The position numbers and the translations under genes are program-made. The notes under the pieces are model-generated. The model was not told the DNA's origin. It made no database searches and saw only the letters and a list, made by a program, of their open reading frames with translations. DNA of 64,000 nt from an uncultured Candidatus Saccharibacteria bacterium (GTDB lineage Bacteria; Patescibacteriota; Minisyncoccia; Phycocordibacterales; CAIRYW01). The stretch covers positions 1,432 to 65,431 of the forward strand of contig CAYUPH010000005.1 in assembly GCA_964446625.1 (NCBI GenBank). Direction: 5' to 3'. Shown one piece after another: positions 1 to 64,000 of this stretch (its first letter is position 1; every line of letters starts with the position of its first letter).

Positions 1-498
1 ATCGCATTCGGAAGCATGGTTTACAATGTGACTGATCCAGAAAAGTTGTTAGAAGAAATAAAAAAGATTGATCCAGAAACACTCTTTGGAAAATCAACTG
101 CAGACATTTCACTTGATAAGAAAATCCAAGATATTGAAACAGTAGACACGACTGAAAATCCTGAAGATACAAAAGAGGAAACCGAGGAAGAAACCAATAA
201 TGAAACAGAAGCTGTTGATGAAAGTGGTGGAGAAGCAGAGGTCCCAGCTACTGATCCTGTTTTACCCGAAGAAACTTCTAGTAGCACGGATCCGATTTCC
301 TCTCCACTAACACCTGAAGAAACATCAAGTAGTACTGAGCCATTTTCAACACCTGTTACACCTGAGGAGACTTCTAGTAGTACAAGTCCTACTCCTGTTA
401 TCGAAACAGTCCCAGAGGAGACTCCGACTCTTTCTCCAGAGACGCCGACTGAGACACCTGTTCCAGAAACAGAATCTCAAAGTGTATTAACTGAGTAA
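1..498 (+). CDS. C-terminal part of an acidic Thr/Ser/Pro/Glu-rich low-complexity protein; the reading frame is open to the window edge, so the gene is 5'-partial
   Basis: The frame runs from nt 1 with no stop. It contains three imperfect 16-aa repeats (PEETSSST[DE]P...) at nt 265-410. Composition looks like a secreted or surface protein, with no recognisable catalytic motif. Confidence 0.4.
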   Translation: MAFGSMVYNVTDPEKLLEEIKKIDPETLFGKSTADISLDKKIQDIETVDTTENPEDTKEETEEETNNETEAVDESGGEAEVPATDPVLPEETSSSTDPISSPLTPEETSSSTEPFSTPVTPEETSSSTSPTPVIETVPEETPTLSPETPTETPVPETESQSVLTE

Positions 499-502
499 AA
501 AT

Positions 503-685
503 ATGGCACTAAGTGACATTGTTGGAGCGACTGGAGATTCACAAGATTTTATCGTCGAGCTTCCTGCGGGAAATGGAAGTTATGTTCCTGCAGATATTCT
601 TATAGGAAGCGATGAAGCAATACTTTGTGTTGAAGTTCCTGAACAGACAGGAGGGGGAGGAAATATCTTTATTATGTCCGAATAA
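503..685 (+). CDS. small hypothetical protein (60 aa)
   Basis: ORF sits exactly between its neighbours, ends with a GGGG-rich tail, and has no recognisable domain. Confidence 0.3.
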   Translation: MALSDIVGATGDSQDFIVELPAGNGSYVPADILIGSDEAILCVEVPEQTGGGGNIFIMSE

Positions 686-687
686 AA

Positions 688-1410
688 ATGAAGTCTTTTT
701 TTGAAAAGCTTGAAGTATATTTACCGTACCTAGAGGATTTGCAGAGTAGACTTTTTGGGACAACAATTATCTTTTCAGTTTTTTTTGTTCTCGGTTTTTT
801 TAGTGCGGGTATTATTCTTCGGGGGTTTGTTTCTTTTTTTAAAATTGATGGAGTTGTACTTGCTGCATCTTCACCATTTCAGTTTGCGAACCTTGCAATG
901 GATATTGCCTTTTTTGTTTCGCTCCTCGTTTGCCTTCCTGTAATTATTTACCACCTTTTTTCATTTACCGCGTCCGCCCTTACAAAAAAAGAAAAGAAAG
1001 TGGTTTACTTTCTTATTCCTGTGAGCCTTTTTCTATTTCTGTTTGGTTTCGCGTATAGTTTTATGGTTTTATATTACTCATTTGAGCTTTTGGCGAGCTT
1101 AAACGAAAGTCTCGGAATAAAAAATATTTGGGACATAGGCGCCTTTTTATCCCAGATTTTTATGACATCAATTCTACTTGGGATTTTATTTGAGTTTCCA
1201 ATTATTCTCACCCTCCTTATACGAATTGGTTTTATGAAGGTAAAGTTTCTTCAGGAAAAAAGGCGAATTGCTGTCTTTACAGTGTTCATTTTGGCATCTT
1301 TACTTCCCCCTACAGATGGTCTATCATTATTAGCAATGGTTGTGCCTCTGATTTTCCTTTATGAGGCAACTATATTTATTAACATAAACAAAACAAAATG
1401 TTTGGATTAG
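688..1410 (+). CDS. tatC: Sec-independent (twin-arginine) protein translocase subunit TatC
   Basis: 240-aa polytopic membrane protein. TatC-like N-terminal LQSRLF (cf. LRxRL), about 6 TM segments, C-terminal LPPTDG (cf. TPPD motif). Immediately followed by tatA. Confidence 0.8.
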   Translation: MKSFFEKLEVYLPYLEDLQSRLFGTTIIFSVFFVLGFFSAGIILRGFVSFFKIDGVVLAASSPFQFANLAMDIAFFVSLLVCLPVIIYHLFSFTASALTKKEKKVVYFLIPVSLFLFLFGFAYSFMVLYYSFELLASLNESLGIKNIWDIGAFLSQIFMTSILLGILFEFPIILTLLIRIGFMKVKFLQEKRRIAVFTVFILASLLPPTDGLSLLAMVVPLIFLYEATIFININKTKCLD

Positions 1411-1571
1411 GATACCGAGAGTTAATCATCATCGCCATCATTGCAATTTTGCTTTTTGGATCAAAGAAGATCCCAGAACTTGCAAAAAGTGTTGTAGATG
1501 CAATTCGACATTTCCGAAGTGCATTTAAGGATGTTGATGAAAACGGAAATGTAGTCAGCAAAAAGAAATAA
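1398..1571 (+). CDS. tatA: Sec-independent translocase subunit TatA/E (57 aa; absent from the ORF track because it is under 60 aa)
   Basis: ATG at 1398 overlaps the tatC stop. Translation is MFGLGYRELIIIAIIAILLFGSKKIPELAKSVVDAIRHFRSAFKDVDENGNVVSKKK. Single N-terminal TM helix, conserved FG(S)KK-IPEL hinge and amphipathic helix typical of TatA. Confidence 0.75.
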   Translation: MFGLGYRELIIIAIIAILLFGSKKIPELAKSVVDAIRHFRSAFKDVDENGNVVSKKK

Positions 1572-1590
1572 TTTTTGCATCTCCTTTTTT

Positions 1591-1620
1591 AAAAGCGGCC
1601 GTTTGGCCGCTTTTTGTTTT
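1591..1620 (+). terminator. rho-independent terminator after tatA
   Basis: GCGGCC-gttt-GGCCGC hairpin followed by a T-run (aaaagcggccgtttggccgcttttt). Confidence 0.6.
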
Positions 1621-1622
1621 TC

Positions 1623-1650
1623 TTGACAATATGATTTTTTCTGTTATTAT
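1623..1650 (+). promoter_or_regulatory. sigma70-like promoter (TTGACA-N16-TATTAT) upstream of the DEAD-box helicase gene
   Basis: TTGACA at about 1623-1628 and TATTAT at about 1645-1650. About 135-nt leader before the ATG at 1786, containing a long-range inverted repeat (aaaagcctc ... gaggctttt). Confidence 0.45.
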
Positions 1651-1785
1651 GGAGTAGTAACTTATTCTCTTGATTTTTTGGCGAAAAGGGAAGAGGTAAA
1701 AAGCCTCCCCATTAAAAACTCACGAGACATGCTAGCAATTATTCTAACAAGCTAGAGGTTATGTGAGGCTTTTTGCCTAAAAAAT

Positions 1786-2997
1786 ATGTATAAAAACAAC
1801 AAATTCTCCGGAGGAGGATCTTCTTCTGGATTTTCCCCGAAAAGGGGAGGACGGCCTTTTTTTCGAAGGGGTCCTAGCCGAAGAGGCGGAAGAACAGAAA
1901 ATATTAGCCATAGTCGCTTTATAAATAAAGCGGAGGCTGTAGAACAAAAAGAGTACGAAGCAACAAATAGCTTTGAGTCTTTTCCAATTAGTCAGGGTCT
2001 TAAGAAAAGTATCTCTGAAAAGGGATTTTCTGCTCCAACACCGATTCAAGACCAGTCAATTCCTCATATTCTAGAAGGAAAAGATATGGTTGGTATTGCA
2101 AACACAGGTACAGGAAAGACTGCATCTTTTCTCATTCCTCTTATTCATAAAATGGAAAATAAAAGGAGTGAAAAAGCTCTCATCATTGTTCCCACTCGTG
2201 AACTTGCAATTCAAATTGATGAAGAGTTTAAGGCTCTTTCGAAAGGGCTTTCTATGTTCTCTGTTTGTACAGTGGGAGGGCTTCCTATTGGAAAACAAAT
2301 TGTAGATCTTCGAAGAATATACAACGTTGTGATTGGAACTCCAGGGCGCCTCAAAGACCTTATTGAAAGAAAATGTATAAAACTTTCGGATTTTAATTCT
2401 GTTGTACTCGACGAGGCAGACCGAATGCTCGACATGGGATTTATTGGAGATATGCGATTTGTAATGGCTGGAATGCCAAAAGACAGACAAACGCTTTTCT
2501 TTTCTGCGACGCTTTCACCGGATATTCAAAAAATTATTACAGAGTTTTTGACTGATCCTGTTCATGTGTCTGTAAAGACAAGGGATACTTCAAAGGCAGT
2601 TGACCAAGATATTGTTAAAGTGCCAGAAGGACAGGATAAGATTGAGGTTTTGCATAAACTTCTTCAAGGAGAAGAGTTTAATAAGGTTCTTATTTTCGGA
2701 GAAACGAAGTTTGGAGTTGAAAGACTTTCTAAAAAACTAAATCAAAGAGGACTTCTCTCTGCTTCAATTCACGGAAATAAAAATCATGCGCAAAGACAAA
2801 GAGCTCTCGCACTCTTTAAAGACCACAAAGTACAGATTCTTGTTGCAACCGATGTGGCGGCGCGAGGACTAGATATTCCAAATGTAAGCCATGTTATAAA
2901 CTACGACATACCAAAGACTCACGACGACTATGTTCACCGAATTGGTCGAACAGGAAGAGGAGGTAAAACGGGAAAGGCACTTACTTTCGTAAACTAG
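1786..2997 (+). CDS. DEAD-box ATP-dependent RNA helicase with an N-terminal RGG/Gly-Arg-rich extension
   Basis: Q motif FSAPTPIQ, Walker A ANTGTGKT, PTRELA, DEAD (VLDEADRML), SAT, HRIGRTGRGG. N-terminal GGGSSSGFSPKRGGRPFFRRGPSRRGGR. Confidence 0.9.
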   Translation: MYKNNKFSGGGSSSGFSPKRGGRPFFRRGPSRRGGRTENISHSRFINKAEAVEQKEYEATNSFESFPISQGLKKSISEKGFSAPTPIQDQSIPHILEGKDMVGIANTGTGKTASFLIPLIHKMENKRSEKALIIVPTRELAIQIDEEFKALSKGLSMFSVCTVGGLPIGKQIVDLRRIYNVVIGTPGRLKDLIERKCIKLSDFNSVVLDEADRMLDMGFIGDMRFVMAGMPKDRQTLFFSATLSPDIQKIITEFLTDPVHVSVKTRDTSKAVDQDIVKVPEGQDKIEVLHKLLQGEEFNKVLIFGETKFGVERLSKKLNQRGLLSASIHGNKNHAQRQRALALFKDHKVQILVATDVAARGLDIPNVSHVINYDIPKTHDDYVHRIGRTGRGGKTGKALTFVN

Positions 2998-3004
2998 TAA
3001 AAAA

Positions 3005-3033
3005 CAAAAGGGGCATTATTTGCCCCTTTTGTT
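3005..3033 (+). terminator. rho-independent terminator after the helicase gene
   Basis: aaaaggggc-attattt-gcccctttt hairpin plus T-run. Confidence 0.55.
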
Positions 3034-3052
3034 TATAGTGTATAATGCTTGT

Positions 3053-3754
3053 ATGGAAAAAAAGCATAATTACATTACACCTGAAGAGGTAAAACAAGGT
3101 TGTAGGGTTTTAAACCCGGAAGACAGAGATGCACAAAGAATCTGTGTCATCAATGAAGAGTTTAAACAAGGTTTTGAAATTATTGAAAGTCAAAAAAGTT
3201 ATAAAAAGTCAGTTTCTTTTTTTGGATCTGCGCGTTTTAAAGAAGATCATCCTTACTATGAAAAAGCACGAAGCTTAGCAAAGAGAATTGGAACTGAACT
3301 TGGCTATGCAATCACTTCAGGAGGAGGTGGAGGAATTATGGAGGCTGCAAACAGAGGTGGATTTGAAGCGGGTGTCCCGTCACTTGGAATTACAATTAAA
3401 CTTCCTCACGAACAAGCTACAAATCCATATGTGACTCAAGAGATTCCATTTTACTTTTTCTTTTCTAGGAAAGTGATTATGACATTTTCAGCAGAAGCTT
3501 ATATTTTCTTTCCAGGAGGTTTCGGAACAATGGATGAGTTTTTTGAAATTGTAACACTCATTCAGACAAAAAAAATTGTTCCCGTTCCTGTTATTTTATT
3601 TGGTAGCGACTTTTGGACAAAAATAAAAGACTGCACAGACGAACTATTTATAAGACAGTTTCAAACAGTAGACGAAGGAGAAGTGCAGTTTATGATTACA
3701 GACAGTGAGGAGGATGTGCTAAAGATTGTGAAAGAAGCACCACTTCGAAAATAA
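3053..3754 (+). CDS. LOG family protein (cytokinin riboside 5'-monophosphate phosphoribohydrolase / TIGR00730-like nucleotide hydrolase)
   Basis: Motifs SGGGGGIMEAANRG and PGGFGTMDE (canonical PGGxGTxxE). The ORF track starts at a TTG at 3020 inside the upstream terminator. The ATG at 3053 follows a TGTATAAT box (3039-3046) and is preferred. Confidence 0.75.
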   Translation: MEKKHNYITPEEVKQGCRVLNPEDRDAQRICVINEEFKQGFEIIESQKSYKKSVSFFGSARFKEDHPYYEKARSLAKRIGTELGYAITSGGGGGIMEAANRGGFEAGVPSLGITIKLPHEQATNPYVTQEIPFYFFFSRKVIMTFSAEAYIFFPGGFGTMDEFFEIVTLIQTKKIVPVPVILFGSDFWTKIKDCTDELFIRQFQTVDEGEVQFMITDSEEDVLKIVKEAPLRK

Positions 3755-3755
3755 C

Positions 3756-5003
3756 CTACGCGTTTTCTCCAGCAACAGCTCCAGTAGTCCAACATAATTG
3801 GAGGCTATACCCTCCACTCGGCCTATCAATATCGAGAACATCACCTACCAAAAATAGGTTTGGGTAGAGGCGAGATTTCATGGTCTTAAAATCTACTTCC
3901 TTCAAGTCGACACCACCACTTGTGATAATTGCTTTATCTGTTCCAAGAAGTCCGGTAATATTTACTTCTAGTTTTTTTAAGAGTTTTCCGAGAGCAAGAC
4001 GATCCTCTTTTTTTAAACTATTGCAAGGGGTGTCTTCATCTATGTTGAGAAGCGATAGAAGAGTATGAGCAAATGCTGTGGGAACAATAGGAAGAAGAGA
4101 GTTTTTGATTTTTTTATTCTGGTTTTCCGTAAGAACGCTTTGAATCTTTCTATCTAGTGTTCCATGATCAAGGGTCGGAAAAATATCGAGCACAACTTTT
4201 ACACTATTGTAACGCAGTCCATCACGGATTTCTTTGCTTAAGTTTAGTATTGTAGGGCCACTGAGTCCAAAGTGAGTGAACAAAACTTTTCCTTTCACTT
4301 TTTTAACAAGGTTGTCACCTTCAAAGACGCTAAGACCAATATCAGAAAAAGAGATTCCTTGGAGCTTCTTTACCCAAGGAGTATCCGAGGTAAGGGGAAC
4401 AAGCGACGCCTCAGGCTCGGTCACACTGTGACCGATTTCTTTTAACCACATAAAGCCTTCTCCAGTAGAGCCAGTTTCGGGGTGTGACTTCCCGCCAGTA
4501 GCAAGAACGATTGCACTACTTTCTAAAACCTCGCCGCGCTTTGTTTTTACACCAATAATTTTTTTATCTTCTAGAACAAAACCTGTTACCTCTGAATTTT
4601 TTTGAATTTTTACTTTTTGTTTATGGAGCTCTTTTGTAAGCACCTCCCACACTGATTTAGCACTATTGCTTACAGGAAAAACTCTTCCTAAAGCTTCAGT
4701 TTTTGTCTCCATACCTCGCGAGTGAAAGAAATCGAGTGTTGATTTTACATCCCAGTGAGAAAAGGTAGAAAAAAGAAACTTTGAGTCGTCTTTAAATTTT
4801 GAAAGAAGCTTTCTTGTGTCGTACTCCTCATTAGTGAGATTACATCGTCCACCTCCTGTTATAAGGAGTTTTTTACCTAAAAAGTCATTTTTCTCAAGAA
4901 GAAGAACTTTCTTGCCTCTCTTTGCAGCCGTAAGAGCAGCCATCATTCCAGATGGTCCTCCTCCTATTACTATTACATCTGGTTTTTCGCTTTTTGTAAT
5001 CAT
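3756..5003 (-). CDS. HI0933-like (YhiN/aminoacetone oxidase family) FAD-dependent oxidoreductase
   Basis: N-terminal Rossmann VIVIGGGPSGMMAALTAAKRGKKVLLLEKNDFLGKKLLITGGGRCNLTN, typical of the HI0933 flavoprotein family. 415 aa. Confidence 0.75.
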   Translation of the reverse strand: MITKSEKPDVIVIGGGPSGMMAALTAAKRGKKVLLLEKNDFLGKKLLITGGGRCNLTNEEYDTRKLLSKFKDDSKFLFSTFSHWDVKSTLDFFHSRGMETKTEALGRVFPVSNSAKSVWEVLTKELHKQKVKIQKNSEVTGFVLEDKKIIGVKTKRGEVLESSAIVLATGGKSHPETGSTGEGFMWLKEIGHSVTEPEASLVPLTSDTPWVKKLQGISFSDIGLSVFEGDNLVKKVKGKVLFTHFGLSGPTILNLSKEIRDGLRYNSVKVVLDIFPTLDHGTLDRKIQSVLTENQNKKIKNSLLPIVPTAFAHTLLSLLNIDEDTPCNSLKKEDRLALGKLLKKLEVNITGLLGTDKAIITSGGVDLKEVDFKTMKSRLYPNLFLVGDVLDIDRPSGGYSLQLCWTTGAVAGENA

Positions 5004-5066
5004 TAGTGCATTCTAGCAGAGTTTTAATTTTTTTGTAGGAAATGAAGAGTGCGGTAAAATATATGT

Positions 5067-6020
5067 ATGAGTCACTTAAAAATAAGCAAAATTCTCTCGT
5101 TTTTTGTCATTTTTCTTGTCTGTACTGCACTTGCCCTTTTTGCTTGGCTTTTCTTTCATCAAAAGTCTGTGTTTGCAAAAGAAAAAGCAGATTCACTTCA
5201 AAGTACAAACCACGAAAGAGAAAGAAAAGTATATACAGATAATCAAAACGGTTTCTCTCTTTTGGTTCCAGAAGGGTGGCGAGGTGAAAATTGTAAAGAA
5301 ATTGATTGTCTTATACTGTTCCATCATTACGAAGGTCTTTTTGAAAACTTAAAGATTTCGGTCAGACCTATACAGCCAACTTATAATGCCGAAAAAGCTT
5401 TTTTTGAGACTCTCTCTCCAAAAGGAAAAGCGGAAAATGCGGGCAAACTTCAAACTGAAGAAGGTCAAACACTTTTTCATAGTAGGGAGGAAGTAGGTGA
5501 CAAGGCGCTCCATACGTTTTTTGTTGATACAAAAAGAGGAAAAACCCTGAGGGTCGCGCTTTTGGGAAATCGAGAGACAGAAAAAGAGTTTTTGAAGGAA
5601 GCAGAAGCTTCATTAAAGACACTTCGTATTTATCCAGGAAAAGGTGCTTTAAAGCTAAATGTTTTTCTTACCAAACTTGAAAAGGGACAAATGTGCGATT
5701 CTGTTTTTGTTCCAATGAATCTTACAGTAGAAAAAGGAGACAGTGAAGAGCTTGTTGCACTCGATACACTCCTTTCCCTAAAAGATTTGGAAACTACCGA
5801 TCCTTACAATGCGCTCTCGTATTCTTCTCTTCGAGTTCAAGATCTTCAGATAAAAGATGAAAAAGCGACAGTAAATTTGGAGGGGTCACTTGTTGCAGGA
5901 GGAGAATGTGATTTGTATCGTATCACTCAACAAATCAAAAATACTCTTATGCAGTTCGGAAAAGTAAAAGAAGTGACTTCTCTCTATAAAGGGAAAGCTC
6001 TTCATGAATATTTTAAATAG
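5067..6020 (+). CDS. hypothetical protein, N-terminal membrane anchor, C-terminal GerMN-like region
   Basis: One hydrophobic helix (ILSFFVIFLVCTALALFAWLFF) followed by a soluble domain. TAAAAT -10 box 6 nt upstream of the ATG. Domain assignment is tentative. Confidence 0.5.
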   Translation: MSHLKISKILSFFVIFLVCTALALFAWLFFHQKSVFAKEKADSLQSTNHERERKVYTDNQNGFSLLVPEGWRGENCKEIDCLILFHHYEGLFENLKISVRPIQPTYNAEKAFFETLSPKGKAENAGKLQTEEGQTLFHSREEVGDKALHTFFVDTKRGKTLRVALLGNRETEKEFLKEAEASLKTLRIYPGKGALKLNVFLTKLEKGQMCDSVFVPMNLTVEKGDSEELVALDTLLSLKDLETTDPYNALSYSSLRVQDLQIKDEKATVNLEGSLVAGGECDLYRITQQIKNTLMQFGKVKEVTSLYKGKALHEYFK

Positions 6021-6303
6021 TATGAAAGCGAAGAGTATAGAAAAAGCAGAAAAGCTAATTGATATCCCAAATGTTGGTCCAAGAATTGCTGCGGACTTAG
6101 TTTTTCTTGGTTATAAAAAACCAAAGGACTTGGTGGGAGCAGATGGATTCAAGTTATATGAAACGCTCTGTAAGAAAACAGGTGTGCGACATGACCCCTG
6201 TGTTTTAGACACTTTTCTTGCAATTGCTGATTTTGTAGCTGGGGGTCCACCTAGAAAATGGTTCAAGTTTACAGCTCTTCGAAAGAAGAAATACAAAATA
6301 TGA
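6004..6303 (+). CDS. helix-hairpin-helix DNA-binding domain protein (Cdd1/'pathogenicity locus'-like)
   Basis: IDIPNVGPRIAADLVFLGYKKPKDL matches an HhH motif (hhxxhGxxhAxxhh). 99 aa, stop TGA overlaps the next start. Confidence 0.45.
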   Translation: MNILNSMKAKSIEKAEKLIDIPNVGPRIAADLVFLGYKKPKDLVGADGFKLYETLCKKTGVRHDPCVLDTFLAIADFVAGGPPRKWFKFTALRKKKYKI

Positions 6304-6689
6304 TTAAAATCGTTGCATTCGATATTTTTGGTGTTTTTTATAAACCCTCATTTCTACTACTTGGTAGCTACGACAAAGAAATGATTCAAATTGTAGAAGA
6401 ATTAAAAAAGAAAAATATAAGAGTAATTGCAATAACAAATAGTACTCAAAATTTTTCTGGGCTCACCAATGTGTTCCAAAAGAGGTATGTAGGAAGCGAG
6501 CTTGGTATGTATAAACCTGAAAAAAATATGTTCGCTCATGTACTAACGGAAGAAAAAGTAGCTCCAGGAGAAGTTCTGTTTTTTGATGACGGAGCGGAGA
6601 ACGTCGGTGTGGCAAAAGAAATGGGAATCAATGCTTTTCTATTTGAATCACCCGAAGAGACAAAAAAGATTTTAGAGAGGTTTTTTTGA
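6300..6689 (+). CDS. small HAD-superfamily hydrolase-like protein
   Basis: MIKIVAFDIFGVF (motif I-like) ... FFDDGAENVGVAKEMGINAFLF (motif IV-like DD). ATG at 6300 overlaps the upstream TGA (ATGA). The ORF track's earlier start at 6258 overlaps the previous gene. Confidence 0.5.
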   Translation: MIKIVAFDIFGVFYKPSFLLLGSYDKEMIQIVEELKKKNIRVIAITNSTQNFSGLTNVFQKRYVGSELGMYKPEKNMFAHVLTEEKVAPGEVLFFDDGAENVGVAKEMGINAFLFESPEETKKILERFF

Positions 6690-7373
6690 GGGTGTACCGG
6701 GAAGCCGAGGAAAGTCGCTCGGGGTTGGTTTTAGTTTTCGGACCAGTACAAAAACTCTTTCACCGCTCCCTGTCTTTTGAATGGATTCGATTTTACCCCC
6801 GAGTGTTTCTAGTGCATTTTCGGCTTCTTTAAAATCTTCTTTTGAAGAGTCTTTTTGTGCAATGAGGAGCCCTCCTGTCTTCAAAAGAGGAAGTGCATAT
6901 TCGAGAAGAACCGGAAGAGCTGCAACGGCTCTCCCAGTTGCGACGTCGAATTTCTCGCGCATATCTTGGTGTCTGCCTGCTTCTTCTGCTCGTGCAGAAA
7001 CGACCTCAACATTTTGAAGTCCTAAAGTAGATACAATGTGTTCCAAAAAGGTACACTTTTTATTTGTCGCCTCGAGAAGAGTAACCTTTGTTTTCGGAAG
7101 TGCAATTCCTAGGGGAATACCCGGAAAGCCAGCGCCGGAGCCAATATCGATGAGTGTATGAGCGTCTTCTGGAAGCACGGAAATAAGTGAAAGTGAGTCT
7201 TCAAAATGTTTCTCGTCTATATCGCTTTCATTTGTGATTGCTGTTAGGTTAAATTTTTCATTCCAAAGGAGGAGCTCCCTTTTGTATGTGCTAAAAGCGT
7301 CTTGGTTCTCCTTAAGCATGTCTTTTGGTGTTTTCATATTGAACAGAATATACTTAAGTTGTGAAAGTGACAA
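6672..7373 (-). CDS. rsmG: 16S rRNA (guanine527-N7)-methyltransferase RsmG (GidB)
   Basis: IDIGSGAGFPGIPLGIA SAM-binding motif and overall GidB architecture. The true start may be the internal Met (MKTPKD..., about 7337). Confidence 0.8.
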   Translation of the reverse strand: MSLSQLKYILFNMKTPKDMLKENQDAFSTYKRELLLWNEKFNLTAITNESDIDEKHFEDSLSLISVLPEDAHTLIDIGSGAGFPGIPLGIALPKTKVTLLEATNKKCTFLEHIVSTLGLQNVEVVSARAEEAGRHQDMREKFDVATGRAVAALPVLLEYALPLLKTGGLLIAQKDSSKEDFKEAENALETLGGKIESIQKTGSGERVFVLVRKLKPTPSDFPRLPGTPSKKPL

Positions 7374-8068
7374 ATGCAGAGGAGGTAATCCGTAAAGTCA
7401 AAGCGAAAGCTTCAAAAGAAAAAAGTCTCGTCCTCAGACGATTTTTTAAGTGTGGAGTAGGAGAATATGGAGAGGGAGATGTGTTTCTTGGAGTGACTGT
7501 ACCCGAGCTTCGAAGGATTTCAAAAGAAGCCGGCCTTCTTCCGCTCTCACAGATACGAATTCTCATGCAAAATCAAATACACGAAATTAGGCTTATTGGA
7601 CTGTATTTTCTTGTTGCTCTTTATAACGCGTCAGAGACAAAAGAAAAAGTTATCGAATTTTATTTGAAGGAAAAGAAGGCAGTAAACAACTGGGATTTAG
7701 TAGATTCGTCTGCTTCGTATATTTTAGGAGATTTTTTGCTTACACATAAAAAAGAACAAAAGGTTTTAAGTAAACTTATAGAATCAAAAAATTTATGGGA
7801 CAGAAGAATTGGGATTCTTGCGACGTTTTCATTTATTAAAAAAGGAAATTTAGATTTACCGATTTCACTTTATCAAAATCTTCTTTCTGACAAAGAGCCA
7901 CTCATTCAGAAAGCGATTGGATGGATGCTTAGGGAAGTAGGTAAAAAGTCAGAGAAGACGCTCACTGACTTTCTTGAAAACAATATTTCAAGCATTTCAC
8001 GCACGTCGCTTCGCTATGCGATTGAAAGGCTGAGTAATAAACAGAAGGACTATTTTTTGAAAAAGTAA
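7361..8068 (+). CDS. DNA alkylation repair protein (AlkD/AlkC-like HEAT-repeat glycosylase family)
   Basis: 235-aa all-helical protein. Pattern GEGDVFLGVTVPELRRISKE ... NNWDLVDSSA ... GWMLREVGKK is typical of PF08713. GTG start is uncertain. Confidence 0.6.
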   Translation: MKVTNAEEVIRKVKAKASKEKSLVLRRFFKCGVGEYGEGDVFLGVTVPELRRISKEAGLLPLSQIRILMQNQIHEIRLIGLYFLVALYNASETKEKVIEFYLKEKKAVNNWDLVDSSASYILGDFLLTHKKEQKVLSKLIESKNLWDRRIGILATFSFIKKGNLDLPISLYQNLLSDKEPLIQKAIGWMLREVGKKSEKTLTDFLENNISSISRTSLRYAIERLSNKQKDYFLKK

Positions 8069-8071
8069 GTA

Positions 8072-8080
8072 TGGTATAAT
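8072..8080 (+). promoter_or_regulatory. extended -10 box TGGTATAAT, 7 nt upstream of the ATG at 8088 (leaderless transcript predicted)
   Basis: Exact TGnTATAAT consensus. No room for a Shine-Dalgarno sequence. Confidence 0.45.
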
Positions 8081-8087
8081 TTTTTAT

Positions 8088-10694
8088 ATGCCAAAGACTA
8101 TAAAAGAGTATATTGAAGGGCTACGGCAGTATAACCCTGGAATAACTGATACTGAGATTACAGAGTATCTTATTTCAATTGGAAAAAATGCTGAAGAAGT
8201 AAAAAACTCATTAGTCCCAAAAGTAGAAGACGCACTTCCTGCTGCTCTGCCAGAAGTAGTACTTCCGCCTAGAGTAGAATCAAGTACACCTCTACCTTTG
8301 GAGGGGAAAGTACCACAGGAAATTTTGATAGACAAACCTCTTGTTGAAGCACCTAAAGAAGAGATAAAAAAACCAAGCGACTTTTCAGTTGATAAACTCC
8401 TTCAAAACGCTTCATTTCACACAGACTTTTCTCCAAAAATAACAGAGACAGTTGTAGCACCCGAAGTGCCCAAGGCACCGCTTGTTCCAAACAGTGTTAC
8501 TGCTCCAGCTTCTCCAAACTCAGAATCAGAAAACACAGGTTTCGTATCAGGAGAAGCTCCAAAAGAATTTACATACCCGGCAAAGGCTCCTGCTTCACCT
8601 GAAGAAAAGTACAGCGAAGCTCGTTTTGTAAGTGAGACGGTTATTGGTCCGGCTAAGCCAATGTCTACTCCATTCCAAGGTTCAAACAATAATCCAGTAA
8701 GTGGAGGTGGAGCTCCTGTCCCTCAGCAAATGGCTAAAGAAGGTAAAACACTAAAAGTGTTAATTGTAATTGTAGTCATCCTTCTTGTTTGCGCTCTTGG
8801 AGGACTTGGGTATATTTATCGCGATAAAATAAGTAGCCTTTTCTCAGGAGGAGAGATTCTTACAAATGAAAATCTTACTTCTAAACTATTTGACGGTTTT
8901 TCTAAGCTAAAAAACGGAAAAGAAACTGGTTTTGTTGAAATGAGTGTAGAAAATAAAAAGGAGGGGATAAAAACATTTGAAGAAGCCTATTCAAATAGTG
9001 GAGCTCTTGTTTCGTTTAAAAAAGATGTCCAAAAGTTTAAAGAAATAAAAGGTGTTCTTGGGAGTTTAAATACTTATTTTTATCGTAACAAAAAATATCC
9101 ATTAAATGCAGAGGATGCGGGAATAGTAATAAAGGATGAATTGGGCCTCGTTTACAAATCCTCTGCTGATCAGAAGGATTTTTTGCTTGAGACGTCTTTT
9201 GAGTCACTAGATATGATCCATACTTTAAAAAATTACCAAAGTACAGAAGACAAAACAAAGATTCAAATAACAAGCAAAGATTTCTACACTTTCTCCAATT
9301 TGAATTTCGATGAGATAGATCCGTTTATGATTTCAGGGACAGCTTCCTTTTTTGCCTCAAGCGCGTCAGGGTCAAGTGGAATGAAAGCTCGCTTAGATTT
9401 TGATGCTACAAGTGGTGAAAGTGACGGAATGCCTCTTTTTGATGTGTTTACAAAGTTTGCTTTTTCGGGAGATGAGTATGATTTCAAGCTCGCCGGATCG
9501 GCGCGTTATGTAAAAGAAGGATTGTTTTTAAAACTTTCTGAGAGCCCCTCTTTTTTTGGTGACTTTTCAAAGATAAAAGATACATGGATATATCTTGATC
9601 CAAAGGAAGAGTTTGATCCCTTTGGAAAAGGTTCAAACTTTTTTGAAAATTTAAGTAGTGAGAAAATCAAAGAGACGATTTCAAAAACAAAAGATGAAAA
9701 GACAGAAAAAATACTTCGCATTTTTGATGAGGAGTCCTTCATACAAATTGAAGGTGAGCCAGTTAAAATAAAAACTGCGGATGGTAAAGATGCATATGAA
9801 TACACACTTAAAATGCATATGGAAAAACTTCCTCAAATATACCCTAAAATTGCACAGGAGCTAAAACTTCCCGAATCATTTCTTGAGGAAAAGCTGTCCC
9901 TTCCACTTTCTGTTCTTTATCTCAAGTATCTTTCTGATAACCAGACCTTTAAAGTTGCTTTACTCAAAAACGGAACGGTTGTAAAAACTGATTATGATTT
10001 TATTCTTTTGCCGTCTCAAACCGGGGGAGTTCAAAACAAACAAGTTCGTTTTTCATACAGGAGCGAACACACATTACCCGAGGGAGGAGTAAATATTCAA
10101 AAACCAGATCTTTATATTACTCAAACAGATGCATACTTAAAAATTGCTGGGCTCACTCTTACAGAGTTTAAGTATCAAAGGCAAAGAGCAGCGATTTCGC
10201 AAATTATTCTTTCTCTCAAAACATATAAATCCTTTACGGGCGCATTTCCAAAACAGCTTTCTGATTTACTTACTCCAGTTAATATGAAAAACGGAAGCTC
10301 AACTATTAAGGGCGAAGCGTTACTTAGATCACTCCCAAAAAATGTGTATGAAGGTAAGGAGATAGTTTATAAAACAGATGAGAAAGGAAGTTTTTCCTTG
10401 AGTTACTACATTGAAATACCAAACAAGGAAGAAGCTTCTCGTAATGTTCCTTTTTATACAGCCCGTCCTAAAAACATCACTGCACTTGCAACGGTTCCGG
10501 GTATCAATACTGCCACAGAAACAGTTTTCTCTTTAGAAGCTGAAGCGGAAGCTTTGGTAGATACAGATAAAGATCTTCTCTCTGACTCACTCGAAGAGTT
10601 TATGGGAACAAACAAGCTCATGAAAGACACAGATGCCGATGGGCTTTCTGACTACTCTGAATTTATAAGTGGTGGGGACCCTCTAAAGAAATAA
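8088..10694 (+). CDS. hypothetical bitopic membrane protein (868 aa): Ser/Pro-rich cytoplasmic N-terminus, single TM, large extracytoplasmic domain with C-terminal acidic DxDxDG-like motifs
   Basis: TM helix LKVLIVIVVILLVCALGGLGYIY at about aa 222-245. C-terminus DTDKDLLSDSLEEFMGTNKLMKDTDADGLSDYSEF resembles Ca-binding repeats. Confidence 0.6.
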   Translation: MPKTIKEYIEGLRQYNPGITDTEITEYLISIGKNAEEVKNSLVPKVEDALPAALPEVVLPPRVESSTPLPLEGKVPQEILIDKPLVEAPKEEIKKPSDFSVDKLLQNASFHTDFSPKITETVVAPEVPKAPLVPNSVTAPASPNSESENTGFVSGEAPKEFTYPAKAPASPEEKYSEARFVSETVIGPAKPMSTPFQGSNNNPVSGGGAPVPQQMAKEGKTLKVLIVIVVILLVCALGGLGYIYRDKISSLFSGGEILTNENLTSKLFDGFSKLKNGKETGFVEMSVENKKEGIKTFEEAYSNSGALVSFKKDVQKFKEIKGVLGSLNTYFYRNKKYPLNAEDAGIVIKDELGLVYKSSADQKDFLLETSFESLDMIHTLKNYQSTEDKTKIQITSKDFYTFSNLNFDEIDPFMISGTASFFASSASGSSGMKARLDFDATSGESDGMPLFDVFTKFAFSGDEYDFKLAGSARYVKEGLFLKLSESPSFFGDFSKIKDTWIYLDPKEEFDPFGKGSNFFENLSSEKIKETISKTKDEKTEKILRIFDEESFIQIEGEPVKIKTADGKDAYEYTLKMHMEKLPQIYPKIAQELKLPESFLEEKLSLPLSVLYLKYLSDNQTFKVALLKNGTVVKTDYDFILLPSQTGGVQNKQVRFSYRSEHTLPEGGVNIQKPDLYITQTDAYLKIAGLTLTEFKYQRQRAAISQIILSLKTYKSFTGAFPKQLSDLLTPVNMKNGSSTIKGEALLRSLPKNVYEGKEIVYKTDEKGSFSLSYYIEIPNKEEASRNVPFYTARPKNITALATVPGINTATETVFSLEAEAEALVDTDKDLLSDSLEEFMGTNKLMKDTDADGLSDYSEFISGGDPLKK

Positions 10695-10701
10695 ATATTT
10701 T

Positions 10702-10734
10702 TTGATTTGACTTTTGTTTTCACTTTGATAAAAT
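10702..10734 (+). promoter_or_regulatory. promoter TTGACT-N16-TAAAAT with TG extension, 8 nt upstream of the giant-gene ATG
   Basis: ttgatTTGACTtttgttttcactttgaTAAAATaaaaagacATG. Confidence 0.5.
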
Positions 10735-10742
10735 AAAAAGAC

Positions 10743-13700
10743 ATGTATAGGAGAAAGAAAGTAGTACTTTTATTTTTTATTTTGTTTTCGCTTTTTACAC
10801 ATACACCACGCGTTTATGGAGTTGATGCATGGTGGGATGCTTCGTGGCAAAAAAGAATAAAAATCACATTTGCAAACGCAGGAAGAGCAGAGAACCTTAC
10901 AAACTTTCCTGTTCTCGTTTCTCTCTCCTCATCTCGTATCGATTTTTCAGATGTTAACTCAAACGGAAGTGATCTTCGTTTTGTGGATGCAGATGGTACT
11001 ACGGTACTAGATTACGAAATTGAAAAATGGAACCCCTCTGGTACCAGTAGTGTCTGGGTTCGTGTTCCTCAAATCGACGCTTCTTCAGATACAGACTATA
11101 TTTATCTCTATTATAAAAATGCAGGAGCAAGCAGTGGTGCAAATCCTTCTGGTGTTTGGGATAGTAGTTATTTGTCGGTACTTCACATGGGGGACAACCC
11201 TACCTCAAGTGGTCCTCAGCAAGATTCTACAGCAAACAATAGTGATGCGACGTCGATTGCATTAAGTGCAACAACAACAGGTGCTATTGGGGATGCGCTC
11301 GATTTAAACGGAACAACTCAATATGTTCAGTATGCAAGCACTACTTTACCCACTCCGCTTAACGCTGGAACGGTGGAGGTAATTTATAATCCTGATACAT
11401 TTGCATCCGATGTAAACGGAAGGTATTTATTTACAAAAGATAAGTCAGGAACTTATATGGGGGAGTGGCGACTCATGCTTGGTAGTGAGTCTGCTGCGCC
11501 GGCTCAAAGCAATAAACTTGCTTTTCGAATTGAGTGTCCGACTTCGCTTGGAGGAAACGGAAATGCGTGGGCAGTTGTTTCTGATATTGCACCACAGCTT
11601 GCAGGTGGCTGGTATTCTGCAACAGCGGTTTGGAACAAAGCAGGGGGGGCGGGAAACATGAAGCTCTATTGGAACGGAACAGCAACAGGAACCCCTTACC
11701 TTAACACTACTGCTGTTGCCACAGCTGATCCAACCTGTGCAATGGAAGTAAGTGGTGAAAAACCAGAAATTGGAAGAAATAACGGTAAAACAACCCAGGA
11801 CGGATATTTTGATGGTCAAATGGATGAATTTCGAATTTCAAATGTTGTAAGAAGTGCTAACTGGATTAATGCAACCTATGCTTCTAGTTTTGATACTTTA
11901 AACACATATGCTTCAGCGGAGACTCCTCCCGACACCACCCCTCCCGTAATCTCAAGCGTTGCCTCTACAACCGCAGTAACAACAGCAACTGTTACGTGGA
12001 CAACTGATGAATCATCAGACTCTGCGGTATGGTACGGCACTCTCTCTGGTAGCTACACAACCTCAACAACAAGCGCATCCCTCGTTACAAGCCACAGTCT
12101 AGGTCTCACAGGACTCTCTGCAGAATCAACATACTACTTTGTTGTTGTATCTAAAGACGCTTCAAACAACACTTCAACTTCATCTGAATACACTCTTCTT
12201 ACTACCGCAGCTCCCGATACAACAGCCCCTGTTATCTCTTCTGTTGCGACAAGTACCACATCTACAACCGCAACAATTACATGGAGTACAAATGAAAATG
12301 CAACATCAACTGTAAATTACGGTACAACTTCAAGTTATGGATCTGCGTCAACATCTGCATCCTTTACCACTTCACACTCAATTACACTCACCGGACTCTC
12401 TCCACTTACAACTTACCACTTCCAAGTATCTTCTGGAGATTCTTCTTACAACTACGCAACAACAAGTGACTATACAGTGGTGACGGGGGCGTCGACACCT
12501 TCTGCTCCAACGAGTCTTGTTGCAACTGGTTATGATGGTAAGGTAAATGTAAAGTGGACTAATCCTGGAGGAACAATTACCGACTATGCTGTGGAGTACA
12601 AACTTTCTTCAGACTCTGTTTGGTCAATGTTTAGTGACGGCGTTTCAACCGCTACAAGTTCAATTGTCACAGGTCTTACAAACAACTCAGCATATGACTT
12701 TCGTGTAACTACTATAAACAGTGGAAGTTACAGTGCATCTTCTTCTCCTGTTTCCGCAACTCCTCAAGTGGTAATTTCTTTTATAAGCCCAACAATTACA
12801 GGAGGAACATCGACTACCTCTACATCTATAACAGGATATGCTTCTTCTACAATAGCGACGCCAAGTTATATGACTTTCCGTCTTGAAACGAATGGAGGAA
12901 CCCTTGTGTCAGAGGCTACAACCACAACAAGATATGGTGACTACAATATTTCTAATTTAGCTACGACAACAAATAAACAGGATCTATCTATTACCGGAGA
13001 TCTATCCGGAGTCGCGTATGTTCCAACTACAGATACACTTTTTACAATTCACAATAATCAAAATGTTATCCACGAAGTAACAAGGGCGGGAGTAAATGTA
13101 AGGACAATAACATGTTCAAGTTGTAACGATGCGGAAGATATTACACTTGTTTCAAGTGTTGCCTCAACAACTGTTGGCGGGTATGATCACACATTTCTCA
13201 TTTCAACAGAAGATGTAGACACAACTAACCACCAGGTTTTTCGCGTCGTTATTCATTCAACAGGAGCAGCGACTGTAAACCGAACTACTTACTATTCAAC
13301 AGGTATAAGTAGCTCACCTTACACAAACAACGGCTTGGAGGGAGTCGCATACAATTCAAATACAGGTCACTTTTATGCAGCGCTCGAAGGTCAGCAAAAC
13401 GATACAGGAGAACCGAAATTATATGAAGTTACACCAGGAAACATTGCGACACATAGTGCGACAAATCAAAGGATTTGTACTAATTTAAATTTTAGAGATT
13501 ACACAACAACTGATGCTACTCGTTTTCCAGCAAGTCCGGGTTATGCTGATATTTCCGGTTTGTATTATGAGGCAACAAACAATCATCTGTATGTTCTCTC
13601 TCATATGGGAGACAAAATGCTTGAGCTCGATATTTCCGACACTTCAAACTGTGTAGTTTTGAGACAAAAAGGAGTGGTAACACGAGCAGATAGTGGATCA

Positions 13701-16232
13701 AACTTTCTGTTTGAAATGCCCGAAGGAATTTCATGGGACTCAACAGGAGAGTATTTATATGTAGGAACCGAATCCGACTATTGGTCTGTGTGGCGCACAA
13801 CTTCCTATGGAATGAGAAATACATTTTCAGGTCTCTCAGACGGTTCATATAATCTGTATGCAAGTGTCACAGATACAGATGGTATCACTTCAACAACAAC
13901 TGCTCGTTCATTTACAGTGGGTAGTGATGTAACTGCACCTTCAATTTCTAGCGTTGCTTCTTCTACGGATGCTACATCTGCAACAATTACATGGAGCACA
14001 AACGAAGCAGCATCTTCATCGGTACGTTTCGGTCTTTCTACTGCTTACTCTTCTGGTGTTTCTACATCAAGCGGTTCAACAAGTCATTCGGTCAACCTTT
14101 CAGGACTTAATTCAGGTACGCTATATCACTTTGCTGTTTATGCTGCCGACGCTTCAGGGAATAGCGCAACAACAACTGATTATACTTTTACAACAACTTC
14201 AGCACTCGACACCACCCCTCCCGTAATCTCAAGCGTTGCCTCTACAACCACAGTAACAACAGCAACTGTTACGTGGACAACTGATGAATCATCAGACTCT
14301 ACGGTATGGTACGGCACTCTCTCTGGTAGCTACACAACCTCAACAACAAGCGCATCCCTCGTTACAAGCCACAGTCTAGGTCTCACAGGACTCTCTGCAG
14401 AATCAACATACTACTTTGTTGTTGTATCTAAAGACGCTTCAAACAACACTTCAACTTCATCTGAATACACTCTTCTTACTACCGCAGCTCCCGATACAAC
14501 AGCCCCTGTTATCTCTTCTGTTGCGACAAGTACCACATCTACAACCGCAACAATTACATGGAGTACAAATGAAAATGCAACATCAACTGTAAATTACGGT
14601 ACAACTTCAAGTTATGGATCTGCGTCAACATCTGCATCCTTTACCACTTCACACTCAATTACACTCACCGGACTCTCTCCACTTACAACTTACCACTTCC
14701 AAGTATCTTCTGGAGATTCTTCTTACAACTACGCAACAACAAGTGACTATACAGTGGTGACGGGGGCGGATACGACAGGTCCTACAATTTCTAATATTTC
14801 AGTGAGTGAAACTTCGAGTGGAGGAACTATTTCATGGACTACTGATGAACTTGCTTCTTCACTTGTAGCGTATGGACCAGGAACTACTTTTGGAGCAACA
14901 ACTACCGAAACCGATACTTCTCCACGAGTACTGTCTCATTCTGTAGTCTTTTCTGATCTTTTAGCTTGTTCAAGGTACTTCTTTAGAATTGCATCTGAAG
15001 ATGCTGCGGGAAATAGATCATATTCATCAGAAAGCGCTTTTTCAACAACTGGTTGTACAGGGTCAGCTAGTATTGAAGAAGTAGAAGTTGAAAATCTAGA
15101 CGTTTCAACAGGAGGTGCACTTTCAGTTGGGGGAAGCGGTCAACAGATAACTTTAGACATACCAGCAGATGCGACTGCTACATCTTCATCTCTTACATTC
15201 CAACTAAAAATTATTTCTGATAGTAGCGTTATTGATTCTATTAGTACTCCTGCAGACAAATCGGTTGCAGAGGGACATATATATGATTTGAAGGCATTCA
15301 TAAATGCCACAACTACACTTTCAACTTTTGATGAGCCTCTCACTATCACACTCTCGTATGATGATAGTGATGTGCGAGGAGTGTCTGAGTCGTCACTTTT
15401 AATTTATCGATATGATAGCGGTTCTTGGACACCTTTGTCTAACTGTTCCGTAAATACTTCGGCAAACACTATAACTTGTGAGACAGATCATTTCTCAGTT
15501 TTTGGTCTCTTTGGAACTACCCAAAGAAGTAGTAGCGGTGGCGGAAAAAAAGGAGGGAGTTCAAATAAACCAAAAAACACAGATAATACTGTCGCTACTT
15601 CTACTCCAGCGCTAAATAATCCGGTAGTAAATATTTCTGTGTTTACTAAACTACTTGTACTCGGCACTGTTGATACAGAAGTTCTTACGCTTCAGAGGTT
15701 TTTAAACCGTGATCCATTAACTCGAGTTGCAACAACTGGTGTCGGGTCTCCCGGATTTGAGACTTCCAGATTTGGAGAACTTACAAAAGAGGCGGTTATA
15801 AAATTTCAGATTAAAAATGGTATTATTGCTTCTAGGGAAAGTGTTTCTGCCGGAGTTGTCGGACCTCAAACTCGCCTCAAACTAAATTCACTTATTACTG
15901 ACACTTCTACAAGCCCAGTTGTAACAACTCCGAGCGGTCCCGTTGCTCTGGTGCCTTCAAACCAGGTTCTCACAGAGAACTTAGTGCTTGGAACTATAAG
16001 TCCACAAGTTAAAATACTACAACAATTTTTAAACCAGGATTTATCGACTCAGATCGCTCAAAGTGGACCAGGTTCAAATGGGCAAGAGACAGAAAAATTC
16101 GGTTCTCTTACTAAGGAGGCAGTTATTAAATTCCAAATAAAATACGGAATTATAAAAGATAGAACAGACCAATTTGCAGGAACAGTAGGCCCAAATACAC
16201 GTGAGAAGATAAATCTTCTTTTAAAAAAATAA
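10743..16232 (+). CDS. giant secreted cell-surface protein (1829 aa): signal peptide, DUF2341/LamG-like lectin region, multiple Fn3-like modules, C-terminal two peptidoglycan-binding (PG_binding_1) domains
   Basis: Signal peptide MYRRKKVVLLFFILFSLFTHTPRVYG. WWDASWQKRIKITF (DUF2341-like start). Repeated TxAPxISSVAxxTTxTxATITWxTNE Fn3-like modules. C-terminal LVLGTVDTEVLTLQRFLNRD...KFQIKNGI and LVLGTISPQVKILQQFLNQD...KFQIKYGI (PG_binding_1-like, x2). Confidence 0.8.
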   Translation: MYRRKKVVLLFFILFSLFTHTPRVYGVDAWWDASWQKRIKITFANAGRAENLTNFPVLVSLSSSRIDFSDVNSNGSDLRFVDADGTTVLDYEIEKWNPSGTSSVWVRVPQIDASSDTDYIYLYYKNAGASSGANPSGVWDSSYLSVLHMGDNPTSSGPQQDSTANNSDATSIALSATTTGAIGDALDLNGTTQYVQYASTTLPTPLNAGTVEVIYNPDTFASDVNGRYLFTKDKSGTYMGEWRLMLGSESAAPAQSNKLAFRIECPTSLGGNGNAWAVVSDIAPQLAGGWYSATAVWNKAGGAGNMKLYWNGTATGTPYLNTTAVATADPTCAMEVSGEKPEIGRNNGKTTQDGYFDGQMDEFRISNVVRSANWINATYASSFDTLNTYASAETPPDTTPPVISSVASTTAVTTATVTWTTDESSDSAVWYGTLSGSYTTSTTSASLVTSHSLGLTGLSAESTYYFVVVSKDASNNTSTSSEYTLLTTAAPDTTAPVISSVATSTTSTTATITWSTNENATSTVNYGTTSSYGSASTSASFTTSHSITLTGLSPLTTYHFQVSSGDSSYNYATTSDYTVVTGASTPSAPTSLVATGYDGKVNVKWTNPGGTITDYAVEYKLSSDSVWSMFSDGVSTATSSIVTGLTNNSAYDFRVTTINSGSYSASSSPVSATPQVVISFISPTITGGTSTTSTSITGYASSTIATPSYMTFRLETNGGTLVSEATTTTRYGDYNISNLATTTNKQDLSITGDLSGVAYVPTTDTLFTIHNNQNVIHEVTRAGVNVRTITCSSCNDAEDITLVSSVASTTVGGYDHTFLISTEDVDTTNHQVFRVVIHSTGAATVNRTTYYSTGISSSPYTNNGLEGVAYNSNTGHFYAALEGQQNDTGEPKLYEVTPGNIATHSATNQRICTNLNFRDYTTTDATRFPASPGYADISGLYYEATNNHLYVLSHMGDKMLELDISDTSNCVVLRQKGVVTRADSGSNFLFEMPEGISWDSTGEYLYVGTESDYWSVWRTTSYGMRNTFSGLSDGSYNLYASVTDTDGITSTTTARSFTVGSDVTAPSISSVASSTDATSATITWSTNEAASSSVRFGLSTAYSSGVSTSSGSTSHSVNLSGLNSGTLYHFAVYAADASGNSATTTDYTFTTTSALDTTPPVISSVASTTTVTTATVTWTTDESSDSTVWYGTLSGSYTTSTTSASLVTSHSLGLTGLSAESTYYFVVVSKDASNNTSTSSEYTLLTTAAPDTTAPVISSVATSTTSTTATITWSTNENATSTVNYGTTSSYGSASTSASFTTSHSITLTGLSPLTTYHFQVSSGDSSYNYATTSDYTVVTGADTTGPTISNISVSETSSGGTISWTTDELASSLVAYGPGTTFGATTTETDTSPRVLSHSVVFSDLLACSRYFFRIASEDAAGNRSYSSESAFSTTGCTGSASIEEVEVENLDVSTGGALSVGGSGQQITLDIPADATATSSSLTFQLKIISDSSVIDSISTPADKSVAEGHIYDLKAFINATTTLSTFDEPLTITLSYDDSDVRGVSESSLLIYRYDSGSWTPLSNCSVNTSANTITCETDHFSVFGLFGTTQRSSSGGGKKGGSSNKPKNTDNTVATSTPALNNPVVNISVFTKLLVLGTVDTEVLTLQRFLNRDPLTRVATTGVGSPGFETSRFGELTKEAVIKFQIKNGIIASRESVSAGVVGPQTRLKLNSLITDTSTSPVVTTPSGPVALVPSNQVLTENLVLGTISPQVKILQQFLNQDLSTQIAQSGPGSNGQETEKFGSLTKEAVIKFQIKYGIIKDRTDQFAGTVGPNTREKINLLLKK
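11931..12491 (+). repeat. copy 1 of a 561-bp intragenic direct repeat (two Fn3-like modules)
   Basis: Nearly identical to 14208-14768. Only about 2 mismatches seen (ccgcagta/ccacagta, tctgcggt/tctacggt). Confidence 0.85.
14208..14768 (+). repeat. copy 2 of the 561-bp intragenic direct repeat
   Basis: See copy 1. Spacing between copies is 2277 nt, in frame in both. Confidence 0.85.
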
Positions 16233-16241
16233 ATTAAAACT

Positions 16242-16610
16242 ATGTCTCTTGGAAATATAAATGTAAACTTGCGGAATTCCTCAGGGAGCCTCTATGCAAT
16301 GCAAAAAGATAGGATTATGCGCGAAGCAAAAGAACGCCAAAAGACCCTTGTACAAAGAGAGGTAGACAACTTAAAACGTTCTGTGTCAACAGATCAGTTT
16401 AAACATGGACAACTAACGAGTGAAATTGCTATAGTGAGGCGGCAACTCCTTGATTTAAATAGGAAACGCTCTGACCCATCTGCTATGCGGGAAATTCGCA
16501 TGAAAGAAGAGAGGATTCGTACTCTTGAGGCAGAACAAAGACGCCTCTATGATGACATAAACAGAGCTTCTACAAAAATACGAGACGAGGAGTACAAGAT
16601 GAGAAACTAA
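16242..16610 (+). CDS. hypothetical coiled-coil protein (122 aa), translationally coupled to zwf
   Basis: Charged and helical (EAKERQKTLVQREVDNLKR...). Stop at 16610, zwf ATG at 16612. Confidence 0.5.
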   Translation: MSLGNINVNLRNSSGSLYAMQKDRIMREAKERQKTLVQREVDNLKRSVSTDQFKHGQLTSEIAIVRRQLLDLNRKRSDPSAMREIRMKEERIRTLEAEQRRLYDDINRASTKIRDEEYKMRN

Positions 16611-16611
16611 A

Positions 16612-17964
16612 ATGGACCACACAACACTTACAATCTTTGGTGCAACTGGAGATTTGTTTAAAAAGAAACTCGCTCCAGCGCTCTTTGATTTGTATGTGAG
16701 AGGGTCCCTTCCAAACCGATTTACAATACTTGGACTTTCTCGAAAACCACTATCCCACAATGAGTTTAGAAACCTAGCCACCCTTGGTATAGAAAAACAT
16801 GAAGCGTTTACGGAAAAAGGGGAAGGTTTCCTAAGAAGACTTTTCTATTACAGTCTTGATGCTACTGACAGCAATTCTTTTGATCAACTTCGCGAGATTA
16901 TCGATAGAAACGATGCGGAGTTTGCAAGTTGCTCAAATAAACTTTTTTATCTTGCAACTGTTCCTGAGCTCTACGCCCACATATTCACAGGTCTTTCAAA
17001 GGTTGGTTTTTCTGTTCCTTGTGTTCCTCCACTTAGAAAGACAGAAAACTGGTCGCGAATTCTTGTAGAAAAGCCGTTTGGGTATGATGCAAAAAATGCA
17101 GAATTTCTTGAAGAACTTTTGTCAGAGTCTTTTGATGAAAGCCAAATTTTCCGAATTGATCACTATCTTGCAAAAGAGACAGTGCAAAACATACTCGCCT
17201 TTCGATTTAAGAATGCACTTTTTGAGCCTCTTTGGAGTAGAAAATATATTGAGCGAGTGGAGCTAAAAGTATATGAGACAGCAGATATAACAGGAAGAGA
17301 ATCTTTTTATGATTCGATTGGGGCGCTTAAAGACTTTGGTCAAAACCATCTTTTGCAAATGTTAGCCCTCCTTGGTATGGAAGAACCAGAAGACTTTTCT
17401 GGAGAAAAAGTAAGAAGTGCTCGTGCTCGGATTTTAAGTGAGACGAAATCGAGTGAAAATGTCACACTTGGTCAGTACGAGGGGTACGCAAGAGGATCCC
17501 TTATAGGGTCTACAACAGAAACTTATTTTAAAGCGGAGCTTCGAGTGGAGAATGAAAGATGGAAGGGAGTTCCTTTTGTTTTAGAACATGGAAAAGCGCT
17601 CAGTGATAACTTTTCAGGAATTATTGTTTATTTTAAACAAAACCCAGAGACAAAAACACCTAACAATATAAGATTTAAAATTCAGCCAGAGCCAGAAATT
17701 TGCGTTTCTTTAAATGTGTTAGAAACCAATATTGGTTCGAACACAGAAGAGCAGAATATGCTTTGTTTTCCACTGCGAGCAAAGGAGAGTAGCGCTGTGT
17801 ATCCGTATGAAAAGCTATTGTCCGATGCTCTCCTTGGAGATCAGACATTATTTGTTTCAAGCAAGGAAGTAAAGGAAGAGTGGAGGATTGCAGACGAGAT
17901 AAAACAATCTGCTAAAGATACAGAACTTCTTATCTACAAAAAAGGAGAAATCTTTGGGTTATAA
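16612..17964 (+). CDS. zwf: glucose-6-phosphate 1-dehydrogenase
   Basis: NADP-binding FGATGDLFKKKLAPALF and the G6PD active-site signature RIDHYLAKE. 450 aa. Confidence 0.85.
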   Translation: MDHTTLTIFGATGDLFKKKLAPALFDLYVRGSLPNRFTILGLSRKPLSHNEFRNLATLGIEKHEAFTEKGEGFLRRLFYYSLDATDSNSFDQLREIIDRNDAEFASCSNKLFYLATVPELYAHIFTGLSKVGFSVPCVPPLRKTENWSRILVEKPFGYDAKNAEFLEELLSESFDESQIFRIDHYLAKETVQNILAFRFKNALFEPLWSRKYIERVELKVYETADITGRESFYDSIGALKDFGQNHLLQMLALLGMEEPEDFSGEKVRSARARILSETKSSENVTLGQYEGYARGSLIGSTTETYFKAELRVENERWKGVPFVLEHGKALSDNFSGIIVYFKQNPETKTPNNIRFKIQPEPEICVSLNVLETNIGSNTEEQNMLCFPLRAKESSAVYPYEKLLSDALLGDQTLFVSSKEVKEEWRIADEIKQSAKDTELLIYKKGEIFGL

Positions 17965-17971
17965 TAATCTT

Positions 17972-18871
17972 ATGCAAATTTTATATATTGGTCTTGGAAA
18001 AATGGGAAAAGGAATGGCTCTCCTTATGGGAGAAAAAGGTCACAATGTCTTTTGTTATAACCGAAGTGAACTTGGAAGAGCTGAGGCCGTAGAAGCAAGA
18101 CTCAAAGTGTATAGTACAATTCCTTCTCTTTTTGCTGCAGTTCCAGGAAAGAAAATTGTTTTTATTATGGTAAGTCACTCTGGTGTCGATGAAGTTCTTG
18201 CCGAGGTAGTGCCTTTACTTGTGCCAGGCGATATTGTAATCGATGGGGGAAATTGTTTTTATAAAGACAGTCAAAGAAGAGGTGAAATGCTCTTAGAGAA
18301 AAAAATCCACTTTTTGGATGTCGGAGTTTCAGGTGGTCCGGGAGGAGCAAGGAATGGTGCATGTCTTATGATTGGAGGACAGAAAGAAGTTTTTGAAGAA
18401 TTAGAGCCACTCTTTAAAGATATTTCGGATGGAGGAGTCGCGTACTCTTACCTAGGTTCAGTTGGGGCGGGACACTTCGCAAAAATGGTTCACAATGGTA
18501 TTGAGTACGGTATGATGCAGTCAATTGCAGAAGGGTTTAACATACTAAAAAACAGCGGGTTTGAGTACTCTCTTTCTGAGCTCGCAGACCTTTATCAAAA
18601 GAAAAGTGTGATTGAATCACGCCTTGTTGAGTGGCTTCGCGATGGTTTCAAAAAATACGGAGAGGACTTAGAAGGAATTTCTGGAGAAGTTTCGGCAAGT
18701 GGAGAAGGAGAGTGGACAGTTCAGACAGCTAAAGAAAAAAACCTACTCGCAGAGTCTATTGAGCTAGCTCTCAATTTTAGAACAAAAAGCAAAGGTAATC
18801 CTTCATTTGTTGGAAAACTTCTCTCAACAATGCGAACAATGTTTGGGGGTCACGATGTCAAAGAAAAATAA
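17972..18871 (+). CDS. gnd: 6-phosphogluconate dehydrogenase (decarboxylating), short about-300-aa form
   Basis: NAD(P)-binding IGLGKMGKGMA, catalytic-region motifs GVSGGPGGARNG and HFAKMVHNGIEYGMMQ. ATG at 17972 preferred over the track's TTG at 17954. Confidence 0.75.
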   Translation: MQILYIGLGKMGKGMALLMGEKGHNVFCYNRSELGRAEAVEARLKVYSTIPSLFAAVPGKKIVFIMVSHSGVDEVLAEVVPLLVPGDIVIDGGNCFYKDSQRRGEMLLEKKIHFLDVGVSGGPGGARNGACLMIGGQKEVFEELEPLFKDISDGGVAYSYLGSVGAGHFAKMVHNGIEYGMMQSIAEGFNILKNSGFEYSLSELADLYQKKSVIESRLVEWLRDGFKKYGEDLEGISGEVSASGEGEWTVQTAKEKNLLAESIELALNFRTKSKGNPSFVGKLLSTMRTMFGGHDVKEK

Positions 18872-19817
18872 TATGAAATATATTTATACTTTCAAAGAGC
18901 TTACAAAAAAAGATGCGCACATTGCTGGTGGAAAGGGTGCGTCTCTTGGAGAAATGACAAATGCAAAAATTCCTGTCCCAGGAGGTTTTGTGATTACGAG
19001 CGAGTCTTTTGAGTTTTTCTTGGCACAAAATGATCTGACACAAGAAATCGAATCTATTTTAAAAAAGGTAAACCACAAAGAAATGGAGTCGGTAGAGAGA
19101 GCAAGTGAGAGTATTAAGGAGCTGATTTTAAAAGCGTCTCTTCCAAAGGAAATGCAAAAGTCTATAAAAATAAACTTTAGTAAACTAAAAGCAAAGTTTG
19201 TTGCAGTGCGAAGTAGTGCCACTGCCGAAGATGGTGCTGAGCATGCGTGGGCAGGACAGCTCGATAGTTTTCTCAATACCACAAGTAAAAAGTTAGAAGA
19301 AAATATAAAGAGGTGTTTCGCGTCTCTTTTTACACCGAGGGCAATTTTTTATCGATTTGAAAAAGGTCTTGATAAATCGCACATATCGGTTGCCGTGGTT
19401 GTGCAAAAAATGATTCAAAGCGAAAAATCAGGAATTGCTTTTAGTGTACATCCAGTAACAGAAGACAGAAATCAAATGATTATCGAAGGTTCGTGGGGGC
19501 TCGGTGAAGCAATTGTATCGGGGCAGATTACTCCAGATTCGTATGTGGTTGAGAAAGATACAAACACAATTATTGATACAAATACCGCCGAAAAGTCCAA
19601 AGGACTTTTCGGCGACGGTAAAGGAAAAAATGTTTGGAAAACAATTCCAGGCAAAAAGGCAAACACAGAGTGTCTCTCGGGCAAAGAAGTGATTGCTCTA
19701 GGGGAAATCATAAAACAAATAGAAAAGCATTACGGATTTCCTTGTGATATCGAGTGGGCTTTTGAAAAGAAAAATTTTTTTATTACACAAAGTCGACCGA
19801 TTACGACGTTGAAGTAA
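18855..19817 (+). CDS. stand-alone PPDK_N-type ATP-grasp nucleotide-binding domain protein (PEP synthase / rifampin phosphotransferase N-terminal domain homolog)
   Basis: FKELTKKDAHIAGGKGASLGEMTNAKIPVPGGFVITSESF matches the PEP synthase/PPDK N-terminal ATP-binding domain. Ends after the ATP-grasp domain, with no swivel or TIM-barrel domain. Alternative start at ATG 18873 directly after the gnd stop. Confidence 0.7.
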   Translation: MSKKNNMKYIYTFKELTKKDAHIAGGKGASLGEMTNAKIPVPGGFVITSESFEFFLAQNDLTQEIESILKKVNHKEMESVERASESIKELILKASLPKEMQKSIKINFSKLKAKFVAVRSSATAEDGAEHAWAGQLDSFLNTTSKKLEENIKRCFASLFTPRAIFYRFEKGLDKSHISVAVVVQKMIQSEKSGIAFSVHPVTEDRNQMIIEGSWGLGEAIVSGQITPDSYVVEKDTNTIIDTNTAEKSKGLFGDGKGKNVWKTIPGKKANTECLSGKEVIALGEIIKQIEKHYGFPCDIEWAFEKKNFFITQSRPITTLK

Positions 19818-19872
19818 TTATTAGAGATGAAAAACTTATTTACGAACATTATTAATTCATAGAATACAAAAA

Positions 19873-20643
19873 ATGGAAGAATTTAATTTTGTAAGACATG
19901 GCTCAAAAATGAAAGCAGATGAAGTAAGGGTTCCAATTAAAGAATCTGGACTCAGTTCTTCACAACAAGAAAAGTGGAAGGAGGCGGTAGAGAGGCTTAA
20001 ACTTGAGGATCCAGAAATCAATTATGACTCTTTGGTGAAAATTGAAGCCCTCGCGCAAGATATATGTAGTCAATTACCAGAGAAGGCTTTACTCATATTT
20101 AACTCTACCAATACTCCTCGAACTAAATTAACCGCTGACTTTTTGTCCACTTCAGTTTTTGAAGAATCCAAAAAGCTAGGTAAAGATATTAGGGTGGCTT
20201 ATATATGGGAACCAAGTTTGAGGGCTAAAGAAGATGGTGCTCTTATGAGAACTTCAGAGAGTATTGGTATACCACTTATGTTAAGACTTATGGAGGAGGT
20301 GGAAGAAAATGATGATAAAAGTTTGCATATGTATTTAACTTCAGGTAAAGGTGCTTTTGCTCACCCGAAAGAGGATGAATTGGTAATGAAAGCTGTGAAC
20401 AGAGATTTGGCAAGCGAACCCTCATTTTTCAAAAACAGAGCAGCAGTGTTGAAAGGTCAAATGGATCGTATTAGAGAATCGTTTCCTGATAAAGATTTAC
20501 CACTTTATTTCTACGGGATAGGTCATCATGGAAGTCTAATAGCTCTAGATGTCGCATTTAATGGAAGAGAGAAGTATAGTTCTGTTGATGAGATACCACA
20601 ACCTCTTAGTGTATGGGGGGTAAACTTAAAAAATGAAAACTAA
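19873..20643 (+). CDS. histidine phosphatase superfamily (phosphoglycerate-mutase-like branch) protein
   Basis: N-terminal catalytic RHG motif (FNFVRHGSKM) and C-terminal GIGHHGSLIALD (second conserved His region). 256 aa. Confidence 0.5.
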   Translation: MEEFNFVRHGSKMKADEVRVPIKESGLSSSQQEKWKEAVERLKLEDPEINYDSLVKIEALAQDICSQLPEKALLIFNSTNTPRTKLTADFLSTSVFEESKKLGKDIRVAYIWEPSLRAKEDGALMRTSESIGIPLMLRLMEEVEENDDKSLHMYLTSGKGAFAHPKEDELVMKAVNRDLASEPSFFKNRAAVLKGQMDRIRESFPDKDLPLYFYGIGHHGSLIALDVAFNGREKYSSVDEIPQPLSVWGVNLKNEN

Positions 20644-21658
20644 GCTTATAAAATCATTCACTAGAGAATTTCCATTGATACATGTTCAAATGTGGGGCAA
20701 AAGATACGCTACAGAATTTTTTGGAGAAAAACTTCCGCATACTCCTATTTATGTTTATCTCTTAAAAGATGGGCTTGTTACTGCATACAGAAATCCTGCA
20801 GGGCAAGCTAGCATTGTAAATCCAATTATTAGGGCAAAACTCGATAGTGATCCGGATTATATTAAAAAGTTTGTAGATCAGAAATCTGAAGTCTTGGAGC
20901 GCTTGATTAAAATAAATGAAGCGAGTGAAGTGTCTCTTGAAGAATTTAAAAGTTACCTAAAAGATCTATTTGATTATTGGCAGATACATTATATTTCTCA
21001 ATTTTTACCATTAGATGAAGGAAGATTTACCAAGGAAGAACGAGATCATGCTCTTGCTCTTCGTAAAACTATAGATCAAGTTATCCATAACTCTTGGAAT
21101 TCAATAACCCCGATATTAAAAAGACTTTACCCAGACTTAGGTGAACTTGTTGCTTATATTGCATGGGATGAGCTTTTTGATTCAAAGATACCAAATATAT
21201 TAGAGTTGATGAAAAGAGAGGTTGAAGGTGTTCTTATTTATAATGGTGATATTGTGACTAAAGAAGAATTAAATGAATGGGAGGAGAAAGATAATTTTGA
21301 AGTCGAATGGGATAATGAAATTGTTGAAGAAAAAGAAATTGCTGGTCAGATTGCTTGCTCTGGTAAAGTGACCGGCAATGTAAGAATCATTTTAAAAAAA
21401 GACGACATGGTTAATTTTAAACATGGAGAAATTCTCATTTCGTATATGACAATGCCTGCTTTTATGCCTGCTATACTTAAAGCTACTGCCTTTATTACTG
21501 ACGAAGGAGGAATCACCTGTCACGCTGCAATAGTTGCCCGTGAGCTCAAAAAACCCTGTATAATTGGCACCAAAATCGCCACAAAGGTGCTGAAGGACGG
21601 GGATTTGGTAGAGGTAGATGCTGAGAAGGGAATTGTGAGAATAATTGAAAGGAAATGA
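20633..21658 (+). CDS. protein with unknown N-terminal domain (about 230 aa) and C-terminal PEP-utilising-enzyme mobile (phospho-His swivel) domain
   Basis: C-terminal [48 protein letters not shown] is the PEP-utilizers swivel-His signature (catalytic His in CHAAIVARE). Confidence 0.65.
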
Positions 21659-22761
21659 AAAAAAGCTTAGGCAAAGAAATATTCAATCCATACCAAGTTT
21701 CAATGACGGAATGGTATGCATCGCTTGGAAAGCAGAAAAAAGCTGAAGTGATTCGCTATGAAGACAATACAAAAGATGAGCGCCTAGAAGTGCTCTTTCA
21801 AACAATTGGACTAGAGTACGAAAGGCCAACAGATTTTGAAGCAACAGCGCTTCTCTCAAAGGATAAAGAGTTCGTTGCTTTTCTAAAGTCGAAAAAAAAC
21901 GAACTCTGTGCACTGAGACTTATTCCAAAAGAAAAGAACTTGCCAAAACTTCGTAGTCGGGGATTATCTGTAAATGATGTCTTTACAAAGTGGTTTCCAA
22001 AACAAAAGATAGATGCAAAAAAGTACATTGCTTCTTTTAGACCGCACGCGGGAACTTACCCACTTTCGATTATCTTGGTTGTAAATAAAAAAGGGATTTT
22101 TGGCCAGACAGTTGTGGGGCAACACGCACAGCTTTCTCAAGGTGAGACAAAAAGACAGACAACTGAGTTTGTCTACAAATTCGGTAAGTGGGAGTGGAGA
22201 AACAAAACAACAAAATCAGAGCGGGTAATAAAAGACATTGTAAAGAGTATTCAAGTTTTAGATTTGAGAAAACGACAAACTCTCTCAAAAAAAATAAACG
22301 CAAAATTTACTCACAATTTTCTGGAGGGGTACTACGAAGCTATTTTGTGGAAAGATGGGGTGATTCGATTTTCAGATTTTAATAGACTTTTGTATAAAGA
22401 TATTTCTCTGCCAAATTTAGATGAAAGAAAAGGATTAAGTGGAGTGTCAGTCTATAAAGGTAAGATAAAGGGAAGAGTGGGTATTATTTCCTCTCAAAAT
22501 ATACTTAAAAAAGCTTTTCAAAAAGGTTCTGTTTTGGTAACACAAAACACTGATGTTCGCTTCCTGCCTCTTATGAAAATCGCGAGTGCAATTTTGACAG
22601 ATAAAGGAGGACTCCTCTCCCACGCCGCAATCGTTGCCCGTGAGCTCAAAAAGCCATGTATAATTGGCACCAAAATCGCCACAAAGGTGCTGAAGGATGG
22701 GGATTTGGTAGAGGTGGATGCGGAGAAGGGGGTGGTGCGGGTTTTAAAAAGGAAGGAATAA
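21655..22761 (+). CDS. paralogous protein with a different N-terminal domain (about 260 aa) and the same C-terminal phospho-His swivel domain
   Basis: C-terminal [48 protein letters not shown]. The last ~110 nt are about 94% identical to the 3' end of the upstream gene. Confidence 0.65.
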
Positions 22762-22765
22762 ATTG

Positions 22766-22774
22766 TGCTAAAAT
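22766..22774 (+). promoter_or_regulatory. extended -10 box TGCTAAAAT, 6 nt upstream of the helicase ATG
   Basis: ttgTGCTAAAATagcaccATG. Confidence 0.4.
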
Positions 22775-22780
22775 AGCACC

Positions 22781-24427
22781 ATGACGCAGGAAACCGCACT
22801 TAAAATCCTCAAAATGGGAGCAAATGTTTTCCTTACGGGAGAACCAGGAAGTGGAAAAACGTACACGATAAACAAATATATTTCTTATCTCAAAAAGCAT
22901 GGAGTCACTCCTTCTGTTACAGCTTCAACAGGGATTGCCGCGACACATATTGGCGGAATGACTATTCATTCGTGGAGTGGACTTGGAATAAAAAAAACTA
23001 TTGATGAGTACGAACTTGATGCGATATCCACAAAAAAGTATGTAAGCGATAGACTCCTTTCCGCAAAGGTTTTAATCATTGATGAGGTTTCAATGCTCTC
23101 TCCTGAAACACTTGAGTCTGTTCAGAAGATTGTTCAAGAAGTAAGAAAAAATTACAAACCTTTTGGAGGACTTCAAGTGATTTTGGTTGGAGACTTTTTT
23201 CAATTACCTCCTGTTTCAAAAGAAGGGGAAAGTCGATTTTTATTTGAGTCCGATGTGTGGAAAGAACTCGAGCTCGTGCCGTGCTACATAGAAGAACAAC
23301 ACAGACAGGATGATGATACTTTTCTAAATATTTTGAAAGGGATTAGAGGAGGCAAAATTCTAAAAAGCCATATTGAAAAACTAAAGGAGAGAATGGAGGA
23401 TGCTGAAGCTGAATTTCAAACAACTCGTCTTTTTACTCATAACGCAGATGTGGATCATGTAAATAGGGTGGAAATTAGAAAACTTGAAGCGGAACCTTTT
23501 ATTTTTCAAATGAAGAGTAAAGGAAAGGAGTCTTATGTAGAAGCATTAAAAAAAGGGTGCCTTTCGCCAGAGTCACTTGAATTAAAAGAAGGGGCGCTTG
23601 TTATGTTTACAAAAAATAATCCGGAAAAAGGTTTTCAAAATGGAACTCTTGGAGAGGTGGTGGGGTTTGAAGAAGAAACAGGTTTTCCTATTATAAAAGT
23701 AAAAGGAGGGCAAAGAATTGTTGCAGAGCCACACGATTGGTCAATTGAAGATGACTCAAAGATAAAGGCGACAATTAGCCAGGTGCCACTCCGCTTAGCG
23801 TGGGCAATTACAGTTCACAAAAGCCAGGGAATGACGTTTGATAGCGCCTATATGGACCTTTCCGGAGTGTTTGAATATGGTCAAGGGTATGTTGCTCTTT
23901 CTAGAGTACGCACCTTAAACGGACTTTTTCTTGGTGGAATGAATAAAAGAGTTTTTGAAGTTCATCCAAGCGTTTTTGCGAAAGACAAATACTTTAAAAG
24001 TGAGTCAGGAAAGGCGGAAGAAGAGATTTTGAAGATTCCAGAAGGTGAGATGAGAAAGATACACGAAAATTTTATTGTGTACCTTGGAGGCACAAAAGAA
24101 GAAGGGGAAGAAAAGAAAGAGTTTAGTACAGAAGAAAAAAGCCTTCAGCTTTTGAGACAAAACTTCTCTGTATCTAAAACAGCAAAGGAAAGAGGACTCA
24201 AAGTAGAGACAATTATTACCCATCTTGAAAAACTAAAAGAAAATGGAAAACTTGCTGATTTCCCAAAAGAGAAACTTTTGTCTGGAGCACTTCTTAAAAT
24301 AAAACAAAAAGTAAAGAAGGAGTTTGAAAAAAGTGGAGGTAGTCTTAAACCAGTTTTTGTAGCACTTGATGAAAAGGTCTCTTACGCAGACCTTAGGCTG
24401 ATTCGATTTGTTACTTGTGACGAATAA
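22781..24427 (+). CDS. Pif1/RecD-family ATP-dependent DNA helicase (AAA_30 + UvrD_C_2-like, C-terminal HTH)
   Basis: Walker A GEPGSGKTYTI, Walker B IIDEVSM, motif VHKSQGMTFD (SF1B). C-terminal FSVSKTAKERGLKVETIITHL helix-turn-helix. Confidence 0.7.
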   Translation: MTQETALKILKMGANVFLTGEPGSGKTYTINKYISYLKKHGVTPSVTASTGIAATHIGGMTIHSWSGLGIKKTIDEYELDAISTKKYVSDRLLSAKVLIIDEVSMLSPETLESVQKIVQEVRKNYKPFGGLQVILVGDFFQLPPVSKEGESRFLFESDVWKELELVPCYIEEQHRQDDDTFLNILKGIRGGKILKSHIEKLKERMEDAEAEFQTTRLFTHNADVDHVNRVEIRKLEAEPFIFQMKSKGKESYVEALKKGCLSPESLELKEGALVMFTKNNPEKGFQNGTLGEVVGFEEETGFPIIKVKGGQRIVAEPHDWSIEDDSKIKATISQVPLRLAWAITVHKSQGMTFDSAYMDLSGVFEYGQGYVALSRVRTLNGLFLGGMNKRVFEVHPSVFAKDKYFKSESGKAEEEILKIPEGEMRKIHENFIVYLGGTKEEGEEKKEFSTEEKSLQLLRQNFSVSKTAKERGLKVETIITHLEKLKENGKLADFPKEKLLSGALLKIKQKVKKEFEKSGGSLKPVFVALDEKVSYADLRLIRFVTCDE

Positions 24428-25439
24428 ATCTAAGAATTTTGTAAAGAAAGTAAGAGGCTTTTTTTAGAACAATATCGACGTTTCCCACGTATTCTTTTTC
24501 TGTGCCTCCGAATTGTTTTTTGAAGTATGTAAGGCTGTCCCACCTTTTTTCATCAATCCCTCCAATATCATAGACCTCAAACCCCAGCTCTTTTGCCCTA
24601 AGAATTGCTTTGTAGTGTATGAAAGCTGATGTTTTATGGCGCAGATACTGACTGTCAGATGCTCCGTAGATATATGTTGCTGTGTTTCCAAGGTAAAGCA
24701 CCATAACTACAGATACAAGCTTCTCCTCTACATAAGCAAACAAGTACTCAATAGAGAGGTTATCCTTCGAATGAAAGGATGAAAAAGAGGCCGTCATTGT
24801 CTCGAAGTAGTCACGAGGAGGGTATGCATTTTTCCCACCATTTCTCTCCATCGTATCAAGTGCCATTTTATAGAAAGCGTCACGTTCTTCCGTAGTAATT
24901 GTCGAACTTATCTTTGTTGTAACCCCCAATTTTTCTGCCTTCCGAATGTTTGCGCGGTTTGTTGGGTGGAAAGAAGACAAAATCTCTTCTTCGCTTCGTG
25001 TTAAATCTATACAAAGGTTTTTGCGCGGTTGAACATAGCGTTTTAAAATTTTAAACTTTTTGTCTATGCGTATATCTGGAGGGATTGGAGGCTCAGTGCG
25101 AAGGAAAATAACTTTTTTATTTGTCTTTTCAATCCAAAGTTTGAGGAGATGAAATACTTGGTGTACAGAGCTTTGGGTTTGGAGAACATCTTTTCGTAGT
25201 GCTGGTGTTCTTGGGCAATAAGCATATGAAAACCCAAGAGGAATTTCATAAAAGACGACAGTGACGAGGGCCACCACTTTCTTTTTTTCACTTATGACAA
25301 ACCTTTCGTAGTTTCTTCCGAGGTTTTTTTGAAACTCACCCCATTCATAACTTGCCATAAAGTTTCCTACTTCAGGATAGTTTTCAATAATAAAACTATT
25401 CCACTCGTCTTTTGAAAGGGTAGAAGGGGTAAGTTTCAT
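24411..25439 (-). CDS. FemAB-family (lipid II peptidyltransferase-like, GNAT fold) protein
   Basis: 342 aa. N-terminal WNSFI..NYPEVGNFMASYEWGEFQ and SFHPTNRANIRKAEK resemble PF02388. Assignment is from pattern, not searched. Confidence 0.55.
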   Translation of the reverse strand: MKLTPSTLSKDEWNSFIIENYPEVGNFMASYEWGEFQKNLGRNYERFVISEKKKVVALVTVVFYEIPLGFSYAYCPRTPALRKDVLQTQSSVHQVFHLLKLWIEKTNKKVIFLRTEPPIPPDIRIDKKFKILKRYVQPRKNLCIDLTRSEEEILSSFHPTNRANIRKAEKLGVTTKISSTITTEERDAFYKMALDTMERNGGKNAYPPRDYFETMTASFSSFHSKDNLSIEYLFAYVEEKLVSVVMVLYLGNTATYIYGASDSQYLRHKTSAFIHYKAILRAKELGFEVYDIGGIDEKRWDSLTYFKKQFGGTEKEYVGNVDIVLKKASYFLYKILRFIRHK

Positions 25440-25442
25440 GAG

Positions 25443-25997
25443 TTAAGGAAGTTTAGGAAGGGTCACAATACTTCCTTTTTTTATGTTGTGTGCGTCGGCA
25501 AAACCCTCATTAACTTCAAGGACAAATTGGGCAGGCGAAGATGGTTTATAGAGAACAGGATTTTTTCTATCAAATTCTTTTGAGGCACTCTTTGTTACAT
25601 CAACAACTTTTCCATCGTTTATCCAAATAATATCTATATTGAAATGCATGTCCGGCATCCAGAATTGATAGCGGGCGCTATGATCAAAAACAAAAAGCAT
25701 CCCTTTGTCTGCGTCTAAACTTTCGCGACCCGACAGTCCCCGTTTGATTTCTTCCATGTCGTCTTCAATTTCAACAGGAATAACAGTGCTTCCTACTTTC
25801 ATTTCAAAGAGGGGTGCCTCTGGGATTTCTTTTTCCTCCACTCCGCCCTGGACAGTTTTTGCTACCGCTTTTTCATTTTCTGGAGTTTTGTTACCAAAGT
25901 AGTTTTTTACCTCGTAGGCAATAGTGCCTACTCCCAGAAAAAAGACGCCAAAAGCAATGATTTTTAGAAAACTTTTGATTTTTGTATGTGTATCCAT
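25443..25997 (-). CDS. DUF192 (COG1430) domain protein with N-terminal membrane anchor
   Basis: GMLFVFD...ARYQFWMPDMHFNIDIIWINDGKVVD resembles the DUF192 core. Single N-terminal TM. Confidence 0.6.
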   Translation of the reverse strand: MDTHTKIKSFLKIIAFGVFFLGVGTIAYEVKNYFGNKTPENEKAVAKTVQGGVEEKEIPEAPLFEMKVGSTVIPVEIEDDMEEIKRGLSGRESLDADKGMLFVFDHSARYQFWMPDMHFNIDIIWINDGKVVDVTKSASKEFDRKNPVLYKPSSPAQFVLEVNEGFADAHNIKKGSIVTLPKLP

Positions 25998-26068
25998 TTC
26001 AGAATTATAACATTTTACAGGGCTTAAGTCAGAAGTGCTAACTGTGAAAAAAGGCGTATAATGAAAGG

Positions 26069-26710
26069 GTGGAAAACAAGAAAATTATTGATATTTCTCT
26101 TCCTGTAAAAACAGGGATGACAATTTACCCGGGGAATGCGCCGGTTTTAATTTCTTCTTGGCATTCGATACAAAAGGGAGATTCAAGCAATCTTTCACTC
26201 CTTTCTCTTGGGAGCCACACAGGTACGCACATAGACGCTCCGTTCCATGGGCATATGGAAGGGAAAACTCTGGGACAGATTCCACTTTCTGTCTTTGTAG
26301 GAAAATGTAAAGTTTTTGATTTTGAATCGTCTAAGGAGGCGGTGACACTTGAGGATATTAAGTCAAGACAAATTGAGAAAGGGGACAGAATACTTCTCCG
26401 GACTTCAAACTCAGTAAGAGGAATGGATACATTTTATGATGACTATGTTTATCTCTCAGGAGAGGCAGCGGAGTATTTGGCAGAGAAAGAAGTTGTACTT
26501 GTTGGAATTGACAGTTTGTCTATAAAGCAAAGAGGAAGCAAAGACAATAGGCCACACAGTGCTCTTTTGTCGAAGGATATTCCGATTATTGAGGGTTTAA
26601 ATCTAAAAGACGTTTCCTCTGGAGAATATGAACTGTACTGTCTTCCACTTTCAGTTGATATCGATGGAGCTCCTGCGAGAGTGGTGTTAATTGATAATAA
26701 TCTTAGATAG
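26069..26710 (+). CDS. cyclase family protein (kynurenine formamidase-like, PF04199)
   Basis: HTGTHIDAPFH matches HxGTHxDxPxH. GTG start 6 nt after a TATAAT box (leaderless). Confidence 0.65.
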   Translation: MENKKIIDISLPVKTGMTIYPGNAPVLISSWHSIQKGDSSNLSLLSLGSHTGTHIDAPFHGHMEGKTLGQIPLSVFVGKCKVFDFESSKEAVTLEDIKSRQIEKGDRILLRTSNSVRGMDTFYDDYVYLSGEAAEYLAEKEVVLVGIDSLSIKQRGSKDNRPHSALLSKDIPIIEGLNLKDVSSGEYELYCLPLSVDIDGAPARVVLIDNNLR

Positions 26711-26722
26711 TAGTCTACTTGA

Positions 26723-28480
26723 ATGCAGAAAAACAAAAAACAATTAGGTGTTTTTGGCCATTACTATAAATCTTTAGGTAAGAGGTTTGTTGCTGTTTTT
26801 GCACTTGAATTTGTTGTCTTAGGTGGAAGTATATTTATTTCGAATATCCTTCTTCCTAACTACTATAAAAACATTATTGATGCTATTACGACAGGAGAAA
26901 CCTATACGTATATTATAAAAATTATTACATCAGTATTATTTTTGGGGTTAATAGAAGTTTTACTAGATCGTACGTTTGAGATTATTGATTCAAGAGTTAT
27001 TTCACGAGCATTTGTTAGAAATGGTGATTATGCTCTAAGAGAATTAACTAGTCATTCCTATCAGTTTTTTGCCAATAATTTTGCTGGTTCTTTAGTAACA
27101 AAGTTAAAAAGGTTTGTTACTTCTATTGATCAGCTTGTAGGAATCATCATTCGCGACTTTTTGTATGCAATTATAAGTGTTGTAGGAGTTATCGTTGTTC
27201 TTTTTTTAAACAATAAATTACTTGGGATTACCGCCCTTCTTTGTTTTAGTGTGTTTTTTGTTGTAATGGTCTTGTTTACAAAAAAACGTATCCCGTTAGA
27301 AAGAGAAAAAAGTAAAATGGAATCAAAAGTTACAGGAGTCGTATCCGACATAATAACCAACATCTTGAACCTTAAACTATTCTCTTCGCAGAAAAAAGAA
27401 ATGGAAAATTTCAATATCCTTCAAGAGGAAGATCACCGTATTCGAATTAAGACTTGGAGTTGGGCGAATAGTGCATACACTGTGCAAGCGATAATAAGCA
27501 TGTTTTCAAAAGTTTTACTTATTTATCTTAGTGTGTACTTGTGGAGTATAGGAGAAATTACAAGTGGAACAATTGTATTAGTAATTTCTTACAGTACCAT
27601 TCTATTTAATAGACTAGGATCGCTTGGTAGTGCGATAAGGCGTTTTACGGATGCATATACAACCGCGAAAGAATTTACTGATGTTTTAAACCAAGAAATA
27701 GAAATAAAGGATTCTTTGTCGCCACTCAAGAGTTCTGTAAAGAAAGGGGAGATAATATTTAATAACGTCTTATTTTCTTACAAGGATGGGGCACCAATAT
27801 TTAAAAACTTTTATCTAAAAATAAACCCAGGGGAAAAAGTTGGGATTGTTGGAACAAGCGGTGCGGGTAAAACTACTATTACGAAATTGTTGCTTAGATT
27901 TGCGGATGTGACAGAGGGAGAAATTTTAGTCGATGGAACTGATATTCGTAATGTAACACAAGATGATTTAAGATCTGTGATATCATACGTTCCTCAAGAT
28001 CCCATTTTATTTCATAGAACACTCAGAGAAAATATTGCATACGGGAAACCTGATGCAAGTCCAGATGAAATTGAGAGTGCTTCTAAGGAAGCTCATGCAC
28101 ACGAGTTTATTTCTGGTCTTAGTATGGGATATGACACACTTGTAGGAGAACGTGGGATTAAATTGTCGGGTGGTGAAAGGCAAAGAGTGGCTATTGCGAG
28201 AGCGATACTTAAAAATGCTCCCATTCTTTTACTTGATGAAGCAACTAGTGCTCTAGATTCCGTTTCAGAAATGCATATAAAAGAAGCTTTAAATAGGCTT
28301 ATGGAGGGAAGAACAACTATTGTAATTGCTCATCGTTTATCAACAATAGAAAAAATGGATAGAATTATTGTTCTCGAAAAAGGGGTAATAGTGGAAGAAG
28401 GAAGTCATAAACATCTTCTATCAAAAAAAGGGATATATTTTAATTTTTGGAGTCACCAAAACGGTGGGTTTATTGAATAA
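26723..28480 (+). CDS. ABC transporter, fused permease/ATP-binding protein (type I exporter)
   Basis: Six TM helices N-terminally. Walker A GTSGAGKTT, signature LSGGERQRVAIARA, Walker B LLLDEATSALD, H-loop IAHRLSTI. Confidence 0.85.
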   Translation: MQKNKKQLGVFGHYYKSLGKRFVAVFALEFVVLGGSIFISNILLPNYYKNIIDAITTGETYTYIIKIITSVLFLGLIEVLLDRTFEIIDSRVISRAFVRNGDYALRELTSHSYQFFANNFAGSLVTKLKRFVTSIDQLVGIIIRDFLYAIISVVGVIVVLFLNNKLLGITALLCFSVFFVVMVLFTKKRIPLEREKSKMESKVTGVVSDIITNILNLKLFSSQKKEMENFNILQEEDHRIRIKTWSWANSAYTVQAIISMFSKVLLIYLSVYLWSIGEITSGTIVLVISYSTILFNRLGSLGSAIRRFTDAYTTAKEFTDVLNQEIEIKDSLSPLKSSVKKGEIIFNNVLFSYKDGAPIFKNFYLKINPGEKVGIVGTSGAGKTTITKLLLRFADVTEGEILVDGTDIRNVTQDDLRSVISYVPQDPILFHRTLRENIAYGKPDASPDEIESASKEAHAHEFISGLSMGYDTLVGERGIKLSGGERQRVAIARAILKNAPILLLDEATSALDSVSEMHIKEALNRLMEGRTTIVIAHRLSTIEKMDRIIVLEKGVIVEEGSHKHLLSKKGIYFNFWSHQNGGFIE

Positions 28481-28503
28481 CAGTTTTTTGCTAATATTTA
28501 AGT

Positions 28504-29049
28504 ATGAAAATTACAATCTTTGGAATGGCAGGTACAGGAACAAGTAGTACAGGAAAGCTCCTTGCAGAGAGACTTGGGTACCCGTTTGTGTCGGGAGGAG
28601 ACATGGGGCGCCTTACTGCAAAAGAGCTCGGTGTTAGCTTAAATGAGCTCGAGGATCTTTCTAAAAAAGACAAAAAATATGATTTGCTACGTGACGAACA
28701 TCTAAAGAAGTTTGGTATGGAAAACGAGGATGCTGTCATCGAGGCAAGGCTTGGTTGGTACTCAGTTCCTGATTCGATAAAAATAAAACTCACATGTCCA
28801 GATGATGTTAGATTAAAAAGAATTGCGGATAGAGAAAACAAAGATCTTGCGCAAGTTGAAGCAGAAACAGTACATAGAGAAAAAGCAATAAAAGAGAGGT
28901 TTAAGGAGTACTATAATATGGATTTTGATAGAGATACTGCAGATGACAGGTTTGACCTTGTTTTGGATACTTCACTCGCAGACCTGGAAGGGATAGTGCT
29001 CGGGATAATAAACTTTTTAAAAGTAAAAGGTTTGGAAAAGGAAATCTAA
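28504..29049 (+). CDS. cytidylate kinase-like (archaeal-type CMP kinase / AAA_17) nucleotide kinase
   Basis: P-loop IFGMAGTGTSSTGKLLAERLGYPFVSGGDMGR. 181 aa. Extended -10 TGCTAATAT 5 nt upstream. Confidence 0.55.
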   Translation: MKITIFGMAGTGTSSTGKLLAERLGYPFVSGGDMGRLTAKELGVSLNELEDLSKKDKKYDLLRDEHLKKFGMENEDAVIEARLGWYSVPDSIKIKLTCPDDVRLKRIADRENKDLAQVEAETVHREKAIKERFKEYYNMDFDRDTADDRFDLVLDTSLADLEGIVLGIINFLKVKGLEKEI

Positions 29050-29050
29050 A

Positions 29051-29425
29051 ATGGTAAAAAAAGTCGCAATAATTTTAGGAAGCCTCTTTTTTGCATTAGG
29101 ACTATTTTCTCTTACGCCAAATATTCTGATGGGGGAAAATGGTTTGTTTTTTACTAACACCCCGCTTTCGCTTTTTTATATTTTGGTAGGTACATACATT
29201 TTATTTTCAGTGACTAAAAGCGATAGGGCAATTTTAAAGAGTCTTCAAAATACAAGTGTCGTTCTTTTTGCTTTCGTAGCGATCGCCATCGCAACAAAAG
29301 GGTTTGAGGCAGAGTACCTTTTTGGGATATTTTCAATAAATATTTTTAATTATTTTCTTCAAGGCGCACTCGCTACCCTAATAGTTTACTTAGCTGGGTA
29401 CGCTGTTCGCAAAAATTCACACTAA
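29051..29425 (+). CDS. hypothetical membrane protein (124 aa, about 4 TM)
   Basis: Hydrophobic segments only, no motif. Confidence 0.45.
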   Translation: MVKKVAIILGSLFFALGLFSLTPNILMGENGLFFTNTPLSLFYILVGTYILFSVTKSDRAILKSLQNTSVVLFAFVAIAIATKGFEAEYLFGIFSINIFNYFLQGALATLIVYLAGYAVRKNSH

Positions 29426-29537
29426 GATGAAGCATGTAAAATAAATCGGCACATGGATTGTCTACTTACTCCTACTTTGTTCTTTTGTTTTTCTTTGTTT
29501 TGAACTAACGAAAGATTTTATTTTAAAACAGGAACAT

Positions 29538-29903
29538 TTGGAGGGACTCTTTAGTGGAAAATTTCTTCCCAAGATAGAGGTAGAAAAACCTTTCCAAAAT
29601 GAAAAAATCAAAAGCCCTCTTTTTGTAGCAGGTGTGGCTGGATCTACATGGTTTAACAAGGAAGAGACTTTTGAAATTGAGCTACTTGATGAAAGTGGAG
29701 GGCGTGTTGCTACTGGAAAAGTCTTTAAAACTGATGAAAGGGGTGAAGGGGACAAGCCTGAAATGTTCCATTTTAAAGGCGCAATTACCTTTAGAACTCC
29801 AAAGAGTAAAACAGGGACACTCCAGTTTTACCGCTCTAAGGGGGAAAACTACGACAGCTCTTACCCTGACACTTTTAGTGTCCCAGTGCTTTTTGAAAAG
29901 TAG
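29538..29903 (+). CDS. hypothetical protein with a Gmad2/GerMN-like Ig-like fold region
   Basis: TTG start in the track. Beta-rich sequence GVAGSTWFNKEETFEIELLDESGGRVATGKVF...GAITFRTP. Tentative. Confidence 0.4.
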   Translation: MEGLFSGKFLPKIEVEKPFQNEKIKSPLFVAGVAGSTWFNKEETFEIELLDESGGRVATGKVFKTDERGEGDKPEMFHFKGAITFRTPKSKTGTLQFYRSKGENYDSSYPDTFSVPVLFEK

Positions 29904-29921
29904 CTATGATATAATGGATAT

Positions 29922-30185
29922 ATGGAAGGAGTAATGAAATCAGACATATTCTTCTTTATTACAACGGTATGCGTCGTCGTTCTTTCCCTTGGAGGACTTT
30001 TTCTCCTTCTTTATGTTCTCAGAATTGCACATGATGTCCAGAAGATTGTGGGCAGAGTGCGAACTGAGGGTGAAGAAATCATGTCTGACCTCAAGGAAGC
30101 AAGACTTCTAGTAAAGGAGAGAGGCGTGTCGCTTATTAACATAATTGCTTCGTTTTTTGGAATGAAGCAGAAACGCAAAAAATAA
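29922..30185 (+). CDS. small membrane protein (87 aa; possibly starting at ATG 29934)
   Basis: TGATATAAT box at about 29907-29915. One TM helix followed by a charged C-terminus. Confidence 0.4.
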   Translation: MEGVMKSDIFFFITTVCVVVLSLGGLFLLLYVLRIAHDVQKIVGRVRTEGEEIMSDLKEARLLVKERGVSLINIIASFFGMKQKRKK

Positions 30186-30186
30186 A

Positions 30187-30576
30187 ATGGCAAAAAAGAA
30201 AGCTGAAAAAGGAAATGGAAAAGCAATCGGTGCTGCAATTGCAGTAGCAGGAGCGGCTCTTGGAGCGTATTTTCTATATGGGACAAAAGAAGGATCTAAA
30301 CAGCGAAAAAAGATTTCTGGATGGGTTCTGAAAGCAAAAGGCGAGGTTCTTGAAAAGATTGAAGGTGTAAAAAACCTCGATGAGTCGTCTTATCGAAAGG
30401 TGGTTGATACCGTGATGGCTAAGTATAACAAAGTGAAAGCTGAGCACGCACCTGAGCTCGAGGCGGTGTCAAAAGAGCTACATGGGTACTGGAATACTCT
30501 AAAGAAAAATCTTAAAAAAGAATTTGTAGCAAAAAAGAAACCTGCACGAAAAGTAGCAACTAAAAAAACTGCATAA
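30187..30576 (+). CDS. YtxH-like Lys-rich small protein
   Basis: AIGAAIAVAGAALGAYFLYGTKEGSKQRKKI and a KK-rich tail. Tentative family call. Confidence 0.4.
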   Translation: MAKKKAEKGNGKAIGAAIAVAGAALGAYFLYGTKEGSKQRKKISGWVLKAKGEVLEKIEGVKNLDESSYRKVVDTVMAKYNKVKAEHAPELEAVSKELHGYWNTLKKNLKKEFVAKKKPARKVATKKTA

Positions 30577-30582
30577 GACACA

Positions 30583-31431
30583 ATGAAGAGCATTTTCAAA
30601 TTTGTTTTTGGAATTGCTTTTCTTTTAGTTCTATTTGGTTTTTTGGCAAAAGACCTCACTCACTTTCAGGGTGGGGTTCTTTCCTTTTTGAAGGAGCATA
30701 CTCCGACAGAATTAAAGGATTCGTTAAAAGAAATTCAAACAAGCCTTCCTGATCTACCAAATCCGCTCGTTCAAAAAGGAGAAAATGAAGGATTTCTCGA
30801 GAGTTCAAAAATCATTTTGCATACAAATAGTGAGAGAACAAAAGAGGGAAAGAAGGAACTTAAAAAGAGTGCCCTCCTCACACAAATTGCTTCAAAAAAA
30901 GCAGAGGACATGTTTAAAAATGGATATTTTGAACACGTGTCTCCAGAAGGAAAAGGTCCCGCCGAACTTGCAAAGGAAAACCGTTACGAATATATTTCGA
31001 TAGGAGAAAACTTGGCACTCGGAATTTTTAAGGACGAAGCGGATCTTGTGAAGGCGTGGATGGACAGTCCGGGCCACAGAGAAAATATTTTATCTGACAA
31101 ATATACAGAGATTGGTGTTGTTGCAAGAAAAGGAATTTATAAGGGGGAGAGTGTTTGGATATCTGTCCAAGAATTTGGCAGACCACTATCGGATTGTGGG
31201 AGCGTATCAGAAACAGAAAGGGAAAGGATTAAAAGCGAGTCTGAAGCACTTGCGCGTCTATCCTTAGAACTTGAAAAACTAAAGAAGGAAGCGGATTCTG
31301 GAGATTCAGGAAAGGTCAGTGAATATAATATGAAGGCTGAGGAGTACAATCAAAGACTTCGCCTCCTAAAAGCGTCTATTAAAGCGTTCAATAAAACAGT
31401 TGATTCTTTCAACGAGTGTACTGAAGAGTAG
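30583..31431 (+). CDS. secreted CAP (SCP/PR1/YkwD-like) domain protein with C-terminal coiled coil
   Basis: Signal/TM at N-terminus. SPGHRENILSDKYTEIGVVAR matches the CAP motif. C-terminal coiled coil ERERIKSESEALARLSLELEKLKKEA. Confidence 0.6.
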   Translation: MKSIFKFVFGIAFLLVLFGFLAKDLTHFQGGVLSFLKEHTPTELKDSLKEIQTSLPDLPNPLVQKGENEGFLESSKIILHTNSERTKEGKKELKKSALLTQIASKKAEDMFKNGYFEHVSPEGKGPAELAKENRYEYISIGENLALGIFKDEADLVKAWMDSPGHRENILSDKYTEIGVVARKGIYKGESVWISVQEFGRPLSDCGSVSETERERIKSESEALARLSLELEKLKKEADSGDSGKVSEYNMKAEEYNQRLRLLKASIKAFNKTVDSFNECTEE

Positions 31432-31433
31432 GT

Positions 31434-32612
31434 CTATTTTGTATCTTCGATTTCAAAAAGTGGGTAGACTCCGATAAGAAGAAGGATTCCCAGAAGTGGG
31501 AACATGTACTCCATCGAAACATATTTAAGAGCAACACTACCTACAAGAGGCCCCAGTATGTAAGCGGTGGGGCTTCCAAGACTAAAGATACTTATAAGTT
31601 CATCACGCCCTTTACTTTTCTTGTAGAAATATCCTTCAACAGAAGTTTCAACAATACTTGCTCCTACACGAACCATGAATATAATTGTAGTCCAAAGAGC
31701 AAAACTGCCGCTTTTAATGAAAGGGAAAAGACAGAGGGCGAGGGCGCTAATTATAAAACCACTTATTAGAAATTCTTTCTCACCTGTTTTTCTATCTGCT
31801 ATTTCGCCAACTGGAATTTCAAGAAGAAGAAAAGGGAGAAGGGTAATGCTAATAAGAAGGCCAATATCACCCCAAGACAAGCCTACGTATTTTTGAAGGA
31901 ATATGGGCACAAAAATGATAAGCCATGAGAACAAGAATTGAAGCATAAAGCCAGCAAGACCAATCTTCCTGATATTCTTGTCAGCCATAAATTCACCAAA
32001 CTCTTTAGGAATATCAATTTCCTTGTACTCTCCATTTGGGATTTTTTTAAACGTTTTCCATATACTTATGAAAAACAAGAACATAAAGAATGCTGAGAAA
32101 ATATAGATTGAGCGAATACTTTCTCCTCCAGCAATAATTGATCCAACAAGGAGAGGGCAGACTACTGCAGCGGAAGAAAGGAGTGTGAGAAAAGATGCGC
32201 GCATTCGTCCAAGTTTTTCTGGCTTAGTTTGGTCTTCAATTGTTACATTTAGGCACAGGAGAGCAAGAGGTGTGATTGCGTGATGAAGTATATAGGTAAC
32301 AAGGATAAGAGTTTTTGATACCGCAAATGCAAGAATGAGTAGAAAAATAATTTCAACAACAGAAATAAAAAGCAAAGTGTCATACAGAGAAAAACGCTTT
32401 GTGATTTTCGGCATACGCAAGACAATCAGAATATTGATGACCGCGCCTGCTGAGTAAAGGAGTCCTACTAGGCTCCCTGGAACAAAGCCACTTAAAAACG
32501 TTGAGTTTATATACGTTATGAGGTAGTAGTGAAAAGACAAGAAAAGAGCCGATGTAAAAATGTGGACGTATTTTTTTTCGTCTTTTCCTATCTTTATAAC
32601 CTCTTTGTACAT
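31434..32612 (-). CDS. MFS-type transporter
   Basis: About 12 predicted TM helices with two-half symmetry. 392 aa. Confidence 0.7.
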   Translation of the reverse strand: MYKEVIKIGKDEKKYVHIFTSALFLSFHYYLITYINSTFLSGFVPGSLVGLLYSAGAVINILIVLRMPKITKRFSLYDTLLFISVVEIIFLLILAFAVSKTLILVTYILHHAITPLALLCLNVTIEDQTKPEKLGRMRASFLTLLSSAAVVCPLLVGSIIAGGESIRSIYIFSAFFMFLFFISIWKTFKKIPNGEYKEIDIPKEFGEFMADKNIRKIGLAGFMLQFLFSWLIIFVPIFLQKYVGLSWGDIGLLISITLLPFLLLEIPVGEIADRKTGEKEFLISGFIISALALCLFPFIKSGSFALWTTIIFMVRVGASIVETSVEGYFYKKSKGRDELISIFSLGSPTAYILGPLVGSVALKYVSMEYMFPLLGILLLIGVYPLFEIEDTK

Positions 32613-32646
32613 ATTTTATAATTATAAGTCTAAGGAGAAGAAATAA

Positions 32647-32681
32647 CAAAAGGCCGGAAAGCGAAGCTTTCCGGCCTTTTG
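32647..32681. terminator. symmetric rho-independent terminator downstream of the RNase J gene
   Basis: aaaaGGCCGGAAAGCgaaGCTTTCCGGCCtttt perfect hairpin flanked by A/T runs on both sides. Confidence 0.55.
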
Positions 32682-32690
32682 AAGAGGCTC

Positions 32691-34706
32691 TTAAATTCCA
32701 AGTACAACCGGAATTACGATCGGTCTCTTTGCTGTCTTTTGAAACAGAAAACGAGAAAGGTTATCTGTGACTGCTGATTTTACAAACTCAAAGTTAATTG
32801 GGTGCATTCCAGCTGTGTTATCCTCAATTGTCTTTTTTATAATGATTCGTGCTTGCCTGAGAAGTTCTTGGTTTTCTCTAAGGTATACGAAACCTCGAGA
32901 AATAATGTCAGGAGATTTTTTTAGTTTTCCTGTATCAGAGTTTACTGTAGCGATAATAACAAACATACCATCTTGTGAGAGCATTTGTCTGTCACGAATA
33001 ACAACTTCCTGCATGTCTCCAATAGCAAACCCATCTACCATAACTGGCCCTCCGGGTGCTTTTTCTTTTCGTTCAGTAATCTTTTCACCATCGGCAGAGA
33101 TTTCGATAAGTGAACCATTGTCTGGAATTACAATATTTTCTTTTGGAGTACCGAGGTTTTCTGCAAGTTCGCCGTGGAGTCTAAGCATGTAATGGTTTCC
33201 GTGAATTGGCACAAAGAATTTTGGCCGGAGCTTTCGGTGGAGCCATTCGATTTCTCCTCTGTTTCCATGTCCTGTTGAATGGATAAAAACTTCAGAAGTT
33301 CTGTAGTGTACTATTCGAACCCCGTGACGCGCAAGGTTGTCCTTTAGTTTTTGTACCGCTCGCTCGTTTCCAGGAATGATTGAAGCAGAGAGTACAACAG
33401 TATCGTTTTTGGTGATCTGAATGTACTTATAATTCTTGTTGGCCATTCGAGAAAGAGCAGAGAATTCTTCTCCTTGTCCTCCTGTTGCAAGCACAACAAT
33501 TCGGTCCGGTGGGTAGTTAGGAATTTCAGAAGCGGGAATGATGGTATCTTTTTTGACTTCCATAAGTCGTGCTTCCTTACAAATATCGATGTTGTTTTTC
33601 ATGCTTCGGCCTTCAACAACTATTTTTTTGTTGTAGCTTTCTGCGGCTTGAATCACTTTTACAACTCGAGAAATATGTGAGGCAAACATCGCAAGAATAA
33701 GACGTCCTTTTGTAGTTCGAATAATCTCAGCAAGGTTTTCGTGCACTAAAGCTTCCGGAGTTGAAAAACCTGGGTTCTCAATGTTTGTTGAGTCAGTCAT
33801 AAGAAGAAGAGTTTTCTCTTTTCCAAGGTCTCCGTACACCTTTTCTTCGTATGCTTCGGGTACTCCGTCTTTGTGATCCAGCTTGTAGTCTCCTGGGTTT
33901 ACAATATTTCCATGTGGTGTGCGGATTGCAATTCCCATACAGTCAGGAATAGAGTGAGTTACTCCAAAAAACTTTACTTTCATTTTTCCAAGGGTAACTT
34001 CCTCGTCCTTCTCTACAATTTTGTAGTCAATTGGTGGAACATGAGGAAACTCAGATTGTCTTTTTTTAATCATAAGACCAGTAAGGTTTCGAGTATAAAG
34101 TGGCGGGTTTCCAATTCGTGGCATGATATAAGGAATACCTCCAATGTGATCAAGGTGCCCGTGAGTTATACAGATAGCTCTGATTTTGTCTTTTCTATCC
34201 TCAAGATATTTTGTATTAGGAAGAATATAGTCAATTCCTGGCGTATCTTCGTCCTGAAAAGCAAAACCTGCATCGATAACAAGAATATCGTTATCGATTT
34301 CGATCGCTGTCATGTTTTTTCCGATTTCTTCAACGCCTCCTAGTGGAATGATTCGGATTATTCCAGGAGCAGGAGGAGCAATTACGGGCTCTCTCTTTTC
34401 TTTTCGTCTTTCTTCTCCTTCTCCTCCATGATCGGCGTGATTGTGAGAGTGTGAATGCATATGCGAGTGAGAATGAGAGTGGGGTTTTGCATGTGAAGGT
34501 CCACCTCTGCGCGGAGCAGAGTGTTTCTTTTCTTTTGCCTCATCAAAAACCTCTTTAGGTGAAAAAGGTTCTCTTCGAATGCGTGGCGCGTCCTTTGCAG
34601 GAGTTGCTGAACCGGCATCCTTCACTTCTTTGTGAATAGCCCGTGTATCCGCTTCTTTTATTGGGTTTCTCCGATTTCGGAAAATTGTTTTCTTTCTGTG
34701 TTCCAT
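32691..34706 (-). CDS. rnj: ribonuclease J (beta-CASP metallo-beta-lactamase RNase) with His-rich N-terminal extension
   Basis: ITHGHLDHIGGIPYI (HxHxDH), beta-CASP region. N-terminal HSAPRRGGPSHAKPHSHSHSHMHSHSHNHADHGG. Confidence 0.85.
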   Translation of the reverse strand: MEHRKKTIFRNRRNPIKEADTRAIHKEVKDAGSATPAKDAPRIRREPFSPKEVFDEAKEKKHSAPRRGGPSHAKPHSHSHSHMHSHSHNHADHGGEGEERRKEKREPVIAPPAPGIIRIIPLGGVEEIGKNMTAIEIDNDILVIDAGFAFQDEDTPGIDYILPNTKYLEDRKDKIRAICITHGHLDHIGGIPYIMPRIGNPPLYTRNLTGLMIKKRQSEFPHVPPIDYKIVEKDEEVTLGKMKVKFFGVTHSIPDCMGIAIRTPHGNIVNPGDYKLDHKDGVPEAYEEKVYGDLGKEKTLLLMTDSTNIENPGFSTPEALVHENLAEIIRTTKGRLILAMFASHISRVVKVIQAAESYNKKIVVEGRSMKNNIDICKEARLMEVKKDTIIPASEIPNYPPDRIVVLATGGQGEEFSALSRMANKNYKYIQITKNDTVVLSASIIPGNERAVQKLKDNLARHGVRIVHYRTSEVFIHSTGHGNRGEIEWLHRKLRPKFFVPIHGNHYMLRLHGELAENLGTPKENIVIPDNGSLIEISADGEKITERKEKAPGGPVMVDGFAIGDMQEVVIRDRQMLSQDGMFVIIATVNSDTGKLKKSPDIISRGFVYLRENQELLRQARIIIKKTIEDNTAGMHPINFEFVKSAVTDNLSRFLFQKTAKRPIVIPVVLGI

Positions 34707-34725
34707 TATTTATTAATTTTAATTA

Positions 34726-36450
34726 TTAGTCTTTGATAAAAAATTTCCATACTTTTTCTGTTTCTATATACCACTTGTTTACTTCAAGAAATCTCTCAGA
34801 GGAAGATGTGATACCGTCTAGGTTTACTCCTTTTACATCATCAGGAAGGATATAGACACTTCTCGGAGAGAAAAGGAAAACTGCTGGAGTATCCTTTATG
34901 ATTTCTGTCTCAAATGATTTATAAAGCTCGATTTTTTTTGCAGTAGAAGTTTCTTGTCTTGCTTTGGTAAGAATGTCGTCTACTTTACTGTTGGTGTACA
35001 TGGCGATATTGAGTCCAGGATCATTCCTCTCTGATGAATGCCAAAAAGCATACAAATCCAAATCTCGTCCAATTACTTCTCCAAAGAGAAGTGCTTCGTA
35101 TCGACGAGGTCTGATTACATTCTGATTAAGGTCTGAAAGGTCAAAAATTTTGAGGGACACATCAGCTCCGAGTTTTTGCCATGAGGCCTGGAGGAGTTCA
35201 GCAGTTTTTTTGAGATCGGGCGCATTTGTCGTTGAAATAGAAAACTGAAGAGTTTTCTTTCCTGTTTTTTCTGTCTTTTCGTAAATTCCTTTTTCATTTT
35301 TCTTGAACCCAGCATTTTCTAAAATCTCTGTGGCTTTCTCCAAATTAAAATCTCTAGGTGGAATTGAAGAAATTACTGTTGGAAGGGGGCCGTACGCCGG
35401 AGCACCAAAGCCAAGAAGAGCGGTATCAATAATTTCTTGTCGGTTTACTGCAAGGTCGAGTGCTTTTCTGACATTAGCATCTGCGAGAACAGAAGAGGTG
35501 TTTTCGTTGAAAAAGACCCCATAAATTCGTGGAAGGGGAGAATTGATTTCTTCTGAGTCTTCAGCAACTTTCTTAACTTCGTTAAGGGCAGAAGAGCTAA
35601 TATTTCCAACAGCATTGATTTCTCCTTTTTTGAATGCCTCCACTAGTTTTCCTTCAGTTGGATAAACGTGAAGGAAAATCCTTTTAATAAAAGGTGCGCC
35701 TCCGGTATATTTATTGAAGCTTTCAAGTTCGTAGTATTCAGGAAGTCCCGCAGAGTTCGTTGAAACATTTGCGATTCTGTACGGACCAGATCCGATTGGC
35801 TCAAAATTTACTTTGCTATACACAAATGCATCGCTTCCTAGTTCTCCCCAAATATGTTTCGGCAAGATTCCAAGAGTAAGATTTTCAACAAAGGGTGCAT
35901 ACGGTTTCTTTAGATGGAATTCAATATTTTTTTCATCTATTACCTCAACTTCAACACCTTGCCATGCGGGTGCTTTGTTGCTTTTAAGAACCGGGTCGAT
36001 TGCTTTCCTGATTGTAAAATCAACATCTTCGGCTGTTACTTTCTCTCCATCATGAAAATATGCATCATCTCTAATTTTTACGGAGTAGGTAAGTCCGTCT
36101 TCAGACACAATATAGCTTTCTGCGATGTCGTTTACAAACTCACCGTCAGGTGTAGCTTTGAGGAGACCAGAGTACACGAGCCGGGTCAGATCCCTCCCTG
36201 AATCCGTAACAGATAAAAGAGGGTTAATAAAAAGTGGGTATCCAACCACACCTTCCTTGAGCTCTCCTCCAGGAGCAGGAACTTCAACAATAAACTCATC
36301 GTTTGCTTTGCTCAGTAGCCATAGGCTTGAAGCAGCAAAAAGCCCGACGAACGCATAAAACATAATCTTTTCTGCGAGAGAAAAAGATTCTATTGTGTGG
36401 AGTATTTTTGCGCGAAAAGAACGATTTTTTTCAGAGGAGAAAATTGACAT
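34726..36450 (-). CDS. ABC transporter substrate-binding protein, family 5 (peptide/nickel OppA/DppA-like)
   Basis: 574 aa. N-terminal anchor. Overall SBP_bac_5 pattern (…YRIANVSTNS…, …FNENTSSVLADANVRKALDLAVNRQEII…). Confidence 0.65.
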   Translation of the reverse strand: MSIFSSEKNRSFRAKILHTIESFSLAEKIMFYAFVGLFAASSLWLLSKANDEFIVEVPAPGGELKEGVVGYPLFINPLLSVTDSGRDLTRLVYSGLLKATPDGEFVNDIAESYIVSEDGLTYSVKIRDDAYFHDGEKVTAEDVDFTIRKAIDPVLKSNKAPAWQGVEVEVIDEKNIEFHLKKPYAPFVENLTLGILPKHIWGELGSDAFVYSKVNFEPIGSGPYRIANVSTNSAGLPEYYELESFNKYTGGAPFIKRIFLHVYPTEGKLVEAFKKGEINAVGNISSSALNEVKKVAEDSEEINSPLPRIYGVFFNENTSSVLADANVRKALDLAVNRQEIIDTALLGFGAPAYGPLPTVISSIPPRDFNLEKATEILENAGFKKNEKGIYEKTEKTGKKTLQFSISTTNAPDLKKTAELLQASWQKLGADVSLKIFDLSDLNQNVIRPRRYEALLFGEVIGRDLDLYAFWHSSERNDPGLNIAMYTNSKVDDILTKARQETSTAKKIELYKSFETEIIKDTPAVFLFSPRSVYILPDDVKGVNLDGITSSSERFLEVNKWYIETEKVWKFFIKD

Positions 36451-36484
36451 TGATAGAACAAATTTACTTTTTAATTAAGTTTTT

Positions 36485-36700
36485 TTACTTAATGATAAGA
36501 GCGGCAACTGCGCTCGCTACAAAAAGGAGTGTTACAACAATTGTTGTGTAGAAGACGATTTTTTCAGGTCCTCGTCTTGTTCGAATTCCAGAGGTAATAT
36601 CTCCACCACCAAAAGCGCTTCCAGCACCAGCTTCTGAATATTGCATTAAAACGAGCCCAACCAGAATCACTGAAAGGATAATTTGAATATAAGGTAACAT
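36485..36700 (-). CDS. secG: preprotein translocase subunit SecG
   Basis: 71 aa, two TM helices with central Gly-rich loop SEAGAGSAFGGGD. Confidence 0.7.
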   Translation of the reverse strand: MLPYIQIILSVILVGLVLMQYSEAGAGSAFGGGDITSGIRTRRGPEKIVFYTTIVVTLLFVASAVAALIIK

Positions 36701-36842
36701 AGGTTTTAACTAAATGATTATATGTTAAGAGGCAACTTTCAACCGCTTTAGTAAGAGAGGAGAGAGTTACATTTATAAGGAGTCTAGCATAGATTCGGAA
36801 AAAGGCAATAGGCTGCATTTATCCACAAGTAAAAATAAAGTA

Positions 36843-36851
36843 TGGTATAAT
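36843..36851 (+). promoter_or_regulatory. extended -10 box TGGTATAAT upstream of lemA (31-nt leader without an obvious Shine-Dalgarno)
   Basis: taTGGTATAATtaag... Confidence 0.4.
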
Positions 36852-36882
36852 TAAGACTCATTAATAAAGTAAATTTTTTAAT

Positions 36883-37440
36883 ATGTCTACACTCACAATT
36901 CTCATTGCTGTCCTAGTCCTTGTGGTCCTTTTTGGGATTGTATACTTCAACAAGTTCGTTCGACTCTCGAATCAAGCAAAAGAGGCTTGGTCTGATATAG
37001 AAGTCCAACTTCGAAGACGTTACGATCTTATTCCTAACCTGGTTAGTGCAGTAAAGGGATATATGACTCACGAAGCAGGGACTTTTGAAAAGATTACAGA
37101 AGCGCGAAGTAGAGCAATGCAGGCAGAGAACCCTCATGAAAAAGGGGAAGCGGAAAATATGCTAAGTGGAGCCCTTAAGTCTCTTTTTGCTGTCGCAGAA
37201 AATTATCCAGATTTAAAAGCGAATACAAACTTTCTTGAACTTCAAAGAGAGCTATCAGACACAGAAAACAAAATTCAATCATCAAGGCGTTTCTACAATA
37301 CAACAGTAAGAGACCTAAATATTGCTGTTGAATCTTTCCCTGGAAATGTTCTTGCCAATATCTTTGGGTACAAAAAAATGGATCTCTTTGATTTGCCAGA
37401 CGGAGATGTTGCGCAGAATGTTCCTGAAGTAAAGTTCTAA
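36883..37440 (+). CDS. lemA: LemA family membrane protein
   Basis: N-terminal TM plus FNKFVRLSNQAKEAWSDIEVQLRRRYDLIPNLV, the LemA signature. Confidence 0.8.
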   Translation: MSTLTILIAVLVLVVLFGIVYFNKFVRLSNQAKEAWSDIEVQLRRRYDLIPNLVSAVKGYMTHEAGTFEKITEARSRAMQAENPHEKGEAENMLSGALKSLFAVAENYPDLKANTNFLELQRELSDTENKIQSSRRFYNTTVRDLNIAVESFPGNVLANIFGYKKMDLFDLPDGDVAQNVPEVKF

Positions 37441-37449
37441 AAGAAAAGT

Positions 37450-39240
37450 ATGGATGCAGTTTCTACTAGTGTATTAGAAACAGATTCTAAAGAAGAAATG
37501 GCTCCGAAGCTTCCGCTTCGGGGCTATTTTTTCTCGGTATCAAATATTGTATTTTGGAGTCTGTTTTTTCTTGGCTTTTTAGGAATCTCCCTTTATGAGG
37601 TACATCGATTTTTTGTTTTTGCTACCACAAAGAGAGTTTACGACGAGGTGTTTGAAATCGAAAAAGATACGCATGGCTGGAATAATCTACTTATCTTTTT
37701 TGAAAAAGGGCTTAGTGAATTTTCATGGTTACCACTCCTTCTTGTTTTTCTTTTCCTTTTGGTTGCTTTTAATGTTTTTTCTGTTCTATTTTTTATTTTA
37801 AACAGAAAAAGAATTGAAGTAAGAAGGAGTGTTGTTTTTGTTCTCATAAACACACTATCATTTTTTATCCTCTCGGGAACTATATCTTCCGCAACAATTA
37901 TTTTGAGTGTTAGTAGAGTAGTAAATTACGAAAAAAGCAATGAAGATAATTTCCTTTTACTTAGGGGTACAGCAATAACTGAAAAGGAAAGTATAAAAAA
38001 GGTACTCGAAGAATCACAGACGCCCATTCATGCATCGAAAGATATTTTTGATATTGAGGGAAGGGAAGATGAGCTTACTTTTGCAGAAAGTTTTGCTATT
38101 CCTTTCTTAAACAAAGAGAAGAGTAGTCAAAATTATTTTCCAAATAACGAGCCCTATGTGTATTTTCCTGGAAAGGGAATATTGGTTCATGACACAGAAA
38201 CTTTTTTAGAAGATTTAGGCTACGAAACAGCAGAGAAATATCTTGCTCAAACTTTTCCTGAATATAAAGCACCGAGAGTCCCATCTTTTGAAGTTGTGAG
38301 TGATGAAGTGTACGAAAAACGTTTTAAGGAAGAAGAAATAAAAAGAATAAAAAAAGTTATTTTTGATCTCCAGAAAGCTTATAGAGAGAATTTAGAAGCA
38401 ATTTCAGAAGCTAAAGAAATTATTGCAAATACACCAGCTAGAATAGCAGAAGAGGATGCTCAATATGCTGAGTATGTTACTAAAGCAGAAAAGGTGTACG
38501 GAGTGTGGTGTGGAAATGGAGAAGTGCGTGATTACTGTACAAAATGGAGTAAGAGTATATCCGAAAATAAAGCTATCGTCGCAGAGAACAGAAGAATTAT
38601 TGCTGAGGATAAAGCAGCCAGTGAGGAGTTAATTCGTCTAGGATCGAGTTACAACAGTCAAATAAAAGAAAATGAAGCTGCATTTAAAAAGGAGCTTTCA
38701 TCACTTGAGACAGGTGGAAGTGGTGATGGTGTGGTTGCTAGTCAAATCAAGAATGCCGTCGGAAACTTTTTTCCTCCCGGTACACTTCTTGTAAGAATCT
38801 TGCCTGAGGATGAAGCAATTTTTAGTGATTATCTCGAAGTTGTAAATCATGAAATTCTTCACTACTACGCATCTCGTTCAAGGCAAGAGGAGACAATGCC
38901 TACTTTTCTAGATGAAGGTCTCACAGAGGCTTTCTCTGATGAGTCACTCGGTTATCCTATTGGAAATTTTAGTCACAGTGCGTATGAAGCTGAGGTTCGT
39001 ATTGTTGCGCTTCTAGCTCAAAAAATGGATCCAGAAACTCTAAAGAATTTATACTTTTCAGGAAACATGACAACTTTTGAAAAAGAATTTAAAAAAGCTT
39101 TTCCCGGAGTCTCTTGGGATGCTTTTCTTCTCTTAGGAGAGAAAATCAATAGTGACACATGGCTTAAAGAAAACAATGATATAGAAAGTTATAGTGAGCT
39201 TGAGAGAATGGAAGAACTACTTCTTAAAGAAGATAGGTAG
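37450..39240 (+). CDS. hypothetical polytopic membrane protein (596 aa) with C-terminal HExxH zincin-like motif
   Basis: At least 4 TM helices in the first 170 aa. C-terminal EVVNHEILHYYAS...FLDEGLTEAFSDE (HEILH plus downstream Glu). Sits where a TPM/YgcG-type LemA partner usually lies. Confidence 0.55.
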   Translation: MDAVSTSVLETDSKEEMAPKLPLRGYFFSVSNIVFWSLFFLGFLGISLYEVHRFFVFATTKRVYDEVFEIEKDTHGWNNLLIFFEKGLSEFSWLPLLLVFLFLLVAFNVFSVLFFILNRKRIEVRRSVVFVLINTLSFFILSGTISSATIILSVSRVVNYEKSNEDNFLLLRGTAITEKESIKKVLEESQTPIHASKDIFDIEGREDELTFAESFAIPFLNKEKSSQNYFPNNEPYVYFPGKGILVHDTETFLEDLGYETAEKYLAQTFPEYKAPRVPSFEVVSDEVYEKRFKEEEIKRIKKVIFDLQKAYRENLEAISEAKEIIANTPARIAEEDAQYAEYVTKAEKVYGVWCGNGEVRDYCTKWSKSISENKAIVAENRRIIAEDKAASEELIRLGSSYNSQIKENEAAFKKELSSLETGGSGDGVVASQIKNAVGNFFPPGTLLVRILPEDEAIFSDYLEVVNHEILHYYASRSRQEETMPTFLDEGLTEAFSDESLGYPIGNFSHSAYEAEVRIVALLAQKMDPETLKNLYFSGNMTTFEKEFKKAFPGVSWDAFLLLGEKINSDTWLKENNDIESYSELERMEELLLKEDR

Positions 39241-39290
39241 CAGAAGAAGCCTCGTTTTGGTATAATTTGGTTCTAAAAAAGTCATATTAT

Positions 39291-40202
39291 ATGAAAAGCC
39301 TCTACACTCACCAAAGCGAAAACAACTTTAAAACACTTCTCCTTATGGGACTATTCCTTAGTTTTTTTGTTTTGCTCGGATACACTGCAAGCTATAAAAC
39401 TGGCGACCCAGCGCTCCTTTACGGTGCAATAATTTTTAGTGTCATTATGAATATTGGTAGTTACTGGTTTTCGGACAAAGTAGCACTTGCGATAAATGGG
39501 GCAAAAGAAGCAGATAGTAAAGAGTATCTTGAACTCCATCGAATAGTTGAGAATCTAGCTATAACAGCAGGTCTTCCAAAACCAAGGGTTTATATTATTA
39601 ATGATCCAGCTCCTAACGCGTTTGCAACGGGAAGAAATAAAGAGCACGCAGCTGTAGCGTTTACAACTGGAATTTTAAAAATCCTAGATCGCAGTGAACT
39701 TGAAGGAGTGGTTGCTCACGAACTATCGCATATTGGAAACAAAGATATTCTTCTTCAGAGTATTGTAGCAGTTTTGGTAGGGTCGGTTGCAATTCTCTCA
39801 GATTGGTTTATTCGCATTTCTTTTCATAAAGGAGACAATGATAACAAAAATCCTATTCTTCTCCTTCTAGGAACAGCACTCCTTATTCTTTCACCGTTTA
39901 TTGCAACACTTATCCAGCTCGCAATTTCAAGAAAAAGAGAATTTCTTGCAGATGCCACAGGTGCACTCCTTACACGATACCCCGAAGGCCTTGCGGGCGC
40001 ACTCCACAAAATTTCTGATTATAGCGCCCCAATGCAGAAAACAAATAAGGCAACGGCGCATATGTTTATTGCAACTCCGCTTGGGGGAGATGCGAATAAT
40101 GACGGTGTTCCAGATAAGACTCAAAAAGTGTCTTTCTTTACAAAAATCTTTATGACGCATCCTCCAATTGACGAGAGGATTAATGCGCTCCTCGGAAAAT
40201 AA
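39291..40202 (+). CDS. htpX: M48 zinc metalloprotease HtpX
   Basis: HELSHIGNKD (HExxH) and four TM helices. ATG at 39291 is downstream of a TGGTATAAT box (39258-39266), so the track's earlier start at 39267 is not used. Confidence 0.8.
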   Translation: MKSLYTHQSENNFKTLLLMGLFLSFFVLLGYTASYKTGDPALLYGAIIFSVIMNIGSYWFSDKVALAINGAKEADSKEYLELHRIVENLAITAGLPKPRVYIINDPAPNAFATGRNKEHAAVAFTTGILKILDRSELEGVVAHELSHIGNKDILLQSIVAVLVGSVAILSDWFIRISFHKGDNDNKNPILLLLGTALLILSPFIATLIQLAISRKREFLADATGALLTRYPEGLAGALHKISDYSAPMQKTNKATAHMFIATPLGGDANNDGVPDKTQKVSFFTKIFMTHPPIDERINALLGK

Positions 40203-40205
40203 TAT

Positions 40206-40796
40206 ATGTCACCGAAACATATTCCACTAGAAGACTTAAAAAAAGATATAAGTTTTAAAGCTACTCTTCTGGGTGAAAATTTATCTTTTAAAACAACCTG
40301 GGGACTTTTTTCTCCAGAGAAAATTGATGAAGGAACTTATGCGCTCCTTAGCGCGCTCGACATAGAAGGCTTTGAAGACATTTTAGATCTAGGATGTGGA
40401 TACGGTCCTATTGGTATTGCACTTGCTAAAAAAACCAAAGGTCAGGTCCATATGGTGGACAAAGACTTTGTTGCAGTAGAGTATGCAGAAAAGAATGCTG
40501 AAGAAAATAATGCAATGAATGCTCGTAGTTATCTTTCAAATGGTTTGTCTCATGTACCAAAAGATATGAAGTTTGATCTCATTGTCTCAAACCTGCCTGC
40601 AAAAGTTTCAAAAGAATTTTTTTGGATACTTTTTGGGGATATGAAAAACCATTTAAAATCAGGAGGAAAGATTGTTGTTGTCACGATTGCAGGACTAGAG
40701 TTCTTTGTAAAGAAAAATTTTGAGTCGATTTTTGGTAATTATAAGCTTATTAAAAGCACACATGGTTATTTTGTTGCTCTAGCAGAAAACAGATAA
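40206..40796 (+). CDS. class I SAM-dependent methyltransferase (small MTS-domain, RsmC/RlmG-like)
   Basis: Motif I ILDLGCGYGPIG, acidic VHMVDKD, LIVSNLP. Confidence 0.6.
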   Translation: MSPKHIPLEDLKKDISFKATLLGENLSFKTTWGLFSPEKIDEGTYALLSALDIEGFEDILDLGCGYGPIGIALAKKTKGQVHMVDKDFVAVEYAEKNAEENNAMNARSYLSNGLSHVPKDMKFDLIVSNLPAKVSKEFFWILFGDMKNHLKSGGKIVVVTIAGLEFFVKKNFESIFGNYKLIKSTHGYFVALAENR

Positions 40797-40800
40797 GCCC

Positions 40801-40809
40801 TGGTATAAT
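40801..40809 (+). promoter_or_regulatory. extended -10 box TGGTATAAT, 6 nt upstream of the ATG at 40816 (leaderless)
   Basis: cccTGGTATAATatttatATG. Confidence 0.45.
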
Positions 40810-40815
40810 ATTTAT

Positions 40816-41634
40816 ATGATAATTTCAAAAACACAAAAAATATGGGCGAGTGTTTTCTTTGGTGTTGTCTACCTTGGAATGTCCCTTACTCTTTTTATTC
40901 AAAGTGCGTGGAAACCAAGCGCCGAAAATCTCCTCATGTTTCATTTTATTTTCGTTCTTTTCATTGGTTACCTTGCAGGAATGTGGATTGCTTTCTATAC
41001 AATCCCACAAACAACACTGCAAAGTAAAGTAGGAAAATCACTTCTTTTTCTTGGGCTGGGAAATCTTACAATGGGAGCGGGGTTCATTGCATGGTTTATT
41101 ATGGAGATTTTTATGGGAATTGAAGATCTTTATCCTTCGATTGCAGATGTCTTTTATGTTCTTTTTGTACCCTTTGTTATTATTGGTCTCATTTATCTCC
41201 TTCGCATCTATTCTTTGGACATTACCCCGAGAAAAATTGTCCGTGCAGCGGTTACAACAATCGTGGCTTGTGCGCTTACTTATCTCTTTGCGCACGTTAC
41301 GATTCCTGCATTTCAAAGTGCTGAAAATTTCGGAAAATATGTTTTCGACTTTTTTTACGCAATCACTGATATGGTCTTTGTTGGTATGATCGTGTTTGTT
41401 ATTTCTCTTTCAGGTGGGCGAATTTACAAAGGGCTTTGGGTTTACCTTGCAGGACTAGTCCTCAGTATTATCGCAGATTTTCTTTTCTTTTACAGAGAAG
41501 ACTTGGGAGTGCATCATATTGCCGATGTAGCAGATGACTTTTATCTTCTGTCGGGTTGCGCTCTTACCCTTGGTATTTGGTATATTGCACAAAGTTTCTC
41601 TCAAAATATAACTGACAAGTCAGATGTTTCTTAA
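40816..41634 (+). CDS. polytopic membrane protein (about 7-8 TM), putative sensor module of the downstream histidine kinase
   Basis: 272 aa, entirely hydrophobic helices. Its 3' end overlaps the kinase ATG by 11 nt in a different frame. Confidence 0.55.
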   Translation: MIISKTQKIWASVFFGVVYLGMSLTLFIQSAWKPSAENLLMFHFIFVLFIGYLAGMWIAFYTIPQTTLQSKVGKSLLFLGLGNLTMGAGFIAWFIMEIFMGIEDLYPSIADVFYVLFVPFVIIGLIYLLRIYSLDITPRKIVRAAVTTIVACALTYLFAHVTIPAFQSAENFGKYVFDFFYAITDMVFVGMIVFVISLSGGRIYKGLWVYLAGLVLSIIADFLFFYREDLGVHHIADVADDFYLLSGCALTLGIWYIAQSFSQNITDKSDVS

Positions 41635-43183
41635 CCGTTTTTTTGATTTAGTTATAGGTAAAAAACAAAGTTTTGATGAAGAAGTTTTAAAACTTTTTAC
41701 CGCTCTTGCATCCCTTACTCAAGAGAAGGGGGTTCGTGAAGATTTCCTTTATAAGCAAAAAAGTGCAGGATATACAAAAGATCCGCTCGGTAGCGCAGTT
41801 CGGCTTTACCTAGACTGGGAAGGATACTTGCAAGACAAGCGAGACTCGGTTTTAAGTACAGAGGATAGTGAAAAAAAATCAATCAGAAGTGAAATAGAAA
41901 AACAGATTGATATCCAAAAGCTTCCTATCGAATTTCAAAGCATTTTTAGAGACAGAGATTTGCAAAAGTTCTACCTCGCAGAAGTTTTCCTAAAATCTGT
42001 TTTTATATATGTCTCTGAAAATCTTGGACTTGTGACAACTCGCTCGATACTAAACTCGATACTAGAGGGGACATCAACACCGATTACTGTTTCAGAAACC
42101 GGGTTCGACTTCTCGAAATTAAACGAAGAACTTCTTTCAAGCGGAACAAGCTATTCGCTTGAAAAACATTTTTCTACTTTTAAAGTTTTTCTTGAGGTTA
42201 TTTCAGAGGAGCTTGAAACCTCGCTTGGAAAAGATATTACAAAAGAGCTTTTTAGTCGTATCTACATTTCGATGCAGAAAATGTACGATGTGGAACTAGT
42301 TTCAAAAATCCTACCTTTTCTTCCAGACAGGCTCCTCAGTATGGATGAATGGCTTTCAATGCTTTCAAAAACTGAACTTGAAAACAGAGTAAGGGAAAAA
42401 ACCAAAGAACTGGAAGGTCTCAACAAAGAATTGGAACAAAGGGTAGCTGAACGAACCGAAGAACTAAAAAAAGCTTTCGAGGATTTGCAGGAACTAGACC
42501 GACGAAAATCTGAATTTATCTTTTTGGTGGGACACCAAATGCGAACTCCAATTGTTGCTGTAAAATGGGCGCTTAGAACCCTTCGAGATGGTGATGCCGG
42601 AGAGCTTCCGGCAAAAGCTCTTTCTATCATTACAGAAGCATACAGAGCTAATGAGTCAATGAATAGAACAGTGAATGAGATTCTTCTTGCAGACGACATA
42701 ATAAACAACAAAATTAAGTTTGAAATCGAAAAAACCGCCATAAATGATATAATCGAAAGAGTTATTGAGGAGAGTAAGGATGAAATTGCGGCTCGAGAGG
42801 TAATGGTGAACTTTACTGCAAAAGACAAGGTTTTCGTTCAAATCGACAAGGTGAAAGCTCCTGTTGTTTTTGCTGCTCTACTCGATAATGCGATTCGTTA
42901 TTCTTCTCCGCAGTCGATTATTACAATTTCTCTCAAGGAAGAAAAAGATATAGTCACAGTCTATATAGAAGACAAAGGTATTGGAATTCCAAAAGAAGTA
43001 TTTGAAAGAATTGGGGAAAGATTCTTTAGGGCAGATAATGCGCTCCGTCAAAATACTTACGGATCTGGGCTTGGAATTTATATCACAAAAAAAGTAATAG
43101 AAGGGGTATCGGGAACACTTCAGATTCAAAGCGAAGAAGGAAAAGGAACAAAAGTAATTATTACTCTAAAAAAAGCACAATGA
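41624..43183 (+). CDS. sensor histidine kinase (cytoplasmic; HisKA + HATPase_c), no TM segment
   Basis: Coiled-coil linker. H-box FIFLVGHQMRTPI, N-box LLDNAIRYS, G-boxes DKGIGIPKE and GSGLGIYITKKVIE. Confidence 0.85.
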   Translation: MFLNRFFDLVIGKKQSFDEEVLKLFTALASLTQEKGVREDFLYKQKSAGYTKDPLGSAVRLYLDWEGYLQDKRDSVLSTEDSEKKSIRSEIEKQIDIQKLPIEFQSIFRDRDLQKFYLAEVFLKSVFIYVSENLGLVTTRSILNSILEGTSTPITVSETGFDFSKLNEELLSSGTSYSLEKHFSTFKVFLEVISEELETSLGKDITKELFSRIYISMQKMYDVELVSKILPFLPDRLLSMDEWLSMLSKTELENRVREKTKELEGLNKELEQRVAERTEELKKAFEDLQELDRRKSEFIFLVGHQMRTPIVAVKWALRTLRDGDAGELPAKALSIITEAYRANESMNRTVNEILLADDIINNKIKFEIEKTAINDIIERVIEESKDEIAAREVMVNFTAKDKVFVQIDKVKAPVVFAALLDNAIRYSSPQSIITISLKEEKDIVTVYIEDKGIGIPKEVFERIGERFFRADNALRQNTYGSGLGIYITKKVIEGVSGTLQIQSEEGKGTKVIITLKKAQ

Positions 43184-43791
43184 AGACACTTATAGTAACA
43201 GCGCATCCATCAAGCCAAGGTTTTACACACGCGATTGCAGGAGTTATAAAAGAGGAAAGAGAAAAAAAAAGTGGGGAAGTAGAGATTCTCGACTTGTACA
43301 AGACAGAACATAAACAAGATTTTCTGCGGTTTGAAAATATAAAGGAACTTCCAAAAGATCCAGTGCGCGATGCAATTCAAGCAAAAATTTCTGGATCTGA
43401 TGAAATCATTTTTATTCACCCAGTATGGTGGATTTCAATGCCAGCGATTATGAAAAACTTTCTTGATCAAAACCTCACTTCACATTTTGCATATCAGTAT
43501 ATAAACGGAAAACGCCATGGACTTCTTCGAGGAAAGACGACAAGGGTATATGTAACTTGTGATATGCCACTCTGGCTTTATGCTCTTTTAGGATTTCCAT
43601 TTGTTCCGACATGGGTGGTTGGAGTGCTTATTTATTGTGGTCTTGAGGTAAAGAATTTTTCTATCTTTCGTATGATGAATCATCGAACTCCAGAGGGGCT
43701 AAAAGCTCACTTGGATAGAGTAAGGCGAGATATTGATAAAGAACCACTTTGGCTAAAATTTGTAAACTTTTGGGGAAGTAGAGTTCAATAG
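43180..43791 (+). CDS. flavodoxin-like fold NAD(P)H-dependent oxidoreductase (Flavodoxin_2 / NQO-azoreductase-like)
   Basis: MKTLIVTAHPSSQGFTHAIA...IIFIHPVWWISMPAIMKNFLDQ pattern. Confidence 0.6.
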   Translation: MKTLIVTAHPSSQGFTHAIAGVIKEEREKKSGEVEILDLYKTEHKQDFLRFENIKELPKDPVRDAIQAKISGSDEIIFIHPVWWISMPAIMKNFLDQNLTSHFAYQYINGKRHGLLRGKTTRVYVTCDMPLWLYALLGFPFVPTWVVGVLIYCGLEVKNFSIFRMMNHRTPEGLKAHLDRVRRDIDKEPLWLKFVNFWGSRVQ

Positions 43792-43792
43792 T

Positions 43793-44179
43793 ATGAAAAG
43801 CGATGATGAACTAAAAAAAGAAAATCCGGAGCTTTTTAAGGTTGCAAGAGGCGGAGGAACTGAGGCGCCTTTTAGTGGAAAGCTACTTCATTCAAACGAG
43901 AAGGGTACGTATAATTGCGCTGTGTGCGGAAATCCACTTTTCAAAAGTACAGCAAAATTTGATTCTGGAACAGGATGGCCATCTTTTGATGAAGCTCTTC
44001 CGGGTGCGGTAAAAGAAGAGCTAGACAATAGTTATGGAATGGTTCGTACAGAAACGCTTTGCGCAAAATGTGGAGCACACCTCGGGCACTTATTTCCAGA
44101 TGGTCCCACAAAAACGGGAATGCGTTATTGTATGAATTCTGTATGCCTCGATTTAGAAAAAGATGGTAACGAAAACTAA
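43793..44179 (+). CDS. msrB: peptide-methionine (R)-S-oxide reductase MsrB
   Basis: Zn-binding CxxC pairs (CAVCGNPLF / CAKCGAHLGHLF), GWPSF and RYCMNSVCL active site. Confidence 0.85.
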   Translation: MKSDDELKKENPELFKVARGGGTEAPFSGKLLHSNEKGTYNCAVCGNPLFKSTAKFDSGTGWPSFDEALPGAVKEELDNSYGMVRTETLCAKCGAHLGHLFPDGPTKTGMRYCMNSVCLDLEKDGNEN

Positions 44180-44987
44180 AGGAAAAATTGGAGTTTTTGA
44201 TTCAGGTTTTGGGGGGCTCGCAATTCTAAAAGAAATTGTGAAGGAATTACCTTCTTATGATTTTATTTACCTAGGGGACAGTGCGCGAGCTCCGTACGGT
44301 GGCAGAGGAGAAAAAACAATTTATAATTTTACAAAAAAAGGAGTCGAGTTTCTTTTTAGAGAAGGAGCCTCTCTTGTTATCCTTGCCTGTAACACAGCTT
44401 CGAGCGAAGCGCTCCGTAAGATTCAAGCTGATCTAAAAAAAGATAAAGTCACAGACAAAAACGTCCTCGGAGTTGTGATACCTGGAGCAGAAGAAGCTGC
44501 GAGTAAAACAAAAACAGGTGCAATAGGTGTACTGGCAACAGAGGCAACTGTCCGCTCAAAAGCTTTTGAAAGAGAGATCAAAAAAATTTTCCCAAGTGCA
44601 AAAGTTATTCAAAAGAAAGCACCTCTTCTTGTGCCACTTATTGAAGCAGGCGAAGATAAAAGTCAGAGCGCTAATCTTCTTACAGAAAAATATGTAAAAA
44701 GCGTTCTGCAAAAAAAAGTAGATACTCTTATTTTAGGGTGCACTCACTACGGGCTTATTGAAAATATGATAAAGAAGTATACAGCGGGCGTTACTGTAAT
44801 TTCTGAAGGGAAAATTGTTGCGAAGAAACTCGCTGGTTACTTAAAAAGACACAGTGAGTACAGAGCGCTTTTGTCCCAAGGTGGTAAAAGAGAATTTTTC
44901 ACAACAGACGATTCTGCAGACTTTGATTTACACGGAAGCAGGTTCTATGGAAAAAAAATAAAATCAAAGAAAGTCTCTCTAGACTAG
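44163..44987 (+). CDS. murI: glutamate racemase
   Basis: IGVFDSGFGGL, catalytic Cys motifs ILACNTAS and ILGCTHY. Confidence 0.85.
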   Translation: MVTKTKGKIGVFDSGFGGLAILKEIVKELPSYDFIYLGDSARAPYGGRGEKTIYNFTKKGVEFLFREGASLVILACNTASSEALRKIQADLKKDKVTDKNVLGVVIPGAEEAASKTKTGAIGVLATEATVRSKAFEREIKKIFPSAKVIQKKAPLLVPLIEAGEDKSQSANLLTEKYVKSVLQKKVDTLILGCTHYGLIENMIKKYTAGVTVISEGKIVAKKLAGYLKRHSEYRALLSQGGKREFFTTDDSADFDLHGSRFYGKKIKSKKVSLD

Positions 44988-45011
44988 GCTTTTTATATGT
45001 GGTAAAATGTG

Positions 45012-45342
45012 TGGGTACACAGATAGTCGCGCAAAGCATTGCTTTGTGAGGAAAGTCCGAACACATAGCCTTTTAAGTAAGGCAAGGTAGCGGGTAACTC
45101 CCGCCTGGAGTAATCTTAGAGGTGCGAACAGAGACGCTTTCTTTTGAAAAGAAGGAAGCACCCGTAAGGGTGAGCTTTTGTGGAAACACAAGAGGTGCAA
45201 CGGCTAAATCCTTACCCATGTGCAAGGCCGTGTCCGCCATGTGCGGAAGTGCCGCTAGAGGTGTTTGGCAACAAGCATCCCAGATAAATGACTATCGTCC
45301 ACTTTGTGGATACAGAATTCGGCTTATCGTGTGCAATATCGA
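45012..45342 (+). ncRNA. rnpB: RNase P RNA (bacterial type A), rnpB
   Basis: Conserved blocks GAGGAAAGTCCGAACAC (P4 5' strand, cf. AGGAAAGUCCGGGC), GGGTAACTCCCGCCTGGAGTAA, and ACAGAATTCGGCTTATCG (P4 3' strand, cf. ACAGAACCCGGCUUA). Preceded by a TAAAAT -10 and followed by a terminator. Boundaries approximate (+/-10 nt). Confidence 0.8.
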
Positions 45343-45343
45343 A

Positions 45344-45372
45344 GACACCGGGAAACCCCCGGTGTTTTTGTG
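45344..45372 (+). terminator. rho-independent terminator after rnpB
   Basis: ACACCGGG-aaac-CCCGGTGT hairpin followed by tttttg. Confidence 0.55.
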
Positions 45373-45431
45373 CCTCTAGGACGTAAAAAGTGTATAATTT
45401 AAGAGTGGAAGCAAAAAAGTTTTTGAGAAAC

Positions 45432-47687
45432 ATGGACAGACATTTTTTGATGCGGAGCGGCGCGGTTTTTTTTGCACTTTTGCCTCTTGTTTTTATACCA
45501 GGACACCTTGAACTTTTGTCTGATTTTAAATTATTTTTCCTTTCCCTTTCTGTTTCTGTATTAGTTATTTTATATTCATGTACGGCGTTTTTTCAAAAAA
45601 AGAAAGTGGAGATTCCTTTTTCGTTTGGTATCTTAAGTCTAAGCTTACTTTTACCCCTTTATCTCATTTCAACTTTTTATAGTTTAGAAAGACCTGTTTC
45701 TCTTTTTGGTTTTGGGGGCGACACACTGTCGATCTTTAGTTTTCTTATTTTTGGAGGAACTTTCTTTTCTGTTTTTCTTCTTTTTAAATCAAAAAGGGAT
45801 CACAACCTTCTTATTACTTTTTTAGTTGCTACTCTTTTTGGGTGTACACTTTTTCAAATAGCAAAAATATTTTTTCCCTCTCTTTTATCTCTGTATACTT
45901 TTTTTGGAGCGACAGTCGGAATTATGGGAAGCTTCGTTGATTTTGGTGTTATTTGTTTTCTTCTTTTTGGAATTTTTTATATTGTCCTATCAAGAGTTGA
46001 GCTTTCTGTAAGTTCGAGTATCTTTTTCTACGGAGCTTTAATACTTAGCTTTTTTGGTGGCCACATATCAGGAATTACACTTGATGCAATTCAATATAAG
46101 GTACCACTTAGTTTACTGTTACCTATCTTTCTTATTTTGGTAGATGTGTTTCATGTTGGACTAGATGCAGTAAAGAAAAGAGTTGGAAGTAGAATCTTTA
46201 ATCCAGTACCTCTTCTTGTTTTAGCATTTCTTTTTTCTGTAAGCTTATTGTTTGGAAAGGGTATTCAGAATTATTTTGAAAACGAATATTTGGTGCAAAG
46301 CGAAGCTTCTTTGCCTCCTACATCTCTTTCGGTGGGAATTTTAGTAAGATCAGTTTCTGCCCACCCGTTTGTTGGCTTTGGTCCAGGAACCTACGAAAAT
46401 GTAAAAAACGGTTTCGGAACAGTTATTGGAAACCTTTCGACAGACACAGGTGGAAGTAGTAGTGAAGTAAGTCGCCTTCTTTCGGAGACTAGTTCTGTTG
46501 GAGTTATTGCCGGAAGCATGTGGCTACTCTTTCTTCTCTCGGTATTTTTTGTTTCTCTTAAAATACTTATTCGAAATCCTGAAAAACATAGTGTTAAAAG
46601 AAAGGTGACTGCATTTGGTGCAGGTTTTTTGGTTATTTGTTTTATAACATTTCCAATTGGTGTTTTACCCCTTTCGCTACTCTTTATTTTTTCTGGACTT
46701 TTGTACGCGATTAGAGAAAGAGAAGGAAAACTGCGTTCGATTTGCCTTGGCGGGGGGTTGTCTTCTTACACTTATATAAAAACAATTGTTTTCTTTTCAC
46801 TTGTTATTTTGGTTTCCATGTATGTTTTTGGAAGTGCACTCCTTGGAAGTGTTATTGGGCAAAAAATAGAAAAAGGGGAGTATGTAAATGCTGAAGCACT
46901 GCTTTCTAAAACAAAAAGGTTTTCACTTGATAAAAATATATACATGCTTTCTGCGCAAAATTCACTCGGCCGTTTGTTTCAAAAAATCCAAAATAGTAGT
47001 GGAGAGGAAAGTGGTGAAGACCTTCTCTTTGTACTCAAAAATATTCTTGCTGATGTAGATGTGCTCGATGTGCTAGCTCCAAATAATTACGGTGTAAAAA
47101 TATTTGAGTCCGAGCTCTATGGTGAAATTGCTAGGCTTGGTTTAACTGATTTCTATTTAAAATCTCTACAAAAGACAAAGGATGCAGAGATGCTTTCACC
47201 TTCTGCACCGCTTTCAGCGCTCCTTCAGGCAAAAATTTATACGAATTTGGGAGAAGAGGAGAAAGCAAAAGAGGCGCTCGCAAGAGCGATTAGTCTGAAG
47301 CCAAATTACACTGAGGGTTATATTTTCCTTGCAAAAATATCAGCAGAGGGAACAGATGGCGAAACACAAAAACAACTTGTGGGTCAGGCAGAGAAAATCA
47401 ATCCACTAGATGTTGATCTGACTTTTCAAAAAGCAATCCTTAGTATCCAGGTAGGAAATTATAGTGTTGCACTAGCGAACCTCTCGGCGGTTATAAAAGT
47501 TCACCCTGGTTTAGTGGCTCCAAGGTACTATGAGGCTGTTGCTCTCTATATGCTGGGACAAAAAGAGGAGGGAATAAAGAAAATGAAAAGACTAAGAGGT
47601 CTTAGTGCGGATGGAGGAAGTGTGAATCAAGCACTCTCTCTTATGTTAGAGAATCGCTTGGAAGAAAAATTTCCTGTAGTAAAATAG
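45432..47687 (+). CDS. large polytopic membrane protein with C-terminal TPR repeats (O-antigen-ligase/Wzy-like architecture), upstream of murJ
   Basis: About 12 TM helices in the first about 480 aa, then TPR-like helical repeats (…AKEALARAISLKPNYTEGYIFLAKI…YYEAVALYMLGQKEEGIKK). The track's start at 45390 lies on a TGTATAAT box. ATG 45432 or a leaderless GTG 45406 are more likely starts. Confidence 0.55.
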   Translation: MDRHFLMRSGAVFFALLPLVFIPGHLELLSDFKLFFLSLSVSVLVILYSCTAFFQKKKVEIPFSFGILSLSLLLPLYLISTFYSLERPVSLFGFGGDTLSIFSFLIFGGTFFSVFLLFKSKRDHNLLITFLVATLFGCTLFQIAKIFFPSLLSLYTFFGATVGIMGSFVDFGVICFLLFGIFYIVLSRVELSVSSSIFFYGALILSFFGGHISGITLDAIQYKVPLSLLLPIFLILVDVFHVGLDAVKKRVGSRIFNPVPLLVLAFLFSVSLLFGKGIQNYFENEYLVQSEASLPPTSLSVGILVRSVSAHPFVGFGPGTYENVKNGFGTVIGNLSTDTGGSSSEVSRLLSETSSVGVIAGSMWLLFLLSVFFVSLKILIRNPEKHSVKRKVTAFGAGFLVICFITFPIGVLPLSLLFIFSGLLYAIREREGKLRSICLGGGLSSYTYIKTIVFFSLVILVSMYVFGSALLGSVIGQKIEKGEYVNAEALLSKTKRFSLDKNIYMLSAQNSLGRLFQKIQNSSGEESGEDLLFVLKNILADVDVLDVLAPNNYGVKIFESELYGEIARLGLTDFYLKSLQKTKDAEMLSPSAPLSALLQAKIYTNLGEEEKAKEALARAISLKPNYTEGYIFLAKISAEGTDGETQKQLVGQAEKINPLDVDLTFQKAILSIQVGNYSVALANLSAVIKVHPGLVAPRYYEAVALYMLGQKEEGIKKMKRLRGLSADGGSVNQALSLMLENRLEEKFPVVK

Positions 47688-47692
47688 TTTAA

Positions 47693-49369
47693 ATGGTCAA
47701 AAGACTTATTAAGTTCGTAGGGAGAGAGGTTTCAGACATTCACGATGCAGCATATGTGCTTGCGATTTTTACTTTTCTAGCTCAACTTGTTGCCCTTGCG
47801 AGGGACAGACTTCTTGCATCACACTTCGGAGCGGGGCAGACCCTAGATGTTTACTATGCCTCTTTTCGAATTCCAGACCTGATTTTTGTGTCCCTTGCAT
47901 CCTTTGTGTCTGTTTCTGTAATGATTCCTTTTATTCAAGAGAAGGTAGGAAAAGGAGAGAAAGAAAGCAAAGAGTTTATTGCAAATGTCTTTACCTGTTT
48001 CTTTGGTGCTATTTTAATTACAGCTGCAGTCGCATTTTTCCTTATGCCCTATATTATCTCAAAAGCGTACAGTGGTTTTACGCCGGAAGCGCAGGAACAG
48101 GTTGTTCTCTTGTCTCGAATACTTCTGCTCTCACCAATTCTTATGGGAGTGTCAAACCTCTTTGCGAGTATTACACAAGCGTTTCGCCGTTTTGCAGTCT
48201 ATGCTCTTTGTCCGGTTATTTATAACCTTGCAACAGTTTTCGGTATCCTCGTTCTTTATCCAAAATACGGACTACAAGGAATTATCTACGGAGTTTTAAT
48301 TGGTGCCTTTCTTCACATGGCGCTTCAGCTTCCTTTTGTTCAAAGCCTTGGACTTATGCCGACACTGCGTTTTGGAATCTCGTGGAAGGAAATAAAAAAG
48401 ATTATTTCTATTTCGATTTCTCGTACTCTCGCGCTCTCTATTCTAAACTTAGCTGTCTTTGCCCTTCTCTCACTTGCTTCTCACATGAACGAAGGATCAA
48501 TTACAATTTTTAATCTTGCATTCAATCTTGAGTCTGTACCGATGTCTCTTATCGGAATTAGTTATTCTATGGCAGCCTTTCCTCTTCTCTCACAACTTTT
48601 TATTGATGGAAAAAAAGAAAAGTTTATCGAGGAAATCGGTGCTGCTATGAGGCATGTCATCTTTCTCTCGGTACCAATTGTAATGCTTTTTATAGTTCTT
48701 CGCGCACAAATTGTTAGGGTAGCTCTTGGAGCAGGAAACTTTAGTTGGCATGATACAAGGCTTACTGCAGCGTGTCTTGCTATCTTTTCAATTGCAGCAA
48801 TTGCACAAAGTGTGTCACTTCTTTTTGTAAGAGCATATTACGCGGCAGGAAATTCAAGGAGACCTCTTCTTGTAAATATTTTCTCCACAGTTTTTATTGT
48901 TATCTTTCCGCTTTTCTTTTTAAAGCTTATGCAAAGCACGCCAGAGTTTACACTCTTTCTTGAAAGTATGCTTCGAATCGAGGGAGTAAGCGGAACTGAA
49001 GTACTCACTCTGCCACTTGGTTTTACGCTCGGCTCGATTTTAAATTCCGCAATATTTTTTGTCCTTTTCAAAAAAGACTTTGGAAGCATTTGGGAAAAGA
49101 TAAGACGAACCCTTTTTCAGAGTGTTTCTTCTGCCATTATTGGAGGAGCTGCGGTGTACGTCTTCCTCAACATCTTTGATGGAATCTTTAGTAAAACGAC
49201 AGTAAAAGGAATTTTTGCACAAGGTTTTCTTTCAGGAATAGGTGGACTTCTTGTTTCTGTTTTTATTTTAAAACTAATGCAAAGTAAGGAACTCACAGAA
49301 GTGATGGATATTCTACGCAGAAAAATCCAAAAGCCCGTTGTAGTGGTTCCAGAGCAAACCGATCTGTAG
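47693..49369 (+). CDS. murJ: lipid II flippase MurJ (MviN)
   Basis: 558 aa, 14-TM MOP-family pattern. N-terminal SHFGAGQTLDVYYASFRIPDLIF typical of MurJ. Confidence 0.8.
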   Translation: MVKRLIKFVGREVSDIHDAAYVLAIFTFLAQLVALARDRLLASHFGAGQTLDVYYASFRIPDLIFVSLASFVSVSVMIPFIQEKVGKGEKESKEFIANVFTCFFGAILITAAVAFFLMPYIISKAYSGFTPEAQEQVVLLSRILLLSPILMGVSNLFASITQAFRRFAVYALCPVIYNLATVFGILVLYPKYGLQGIIYGVLIGAFLHMALQLPFVQSLGLMPTLRFGISWKEIKKIISISISRTLALSILNLAVFALLSLASHMNEGSITIFNLAFNLESVPMSLIGISYSMAAFPLLSQLFIDGKKEKFIEEIGAAMRHVIFLSVPIVMLFIVLRAQIVRVALGAGNFSWHDTRLTAACLAIFSIAAIAQSVSLLFVRAYYAAGNSRRPLLVNIFSTVFIVIFPLFFLKLMQSTPEFTLFLESMLRIEGVSGTEVLTLPLGFTLGSILNSAIFFVLFKKDFGSIWEKIRRTLFQSVSSAIIGGAAVYVFLNIFDGIFSKTTVKGIFAQGFLSGIGGLLVSVFILKLMQSKELTEVMDILRRKIQKPVVVVPEQTDL

Positions 49370-49438
49370 CCCGGCCCAAAGTACTAAAAGACGCTTTTCT
49401 GGTATCTCTCTCTTAATTTTGTTATAGTGTCTTTGTTT

Positions 49439-51229
49439 ATGAAACATATACGAAATTTCACCATCATTGCGCACATCGACCACGGAAAGTCGACTCTTGC
49501 AGACCGAATGCTTGAAAAAACAGCAACTATTGAGGCGCGCAAAATGAAAGATCAAGTTTTGGATGATATGGAACTTGAAAGGGAAAAAGGCATTACAATC
49601 AAAATGCGGCCTGTTCGTATGCTCTATAAAAAAGGTGGGAGCGACTATATTTTAAACCTTATCGACACACCAGGGCATATCGACTTTTCTTATGAAGTAT
49701 CTCGCGCTCTCAAAGCTGTTGAGGGGTCAATTTTGCTTGTTGATGCCACACAAGGTGTGCAGGCTCAGACCATGACAACACTCCGAATGGCAAAGGAAGC
49801 AGGTCTTACTATTATTCCAGTTCTGAGCAAAATCGATTCTCCGATTGCGCGAATTCCTGAAGTAAAGTCAGAAATGGCGAGGCTTCTCGGGTGTAGTGAA
49901 GATGAGATTTTGCTTACTTCTGGAAAAACAGGAGAGGGAGTTGAAGAACTCCTCAGTGAAATAGTGGATAGAATTCCACCACCGAAAGAAGAAGCTAAAC
50001 TTGATCGCTTACAGGCTCTTGTGTTTGATTTTCAATATTCAAATCATAAAGGAGTAATTGTATATGTTCGAATTATGGGTGGGAAAGTAAAAAAAGGAGA
50101 TGAGCTCCTTTTTAGTATTGCAAGAGAAAAATTTCACGCACTTGATGTAGGAATCTTTGTGCCAGAAGAAAAATCTACTTCTTCGATTGAGGAAGGAGAG
50201 ATTGGCTACATTGTGACAGGTATCAAACGTCCGGGAATCGCATCGGTAGGAGACACAATTACTCTTTTTCGAAGTCCTGCACCTGAGCTTATGGGATATG
50301 AAAAACCAGCACCTGTTGTGTGGGCGTCAATTTACCCCGAGGACGCCGACGACTTCGAGCTTCTAAAACAAGCCCTCGGAAGGCTTAGGCTTTCGGATTC
50401 TGCATTTTCTTATGAAGAAGAAACATCAGGTTCTCTTGGGCGAGGTTTCCGAACAGGTTTTCTTGGGCTTCTTCACCTTGAGATCATTACCGAAAGACTC
50501 CGAAGAGAATTTAATCTAAATCTAGTTATTGCAACTCCTACCATTACCTACGAAATAACAGAGAAAAGCGGAAAAGTGTACACAGTATACTCGCCATCAC
50601 TTTTTCCTGAACACGGACAAATCATAAAAATCCGCGAGCCATGGGTGTCTGTCAATGTAATTACGCCAGGTGATTACACCGGTGCAATCACAAAACTTTT
50701 GTATGAGCACGAAGCGGAAATGATTGATGCAGAAGTGTGGAATGACGGGAGAACATCGCTTATTATCCTCATGCCACTTCGAGAACTCATGAGAAACTTT
50801 TTTGATGAGTTAAAGAGTGTGTCTTCAGGTTACGCTTCGCTTTCATACGAATTTGACTCTATGCGAGAAGCGGACGTTACAAGGCTTGATGTTTTGGTTG
50901 CAGACGAGCCAGTTGAGGCGTTTACAAAAGTTGTTTCTCAAAGAAGAGTGGAAGAGGAATCAGAAAAAGTAGTAGAAAGACTCTACCATGTTTTGCCAAG
51001 ACAAATGTTTGTTACAAAGATTCAAGCAAAGGCAAACGGACGAATTATTTCTTCAAAGACACTATCAGCTCTTCGAAAAGATGTGACAGGATACCTGTAC
51101 GGAGGGGACATTACCCGAAAGAAGAAACTTCTCGAAAAGCAAAAGAAAGGAAAGAAGAAAATGAAAGAGAGAGGAAGTGTTGAAATTCCCCACGATGTAT
51201 TCCTCAAGATGATGAAAAGTGGAAACTAG
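49439..51229 (+). CDS. lepA: translation elongation factor 4 (LepA)
   Basis: G1 IRNFTIIAHIDHGKSTLADR, G3 DTPGH, G4 SKID. 597 aa from ATG 49439. Confidence 0.9.
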   Translation: MKHIRNFTIIAHIDHGKSTLADRMLEKTATIEARKMKDQVLDDMELEREKGITIKMRPVRMLYKKGGSDYILNLIDTPGHIDFSYEVSRALKAVEGSILLVDATQGVQAQTMTTLRMAKEAGLTIIPVLSKIDSPIARIPEVKSEMARLLGCSEDEILLTSGKTGEGVEELLSEIVDRIPPPKEEAKLDRLQALVFDFQYSNHKGVIVYVRIMGGKVKKGDELLFSIAREKFHALDVGIFVPEEKSTSSIEEGEIGYIVTGIKRPGIASVGDTITLFRSPAPELMGYEKPAPVVWASIYPEDADDFELLKQALGRLRLSDSAFSYEEETSGSLGRGFRTGFLGLLHLEIITERLRREFNLNLVIATPTITYEITEKSGKVYTVYSPSLFPEHGQIIKIREPWVSVNVITPGDYTGAITKLLYEHEAEMIDAEVWNDGRTSLIILMPLRELMRNFFDELKSVSSGYASLSYEFDSMREADVTRLDVLVADEPVEAFTKVVSQRRVEEESEKVVERLYHVLPRQMFVTKIQAKANGRIISSKTLSALRKDVTGYLYGGDITRKKKLLEKQKKGKKKMKERGSVEIPHDVFLKMMKSGN

Positions 51230-51394
51230 TATCTAACAGCCGGGAAGTAGAGAATCACGAGGCTGAGGATGACAAGAAGGCAAATAATTGAGAAAATTAT
51301 TTTGATAGCCTTTTGAGTTTTGTGTCCGAATAGAAACATATATGTGTATTAATTAATATTAGAGCTATACTACCAAAATTCTCTAATTTTTCAA

Positions 51395-51763
51395 ATGAAA
51401 AAGTTCCAAGAAAAACAAATCATAAAGTCCCGCCTGTATTCGCCTATCACGATTATTTTTCTTTTTATAGTGCTTCTTTTTGCGGTCAACGGCTCAAAAA
51501 ACATCTGGCTCAAGTACTTTGAGAGTAAAGAAAATGCAACACAAACCTACCGAAAGCTAGAAGAGCTAGAAGCAAGAAAAAAAGGGCTCGAAGAGCAAAC
51601 AGAAAGACTAAAAAGCGAAGAGGGAATTGAAGAGGAAGTAAGAGAGAAGTTTAATGTTCTTCGCCCAGGCGAAAAAGTTCTTGTTATAAAAGAAGAAGAA
51701 TCAGAGCAGGAGGAAGAGGAGACATTTTGGCAGAAGTTTAAAGCTAAATTTGGTTTTGAATAG
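51395..51763 (+). CDS. septum formation initiator family protein (FtsB/DivIC-like)
   Basis: N-terminal TM then coiled coil (YRKLEELEARKKGLEEQTERLKSE) and VLRPGEKVLVI box, characteristic of FtsB/DivIC. Confidence 0.6.
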   Translation: MKKFQEKQIIKSRLYSPITIIFLFIVLLFAVNGSKNIWLKYFESKENATQTYRKLEELEARKKGLEEQTERLKSEEGIEEEVREKFNVLRPGEKVLVIKEEESEQEEEETFWQKFKAKFGFE

Positions 51764-51826
51764 CTTTTTGGCCTCCTTCGCGGTATAATTGAAATGTCGG
51801 TTTTAGAAGCTAATTTTCCTAAAAAC

Positions 51827-52060
51827 ATGAAGAAAGTAACAATTTATTCAACTCCAACCTGTACTTACTGCAATCTTGCAAAAGCGTACTTTAAAGAAAA
51901 TAGCGTAGACTATTCAGAATTTGATGTTGCTGCAGATGCAGATAAACGAAAAGAAATGGTAGAAAAAAGCGGTCAAATGGGAGTTCCTGTTATTGATATC
52001 GAAGGAGATATTGTTGTCGGTTTTGACAAAGAAACTATAGAACACCTTCTCCACGCATAA
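51827..52060 (+). CDS. glutaredoxin-like protein (NrdH/YruB type)
   Basis: KVTIYSTPTCTYCNLAKAYF (CxxC), GVPVIDIEGDIVVGFD. GGTATAAT box at 51781-51789 favours the ATG at 51827 over the track's 51794. Confidence 0.7.
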   Translation: MKKVTIYSTPTCTYCNLAKAYFKENSVDYSEFDVAADADKRKEMVEKSGQMGVPVIDIEGDIVVGFDKETIEHLLHA

Positions 52061-52062
52061 AA

Positions 52063-52095
52063 CAAAAAACTCGCCCTAGGGCGAGTTTTTTGTTA
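52063..52095 (+). terminator. rho-independent terminator after the glutaredoxin gene
   Basis: aaaaaaCTCGCCCtagGGCGAGtttttt. Confidence 0.55.
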
Positions 52096-52098
52096 TAT

Positions 52099-52170
52099 TT
52101 GCTTAGTAGCCCCCGTAGTTAAATGGATATAACAGTCCCGTCCTAAGGGATAGTTGTAGGTTCGATTCCT
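52099..52170 (+). tRNA. tRNA-Arg (anticodon CCU), CCA not encoded
   Basis: Hand fold: acceptor GCCCCCG/CGAGGGC (one C-A mismatch at 5:68), D arm GTTA/TAAC with AATGGATA loop, anticodon stem GTCCC/GGGAT with loop gtCCTaa, T arm GTAGG-TTCGATT-CCTGC. Confidence 0.55.
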
Positions 52171-52289
52171 GCCGAGGGCACAAAAAAGCGAAGTGTATTT
52201 TGTGGCTCCGAGTAAATAAGCTATTTATCCTTTGTGGAAAATCAGAAGTTTTTAAATGATAAAAGTAAAATAAAAAAACCACTTTACCT

Positions 52290-52556
52290 CTAAATAGTAG
52301 GAAAAAGTGGGTCAGGACCAAGGTCTCTTTTGTGCGCCTTATCACGCCTATCAACGAGATTTTGCATGTAAGCATCACGCTGCTCAGGTGAAAGGGTAAA
52401 GAGGTAGACTGGGTCATTATCGTAGCATGGGTGGAACTCATCTTGGCGAAGCCAAAGCCTTCTCCAAAATGTTCTCATGGGTCCTGGCAGACAAATGCAT
52501 AATTTTCGATCTACTTTGTCCCGTATTGTGGCGAAGAGATTAAGGTTTAGTTTCAT
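52290..52556 (-). CDS. hypothetical protein (88 aa)
   Basis: Non-repetitive composition with Trp/Cys content atypical of spurious AT-rich ORFs. AAGGAG lies only about 1 nt from the ATG, so the start is uncertain. Confidence 0.35.
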   Translation of the reverse strand: MKLNLNLFATIRDKVDRKLCICLPGPMRTFWRRLWLRQDEFHPCYDNDPVYLFTLSPEQRDAYMQNLVDRRDKAHKRDLGPDPLFPTI

Positions 52557-52639
52557 ACTCCTTTAATTTTAACTTAAATCTATTAAATTTAAAAGCATAT
52601 TTTTAATCTCCTTATTTTGTAGTATAGTAAGAAAACTAT

Positions 52640-53503
52640 ATGAAAATCGAAAAAGTTAAAGCTGAGCCAGAGTACGAACTTCTCGACAGTGGAGAAGGTG
52701 AAAAACTAGAACGGTTTGGAGAATTCACACTGCGCCGCCCTGATCCGGGTGCTCTATGGTGGAAGGCTCTTCCAGAAGAGAGCTGGAAAAACGCAGAGGG
52801 TTACTTTAAACGATCGGGGACAAAAGGGAACTGGATCCTTTCTCCAAAAATGACAAAAAGCTGGCAGATTTCTTTTGGTGGCCTTACTCTTAAAATTGTT
52901 CCAAGTCCATTTAAACACACAGGACTTTTTCCAGAGCAACTTGCAAACTGGCAGTGGATGGAAGAGAAAATAAAAAAAGCAGGAAGGCCTATAAAAGTTC
53001 TAAACCTTTTTGGATACACAGGCGGAGCTACGCTTGCACTTGCAAAAGCTGGAGCTGAAGTAACACACATAGACGCATCAAAAAGCGCAATTACATGGGG
53101 AAGAGAAAATGCGAAACTTTCAAACCTTGAAAACTCACCAATAAGGTGGATTTTGGAAGACGCAAAAATGTTCGTCAAAAGGGAGCTTAAAAGGGGAAAT
53201 AAGTATGACGGGATTCTGCTTGATCCGCCGGCTTTTGGGCATGGTCCAAATGGTGAGACATGGAAGATTGAGGAGGACCTACTCCCACTAATTGAAGACA
53301 CAAAAGCTCTTCTTTCTGAAAACCCACTTTTTTACCTCATAAACGGCTACTCCGCAGGGTATTCGGCAATTGCCTATGGAAACACGATAAATGACCTTAA
53401 AACACGTTTTGGAGGCGATATAGAAGAAGGTGAACTCTGTCTTGAGGAAAAGGGAGGCAGGCTCCTTCCTGCGGGTATCTTTGCAAGGTGGTCAAATTTG
53501 TAA
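52640..53503 (+). CDS. class I SAM-dependent rRNA methyltransferase, RlmI/RlmK-like (Methyltrans_SAM)
   Basis: LNLFGYTGGATLALAKAGAEVTHID (motif I) and ILLDPPAFG (motif IV DPP). Confidence 0.7.
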   Translation: MKIEKVKAEPEYELLDSGEGEKLERFGEFTLRRPDPGALWWKALPEESWKNAEGYFKRSGTKGNWILSPKMTKSWQISFGGLTLKIVPSPFKHTGLFPEQLANWQWMEEKIKKAGRPIKVLNLFGYTGGATLALAKAGAEVTHIDASKSAITWGRENAKLSNLENSPIRWILEDAKMFVKRELKRGNKYDGILLDPPAFGHGPNGETWKIEEDLLPLIEDTKALLSENPLFYLINGYSAGYSAIAYGNTINDLKTRFGGDIEEGELCLEEKGGRLLPAGIFARWSNL

Positions 53504-53546
53504 AAAGAGGGCCTATTTGCTAGAATAAACGCGTACTTTAAAGAAC

Positions 53547-53852
53547 ATGATGTTAGACGAGGAACAGACATTAGAAGAAATTCGGGAAATGACCGAAGAG
53601 AATAATAAGATGCTCCGATCACTCCGCCGAACTGCGCGAGTAGGTGCCTTTTTTAAATTCTTCTACTGGATGGTGATTTTGGGCGCTGGAATTGGTGCTT
53701 TCTACTACATTCAGCCGTACTTAGAAGAGCTTCAAAAAGTGTACTCAAACATTCTTGATGCCCAGAAGAAGGTTCAAGAAATTCCTAAGTCTTTCTCTGA
53801 CTTCTTTAAAGGAAACAAAGAGGAAACAAAAGAAGTAAAAGAGGTTAAGTAG
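53547..53852 (+). CDS. hypothetical small membrane protein (101 aa)
   Basis: One TM (FFKFFYWMVILGAGIGAFYYI) flanked by charged helices. Confidence 0.45.
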   Translation: MMLDEEQTLEEIREMTEENNKMLRSLRRTARVGAFFKFFYWMVILGAGIGAFYYIQPYLEELQKVYSNILDAQKKVQEIPKSFSDFFKGNKEETKEVKEVK

Positions 53853-53887
53853 GGAGCCGGTTCAGGCGAGAGAAAAAATAAATATAT

Positions 53888-53963
53888 GCCAAGGTAGCTC
53901 AGTTGGTAGAGCATGTCCCTGAAGAGGATGGGGTCGCCGGTTCGAGCCCGGCCCTTGGCACCA
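53888..53963 (+). tRNA. tRNA-Phe (anticodon GAA), CCA encoded
   Basis: GCCAAGG-TA-GCTC-AGTTGGTA-GAGC-A-TGTCC-CTGAAGA-GGATG-GGGTC-GCCGG-TTCGAGC-CCGGC-CCTTGGC-A-CCA. All stems pair. Confidence 0.85.
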
Positions 53964-54310
53964 CAAATAAACCGCCTGAGGGCGCTTTTTGTGTGACAAG
54001 GGAGGAAGTGAACTGCCTTAGCCTTATTTGCGTCAGTATATTGACACTTTAAAAATTAGTGATATGGTTTTTATGTGAAGAAAAAAATCCTGATCTTTAC
54101 AGTGGCGGCCTCATGCTTTTGCCCCTGTTTGATTTTGCTTCACGAGGTTGGGATGTGCGAACGAACACTGAAAGGAGAGTTGGTGTTCGTGAACATAGGT
54201 CTGTGCGAGTTTGCAGTCTTTTGGCTGCTATTTGCCGGATTGACTTGTTTTCTCCTCAACCGATTCGTGAGGAATTGATAATTAGCCCGCCTCGAAAGAG
54301 CGCGGGTTTT

Positions 54311-54763
54311 TTAAATAGATTTTACTCGAAGCTTTGTTTGCTTTCCTTTGTCTATCTTTGGAAGTTTGATTGTGAGCATACCTTGGTTTTCAGTTGCCTC
54401 TGCATGGTCAATATCAATCTCTTGGGGAAGGAGTACGGTTCTTGCAAATGAGCCCCAGTAGAGCTCTCGGTGAAAATAGTTTTCCTCTGGCACGCTGTCG
54501 TCGATTTCGCGCTTTCCTTTTATTGTAATCATGTCCCTAGAGAGGATTATGTCGAGGTGTTCTTTTCGAACGCCTGCAACAATTGTTTTTACAACAAGGT
54601 GGCCTCCTGTTTCAAATACATCAACAGTGAGTTGTCCGTGTGGGTCTTCTGCTTCGGTCCAAGTCTCTGCGCCCTCTCTACTTTCTGACTCATCTAAAAA
54701 TTCTTCGCCCTCATCGTCGGGAGCAATTGCTTTTGTGAACTTGCTAAAAAAAGACTTCTTCAT
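54311..54763 (-). CDS. Hsp20/alpha-crystallin family small heat-shock protein
   Basis: Alpha-crystallin domain pattern (LTVDVFETGGHLVVKTIVAGVRKEHLDIILS...GMLTIKLPKI). 150 aa. Confidence 0.75.
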   Translation of the reverse strand: MKKSFFSKFTKAIAPDDEGEEFLDESESREGAETWTEAEDPHGQLTVDVFETGGHLVVKTIVAGVRKEHLDIILSRDMITIKGKREIDDSVPEENYFHRELYWGSFARTVLLPQEIDIDHAEATENQGMLTIKLPKIDKGKQTKLRVKSI

Positions 54764-54764
54764 G

Positions 54765-55454
54765 CTATATGTTTTTTATTTTTTTAATTTTTTCGAGAAC
54801 AAGGATTGTTGCTATGACGCCAACCCACACGCCTGTAAAAATGATTAGAGGATGCACCCTCTCTGCAATTATAAAACTGTTAAAGAGTGCATGCAATAGG
54901 ACAGCGAGGATAACTCCAGTTGCGATTATGAATTTTCGGAGATTTCCTTTTTTATAAAACACATATCCATAGAAAATTCCGATAAGTGCTGAACAGACTA
55001 CATGGAGGAGTGTTGGTCCGATGAAGCGTAGGTTTGCTGTCACAAAACTATTCATATATTCGTTCTTGTAGAGCGAACCTAAGACAAAAATAAAGTTTTC
55101 AAATGCTGCAAAACCAAGCGCGGTTGAGATAAGGTAGATTGCTGGGTCAATTGGTTCGTCGGTAAATCGCGTGTGAATTGCAGCAATATATGCACCAGCA
55201 AATTTCAAAATTTCTTCTACTGCAGCCCAAATCACAACTATAAGTGGACCCGATTCTCCGAAGAGTCTGCCTGAGAGGTCTTCAAAAAAGAGCGCGACAA
55301 TTGTAATAACCATACCCATTACAAAAGCGCGGAGAATAAGACTTCTTGGTTCTCCGTGTGCGTCCTCTTTTAGCCAAAATTTGAGCCAAAAAAAAGCGGG
55401 TACAATACCACCTACCAGTGCAAAGACAACTCCTATTTGATCAATACCTTCCAC
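54765..55454 (-). CDS. PrsW-like intramembrane protease family membrane protein
   Basis: 7-8 TM helices with conserved acidic pair in AAVEEILKFAGA and FENF motifs. Family call is tentative. Confidence 0.5.
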   Translation of the reverse strand: MEGIDQIGVVFALVGGIVPAFFWLKFWLKEDAHGEPRSLILRAFVMGMVITIVALFFEDLSGRLFGESGPLIVVIWAAVEEILKFAGAYIAAIHTRFTDEPIDPAIYLISTALGFAAFENFIFVLGSLYKNEYMNSFVTANLRFIGPTLLHVVCSALIGIFYGYVFYKKGNLRKFIIATGVILAVLLHALFNSFIIAERVHPLIIFTGVWVGVIATILVLEKIKKIKNI

Positions 55455-55490
55455 GAGTTTATTATACCTCGTTTTTTAAAGCTTCGAAAA

Positions 55491-57650
55491 TTATTTTATC
55501 GGCCACTTTTCAACCATGAGAAGAGAAGTGTGTCCCATGAGCCCCCAAATTTCTTCTGTGACAAATGGCATGAATGGGTGAAGAGTCTTTAGTAATTTAT
55601 CTAAAGTGTGAAGAAGGAATTGCTTTCGAGATTTCTTTTCCTCATCGCTTCCTTCTGCAAAAATCTTTTTACTGTCCTCGATTATTTTATCTGCGAACTC
55701 GTACCAAACATAACTGTAAATTTTTTCTGAAGCTATATGGAACATGTAGGCGTCCATTTCTTTTGTAATTTCTACAAGAAGATTGTGTCGAATACTTCGA
55801 AGCTCAAGGTCTTTTTCGGTATAACTTTCAAAATCCGCTATTAGAGTTTCGTCTTTTGTATTTTCAAGTACAAACCGAGTAATGTTCCAGAGTTTGTTAG
55901 CAAAGTGTTTATAGCCTTTGATTTTGTCCTCTGAAATCTTGCTGTCCGTTCCGGGAGCCGTTCCATAGATAAGAGCCATACGAGCTGCGTCAGCGCCGTA
56001 TTTTTTTGAAATTTCGAGTGGGTCCAGTGCGTTTCCGAGTGACTTACTCATTTTTTCTCCTTTACCGTCTCGTACCATGCCGTGGAGGTATACTTCTTTA
56101 AATGGAACTTCTCCTAGGACATATGTCGACATAAGAATCATACGAGCAACCCAGAAGAACAAAATGTCGTATCCTGTCTCGAGTACGCTTGTGGGGTGGT
56201 ATGTTTTTAAATCTTCTGTTTTTTCTGGCCAACCAAGGGTAGAAAAAGTCCAAAGTCCAGATGAAAACCAAGTGTCTAGTGTGTCGGGGTCTTGCTCGGC
56301 TTCTAATCCTTCCGTCTTTTCTCCAACTGCTACAATTTCTCCGTCTTTGTACCATACGGGAATCCTATGTCCATACCAAATTTGTCTCGAAATACACCAG
56401 TCGCGCAGATTTTCAATCCAATGGAAGTATGTTTTTCCAAAGTATTCGGGAATAATTTTTATGTCCCCAGAAGAAACGGCTTCCTGCATTAGTTCCTTTA
56501 GACTTTTGCCACGAGACTGGATTTTTTTGTTTACAGCAATAAACCATTGAAGTTTTGGAAGCGGTTCGATCACTCCGCCAGTTCGCTCGGCGGTTGAAAC
56601 GTTTTGAGTGATTTCTTTTTCTTCTATCATGAGACCTTTTTCTCGAAGGAACTCTGCAACAACTTCCCTTGCTTCCGTGGTTTTTTTGCCAATGATGCTT
56701 TCATTTCCAATCATCATTTTTGCATATTCGTTTATAACCTGAATAGATGGGAGGCCATGAGTTTCTGCCATTTCTGCGTCAACCATGCTGTGTGCTGGAG
56801 TCACACCAAGTGCACCGGTTCCAAATTCCATTTCTACTTTCTTGTCGGCGATAATTTTAATACAGAGGTCGACTCCACAAAAATCTTTTACTTCAAAGGT
56901 TTTTCCTACGAATTCCTTGTAGCGAGGATCATCAGGGTGTACAGCAACAGCAGTGTCCCCAAGCTTTGTTTCAAGTCTAGTTGTTGCAACGGGGATAGGG
57001 AAGTCCGCAGAGTATTTAAATGTGTAGAGTTTTGCTTTTCGTTCCTCGTATACGATTTCATCATCTGAAATTGTTGTTTGTCCTTTAGGATCCCAGTTAA
57101 CAACTCTGTTCTTTCGGTAAATGAGTCCATCGTTATACATCAATTTAAAAACAGCGTTTACTGCTTTGTTTCGTGCAGTGTCTAGTGTAAAAGCTTCGCG
57201 CGACCAATCACAACTTGCTCCCATTGCTTTGACTTGAGAAACAATCGTATCATGACTGCTTTGTGCAAATTCGCCAACTCTCTTTAAAAGTTCTTCTCGC
57301 CCAAGGTCGTGTCTCGAGAGTCCTTCTTTTTTTGAAATTTCTTTTTCTACTTTTGACTGAGTTGCAATCGCAGCATGGTCAGTTCCAGGTAGCCACAAAG
57401 TTTTAAAGCCTCGCATTCGCTTGTAGCGAATCATAAGATCTTCTGTTGCCAGCATAAGTGCGTGTCCCATGTGGAGGATTCCAGTCACATTCGGTGGGGG
57501 AAGGATAATAGAGAAAGGTTTGGCGTCCTCTGCTGTCACTCCCTTTTCTATACACTGGTCTGGGTTAAAAAAACCGCTTTCTTCCCATTTTTGGTAGATT
57601 CGAGGTTCAGTCTCTTCTGGATTGTAGGGCTTTAAAAACTTGTCATTCAT
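55491..57650 (-). CDS. valS: valine--tRNA ligase (short form lacking C-terminal coiled-coil)
   Basis: PPPNVTGILHMGHA (HIGH region, ValRS signature) and KMSKSLGN. 719 aa. Confidence 0.85.
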   Translation of the reverse strand: MNDKFLKPYNPEETEPRIYQKWEESGFFNPDQCIEKGVTAEDAKPFSIILPPPNVTGILHMGHALMLATEDLMIRYKRMRGFKTLWLPGTDHAAIATQSKVEKEISKKEGLSRHDLGREELLKRVGEFAQSSHDTIVSQVKAMGASCDWSREAFTLDTARNKAVNAVFKLMYNDGLIYRKNRVVNWDPKGQTTISDDEIVYEERKAKLYTFKYSADFPIPVATTRLETKLGDTAVAVHPDDPRYKEFVGKTFEVKDFCGVDLCIKIIADKKVEMEFGTGALGVTPAHSMVDAEMAETHGLPSIQVINEYAKMMIGNESIIGKKTTEAREVVAEFLREKGLMIEEKEITQNVSTAERTGGVIEPLPKLQWFIAVNKKIQSRGKSLKELMQEAVSSGDIKIIPEYFGKTYFHWIENLRDWCISRQIWYGHRIPVWYKDGEIVAVGEKTEGLEAEQDPDTLDTWFSSGLWTFSTLGWPEKTEDLKTYHPTSVLETGYDILFFWVARMILMSTYVLGEVPFKEVYLHGMVRDGKGEKMSKSLGNALDPLEISKKYGADAARMALIYGTAPGTDSKISEDKIKGYKHFANKLWNITRFVLENTKDETLIADFESYTEKDLELRSIRHNLLVEITKEMDAYMFHIASEKIYSYVWYEFADKIIEDSKKIFAEGSDEEKKSRKQFLLHTLDKLLKTLHPFMPFVTEEIWGLMGHTSLLMVEKWPIK

Positions 57651-58069
57651 AGGGAAAATATAGCATTTTCCTTGTCTTTTTTCAAAAATGGCATTTCACA
57701 CTAAATATTGTACGATGTATGTATGACAACTGCTCCTTTAATAATGCCGGGCATTTTCGTGCGTTTCACTTCAGAGGGTGCAAGATATTTTGACCATACT
57801 TGTTCATATAGCGTTAATCATTCCTTTAGGACTGATTTGGTTATGGAAGTGCAACATATCATGCCAGGTGGATTTATTCTGCTTAGGTATCAAAAAGGTT
57901 TACCTCACTTAAAAGAGCGAAGAACTCTCTCGCCTGTACTTCTAAAAAGGGCAGGTAAAAGATTTCAAAAGAAAAAAAAGTGTCCTAAAGCAAAACTGAG
58001 AAAAAAGTAAACTCTCAGTTTTTTTTATTTATTATTCTTAAATCTTAATTCCTAAATCTTCATTCAGTA

Positions 58070-59197
58070 TTATATCCTTAAATTTCCCTCCGCTTTGATT
58101 TTTGAGAGAGGTTTTGGCTTTGCAAAAAAACCAGCAACTCCAATCATTACCGCGTTGTCTGTCGCAAGATTTTTAGATGAGAGAACAAAGTCTATACCGT
58201 ATGCTTTTGCCAAGTTCTTCAGATTTTTTGCAATGTATTTGTTTGCAGAAACTCCTCCTCCGACAACTAGGCTTTTTACTTTTTTGTTTTTGAGTGCGTT
58301 CTCTGTTTTCCTTACCAAAACATCTTTAACCGCTTCTTCAAACTCGCTTGCGATCTCCCGTTTCTTTTCGTCGTCTAAATGTGTAATTTTTTGTGTCAGA
58401 TAAAGGACGGCGGTTTTTAGTCCTGAAAAAGAAAAATTTAAATCTTTTGAATTTATCATAGGTCGTGGCAGAACAACCTCTTTTGTTACCTCACCTTTTT
58501 TGTGTAGGATTCGAAATTCTTCTGCATTTTTTGCAACAAGTGGGCCGCCTGGGTACGCGAGTCCAAGGATTCTTGCAACTTTGTCATACGCTTCTCCAGC
58601 CGCATCATCTACTGTTTGTCCGAGAGTGGTATAGGAAAGAGGACTTTTTGCTAAAACAATCTCGGTGTGTCCTCCAGAGATGAGGAGCCCTAGAGCAGGG
58701 AATTCGATTTTTTCTCCCTCTGCAAGGGGTGCAAGAAAATGTCCCTTCATGTGATTGACTGGAACAACTGGTACTCCCCACAAAATAGAAAGTGCTTTTG
58801 CAAAATTTATTCCCACCCAAAGTGTTGGTTCAAGTCCGGGCCCGTTTGTAACAGCAATTCGATCAATTTTTGGCTTTCTTAGAGTGTAAACATATTTCTC
58901 AAAAAGCTGAAGAAGCTCGGGTTCGCGTACGAGAGTTTCTTTTATCTTCTTTTGAATATTTTGTGGAACTGGCGTTTTTGTCTTTTCGGTACAGATTTTT
59001 AGGAGAAGGGGAATTAGTTTTTTTTGGTGTTCTTTTTTTGCAACATTCGGAAACACTCCTCCAAACTCTGCGTGGATACTTGCCTGGGAGAAAAGAGTGT
59101 TTTTGAGAACTTTAAATTTTGGATTTTTACCTGCGCTAACGGAAAGAAGGCAAATACCCGTTTCGTCGCATGAAGTTTCGATTGCTAAAATTTTCAT
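58070..59197 (-). CDS. tsaD: tRNA N6-adenosine threonylcarbamoyltransferase TsaD (Kae1/YgjD family)
   Basis: MKILAIETSCDETGICLL N-terminus and metal-binding VNHMKGHFLA. 375 aa with a short insertion. Confidence 0.85.
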   Translation of the reverse strand: MKILAIETSCDETGICLLSVSAGKNPKFKVLKNTLFSQASIHAEFGGVFPNVAKKEHQKKLIPLLLKICTEKTKTPVPQNIQKKIKETLVREPELLQLFEKYVYTLRKPKIDRIAVTNGPGLEPTLWVGINFAKALSILWGVPVVPVNHMKGHFLAPLAEGEKIEFPALGLLISGGHTEIVLAKSPLSYTTLGQTVDDAAGEAYDKVARILGLAYPGGPLVAKNAEEFRILHKKGEVTKEVVLPRPMINSKDLNFSFSGLKTAVLYLTQKITHLDDEKKREIASEFEEAVKDVLVRKTENALKNKKVKSLVVGGGVSANKYIAKNLKNLAKAYGIDFVLSSKNLATDNAVMIGVAGFFAKPKPLSKIKAEGNLRI

Positions 59198-59372
59198 GCG
59201 GTTAATATAGCAGAAAAGTAGAAAATGGGGTAGGAGCCTTGTTTTAGGATGATTTTTAGATAATCCACAGAAGCAAATTTTAGTGTATTAAAAAAGTATT
59301 AATTCTGTGTTAAAATCGAAAGAAAATGTTGCACAAATCTTTTATTCAAAATTTTTACCTTCTTTTTTACTA

Positions 59373-62300
59373 ATGAAGAAAGAGAGGAAAAAAACAAGGA
59401 GAATATTTGCAATTATTGCACCGTTATTCTTTGAAAGAGAGAAAGGGATTAGTTTCACAAAAGTGAAAGAAGCTTCTTTTCTTGCCTGCATTTTTGCTTG
59501 TTTTCTGTTTCCATTTGCTTATGCAGGAGATATGCCAAGTGTGCCAAACTCGGATATGTGGGTGACAAACGGTACGGTGTATGCAGTACAAACAGATGGT
59601 TCGACAACATATATTGGTGGAAGCTTCACATATGTGGGGCCAAGGACGGGAAATGGTGCCCCAATCAATATTTCTTCTGGTACAGTTACTTCAGGGTATG
59701 AGAATATAAATGGCGTTGTGAGAGCTGTTGTTTCAGATGGATCAGGAGGTTGGTATATTGGAGGGGATTTTACACGAGTTGGGAGTTTTACAAGAAATAG
59801 AGTTGCTCATATTTTATCAGATGGTTCTGTGGATTCGAGCTTTAATCCGAACTCTGGAGGAGCAGTGTATGCACTGGCTTACGATGCTGGAAATTCATTG
59901 CTCTATATTGGTGGAAATTTTATCACTATGAGTGGCTCGACGAGAAATTATATTGCAGCTGTAAATAGTTCCAATGGATCATTATCATCATGGAACCCAA
60001 ATGCAGGCGGTGCGGTTCTTTCTTTAAGTCTAGATTCAGCAAATTCTCAAATATATGTAGGTGGAAGCTTCACGACAATTGGTGGACAATCTCGAAGTCG
60101 AATCGCAGCTTTGAGTACATCTGCCGGAACAGCAACAGCGTGGAACCCGGGCGCGAATAACTCTGTAAACTCTATTGTTGTTGATTCAAGTAATTCTCTA
60201 ATTTATATTGGTGGGGATTTCACTACTGCGGGAGGGCAAACACGAAATTACATTGCAGCCCTTAATTCTTCGGACGGCACAGCAACATCGTGGAATCCTG
60301 CCAGTGGCAGTACTGTTAATTCTCTTGCATTAGATTCAGCTAATTCTCTTATATATGTGGGAGGAGCGTTTACAACTATTGGTGGTCAAACCCGAAACCG
60401 TATTGCCGCCTTAAGTACGGCAGACGGCACAGCAACTGCGTGGAATCCAAACTCTGGGAGTGCTGTGTATCGTGTTGTTCTAGACTCAACAAACTCTCTT
60501 GTTTATGCGGGTGGAAACTTTACTTCTATTGGTGGTCAGACTAGAAACTATGTCGCTGCACTAAGCACTTCCTCAGGTTCTGCTACTTCGTGGAATCCTA
60601 GCCCGGTTAATACCGTTCGTTCCCTTACACTTGATTTGGCTAACTCACAGATATATGTTGGAGGTGACTTTAGTACAATTGGTGGTTCTACAAGAAATAA
60701 CATTGCAGCACTCAATGCCTCGACTGGTTCTCTTACTTCTTGGAATCCAAATGCTGGTAGTACTGTATATGTTCTTACTTTGGATTCAGCAAATTCTCTT
60801 CTCTACGCTGGTGGTGATTTTACAACTATCGGAGGACAAACACGAAACAGAATCGCAGCATTGAGTACTTCCGCAGGAACAGCAACCGCCTGGAATCCTA
60901 ATGCGGGTAGTACAGTGTATGCGTTCAGTTTAGATAATTCAAATTCACTCATATATGTGGGAGGAAACTTCACAACTATCGGAGGACAAACACGAAACAG
61001 AATCGCAGCATTGAGTACTTCCGCAGGAACAGCAACCGCCTGGAATCCTAATGCAGGTAGTACGGTGTATTCGCTTAGTTTAGATAGATTGAATTCACTC
61101 ATGTATGTTGGAGGAAACTTCACTACTATCGGAGGACAAACACGAAACAGAATCGCTGCCCTTAATACTTCAGATGGAACAGCAACAGCATGGGATGCAA
61201 ATGCGGGAGGCACTGTGTATGCAGTAGCGCTCGATACAGACAATGCAGTCGTGTATGCTGGAGGAGCATTCACAACTATCGGAGGGCAAACTCGAAATCG
61301 ACTTGCTGCTTTGAGTCCTTCAGGGGGGACAGCAACGGCGTGGAATCCGAATGCAAATAGTACAGTATACGTATTGCTTCTTGACTCAAACAATACCGTA
61401 CTCTATGTAGGAGGTGATTTTAGTACGATTGGAGTCCAGACCAGAAATAAGGCTGTAGCATTTAAAACTTCCGATGGAAGTACGAACACATGGGATCCAA
61501 ATATTAATAATACAGTGAGAGCGTTTGGGCTTGATCCAACGAATTCGATTCTGGGCGTAGGAGGAGCGTATACTTCTATGGGAGGTAGTAGTCAGCTTTA
61601 TTTTGCCTCATTTGTAAATACTTTTACGATCACAGCTTCTGCTAGTGCGCATGGTACAATTACTCCCCTCGGTGATACTGTTTTAAATGGTGGAGATGAT
61701 CAATCTTATACTATAACGCCCGAAGCACATTATCACGTGGAAGATGTGCTGGTTGATGGTGTGTCTGTTGGTGCAGTTTCAACATATACATTTAGTAACG
61801 TATCAGCGGACCATACGATTTCTGTAAGTTTTTCAATCGATCAACAAACACTAAGTTATAGTGCGGGTGCCCACGGTTCTATCTCAGGAGATATATCGCA
61901 AACAATTGATTATGGGACCAACGGAACTGCGGTTGAGGCAGTAGCTGACTCAGGCTATCATTTTTCAGATTGGTCTGATTCATCGACTGCCAACCCGAGA
62001 ACTGATACAGGTGTAACCGACGATATATCTGTTACTGCCAATTTTGTAATTGACGCCGACATAATTCCGCCAACGGTTTCAATCACTTCGCCTTCTGATT
62101 CAGGTGTTGTCTCGGGGGTGGTGGCATTTTCGGCCGACGCTTCTGACAATATTTCTATTGAAGGGGTAAAGTTTTATTCGAATTCTGCTCTTATTGAAGA
62201 TGATACATCGTATCCTTATTCAGTATCTCTTGATACAGGCTTGATGAGTGATGGAAATTATACTCTAAGTGCAGTTGCAAGAGATACATCAGGCAACTAT

Positions 62301-63785
62301 GCAACTTCAACGAGTGTATTAATAACAGTAGATAGTACTAGTCCAAATATTTCTTCAATTTCCGTCACTGCATCTGAAACAACTGCTGATATTTCTTGGA
62401 CGACAGATGAACCAGCCGACTCACTTATTGATTTTTCTCCTGTTTCTACTTTTATTGCATCTTCTACACCTGACACGAATTTGGTAACAACACATTCAAT
62501 TAGTCTTTTAGAACTTAACTCATGTACAACTTATTATTATCGTGTGAAATCTGTAGACGAAAACAATAATGTTTCTTTTTCTCCTTCGTCAACATTTACT
62601 ACGACAGGGTGTACAGGAAATGCTGAAATCCTTGATGAGACTAATGGTGCAATCACATCACCCGGCGGGTCTTTGTCTTTGCTTGAGGCTGGCACTGGAG
62701 TATCGCTTACAGTTCCTTCAGCGTTCAAATCCGGAGTTTCTACCGCCTACTTTCAGATTAAACAGTTAGAAAGCCTGGATTTCTTAGCTGTTGTTTCTAC
62801 TCCACCTAATGTATCGCTTGTGTCAGGTTATATATATAACCTTGTATCTTTGCCAACAGCAACATCTTCTCTTACTTTATTTGATAATCCGTTAACAGTA
62901 AGTATAGTGTACGATGATGCTGATGTTGAGTCGTTGGATGAGTCTACGTTTACTATATATCGTTATGATGAGGGTGTATGGACACTGCTTTCTAACTGCT
63001 CTGCACATGAGGACACAAACACTGTGACATGTGAGACGTCTCACTTTTCAGAATTTGGACTTTTTGGTCAAGCTCAGTCAATTGATGTAACACCAGGTTC
63101 TTCTTCTGGCACTATAAGTGAAGGAATTCATTATGGTTGCAAAGACTCTAGTGCTTTGAATTATAATTTCTTTTCAAGGCACAAGCAGGATCTTTGCAAG
63201 TACGCAAATAAGGAGATTTCACAGAGTAAGTATAGTTTCAACAGAGATCTGGAATTAGGCATGGTAGGAGATGATGTGCTTGCACTTCAAAAAGTGTTAA
63301 ACTCTCTCGGATTTATTGTCGCACATTCAGGACCAGGATCACCGGGCAATGAGACAAACCTATTTGGTTCCGCAACAAAGTCTGCGCTTATGAGATATCA
63401 AGCATCCATGAATATTTTTCCTTCTAGAGGCTATTTTGGGCCAATGACACGCACAAGAATACAAGAATCGGCTGTTCAGGATGTGATCCAAGCTACTTTG
63501 AGCACTACCCCAGAATCTTCTGTAGAAACAAGCATAAAATTAAAATCATTTTCAAGAGATCTTTCAATTGGTATGACAGGAGAAGATGTAAGGATGCTTC
63601 AAGTTTTTCTTAATTCGAATGGGTATTTAGTGTCTTTGGCAGGAGTTGGATCGCAAGGACATGAAACAAATTATTTTGGAGAAAATACCAAAAAAGCATT
63701 AATACGATTCCAAACCGCTAGTAGCATTACTCCTGCGTTGGGATATTTTGGAAAAGTGACACGAGATTTTGTTAATTCTAAATAA
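59373..63785 (+). CDS. giant secreted cell-surface protein (about 1470 aa): signal peptide, about 14 tandem about-50-aa beta-propeller-type repeats, InlB-B-repeat-like and bacterial Ig-like domains, Fn3, C-terminal two PG_binding_1 domains
   Basis: Start at ATG 59373 (MKKERKK..., signal ...FLFPFAYAG) downstream of a TGTTAAAAT box that overlaps the track's TTG start at 59307. Repeats GGxFTTIGGQTRNRIAALSTSxGTATAWNPNAGSTVYxLxLDxxNSLxYV. C-terminal LELGMVGDDVLALQKVLNSLGF and LSIGMTGEDVRMLQVFLNSNGY (PG_binding_1-like). Confidence 0.8.
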   Translation: MKKERKKTRRIFAIIAPLFFEREKGISFTKVKEASFLACIFACFLFPFAYAGDMPSVPNSDMWVTNGTVYAVQTDGSTTYIGGSFTYVGPRTGNGAPINISSGTVTSGYENINGVVRAVVSDGSGGWYIGGDFTRVGSFTRNRVAHILSDGSVDSSFNPNSGGAVYALAYDAGNSLLYIGGNFITMSGSTRNYIAAVNSSNGSLSSWNPNAGGAVLSLSLDSANSQIYVGGSFTTIGGQSRSRIAALSTSAGTATAWNPGANNSVNSIVVDSSNSLIYIGGDFTTAGGQTRNYIAALNSSDGTATSWNPASGSTVNSLALDSANSLIYVGGAFTTIGGQTRNRIAALSTADGTATAWNPNSGSAVYRVVLDSTNSLVYAGGNFTSIGGQTRNYVAALSTSSGSATSWNPSPVNTVRSLTLDLANSQIYVGGDFSTIGGSTRNNIAALNASTGSLTSWNPNAGSTVYVLTLDSANSLLYAGGDFTTIGGQTRNRIAALSTSAGTATAWNPNAGSTVYAFSLDNSNSLIYVGGNFTTIGGQTRNRIAALSTSAGTATAWNPNAGSTVYSLSLDRLNSLMYVGGNFTTIGGQTRNRIAALNTSDGTATAWDANAGGTVYAVALDTDNAVVYAGGAFTTIGGQTRNRLAALSPSGGTATAWNPNANSTVYVLLLDSNNTVLYVGGDFSTIGVQTRNKAVAFKTSDGSTNTWDPNINNTVRAFGLDPTNSILGVGGAYTSMGGSSQLYFASFVNTFTITASASAHGTITPLGDTVLNGGDDQSYTITPEAHYHVEDVLVDGVSVGAVSTYTFSNVSADHTISVSFSIDQQTLSYSAGAHGSISGDISQTIDYGTNGTAVEAVADSGYHFSDWSDSSTANPRTDTGVTDDISVTANFVIDADIIPPTVSITSPSDSGVVSGVVAFSADASDNISIEGVKFYSNSALIEDDTSYPYSVSLDTGLMSDGNYTLSAVARDTSGNYATSTSVLITVDSTSPNISSISVTASETTADISWTTDEPADSLIDFSPVSTFIASSTPDTNLVTTHSISLLELNSCTTYYYRVKSVDENNNVSFSPSSTFTTTGCTGNAEILDETNGAITSPGGSLSLLEAGTGVSLTVPSAFKSGVSTAYFQIKQLESLDFLAVVSTPPNVSLVSGYIYNLVSLPTATSSLTLFDNPLTVSIVYDDADVESLDESTFTIYRYDEGVWTLLSNCSAHEDTNTVTCETSHFSEFGLFGQAQSIDVTPGSSSGTISEGIHYGCKDSSALNYNFFSRHKQDLCKYANKEISQSKYSFNRDLELGMVGDDVLALQKVLNSLGFIVAHSGPGSPGNETNLFGSATKSALMRYQASMNIFPSRGYFGPMTRTRIQESAVQDVIQATLSTTPESSVETSIKLKSFSRDLSIGMTGEDVRMLQVFLNSNGYLVSLAGVGSQGHETNYFGENTKKALIRFQTASSITPALGYFGKVTRDFVNSK
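59620..61590 (+). repeat. about 13-14 tandem 150-nt coding repeats; adjacent units 60826-60908 and 60976-61058 are identical over about 80 nt
   Basis: Periodicity of exactly 150 nt (50 aa). Produces a long spurious antisense ORF (60803..61393). Confidence 0.8.
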
Positions 63786-63854
63786 GAAGAAAAAGGGTAG
63801 GGAAGATGTGTTTTGAAAGAGATTTTAAGGATGGACCTTGGGTAGGGCCTTTGA

Positions 63855-64000
63855 TTACAGGTTAAAATGCTCTTTTATTTGTTGAGCAGCTTCGCTTGCT
63901 GAAATTTCTGTATTGTTTATTCGCAGGTAATTTGGCTCTTTTACTTCGCCTGGATCAGAATTGACTCTGTGTGTGGTGGTAGATTTTTTTATCTCGTTTT
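63855..64000 (-). CDS. 3' end of a minus-strand gene continuing beyond the window (C-terminus ...SEAAQQIKEHFNL*)
   Basis: Open frame on the reverse strand from the window edge to a TAA at about 63855-63857. Nothing else to identify it. Confidence 0.3.
   Translation of the reverse strand, partial: NEIKKSTTTHRVNSDPGEVKEPNYLRINNTEISASEAAQQIKEHFNL

Follow-up and report, generated by a model that had tools for sequence, protein, structure and literature searches.

A predicted gluzincin-like membrane metallopeptidase encoded between lemA and htpX in a Candidatus Saccharibacteria bacterium

LemA occurs widely, and its function is unknown. Both the active site of HtpX and the LemA domain are cytoplasmic. 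In S. pneumoniae, lemA and htpX are adjacent and co-regulated (PMC8546594), and LemA-DUF2207 pairs have also been noted (PMC12631010). We analysed a window of 64 kb, the whole stretch of DNA under study, from an uncultured Candidatus Saccharibacteria bacterium, where a gene for a 596-aa protein separates lemA from htpX. Among 80 close LemA relatives, htpX directly followed lemA in 39; about 19 more had one to three ORFs between the two genes, including those for DUF2207 and Gmad2-like proteins. This slot also holds plainly unrelated genes, e.g. that of a 23S rRNA IVP protein, and most of its occupants are membrane or extracytoplasmic proteins. The sequence-only reading had suggested that two HExxH membrane proteins next to LemA form a proteolytic membrane-stress unit not described before; given the S. 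pneumoniae pair and the frequency of the lemA-htpX order, lemA-htpX itself is no undescribed unit. The locus has the order and orientation usual for the pair in Firmicutes and CPR, but it differs by the intervening 1.8-kb protease gene and by an apparent extended -10 box of its own for htpX. The conserved unit is lemA-htpX, with a variable slot that the protease occupies in the window lineage and in one sister lineage.

The placement of the 596-aa protein at the LemA-partner position was borne out, since it sits where other LemA relatives have DUF2207 or nothing. As in LemA-DUF2207 and LemA-TPM pairs, the partner is encoded directly downstream of lemA, is of similar size and is membrane-anchored. 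However, it is unrelated in sequence to those partners (no PF09972, PF20990 or TPM match in Pfam) and has a zincin-like active site.

ORF checking and Pfam confirmed that lemA, the 596-aa ORF, an M48 htpX and a small methyltransferase gene are four ORFs arranged head to tail, all on the + strand. The lemA gene (36883..37440) encodes a 185-aa LemA-family protein with a hydrophobic N-terminus and an N-terminal TM helix. Its match to PF04011 covered profile positions 1-149 of 149 (E=1.8e-60, 203.5 bits, cut-off 26.2), and it shares 73% identity with its counterpart at a sister locus, L124. The protease gene (37450..39240, + strand) starts after a gap of 9 nt. The htpX gene (39291..40202, + strand), whose HELSH motif lies at 39717-39731, encodes an M48 zinc metalloprotease (PF01435, 1.1e-32, 113.8 bits, cut-off 20.3). 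The product matched NCBIfam HtpX models with E-values down to 1e-85, yet stayed under the equivalog cut-off (287 vs 355 bits), so we regard it as a divergent HtpX. The gaps had been put at 9-26 nt. The first value is correct, but the second, before htpX, applies only with the TTG start at 39267, where the longest htpX ORF begins. Gene callers instead begin at ATG 39291 (303 aa) or further downstream; counted from this ATG, htpX lies 50 nt behind the protease gene, and this gap contains TGGTATAAT. The methyltransferase gene (40206..40796, + strand) begins 3 nt past htpX and encodes a class-I, RsmC/PrmC-like enzyme with an MTS domain (PF05175 at 9e-35). No tie of this gene to the proteases was found; it was not seen downstream of HtpX in the sister genome, and locus L005 has a DUF1189/Yip1 protein there. 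A defence-system reading of the region was rejected: PADLOC gave no match for LemA, the protease, HtpX or a 272-aa protein, and only a generic methyltransferase-fold match for the methyltransferase.

The top-scoring promoter-like site in 36400-43300 lies 32 nt upstream of lemA (TCCACA-18 nt-TATAAT, 36822..36851, + strand). It has 10/12 matches and a TG extension (36843-36851), and is a consensus match only. Seven TGNTATAAT boxes occur in the window, where 2.06 would be expected, and this site is one of them. An exact extended -10 box, TGGTATAAT, was found in the protease-htpX gap (39258..39266, + strand); the promoter scan showed no -35 match for it, and we regard it as a possible internal promoter for htpX. 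The scan for terminator-like sites returned none between lemA, the protease gene and htpX, including the protease-htpX gap. Because the gap after lemA is 9 nt and the promoter-like site lies only upstream of lemA, the protease gene is probably co-transcribed with lemA. In addition, htpX probably has its own promoter.

We then turn to the 596-aa protein itself. It had no Pfam or NCBIfam match at E<=0.1 and no sequence match in the PDB. When homologues were sought through a word index, either with the whole protein or with the full-length alignment, and among no more than the 8000 candidates with most words in common, the only match was a 97%-identical copy; the TM and coiled-coil parts probably dominated these candidates. 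An exhaustive search recovered 137 cluster representatives at E<=1e-3 (36 at <=1e-10), many of which aligned nearly full length. The family thus defined comprises at least 137 clusters at 50% identity, and its members are mostly of 500-650 aa. When members were scanned against Pfam (67 full-length sequences and 46 C-domains), none reached a threshold. The best matches below threshold were BSP (E=9.5e-5), DUF6647 (6e-4) and M1 (2.7e-3), and such matches were almost all to zincins (M9, M1, M61, DUF6647, DUF2268, SprT, BSP and MA_2). The profile searches proposed for this protein therefore yielded no curated family above threshold, with sub-threshold matches that were almost all zincins. The family consensus matched BSP at E=0.033 in Pfam, which is not significant, and NCBIfam gave no peptidase or family-wide match.

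HEILH (aa 467-471; 38848..38862, + strand) would supply two zinc ligands, H467 and H471, and the catalytic base, E468. It is followed by EGLTE (38914..38928, + strand), which contains the predicted third zinc ligand, E489, together with G490, T492 and E493. Seventeen residues, not 18 as first counted, separate the second His from the Glu, and the family motif is HExxH-x17-EGxTE. In 138 aligned sequences, H467, E468, H471 and E489 were invariant, G490 was kept in 126, T492 in 136, and E or D at position 493 in 137. Y512 (38983..38985, + strand; family consensus 'GYP', here AYE) was Tyr in 137 of the 138 sequences and invariant in alignment A1, and is a candidate transition-state stabiliser. In the AlphaFold2 (AF2) model, HEILH lies on a helix (458-477, pLDDT >90) and E489 on the next one (485-499), so that the segment is confidently predicted as helical and not disordered. 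An HExxH on an alpha-helix and, roughly 18-25 residues or more past the second His, a Glu on the following helix are features of the gluzincin clan MA(E), and both are present here in sequence and secondary structure. Since just two of the window's ORFs of 150 aa or more carry HExxH (the 596-aa protein and HtpX), and since HExxH was carried by 137/137 homologues, the motif is no chance match. The same ORF scan ruled out a paralogue of the protease elsewhere in the window. Every homologue kept both HExxH and the Glu. The description of the LemA partner as a zincin-like protein is thus upheld by the invariant motif and the modelled helices, and the protein is undescribed in curated libraries. 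In the proposed mechanism, Zn2+ would be bound by H467, H471 and E489, E468 would act as the general base, and Y512 may stabilise the transition state.

AF2 modelled the full-length protein with a mean pLDDT of 85 and a pTM of 0.77, and the C-domain with a pLDDT of 92 and a pTM of 0.88. Hydropathy and AF2 place a membrane anchor at 37537..37899 (+ strand) with TM1 at aa 30-52, TM2 at aa 93-117 and TM3 at aa 124-150; the corresponding AF2 helices span 30-60, 93-117 and 124-174. The 4-TM bundle suggested earlier is thereby corrected to three TM helices, plus an amphipathic loop that is poorly predicted. Three was also the modal count of hydrophobic segments (37/67 family members). A basic loop, NRKRIEVRR (aa 118-126), lies between TM2 and TM3; its R119 and K120 are kept as R or K in 57/67 and 53/67 members, respectively. 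The catalytic domain opens with an N-terminal piece (aa 230-284; 38137..38301, + strand) consisting of a beta-hairpin (236-246), a helix (249-268) and a strand (279-283); from residue 231 onwards, pLDDT is about 88-97. The domain is then interrupted by an antiparallel helical hairpin some 135 residues long (aa 285-420; 38302..38709, + strand), with helices at 285-326, 328-354 and 361-420 (pLDDT >90). At its tip is a conserved CX8C (C354...C363; 38509..38538, + strand), positioned at and in the turn between helices 328-354 and 361-420. The two Cys were present in 59/67 and 60/67 aligned members, that is, in every non-gap row, and probably form a disulfide. The beta-strands at 236-283 and 438-449 precede the helices that bear HEILH and E489.

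The conserved R/K loop between TM2 and TM3, the modal number of three TM segments and the conserved CX8C serve as topology clues. From these sequence features we predict an extracytoplasmic catalytic domain, across the membrane from that of HtpX. The protease would have a short cytoplasmic N-tail, three TM helices with the basic loop between the last two, a stalk extending from TM3, and an outer catalytic domain split by the hairpin with its CX8C tip. Beside the topology clues we list that one relative of the protease adjoins a DsbA-like gene.

We next compared the protein with known enzymes. The gluzincins with an HExxH...(E/N)EG(L/F)(A/T)E motif, namely M1 aminopeptidases, M9 collagenases, Peptidase_MA_2, DUF2268 and BSP, resemble the family in having an HExxH helix and then, about 17-18 residues on, a Glu on the next helix. 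The EGLTE(Y/F) context is also alike (HEYLHY...FFEEGLTEYF in the family vs HEYFHN...SLKEGLTVF in E. coli PepN). However, the 596-aa protein lacks the GAMEN exopeptidase motif and has no above-threshold or Foldseek match. Unlike the gluzincins compared, it has a hairpin that splits the catalytic domain, a CX8C tip and three N-terminal TM helices. Profile searches of the PDB gave nothing at E<0.1 (best C-domain match 0.32); the best match, which was not significant, was aminopeptidase N, aligned on HExxH...EGLT. An hhalign comparison of the family profile with E. coli PepN aligned the motifs, but not significantly (P=0.009, probability 4.5%). Membership of the M1 aminopeptidases was rejected on the spacer (17, not 18), the upstream element (ExxxGxF, not GAMEN) and the lack of significant homology. 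The contiguous C-domain model had no significant structural match in the PDB or among viral structures. In Foldseek, the full-length model matched coiled-coil proteins only, driven by the helical hairpin; these included 4cgk and 8jia, structures from the PcsB, EnvC and RipC group, at E of about 0.6-0.7, which is not significant and reflects coiled coil only. PcsB, EnvC and RipC, which act with FtsEX, likewise have a long antiparallel helical hairpin on an extracytoplasmic hydrolase, but their catalytic domains are CHAP or degenerate LytM-type, whereas the domain here is zincin-like, and no FtsEX genes lie nearby. HtpX resembles the 596-aa protein as an integral-membrane HExxH zinc protease of the same gene run, and membrane or exported proteins may be substrates of both. 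However, the two show no detectable homology past HExxH, their TM layouts differ and their predicted active sites face opposite sides. On sequence and models, we read the 596-aa protein as a member of a new gluzincin-like family whose catalytic domain lies outside the membrane.

The sequence-only reading had proposed to look for lemA-HExxH-htpX synteny in related genomes. We gathered GTDB loci with the C-domain alignment pattern F[FLI][EDN]EG[LI]T[ED]Y, which samples the large subfamily but excludes the window motif FLDEGLTEA. Therefore, the closest relatives of the protease were examined separately. At 37 of the 38 GTDB family loci scored, neither LemA nor HtpX lay within about 6 kb. The next-closest relatives also lacked both neighbours: P0003 follows pilM-pilN, P0004 lies by the DsbA-like gene and P0005 by Nramp. 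Recurrent neighbours elsewhere in the family were Wzy_C+TPR membrane proteins (14 loci), large surface proteins and nucleases. Among the loci examined, the lemA-protease-htpX arrangement occurred in the species of the window (L001-L004) and otherwise only at L005 and L124, in the sister genome or genomes, whose protease is P0002 or closely related to it, so that the synteny does not recur beyond closely syntenic genomes. L124 has the order LemA-SPFH-protease-HtpX with gaps of 12, 2 and 3 nt. Because L124 is broadly syntenic with the window and its neighbouring proteins are 65-78% identical, common descent accounts for the shared gene order no less well than selection. A general linkage of the protease family to LemA or HtpX is not supported. 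The SPFH/Band-7 gene 2 nt upstream of the protease gene in L124 recalls HflK/C-FtsH and stomatin-NfeD, in which an SPFH protein likewise stands beside a protease. However, the window cluster has no SPFH gene, and the protease is neither AAA+ nor ClpP/NfeD-like. We found nothing relevant in the literature on LemA with SPFH or with Patescibacteria. The functional tie of the protease to LemA and HtpX is weak, and the proposed module is only partly supported.

We consider it reasonably likely that 37450-39240 encodes a genuine gluzincin-type zinc metallopeptidase, apparently catalytically competent and outward-facing, of a family found mainly in Patescibacteria (CPR) and placed here in the lemA-htpX slot. 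Its most likely role at this locus would be that of an outer-face protease, which trims or degrades exported or membrane proteins as the counterpart of HtpX on the cytoplasmic side. In the family at large, the enzyme would work independently of LemA and HtpX. A catalytically dead zincin-like scaffold, or an HExxH that serves only metal or structural binding, would fit the lack of any significant match to an active peptidase family or structure. We regard it as very unlikely, given that the base Glu, both His, the third-ligand Glu and the Tyr show strict conservation although overall identity among the sequences is only about 20-30%; such a pattern is expected of an active site under selection. 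A gluzincin at this site may nevertheless be a passenger, an independent cell-surface enzyme, e.g. one processing pilins, surface proteins or components of the cell envelope, that landed in an insertion-tolerant lemA-htpX gap in one ancestor and has no functional tie to either neighbour. We give this explanation a little less than an even chance. The absence of LemA and HtpX at the scored GTDB loci, the different neighbours elsewhere, the many unrelated genes that the slot accepts and the predicted location of the catalytic domain outside the cell all argue for it, as does the divergence of the protease between the two lineages (32% identity vs 65-78% for its neighbours). The close packing of the genes, with 9 nt behind lemA at this locus and 2-12 nt in the L124 run, argues against it. 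So do the membrane or extracytoplasmic nature of most other slot occupants, a hint of a LemA-partner theme, and the identity of the extra gene in the sister genome, SPFH/Band-7 proteins being a class that partners membrane proteases.

Two further explanations give the protein a role with LemA, and we hold both to be unlikely. In one of them, the protein is a non-orthologous replacement of DUF2207 that fills the LemA-partner role, taken by DUF2207 proteins in the nearest relatives, with the protease domain as an add-on. DUF2207 occupies the position after lemA in three relatives: L106 (SecG<-|LemA-DUF2207-HtpX) and L073 (SecG<-|LemA-DUF2207, to the contig end) share the context of the window, and L110 has LemA-DUF2207-HtpX but differs in its upstream context. 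DUF2207 proteins are membrane-anchored and, at 558-649 aa, comparable in size to the 596-aa protein, and their pairing with LemA is on record (PMC12631010). However, there is no sequence similarity, the family HMM had no match on DUF2207 proteins at E<=10, and three N-terminal TM helices here stand against a signal-anchor and late TM helices in DUF2207, whose own function is unknown. The other is a two-faced quality control of membrane proteins in CPR, with LemA (and SPFH in the sister genome) organising an outward gluzincin, with a disulfide-capped coiled-coil arm, and an inward HtpX that attack damaged membrane or exported proteins from both sides; we would put it no higher than the DUF2207 replacement.

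A new proteolytic system is not established by these results. If the two-faced cassette were true, it would give LemA a testable role as a protease-associated organiser. A sizeable family that has no Pfam, NCBIfam or PDB entry is now defined, and by sequence its members look like active surface zinc proteases of Patescibacteria. For many Patescibacteria a life attached to other cells is assumed, and to our knowledge the surface biochemistry of Patescibacteria is little characterised. The distinctive architecture of the protease, a three-TM anchor followed by a catalytic domain that is split by a coiled-coil hairpin with a conserved cysteine pair, offers clear experimental targets. Finally, lemA-htpX is a conserved pair in CPR, and its variable slot, filled mostly by membrane or extracytoplasmic proteins, provides a usable lead on the function of LemA.

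The four genes proposed by the sequence-only reading were all found on the plus strand. The first, lemA (36883-37440), encodes 185 aa and matches Pfam LemA (PF04011, E=1.8e-60). It is followed by a predicted ORF of 596 aa (37450-39240), whose product we call the protease, by htpX (Peptidase_M48, E=1.1e-32) and by a gene for a 196-aa methyltransferase (40206-40796; Pfam MTS domain, E=9e-35). The htpX start is TTG 39267 in the longest ORF and ATG 39291 (303 aa) or later in the gene callers. Of the 9-26 nt gaps claimed earlier, 9 nt between lemA and the protease gene and 26 nt before the TTG start stood, but the ATG start gives 50 nt and the last gap is 3 nt. Similarly, the HEILH...EGLTEAF motif is present (HEILH at residues 467-471, EGLTEAF from residue 489), with 17 rather than 18 residues between the second His and the Glu. 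Apart from those of the protease and HtpX, no ORF of 150 aa or longer in the 64-kb window contains HExxH. With these small corrections, the original observation was confirmed.

The protease had no match at E<=0.1 in Pfam or NCBIfam, and none among PDB sequences. A word-index homology search returned only a 97% identical copy; exhaustive phmmer retrieved 137 cluster representatives at E<=1e-3, including 36 at <=1e-10. The homologues are mostly 500-650 aa long, many aligned across almost their full length, and all 137 carry HExxH. In the C-domain alignment (n=138), H467, E468, H471 and E489 are invariant, Y512 is kept in 137 sequences, E or D at position 493 in 137, T492 in 136 and G490 in 126; G438, Y535 and Y/W556 are also near-invariant. 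The family consensus reads HEYLHYxSY...LPxFFEEGLTEYF...GYP...IYF. Since these motif residues persist while overall identity to the query is only about 15-30%, the conservation is of the active-site type. These data demonstrate a real protein family whose HExxH...E...Y signature is strictly conserved and falls on consecutive helices in the prediction, and we infer that the protease binds zinc and has peptidase activity.

No family member scanned, nor the family consensus, reached a curated threshold. The sub-threshold matches were almost exclusively zincins (Peptidase_M9, M1, M61, DUF6647, DUF2268 and SprT-like, with further matches to MPTase-PolyVal, BSP, M85 and Peptidase_MA_2), and together with the conserved signature they uphold the earlier zincin assignment. 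In the PDB-sequence profile search, aminopeptidase N ranked top at a non-significant E=0.32, aligned exactly on HExxH...EGLT. Comparison with E. coli PepN by hhalign gave the same register with a P-value of only 0.009; PepN has HEYFH and KEGLTVF, whereas the family has HEYLH and EEGLTEYF. The pattern HExxH...EEG(x)(A/T)E(Y/F) is typical of M1, M9 and Peptidase_MA_2-type gluzincins, a lead rather than a test of relationship.

AlphaFold2, run on a 67-sequence alignment, modelled the full protein with a mean pLDDT of 85 and pTM of 0.77, and the C-domain alone with 92 and 0.88. The predicted fold begins with three TM helices (30-60, 93-117 and 124-174), the last running on as a stalk; the linker after it was modelled with low confidence. 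A long helical hairpin (285-420) comes after strands 236-239, 243-246 and 279-283, and strands 438-441 and 445-449 lead to helices 458-477 (bearing HEILH) and 485-499 (bearing E489) and to a C-terminal helical bundle. As the models are confident and place HEILH and E489 on successive helices, the motif is neither disordered nor lacking a candidate third ligand, the outcome that would have counted against the zincin proposal. The TM2-TM3 loop, NRKRIEVRR, is basic, with R119 and K120 kept as R or K across the family, and three is the modal number of hydrophobic segments per member. By the positive-inside rule, these features point to an N-in, C-out topology with the catalytic domain probably outside the membrane. 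Wherever the alignment has no gap (59-60 of 67 members), the hairpin tip carries C354 and C363 (CX8C), compatible with an extracytoplasmic disulfide. The three-TM anchor, the split catalytic domain and the hairpin with its Cys pair make up a conserved architecture.

Promoter and terminator signals at the locus were identified purely as consensus matches. Upstream of lemA (36822-36851, plus strand) lies the best promoter-like site, which has a TG extension, and no terminator-like site was found between the genes of the run. For these reasons lemA and the protease gene appear to be the tightest unit and are likely co-transcribed. Probably htpX is read through, and it may also be transcribed independently. 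TGGTATAAT recurs at 39258 and 40801, the former 25 nt ahead of the htpX ATG. The window holds seven TGNTATAAT boxes against 2.06 expected, including extended -10 boxes at 8072-8080, 26004-26012 (minus strand), 36843-36851, 39258-39266 and 40801-40809. Only about 7-8 nt separate the ends of three boxes from an ATG (at 8088, 40816 and, on the minus strand, 25997), a spacing that suggests leaderless mRNAs.

Other features of the window were also recorded. A 272-aa multi-TM protein without a Pfam match (40816-41634) overlaps by 11 nt the gene for a 519-aa HisKA/HATPase_c histidine kinase (41624-43183), apparently without a TM segment of its own; the two may form a split membrane sensor kinase. The RNase J homologue (32691-34706, minus strand) is extended at its N-terminus by about 120 aa, which include a His-rich low-complexity run, HSHSHSHMHSHSHNH. 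The window also encodes two giant predicted surface proteins, at 10743-16232 (1829 aa; DUF2341, Fn3, SdiA-regulated beta-propeller, PG_binding_1) and 59307-63785 (1492 aa; DUF5122 beta-propeller, Big_7, PG_binding_1).

A scan of GTDB species representatives yielded 39 protease-family loci. The pattern used in it does not admit the motif of the window, and the closest relatives were therefore looked up directly. By record title, the loci are mostly Patescibacteria MAGs (Morani-, Levyi-, Davies-, Woese-, Pacei-, Portnoy- and Amesbacteria, Saccharimonadales); about 10 are labelled generically as uncultured Gammaproteobacteria/Pseudomonadales, and we suspect mislabelled bins. The family is thus distributed mainly in Patescibacteria. 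LemA and HtpX were both absent within about 6 kb in 37 of 38 scored loci. Neighbours that recurred were Wzy_C+TPR membrane proteins (14 loci), an IS1595-type zinc-ribbon protein, large Pfam-less proteins and SNase/Excalibur nucleases. In the window, a 765-aa TPR-region protein (45390-47687) adjoining MurJ (47693-49369) weakly resembles the Wzy_C+TPR neighbours of these 14/38 loci (BLASTP E=1e-3, a GxGPGTY stretch and the TPR region). Among the closest relatives, P0003 (L125 3427-7599, also L126) lies directly downstream of pilM-pilN and two small ORFs, P0004 and a DsbA-like thioredoxin gene form a divergent pair, and P0005 lies between GATase and Nramp. The type IV pilus assembly context of P0003 is a hint that some members act at the surface or in connection with pili.

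The lemA-htpX pair was surveyed in 80 metagenomic loci whose LemA is 55-73% identical to that of the window. In 39 of them htpX directly follows lemA, one ORF intervenes in about 14 and two or three in about 5; in the remainder the contig mostly ends too soon to tell. No protease-family member was among the intervening proteins of these 80 loci. The slot holds a Gmad2-like single-TM protein (163-193 aa) in seven loci, DUF2207 in L106 and L110, and elsewhere DUF6159, a PKD/dockerin protein or a 23S rRNA IVP protein. In L073, DUF2207 directly follows lemA and the contig stops before any htpX; the SecG<-|LemA context is common to the window, L073 and L106. Nearly all occupants are membrane or extracytoplasmic proteins, which may be a general LemA-partner theme. 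In S. pneumoniae, lemA and htpX are adjacent and co-regulated (PMC8546594), and LemA-DUF2207 pairs have been noted (PMC12631010). Given the direct adjacency in 39/80 loci and the S. pneumoniae pair, lemA-htpX is a conserved and already known unit, here shown to have a variable slot.

Only one of the closest relatives, P0002 (631 aa, 32% identical to the query), has the context of the window. In this sister lineage the order in L124 is CAP-MFS-RNase J-SBP_bac_5-SecG<-|...LemA-SPFH/Band_7-protease-HtpX, with gaps of 12, 2 and 3 nt in the last four genes. The SPFH/Band-7 gene separates lemA from the protease orthologue in L124 (8385-12223), and in L005 (65-4782) a DUF1189/Yip1-like membrane protein follows htpX at the position of the window's methyltransferase. 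The L124 genome is syntenic with the window across the entire region, and LemA (73%), HtpX (65-70%) and RNase J (78%) are far more similar than the protease (32%). Because of this region-wide synteny and neighbour identity of 65-78%, the common LemA-protease-HtpX arrangement could be plain inheritance. By these identities, the protease evolves much faster than its neighbour genes, a common trait of exposed proteins.

It is speculative that the protease cooperates functionally with LemA and HtpX in membrane-protein quality control, as the arm on the outer face. In favour of such cooperation are the close packing of the operon and the sister lineage's SPFH gene. Against it stand the absence of linkage across the family, a sister genome that is syntenic in general, and the predicted location on the opposite face of the membrane. 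Reading the locus as a defence system was also considered and found no support. The conserved, undescribed LemA-centred proteolytic module first proposed does not hold, as the pair is already known, the slot is variable and the family has no general linkage to it. Among the occupants of the lemA-htpX slot the protease is one of several and lineage-specific; what is new is its gluzincin-like family, uncurated and distinctive in architecture.

Follow-up and report, generated by a model that had tools for sequence, protein, structure and literature searches.

We analysed a window of DNA (the whole stretch, 64,000 nucleotides) in which one gene encodes a large multi-domain protein. The ORF extends from 59307 to 63785 on the forward strand and opens with a GTG at 59307, with an ATG at 59373. 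The choice of start codon is uncertain, as gene calls in other assemblies use either the ATG (1,420 aa; contig L001) or the GTG at 59307 (1,492 aa; contig L031); residues are numbered here from the ATG. A hydrophobic core at aa 34–51, identified by eye, marks a signal peptide, which is likely cleaved after A51, between AYA and GD. It is followed by 14 DUF5122 blades, two InlB-B-like modules, a Big_7 domain, an Fn3-like module, a beta-sandwich that ends in the motif SHFSEFGLFG, and two PG_binding_1 modules. Signal peptide and Pfam domain set agree with a preliminary description of this DNA, which had proposed a secreted multi-domain surface protein. The features are as follows.

59373–63785, forward strand: whole gene, 1,470 aa counted from the ATG
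59373–59525, forward strand: N-terminal signal peptide region (sequence inspection by eye)
59550–61613, forward strand: DUF5122 ('delta-60'-type) module of 14 blades (Pfam, YxGG anchors, AF2, Foldseek)
59754–61553, forward strand: twelve blade units, each of exactly 150 nt (anchor spacing, repeat searches)
60822–61054, forward strand: blades 9 and 10 with identical tracts, site of a one-unit difference between assemblies (sequence comparison)
61620–62051, forward strand: two InlB B-repeat-like (Flg_new_2) modules, aa 750–822 and 826–893 (Pfam)
62070–62273, forward strand: Big_7 bacterial Ig-like domain, aa 900–967 (Pfam, 58 bits)
62355–62603, forward strand: Fn3-like module of the Pur_ac_phosph_N type, aa 995–1077 (Pfam)
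62604–63074, forward strand: ZU5/GPS-like beta-sandwich, aa 1078–1234 (AF2 pLDDT above 90, Foldseek, motif statistics)
63135–63203, forward strand: small two-cysteine loop, GCKDSSALNYNFFSRHKQDLCKY (AF2, pLDDT 68–83)
63234–63776, forward strand: two PG_binding_1 three-helix modules, about aa 1288–1364 and 1393–1468 (Pfam, AF2)

The N-terminal module scored 124 bits for DUF5122 (cut-off 27; E = 2e-36) and reached E = 3e-18 for Rax2. Its 14 YxGG anchors, at aa 80, 128, 178 and onwards to 728, bear out the earlier count of about 14 tandem 50-aa propeller-like repeats. The further claim of 13–14 units of exactly 150 nt held for the 14 units and the period (TRF period 150, score 634; 10 copies at exact 150-nt spacing in a repeat search), but the exact length applies to 12 successive units of 50 aa, and the first unit has 48 aa. 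An AF2 model of the module (pLDDT 85.9, pTM 0.58, with confidence dipping in mid-module) adopted a propeller fold, and every top Foldseek match was a beta-propeller. The best PDB matches were tandem 7+7 propellers (2ymu, 1nr0, 5i2t and 4nsx), led by 2ymu_A (E = 1e-20, TM 0.58/0.68). From the pTM, the pLDDT profile and these matches, the 14 blades are modelled as two seven-bladed propellers, like those of Nostoc Npun_R6612 (PDB 2YMU), Aip1 (1NR0), Pwp2 and Utp21. These proteins are of the WD40 type and only about 11% identical to the head, on which no Pfam WD40 profile reached its cut-off (Beta-prop_WDR3_2nd, 33 bits versus 140); we therefore rejected WD40 membership and treat them as fold analogues only.

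Sequence searches found no PDB relative of the head, and neither a known ligand nor a solved structure for DUF5122-type members. Its counterparts by sequence are DUF5122 (PF17164) or 'delta-60 repeat' surface proteins (for example T9SS-sorted ones of Bacteroidota and Ignavibacteria, and others from Eisenbacteria and Legionella), which share the 14-blade module of about 690 aa and its WVTNG first strand at 40–50% identity. In these homologues, as here, the WVTNG strand directly follows the signal peptide. They end in T9SS sorting domains, InlB-B arrays, FlgD-Ig or other modules, unlike the present protein with its Big_7/Fn3 stalk, ZU5/GPS-like domain and two PG_binding_1 anchors. Across 5,704 matches, full-length coverage was confined to P0001, a protein of the same strain.

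The stalk contains the Ig-like, InlB-B-like and Fn3 modules described previously, two of them below threshold. Flg_new_2 matched aa 826–893 with 43 bits, and the first InlB-B-like module scored 19.8 bits (E = 8e-4), under the cut-off. The Big_7 region matched the PDB sequence 9kvu_A, 'bacterial immunoglobulin domain B1' (E = 1.5e-6). Pur_ac_phosph_N scored 26 bits, under its cut-off of 30, and this Fn3-like module aligned with Fn3 repeats of a second giant protein in the window, encoded at 10743–16232.

The PG_binding_1 match comprised two stretches (62 bits) with 52% mutual identity, and the same double anchor, as first described, is also C-terminal in the 10743–16232 protein. The last 520 or so residues of the two proteins aligned over 547 columns at 36% identity (E = 7e-77), a significant similarity longer than the approximately 350 aa initially given. 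This common cassette of about 520 aa consists of the Fn3-like module, the SHFS domain and the two PG_binding modules, and the N-terminal parts are unrelated, which points to module sharing. Judged by these alignments, the genes have an anchoring cassette in common and no whole-gene ancestry, so that a paralogous family of wall-anchored fibres, as had been suggested, would overstate their relationship. The 'lectin head' attributed to the 10743–16232 protein also needs correction, as an SdiA-regulated/phytase-like propeller is present there too.

The beta-sandwich between stalk and anchor was named in the preliminary description by its SHFSEFGLFG motif and left uninterpreted. The six top Foldseek matches to its model were ZU5 and GAIN structures (E = 2e-6 to 2e-4), including the ZU5 domains 3ud2_B (E = 2e-6), 3g5b and 2kxs and the GAIN domain 4dlo_B (E = 1e-5), and we model it as having a ZU5/GAIN-like fold. 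The H-F-S codons lie at 63042–63050, and the model puts H-F-S in the turn that joins its two final strands (140–147 and 150–157), the place at which PIDD, NLRP1/CARD8 and Nup98 undergo self-cleavage. We compared 144 relatives; these are cluster representatives in which the match spans the entire domain, and their complete proteins share no more than 50% identity with each other. C1080, C1209, C1220, T1222, F1225, S1226 and F1228 are the invariant residues of the domain; F was present in 143 of the 144 relatives and S in 142. The preceding residue varied (N in 45, H in 41, A in 21, G in 14, Q in 10 and S in 7). Mutagenesis of CARD8 and Nup98 revealed a strict requirement for F and S, with the first motif position nearly dispensable (PMC3210808), a tolerance with which this pattern agrees.

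At the sequence level, no significant Pfam ZU5 or GPS match was found in the query domain or its relatives. Among weak matches in the relatives GPS recurred most (7 of 61), and ZU5 and Peptidase_S68 (the PIDD family) occurred once each. A family profile search of the PDB found no ZU5, GAIN or Nup98 chains. The likeness to PIDD, UNC5CL, NLRP1, CARD8, Nup98, adhesion GPCRs and polycystin-1 lies in a beta-sandwich with xF|S at the turn leading into its last strand, where the Phe is buried, the Ser (here putatively) acts as nucleophile and the first position is tolerant; as in GPS, a cysteine pair lies just upstream of the motif, and like GAIN before 7TM, the domain immediately precedes the anchoring part. 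Unlike members of that superfamily, it lacks the helical GAIN subdomain A and any UPA or death domain, and it is bacterial and extracellular, with wall anchors after the predicted cleavage domain. An earlier study (Zhang et al. 2012, PMC3482391) predicted ZU5 autopeptidases in polymorphic toxins and in large surface proteins of bacteria, and the role predicted here would be the same, with a large extruded protein processing itself close to the base. In that set the domain is mostly N-terminal in RHS/TcdB-type toxins, whereas here it is C-terminal, adjoins the anchor and occurs in non-toxin, adhesin-like proteins.

Taken together, we consider it probable that the product is exported by Sec and bound non-covalently to the wall, as an adhesin-like surface protein of a Patescibacteria bacterium (Parcubacteria/Paceibacteria-type), with a double-propeller head, a stalk, a predicted self-cleaving joint and anchors. 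Following this logic, the signal peptide would be removed and the two PG_binding_1 modules would tether the mature protein to the peptidoglycan of the producing cell. The two modelled seven-bladed propellers of the N-terminal DUF5122 blades would form the ligand-binding part, borne by four Ig-type modules assigned by profile (two InlB-B-like, Big_7 and Fn3-like). We propose that the ZU5/GPS-superfamily sandwich between stalk and anchor undergoes self-cleavage at the F1225–S1226 bond through an N-to-O acyl shift. The products would be an N-terminal fragment of about 1,174 aa (head and stalk) and one of 245 aa (last strand and anchors), held together by the embedded last strand as a breakaway joint like GAIN of adhesion GPCRs or the NLRP1 FIIND. 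Fold, motif and location of the domain are the grounds on which this self-cleavage is proposed.

Many ZU5 and GAIN domains are non-cleaving, and the sandwich may instead be a structural spacer beside the anchor in a protein that stays one chain, a reading to which we give somewhat less than an even chance. Cleavage does not occur in the ZU5 domains of ankyrin, UNC5b and ZO-1 or in several GAIN domains, the best structural matches (3ud2, 3g5b and 2kxs) are themselves non-cleaving, His occupies the first motif position in just 41 of the 144 relatives, and the ZU5 and GPS sequence matches lack significance. However, a purely structural turn rarely requires a Ser after a buried Phe as consistently as these relatives keep it, the variable first position fits the mutagenesis of cleaving domains, and non-cleaving UNC5b carries Leu at the Phe position (PMC3210808). 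The invariant F-S could be structural in part. The protein as a whole is of an ordinary CPR adhesin-like type, with this one module of moderate interest: an unannotated domain resembling the ZU5/GPS joints at which animal receptors cleave themselves, which is a new lead and the most informative part of the gene.

The repeats had also been taken to indicate ongoing homogenisation or expansion, based on adjacent units identical over about 80 nt. The identity is real, an 83-nt tract shared by 60822–60904 and 60972–61054, but the coordinates first given (60826–60908 and 60976–61058) were shifted by 4 nt, and there 82 of 83 bases match. At same-residue positions the median codon identity between blades was 43%, with synonymous sites saturated; the exceptions were blades 9/10 (86%) and 10/11 (67%). 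Among single-module homologues in distant phyla 14 anchors is the usual number, present in 12 of 22 homologues checked. In Eisenbacteria, Bacteroidota, Legionella (48% identity), Sumerlaeota and Magasanikbacteria the homologous stretch mostly corresponds to query aa 59–747 or thereabouts, with matches starting at aa 56–66 in 22 of 29 loci (full range, aa 2 to 129). The count kept in distant homologues argues that the array is old and not expanding and, with saturation outside blades 9–11, for a single local conversion-like event. As read from these comparisons, the array is of ancient origin and its number of blades is fixed at 14, with recent homogenisation confined to blades 9–11.

Contig L001 (ERZ27283032) is identical to the window over a shared 4.8 kb except for one missing 150-nt unit, whose junction falls within the 83-nt tract; the unit was either truly deleted or collapsed during assembly. 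Loss of exactly one unit at such a junction is the expected product of unequal recombination, and the contig would be a real variant if the array were a contingency repeat actively expanding and contracting between cells or strains. We regard that as unlikely, since short-read collapse of a near-identical repeat yields the same pattern, the array is interrupted by a break in three further same-strain assemblies (in one case within the tract), and the 14-unit form is found in at least two contigs versus one with 13. Conservation of 14 across phyla and the codon divergence outside blades 9–11 also speak against it, and a 7+6 head would miss one blade of the second propeller.

An attached life on host cells is assumed for many Patescibacteria, and secreted wall hydrolases likewise contain PG_binding_1, relatives combining it with an M23 peptidase being common. 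The anchors might then bind host or prey peptidoglycan and the protein act as a released attachment or attack factor, which we think very unlikely given the absence of a catalytic domain and the tails of the relatives. Their domain lies 126–308 aa from the C terminus (10th–90th percentile; median tail 188 aa), and the 144 tails carried one or two PG_binding modules in 94 cases, a C-terminal TM-like helix in 17 and SLH modules in at least 2 (read by eye), with 27 left unclassified by our script. TM helices and SLH modules could act on the producer's own envelope only, and all three tail types would share that anchor role. That the head is an enzyme (for example, one degrading glycans or polymers) is less probable still: many enzymes have propeller folds and ZU5-bearing bacterial surface proteins carry glycohydrolases and lipases (Zhang et al., PMC3482391), but no catalytic family matched the 1,470-aa protein (Pfam, NCBIfam), the head lacks a PDB sequence relative, and its conserved positions are structural YxGG/F/R/W-N-P residues that recur in every blade.

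The adhesin-like, wall-bound reading has parallels in Listeria InlB (GW modules) and in LysM- or SLH-anchored proteins, which combine Sec export, a binding head and repeated C-terminal wall-binding modules without LPXTG; InlB-type wall-bound proteins of monoderm bacteria also share the InlB-type B-repeat in the stalk. Unlike InlB, the anchor here is PG_binding_1 and the head a modelled double propeller, not an LRR. Homologues of the anchor carry the names Paceibacterota, Adlerbacteria, Uhrbacteria and Kaiserbacteria. LepA encoded in the window is 71–75% identical to proteins named Patescibacteria, Parcubacteria, Paceibacterota and Taylorbacteria.

The gene at window 59373-63785 belongs to an ORF (59307..63785, forward strand) that is the sole long ORF of its region and encodes 1470 aa when begun at ATG 59373, from which residues are numbered here. 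The start codon is ambiguous: the candidates are GTG 59307, where the ORF opens, ATG 59373, which lacks a Shine-Dalgarno sequence, and GTG 59463, 14 nt past AAGGGA, from which a signal peptide of the classical kind, 21 aa long, would start; two different starts occur in public gene calls of this ORF. Whichever of ATG 59373 and GTG 59463 is used, the hydrophobic core at aa 34-51 closes with AYA|GD, immediately ahead of the first propeller strand, as in homologues. Promoter and terminator scans gave matches no better than chance. The order of domains and their predicted folds, drawn from profiles and structure models, are as follows (all on the forward strand).

Domain content of the 1470-aa protein (Pfam unless stated)
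59550..61613 (+), propeller module: DUF5122 (PF17164), 7 stretches, 124.2 bits against a cut-off of 27, E 2e-36; Rax2 propeller profile also matched
aa 750-822 (+), first InlB-B-like copy: 19.8 bits, E 8e-4 when scanned alone, under the cut-off of 23.6
aa 826-893 (+), second InlB-B-like copy: Flg_new_2 / InlB B-repeat (PF18998), 43.4 bits against a cut-off of 23.6
aa 900-967 (+), Big_7 (PF17957), 58.3 bits against a cut-off of 24.1
aa 995-1077 (+), Fn3-like / Pur_ac_phosph_N (PF16656), 26.1 bits, slightly under the cut-off of 30
aa 1078-1234, 62604..63074 (+), SHFSEFGLFG (SHFS) domain, ZU5/GPS-like beta-sandwich (predicted)
63135-63203 (+), small loop with two cysteines, GCKDSSALNYNFFSRHKQDLCKY, after the ZU5/GPS-like domain and before the first PG_binding_1 module, moderate model confidence
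to the C-terminus (+), PG_binding_1 (PF01471), 2 stretches, 62.3 bits against a cut-off of 23

The multi-domain layout proposed in the preliminary description is thus borne out by DUF5122, Flg_new_2, Big_7 and the two PG_binding_1 modules, all above Pfam cut-offs; of its smaller modules, the second InlB-B-like copy stands, while the first copy and the Fn3 module score below theirs. The PG_binding_1 region was modelled as two three-helix units (pLDDT about 84-96 in 10-residue block means). Covalent anchoring by sortase through a C-terminal LPXTG with hydrophobic segment and basic tail is excluded by the C-terminus (...GYFGKVTRDFVNSK), which lies within the second PG_binding_1 module. Neither Pfam nor NCBIfam matched a catalytic family in the protein. 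NCBIfam returned weak SleB-type PG-binding matches alone, with TIGR02608 ('delta-60') absent, and the sole WD40-type match in Pfam, Beta-prop_WDR3_2nd, scored 33 bits against a cut-off of 140.

The preliminary description had staked its reading on the repeats folding as propeller blades, and the prediction agrees. An AlphaFold2 model of aa 53-760, built with 22 homologues, reached a pLDDT of 85.9 and a pTM of 0.58, with a pLDDT dip in the middle of the module (model residues ~320-400). Strands recur regularly in each 50-aa unit (three of three or more residues plus short bridges, by DSSP). The top Foldseek matches in the PDB were all propellers, the best being the tandem seven-bladed proteins 2YMU (E 1e-20, TM 0.58/0.68), Aip1 (1NR0), Pwp2 and Utp21. 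On this basis the head is probably a double seven-bladed propeller. A PDB sequence search with the propeller module returned no relative, DUF5122 being without a solved one; a literature search found nothing on 'delta-60 repeat' and, for DUF5122, modelling work alone.

The blade array is highly regular. Anchors of the YxGG type, which mark each DUF5122 blade, occur at aa 80, 128, 178 and onwards to 728, 14 in all, and twelve units are exactly 50 aa long (59754-61553), as expected from the tandem 150-nt units first described. DNA identity is 43-69% for most pairs of units and 88% for those starting at aa 478 and 528. These two share an unbroken 83-nt identical tract (60822-60904 = 60972-61054), in line with the roughly 80 nt of identity noticed earlier between adjacent units. 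The share of identical codons at same-residue positions has a median of 43% across blades, so the blades are old and just one neighbourhood (86% for blades 478/528, 67% for blades 528/578) has been recently homogenised. The divergence at the codon level rules out a recently amplified propeller.

Fourteen anchors, spaced 42-60 aa apart, were found in 12 of the 22 single-module homologues checked, which come from distant phyla. The propeller module matched 29 genomic loci, among them loci in Eisenbacteria, Bacteroidota, Planctomycetes, Legionella (48% identity) and Magasanikbacteria; 22 of the 29 matches begin at query aa 56-66 and reach about aa 750. Judged by these sequences, fourteen blades form a unit conserved across phyla. 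The earlier view of an expanding array finds no support, and homogenisation holds for one recent neighbourhood and not for the remaining blades; very regular repeats may evidently be old and fixed in number. Species-representative genomes held homologues of the propeller module in other phyla and no orthologue of the whole gene. Two cultured species, Legionella worsleiensis and L. dresdenensis (L006 and L023), encode the same 14-blade module at 43-48% identity, and could be tractable organisms in which to seek its ligand.

Assemblies of the same strain differ in this array. A protein from contig L001 (P0001, assembly ERZ27283032) equals the window protein minus aa 483-532 and is otherwise identical; the DNA of L001 matches the window at 100% identity up to the absent unit and again beyond it, with the junction inside the 83-nt tract. 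A 71-kb contig (L031, ERZ27283041) is 100% identical to window 52000-64000 and carries 14 units. Two contigs in all encode the 14-unit protein, and one encodes the 13-unit protein. In three further independent assemblies of the strain, contigs L032 and L033 stop at window 60364 and L034 stops at 60851, within the 83-nt tract: the blade repeat breaks short-read assembly. Recombinational deletion between the repeats, yielding a real 13-unit polymorphism, and assembly collapse predict the identical sequence. Given the conservation of fourteen blades and the evident failure of assemblers in the array, we regard a real polymorphism as improbable. That the copy-number difference between assemblies falls exactly on the sole recently homogenised tract calls for caution with copy-number variation derived from metagenomes.

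The likeness that had been proposed between the C-terminus of this protein and that of the other giant surface protein in the window (gene 10743-16232) proved significant in pairwise alignment: by BLASTP, aa 949-1468 align with aa 1304-1824 of the latter at 36% identity (E 7e-77). By segment, identity is 38% for the Fn3-like module, 45% for the SHFS domain and 37-41% for the anchors. The Fn3-like module aligns with repeats of the 10743-16232 protein that pass the Pur_ac_phosph_N cut-off (127 bits). The alignment is restricted to this C-terminal cassette, which excludes whole-gene paralogy, and the cassette was found in no other gene in the rest of the window. Since the N-terminal parts are unlike, we interpret the two giant genes as sharing an anchoring cassette, in place of the paralogous family of fibres suggested before. 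The 10743-16232 protein has an N-terminal DUF2341 and at least six Fn3-type repeats, together with an SdiA-regulated/phytase-like propeller (aa 747-1010), so that 'lectin head' describes it only in part.

Two features of that neighbouring locus are recorded here. The 10743-16232 gene contains a 300-nt direct repeat (11930-12229 and 14207-14506, 99% identical, 2277 nt apart), so that here, too, the length of a surface protein could change through recombination or misassembly. Directly upstream lies an 868-aa ORF (8088-10694), for which Pfam gave nothing at or below E 0.01.

The genes next to the one under study have housekeeping roles (tsaD, a class-I aminoacyl-tRNA synthetase of the tRNA-synt_1 family, ftsZ and murJ), and LepA encoded in the window shares 71-75% identity with proteins that bear the names Patescibacteria group, Candidatus Parcubacteria, Paceibacterota and Taylorbacteria. 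For the C-terminal 388 aa, the homologues carry the names Paceibacterota, Adlerbacteria, Uhrbacteria, Kaiserbacteria and Parcubacteria, and join one or two PG_binding_1 modules to many different passenger domains. The full-length architecture was limited to the same strain among 5704 matches returned from a collection of 5.8 billion proteins (8000 candidates scored). As CPR surface proteins go, the 1470-aa protein as a whole is ordinary, and it is of use mainly as a candidate for host attachment. The part of the gene that merits experimental follow-up is the anchor-proximal ZU5/GPS-like domain.

We modelled aa 1078-1470 with AlphaFold2 from 32 sequences (pLDDT 86). The model consists of a beta-sandwich with pLDDT above 90 (aa 1086-1234), the two-cysteine loop and the two three-helix modules. 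The top Foldseek matches of the SHFS domain in the PDB were ZU5 and GAIN structures: ankyrin ZU5 (3ud2_B, E 2e-6), BAI3 GAIN (4dlo_B, 1e-5), UNC5b (3g5b, 4e-5) and the ZU5 domain of ZO-1 (2kxs, TM 0.62 on target length). The predicted fold is thus a beta-sandwich of ZU5/GAIN-B type. Unlike GAIN of adhesion GPCRs, in which a helical subdomain A precedes the sandwich, the model of aa 1078-1234 has no such subdomain, and the module just upstream, Fn3-like, is all-beta.

Autoproteolytic ZU5/GPS domains are marked by a conserved Phe and Ser/Thr within [HS]-F-S (or H-L-T), a motif set in the turn that leads into the last strand. The SHFS domain carries it as H1224-F1225-S1226, in the turn between its last two strands (model strands 140-147 and 150-157). 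The family comprises at least 2851 clusters in a 50%-identity library (E up to 1e-3), and all its named members are Patescibacteria. Among 144 representatives, C1080, C1209, C1220 and T1222 are invariant, F1225 and F1228 are each present in 143 and S1226 in 142 (plus one Thr); the residue preceding F1225 is variable (N 45, H 41, A 21, G 14, Q 10, S 7). In the xF|S cleavage of CARD8, NLRP1, PIDD and Nup98, the Phe and the next Ser are essential, and the first residue, which is His in PIDD and Nup98 and Ser in CARD8, can be mutated with little effect (PMC3210808). Zhang et al. unified the ZU5, GPS and Nup98 autopeptidases and predicted that ZU5 domains process large surface proteins of bacteria (PMC3482391).

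At the sequence level the evidence is weak. No Pfam family matched the SHFS domain significantly; for ZU5, GPS, Peptidase_S68 and the Nup98 autopeptidase, even an E limit of 10 brought no match to the domains in the window. When 61 relatives were scanned singly, GPS was the commonest weak match (7/61, best E 0.021), with ZU5 (E 0.014) and Peptidase_S68 (the PIDD family) in one each. The SHFS-family profile retrieved no ZU5 or GAIN chain, nor anything else relevant, from the PDB, and a literature search found nothing joining ZU5 with Patescibacteria.

In the 144 relatives the domain lies 126-308 aa before the C-terminus (10th-90th percentile, median 188). The tail that follows holds PG_binding modules in 94 and a C-terminal TM-like helix in 17; SLH occurs in at least 2, CxLWWC in 3 and similar Cys/Trp-rich ends in a few more, and 27 were left unclassified by the script. 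We tentatively propose, at slightly less than even confidence, that the SHFS domain defines a large prokaryotic branch, so far unannotated, of the ZU5/GPS autoproteolytic superfamily, placed ahead of whichever anchor is used: PG_binding_1, TM helix, SLH or CxLWWC-type.

The architecture of the 1470-aa protein is probably that of a wall-anchored, adhesin-like protein. The protein would be exported by Sec, its C-terminal modules would bind the producer's own peptidoglycan, and the double propeller would bind a ligand. The SHFS domain would cut itself at F1225|S1226, a self-cleavage for which we consider the case evenly balanced. After cleavage, a 245-aa anchor fragment would keep the head and stalk (about 1174 aa) in place non-covalently through its embedded last strand. 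Giant adhesins of these bacteria would in that event be attached to the wall by a force-releasable joint, a design principle that adhesion GPCRs realise with GAIN and mucins with SEA. The domain connects bacterial wall-anchored proteins with the ZU5/GPS self-cleaving joints of animal receptors and inflammasome sensors. Cleavage, if confirmed, would supply a mechanism for thousands of unannotated bacterial proteins. It would also offer a bacterial model of how such joints arose and behave mechanically, and how GAIN/FIIND-type autoproteolysis originated in evolution could then be tested in a simple system. Overall, what the preliminary description observed in this gene was confirmed, and its interpretation was right in part.

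Some SHFS-domain relatives (P0378, P0380, P0420 and P0486) have an Fn3-like module followed by an unusual C-terminal motif (CILWWCW, CILWWCF, CFWFICW or CFLWIFCK); in others the end is a short hydrophobic, amphipathic tail. Such motifs and tails may represent an undescribed sorting or anchoring signal.
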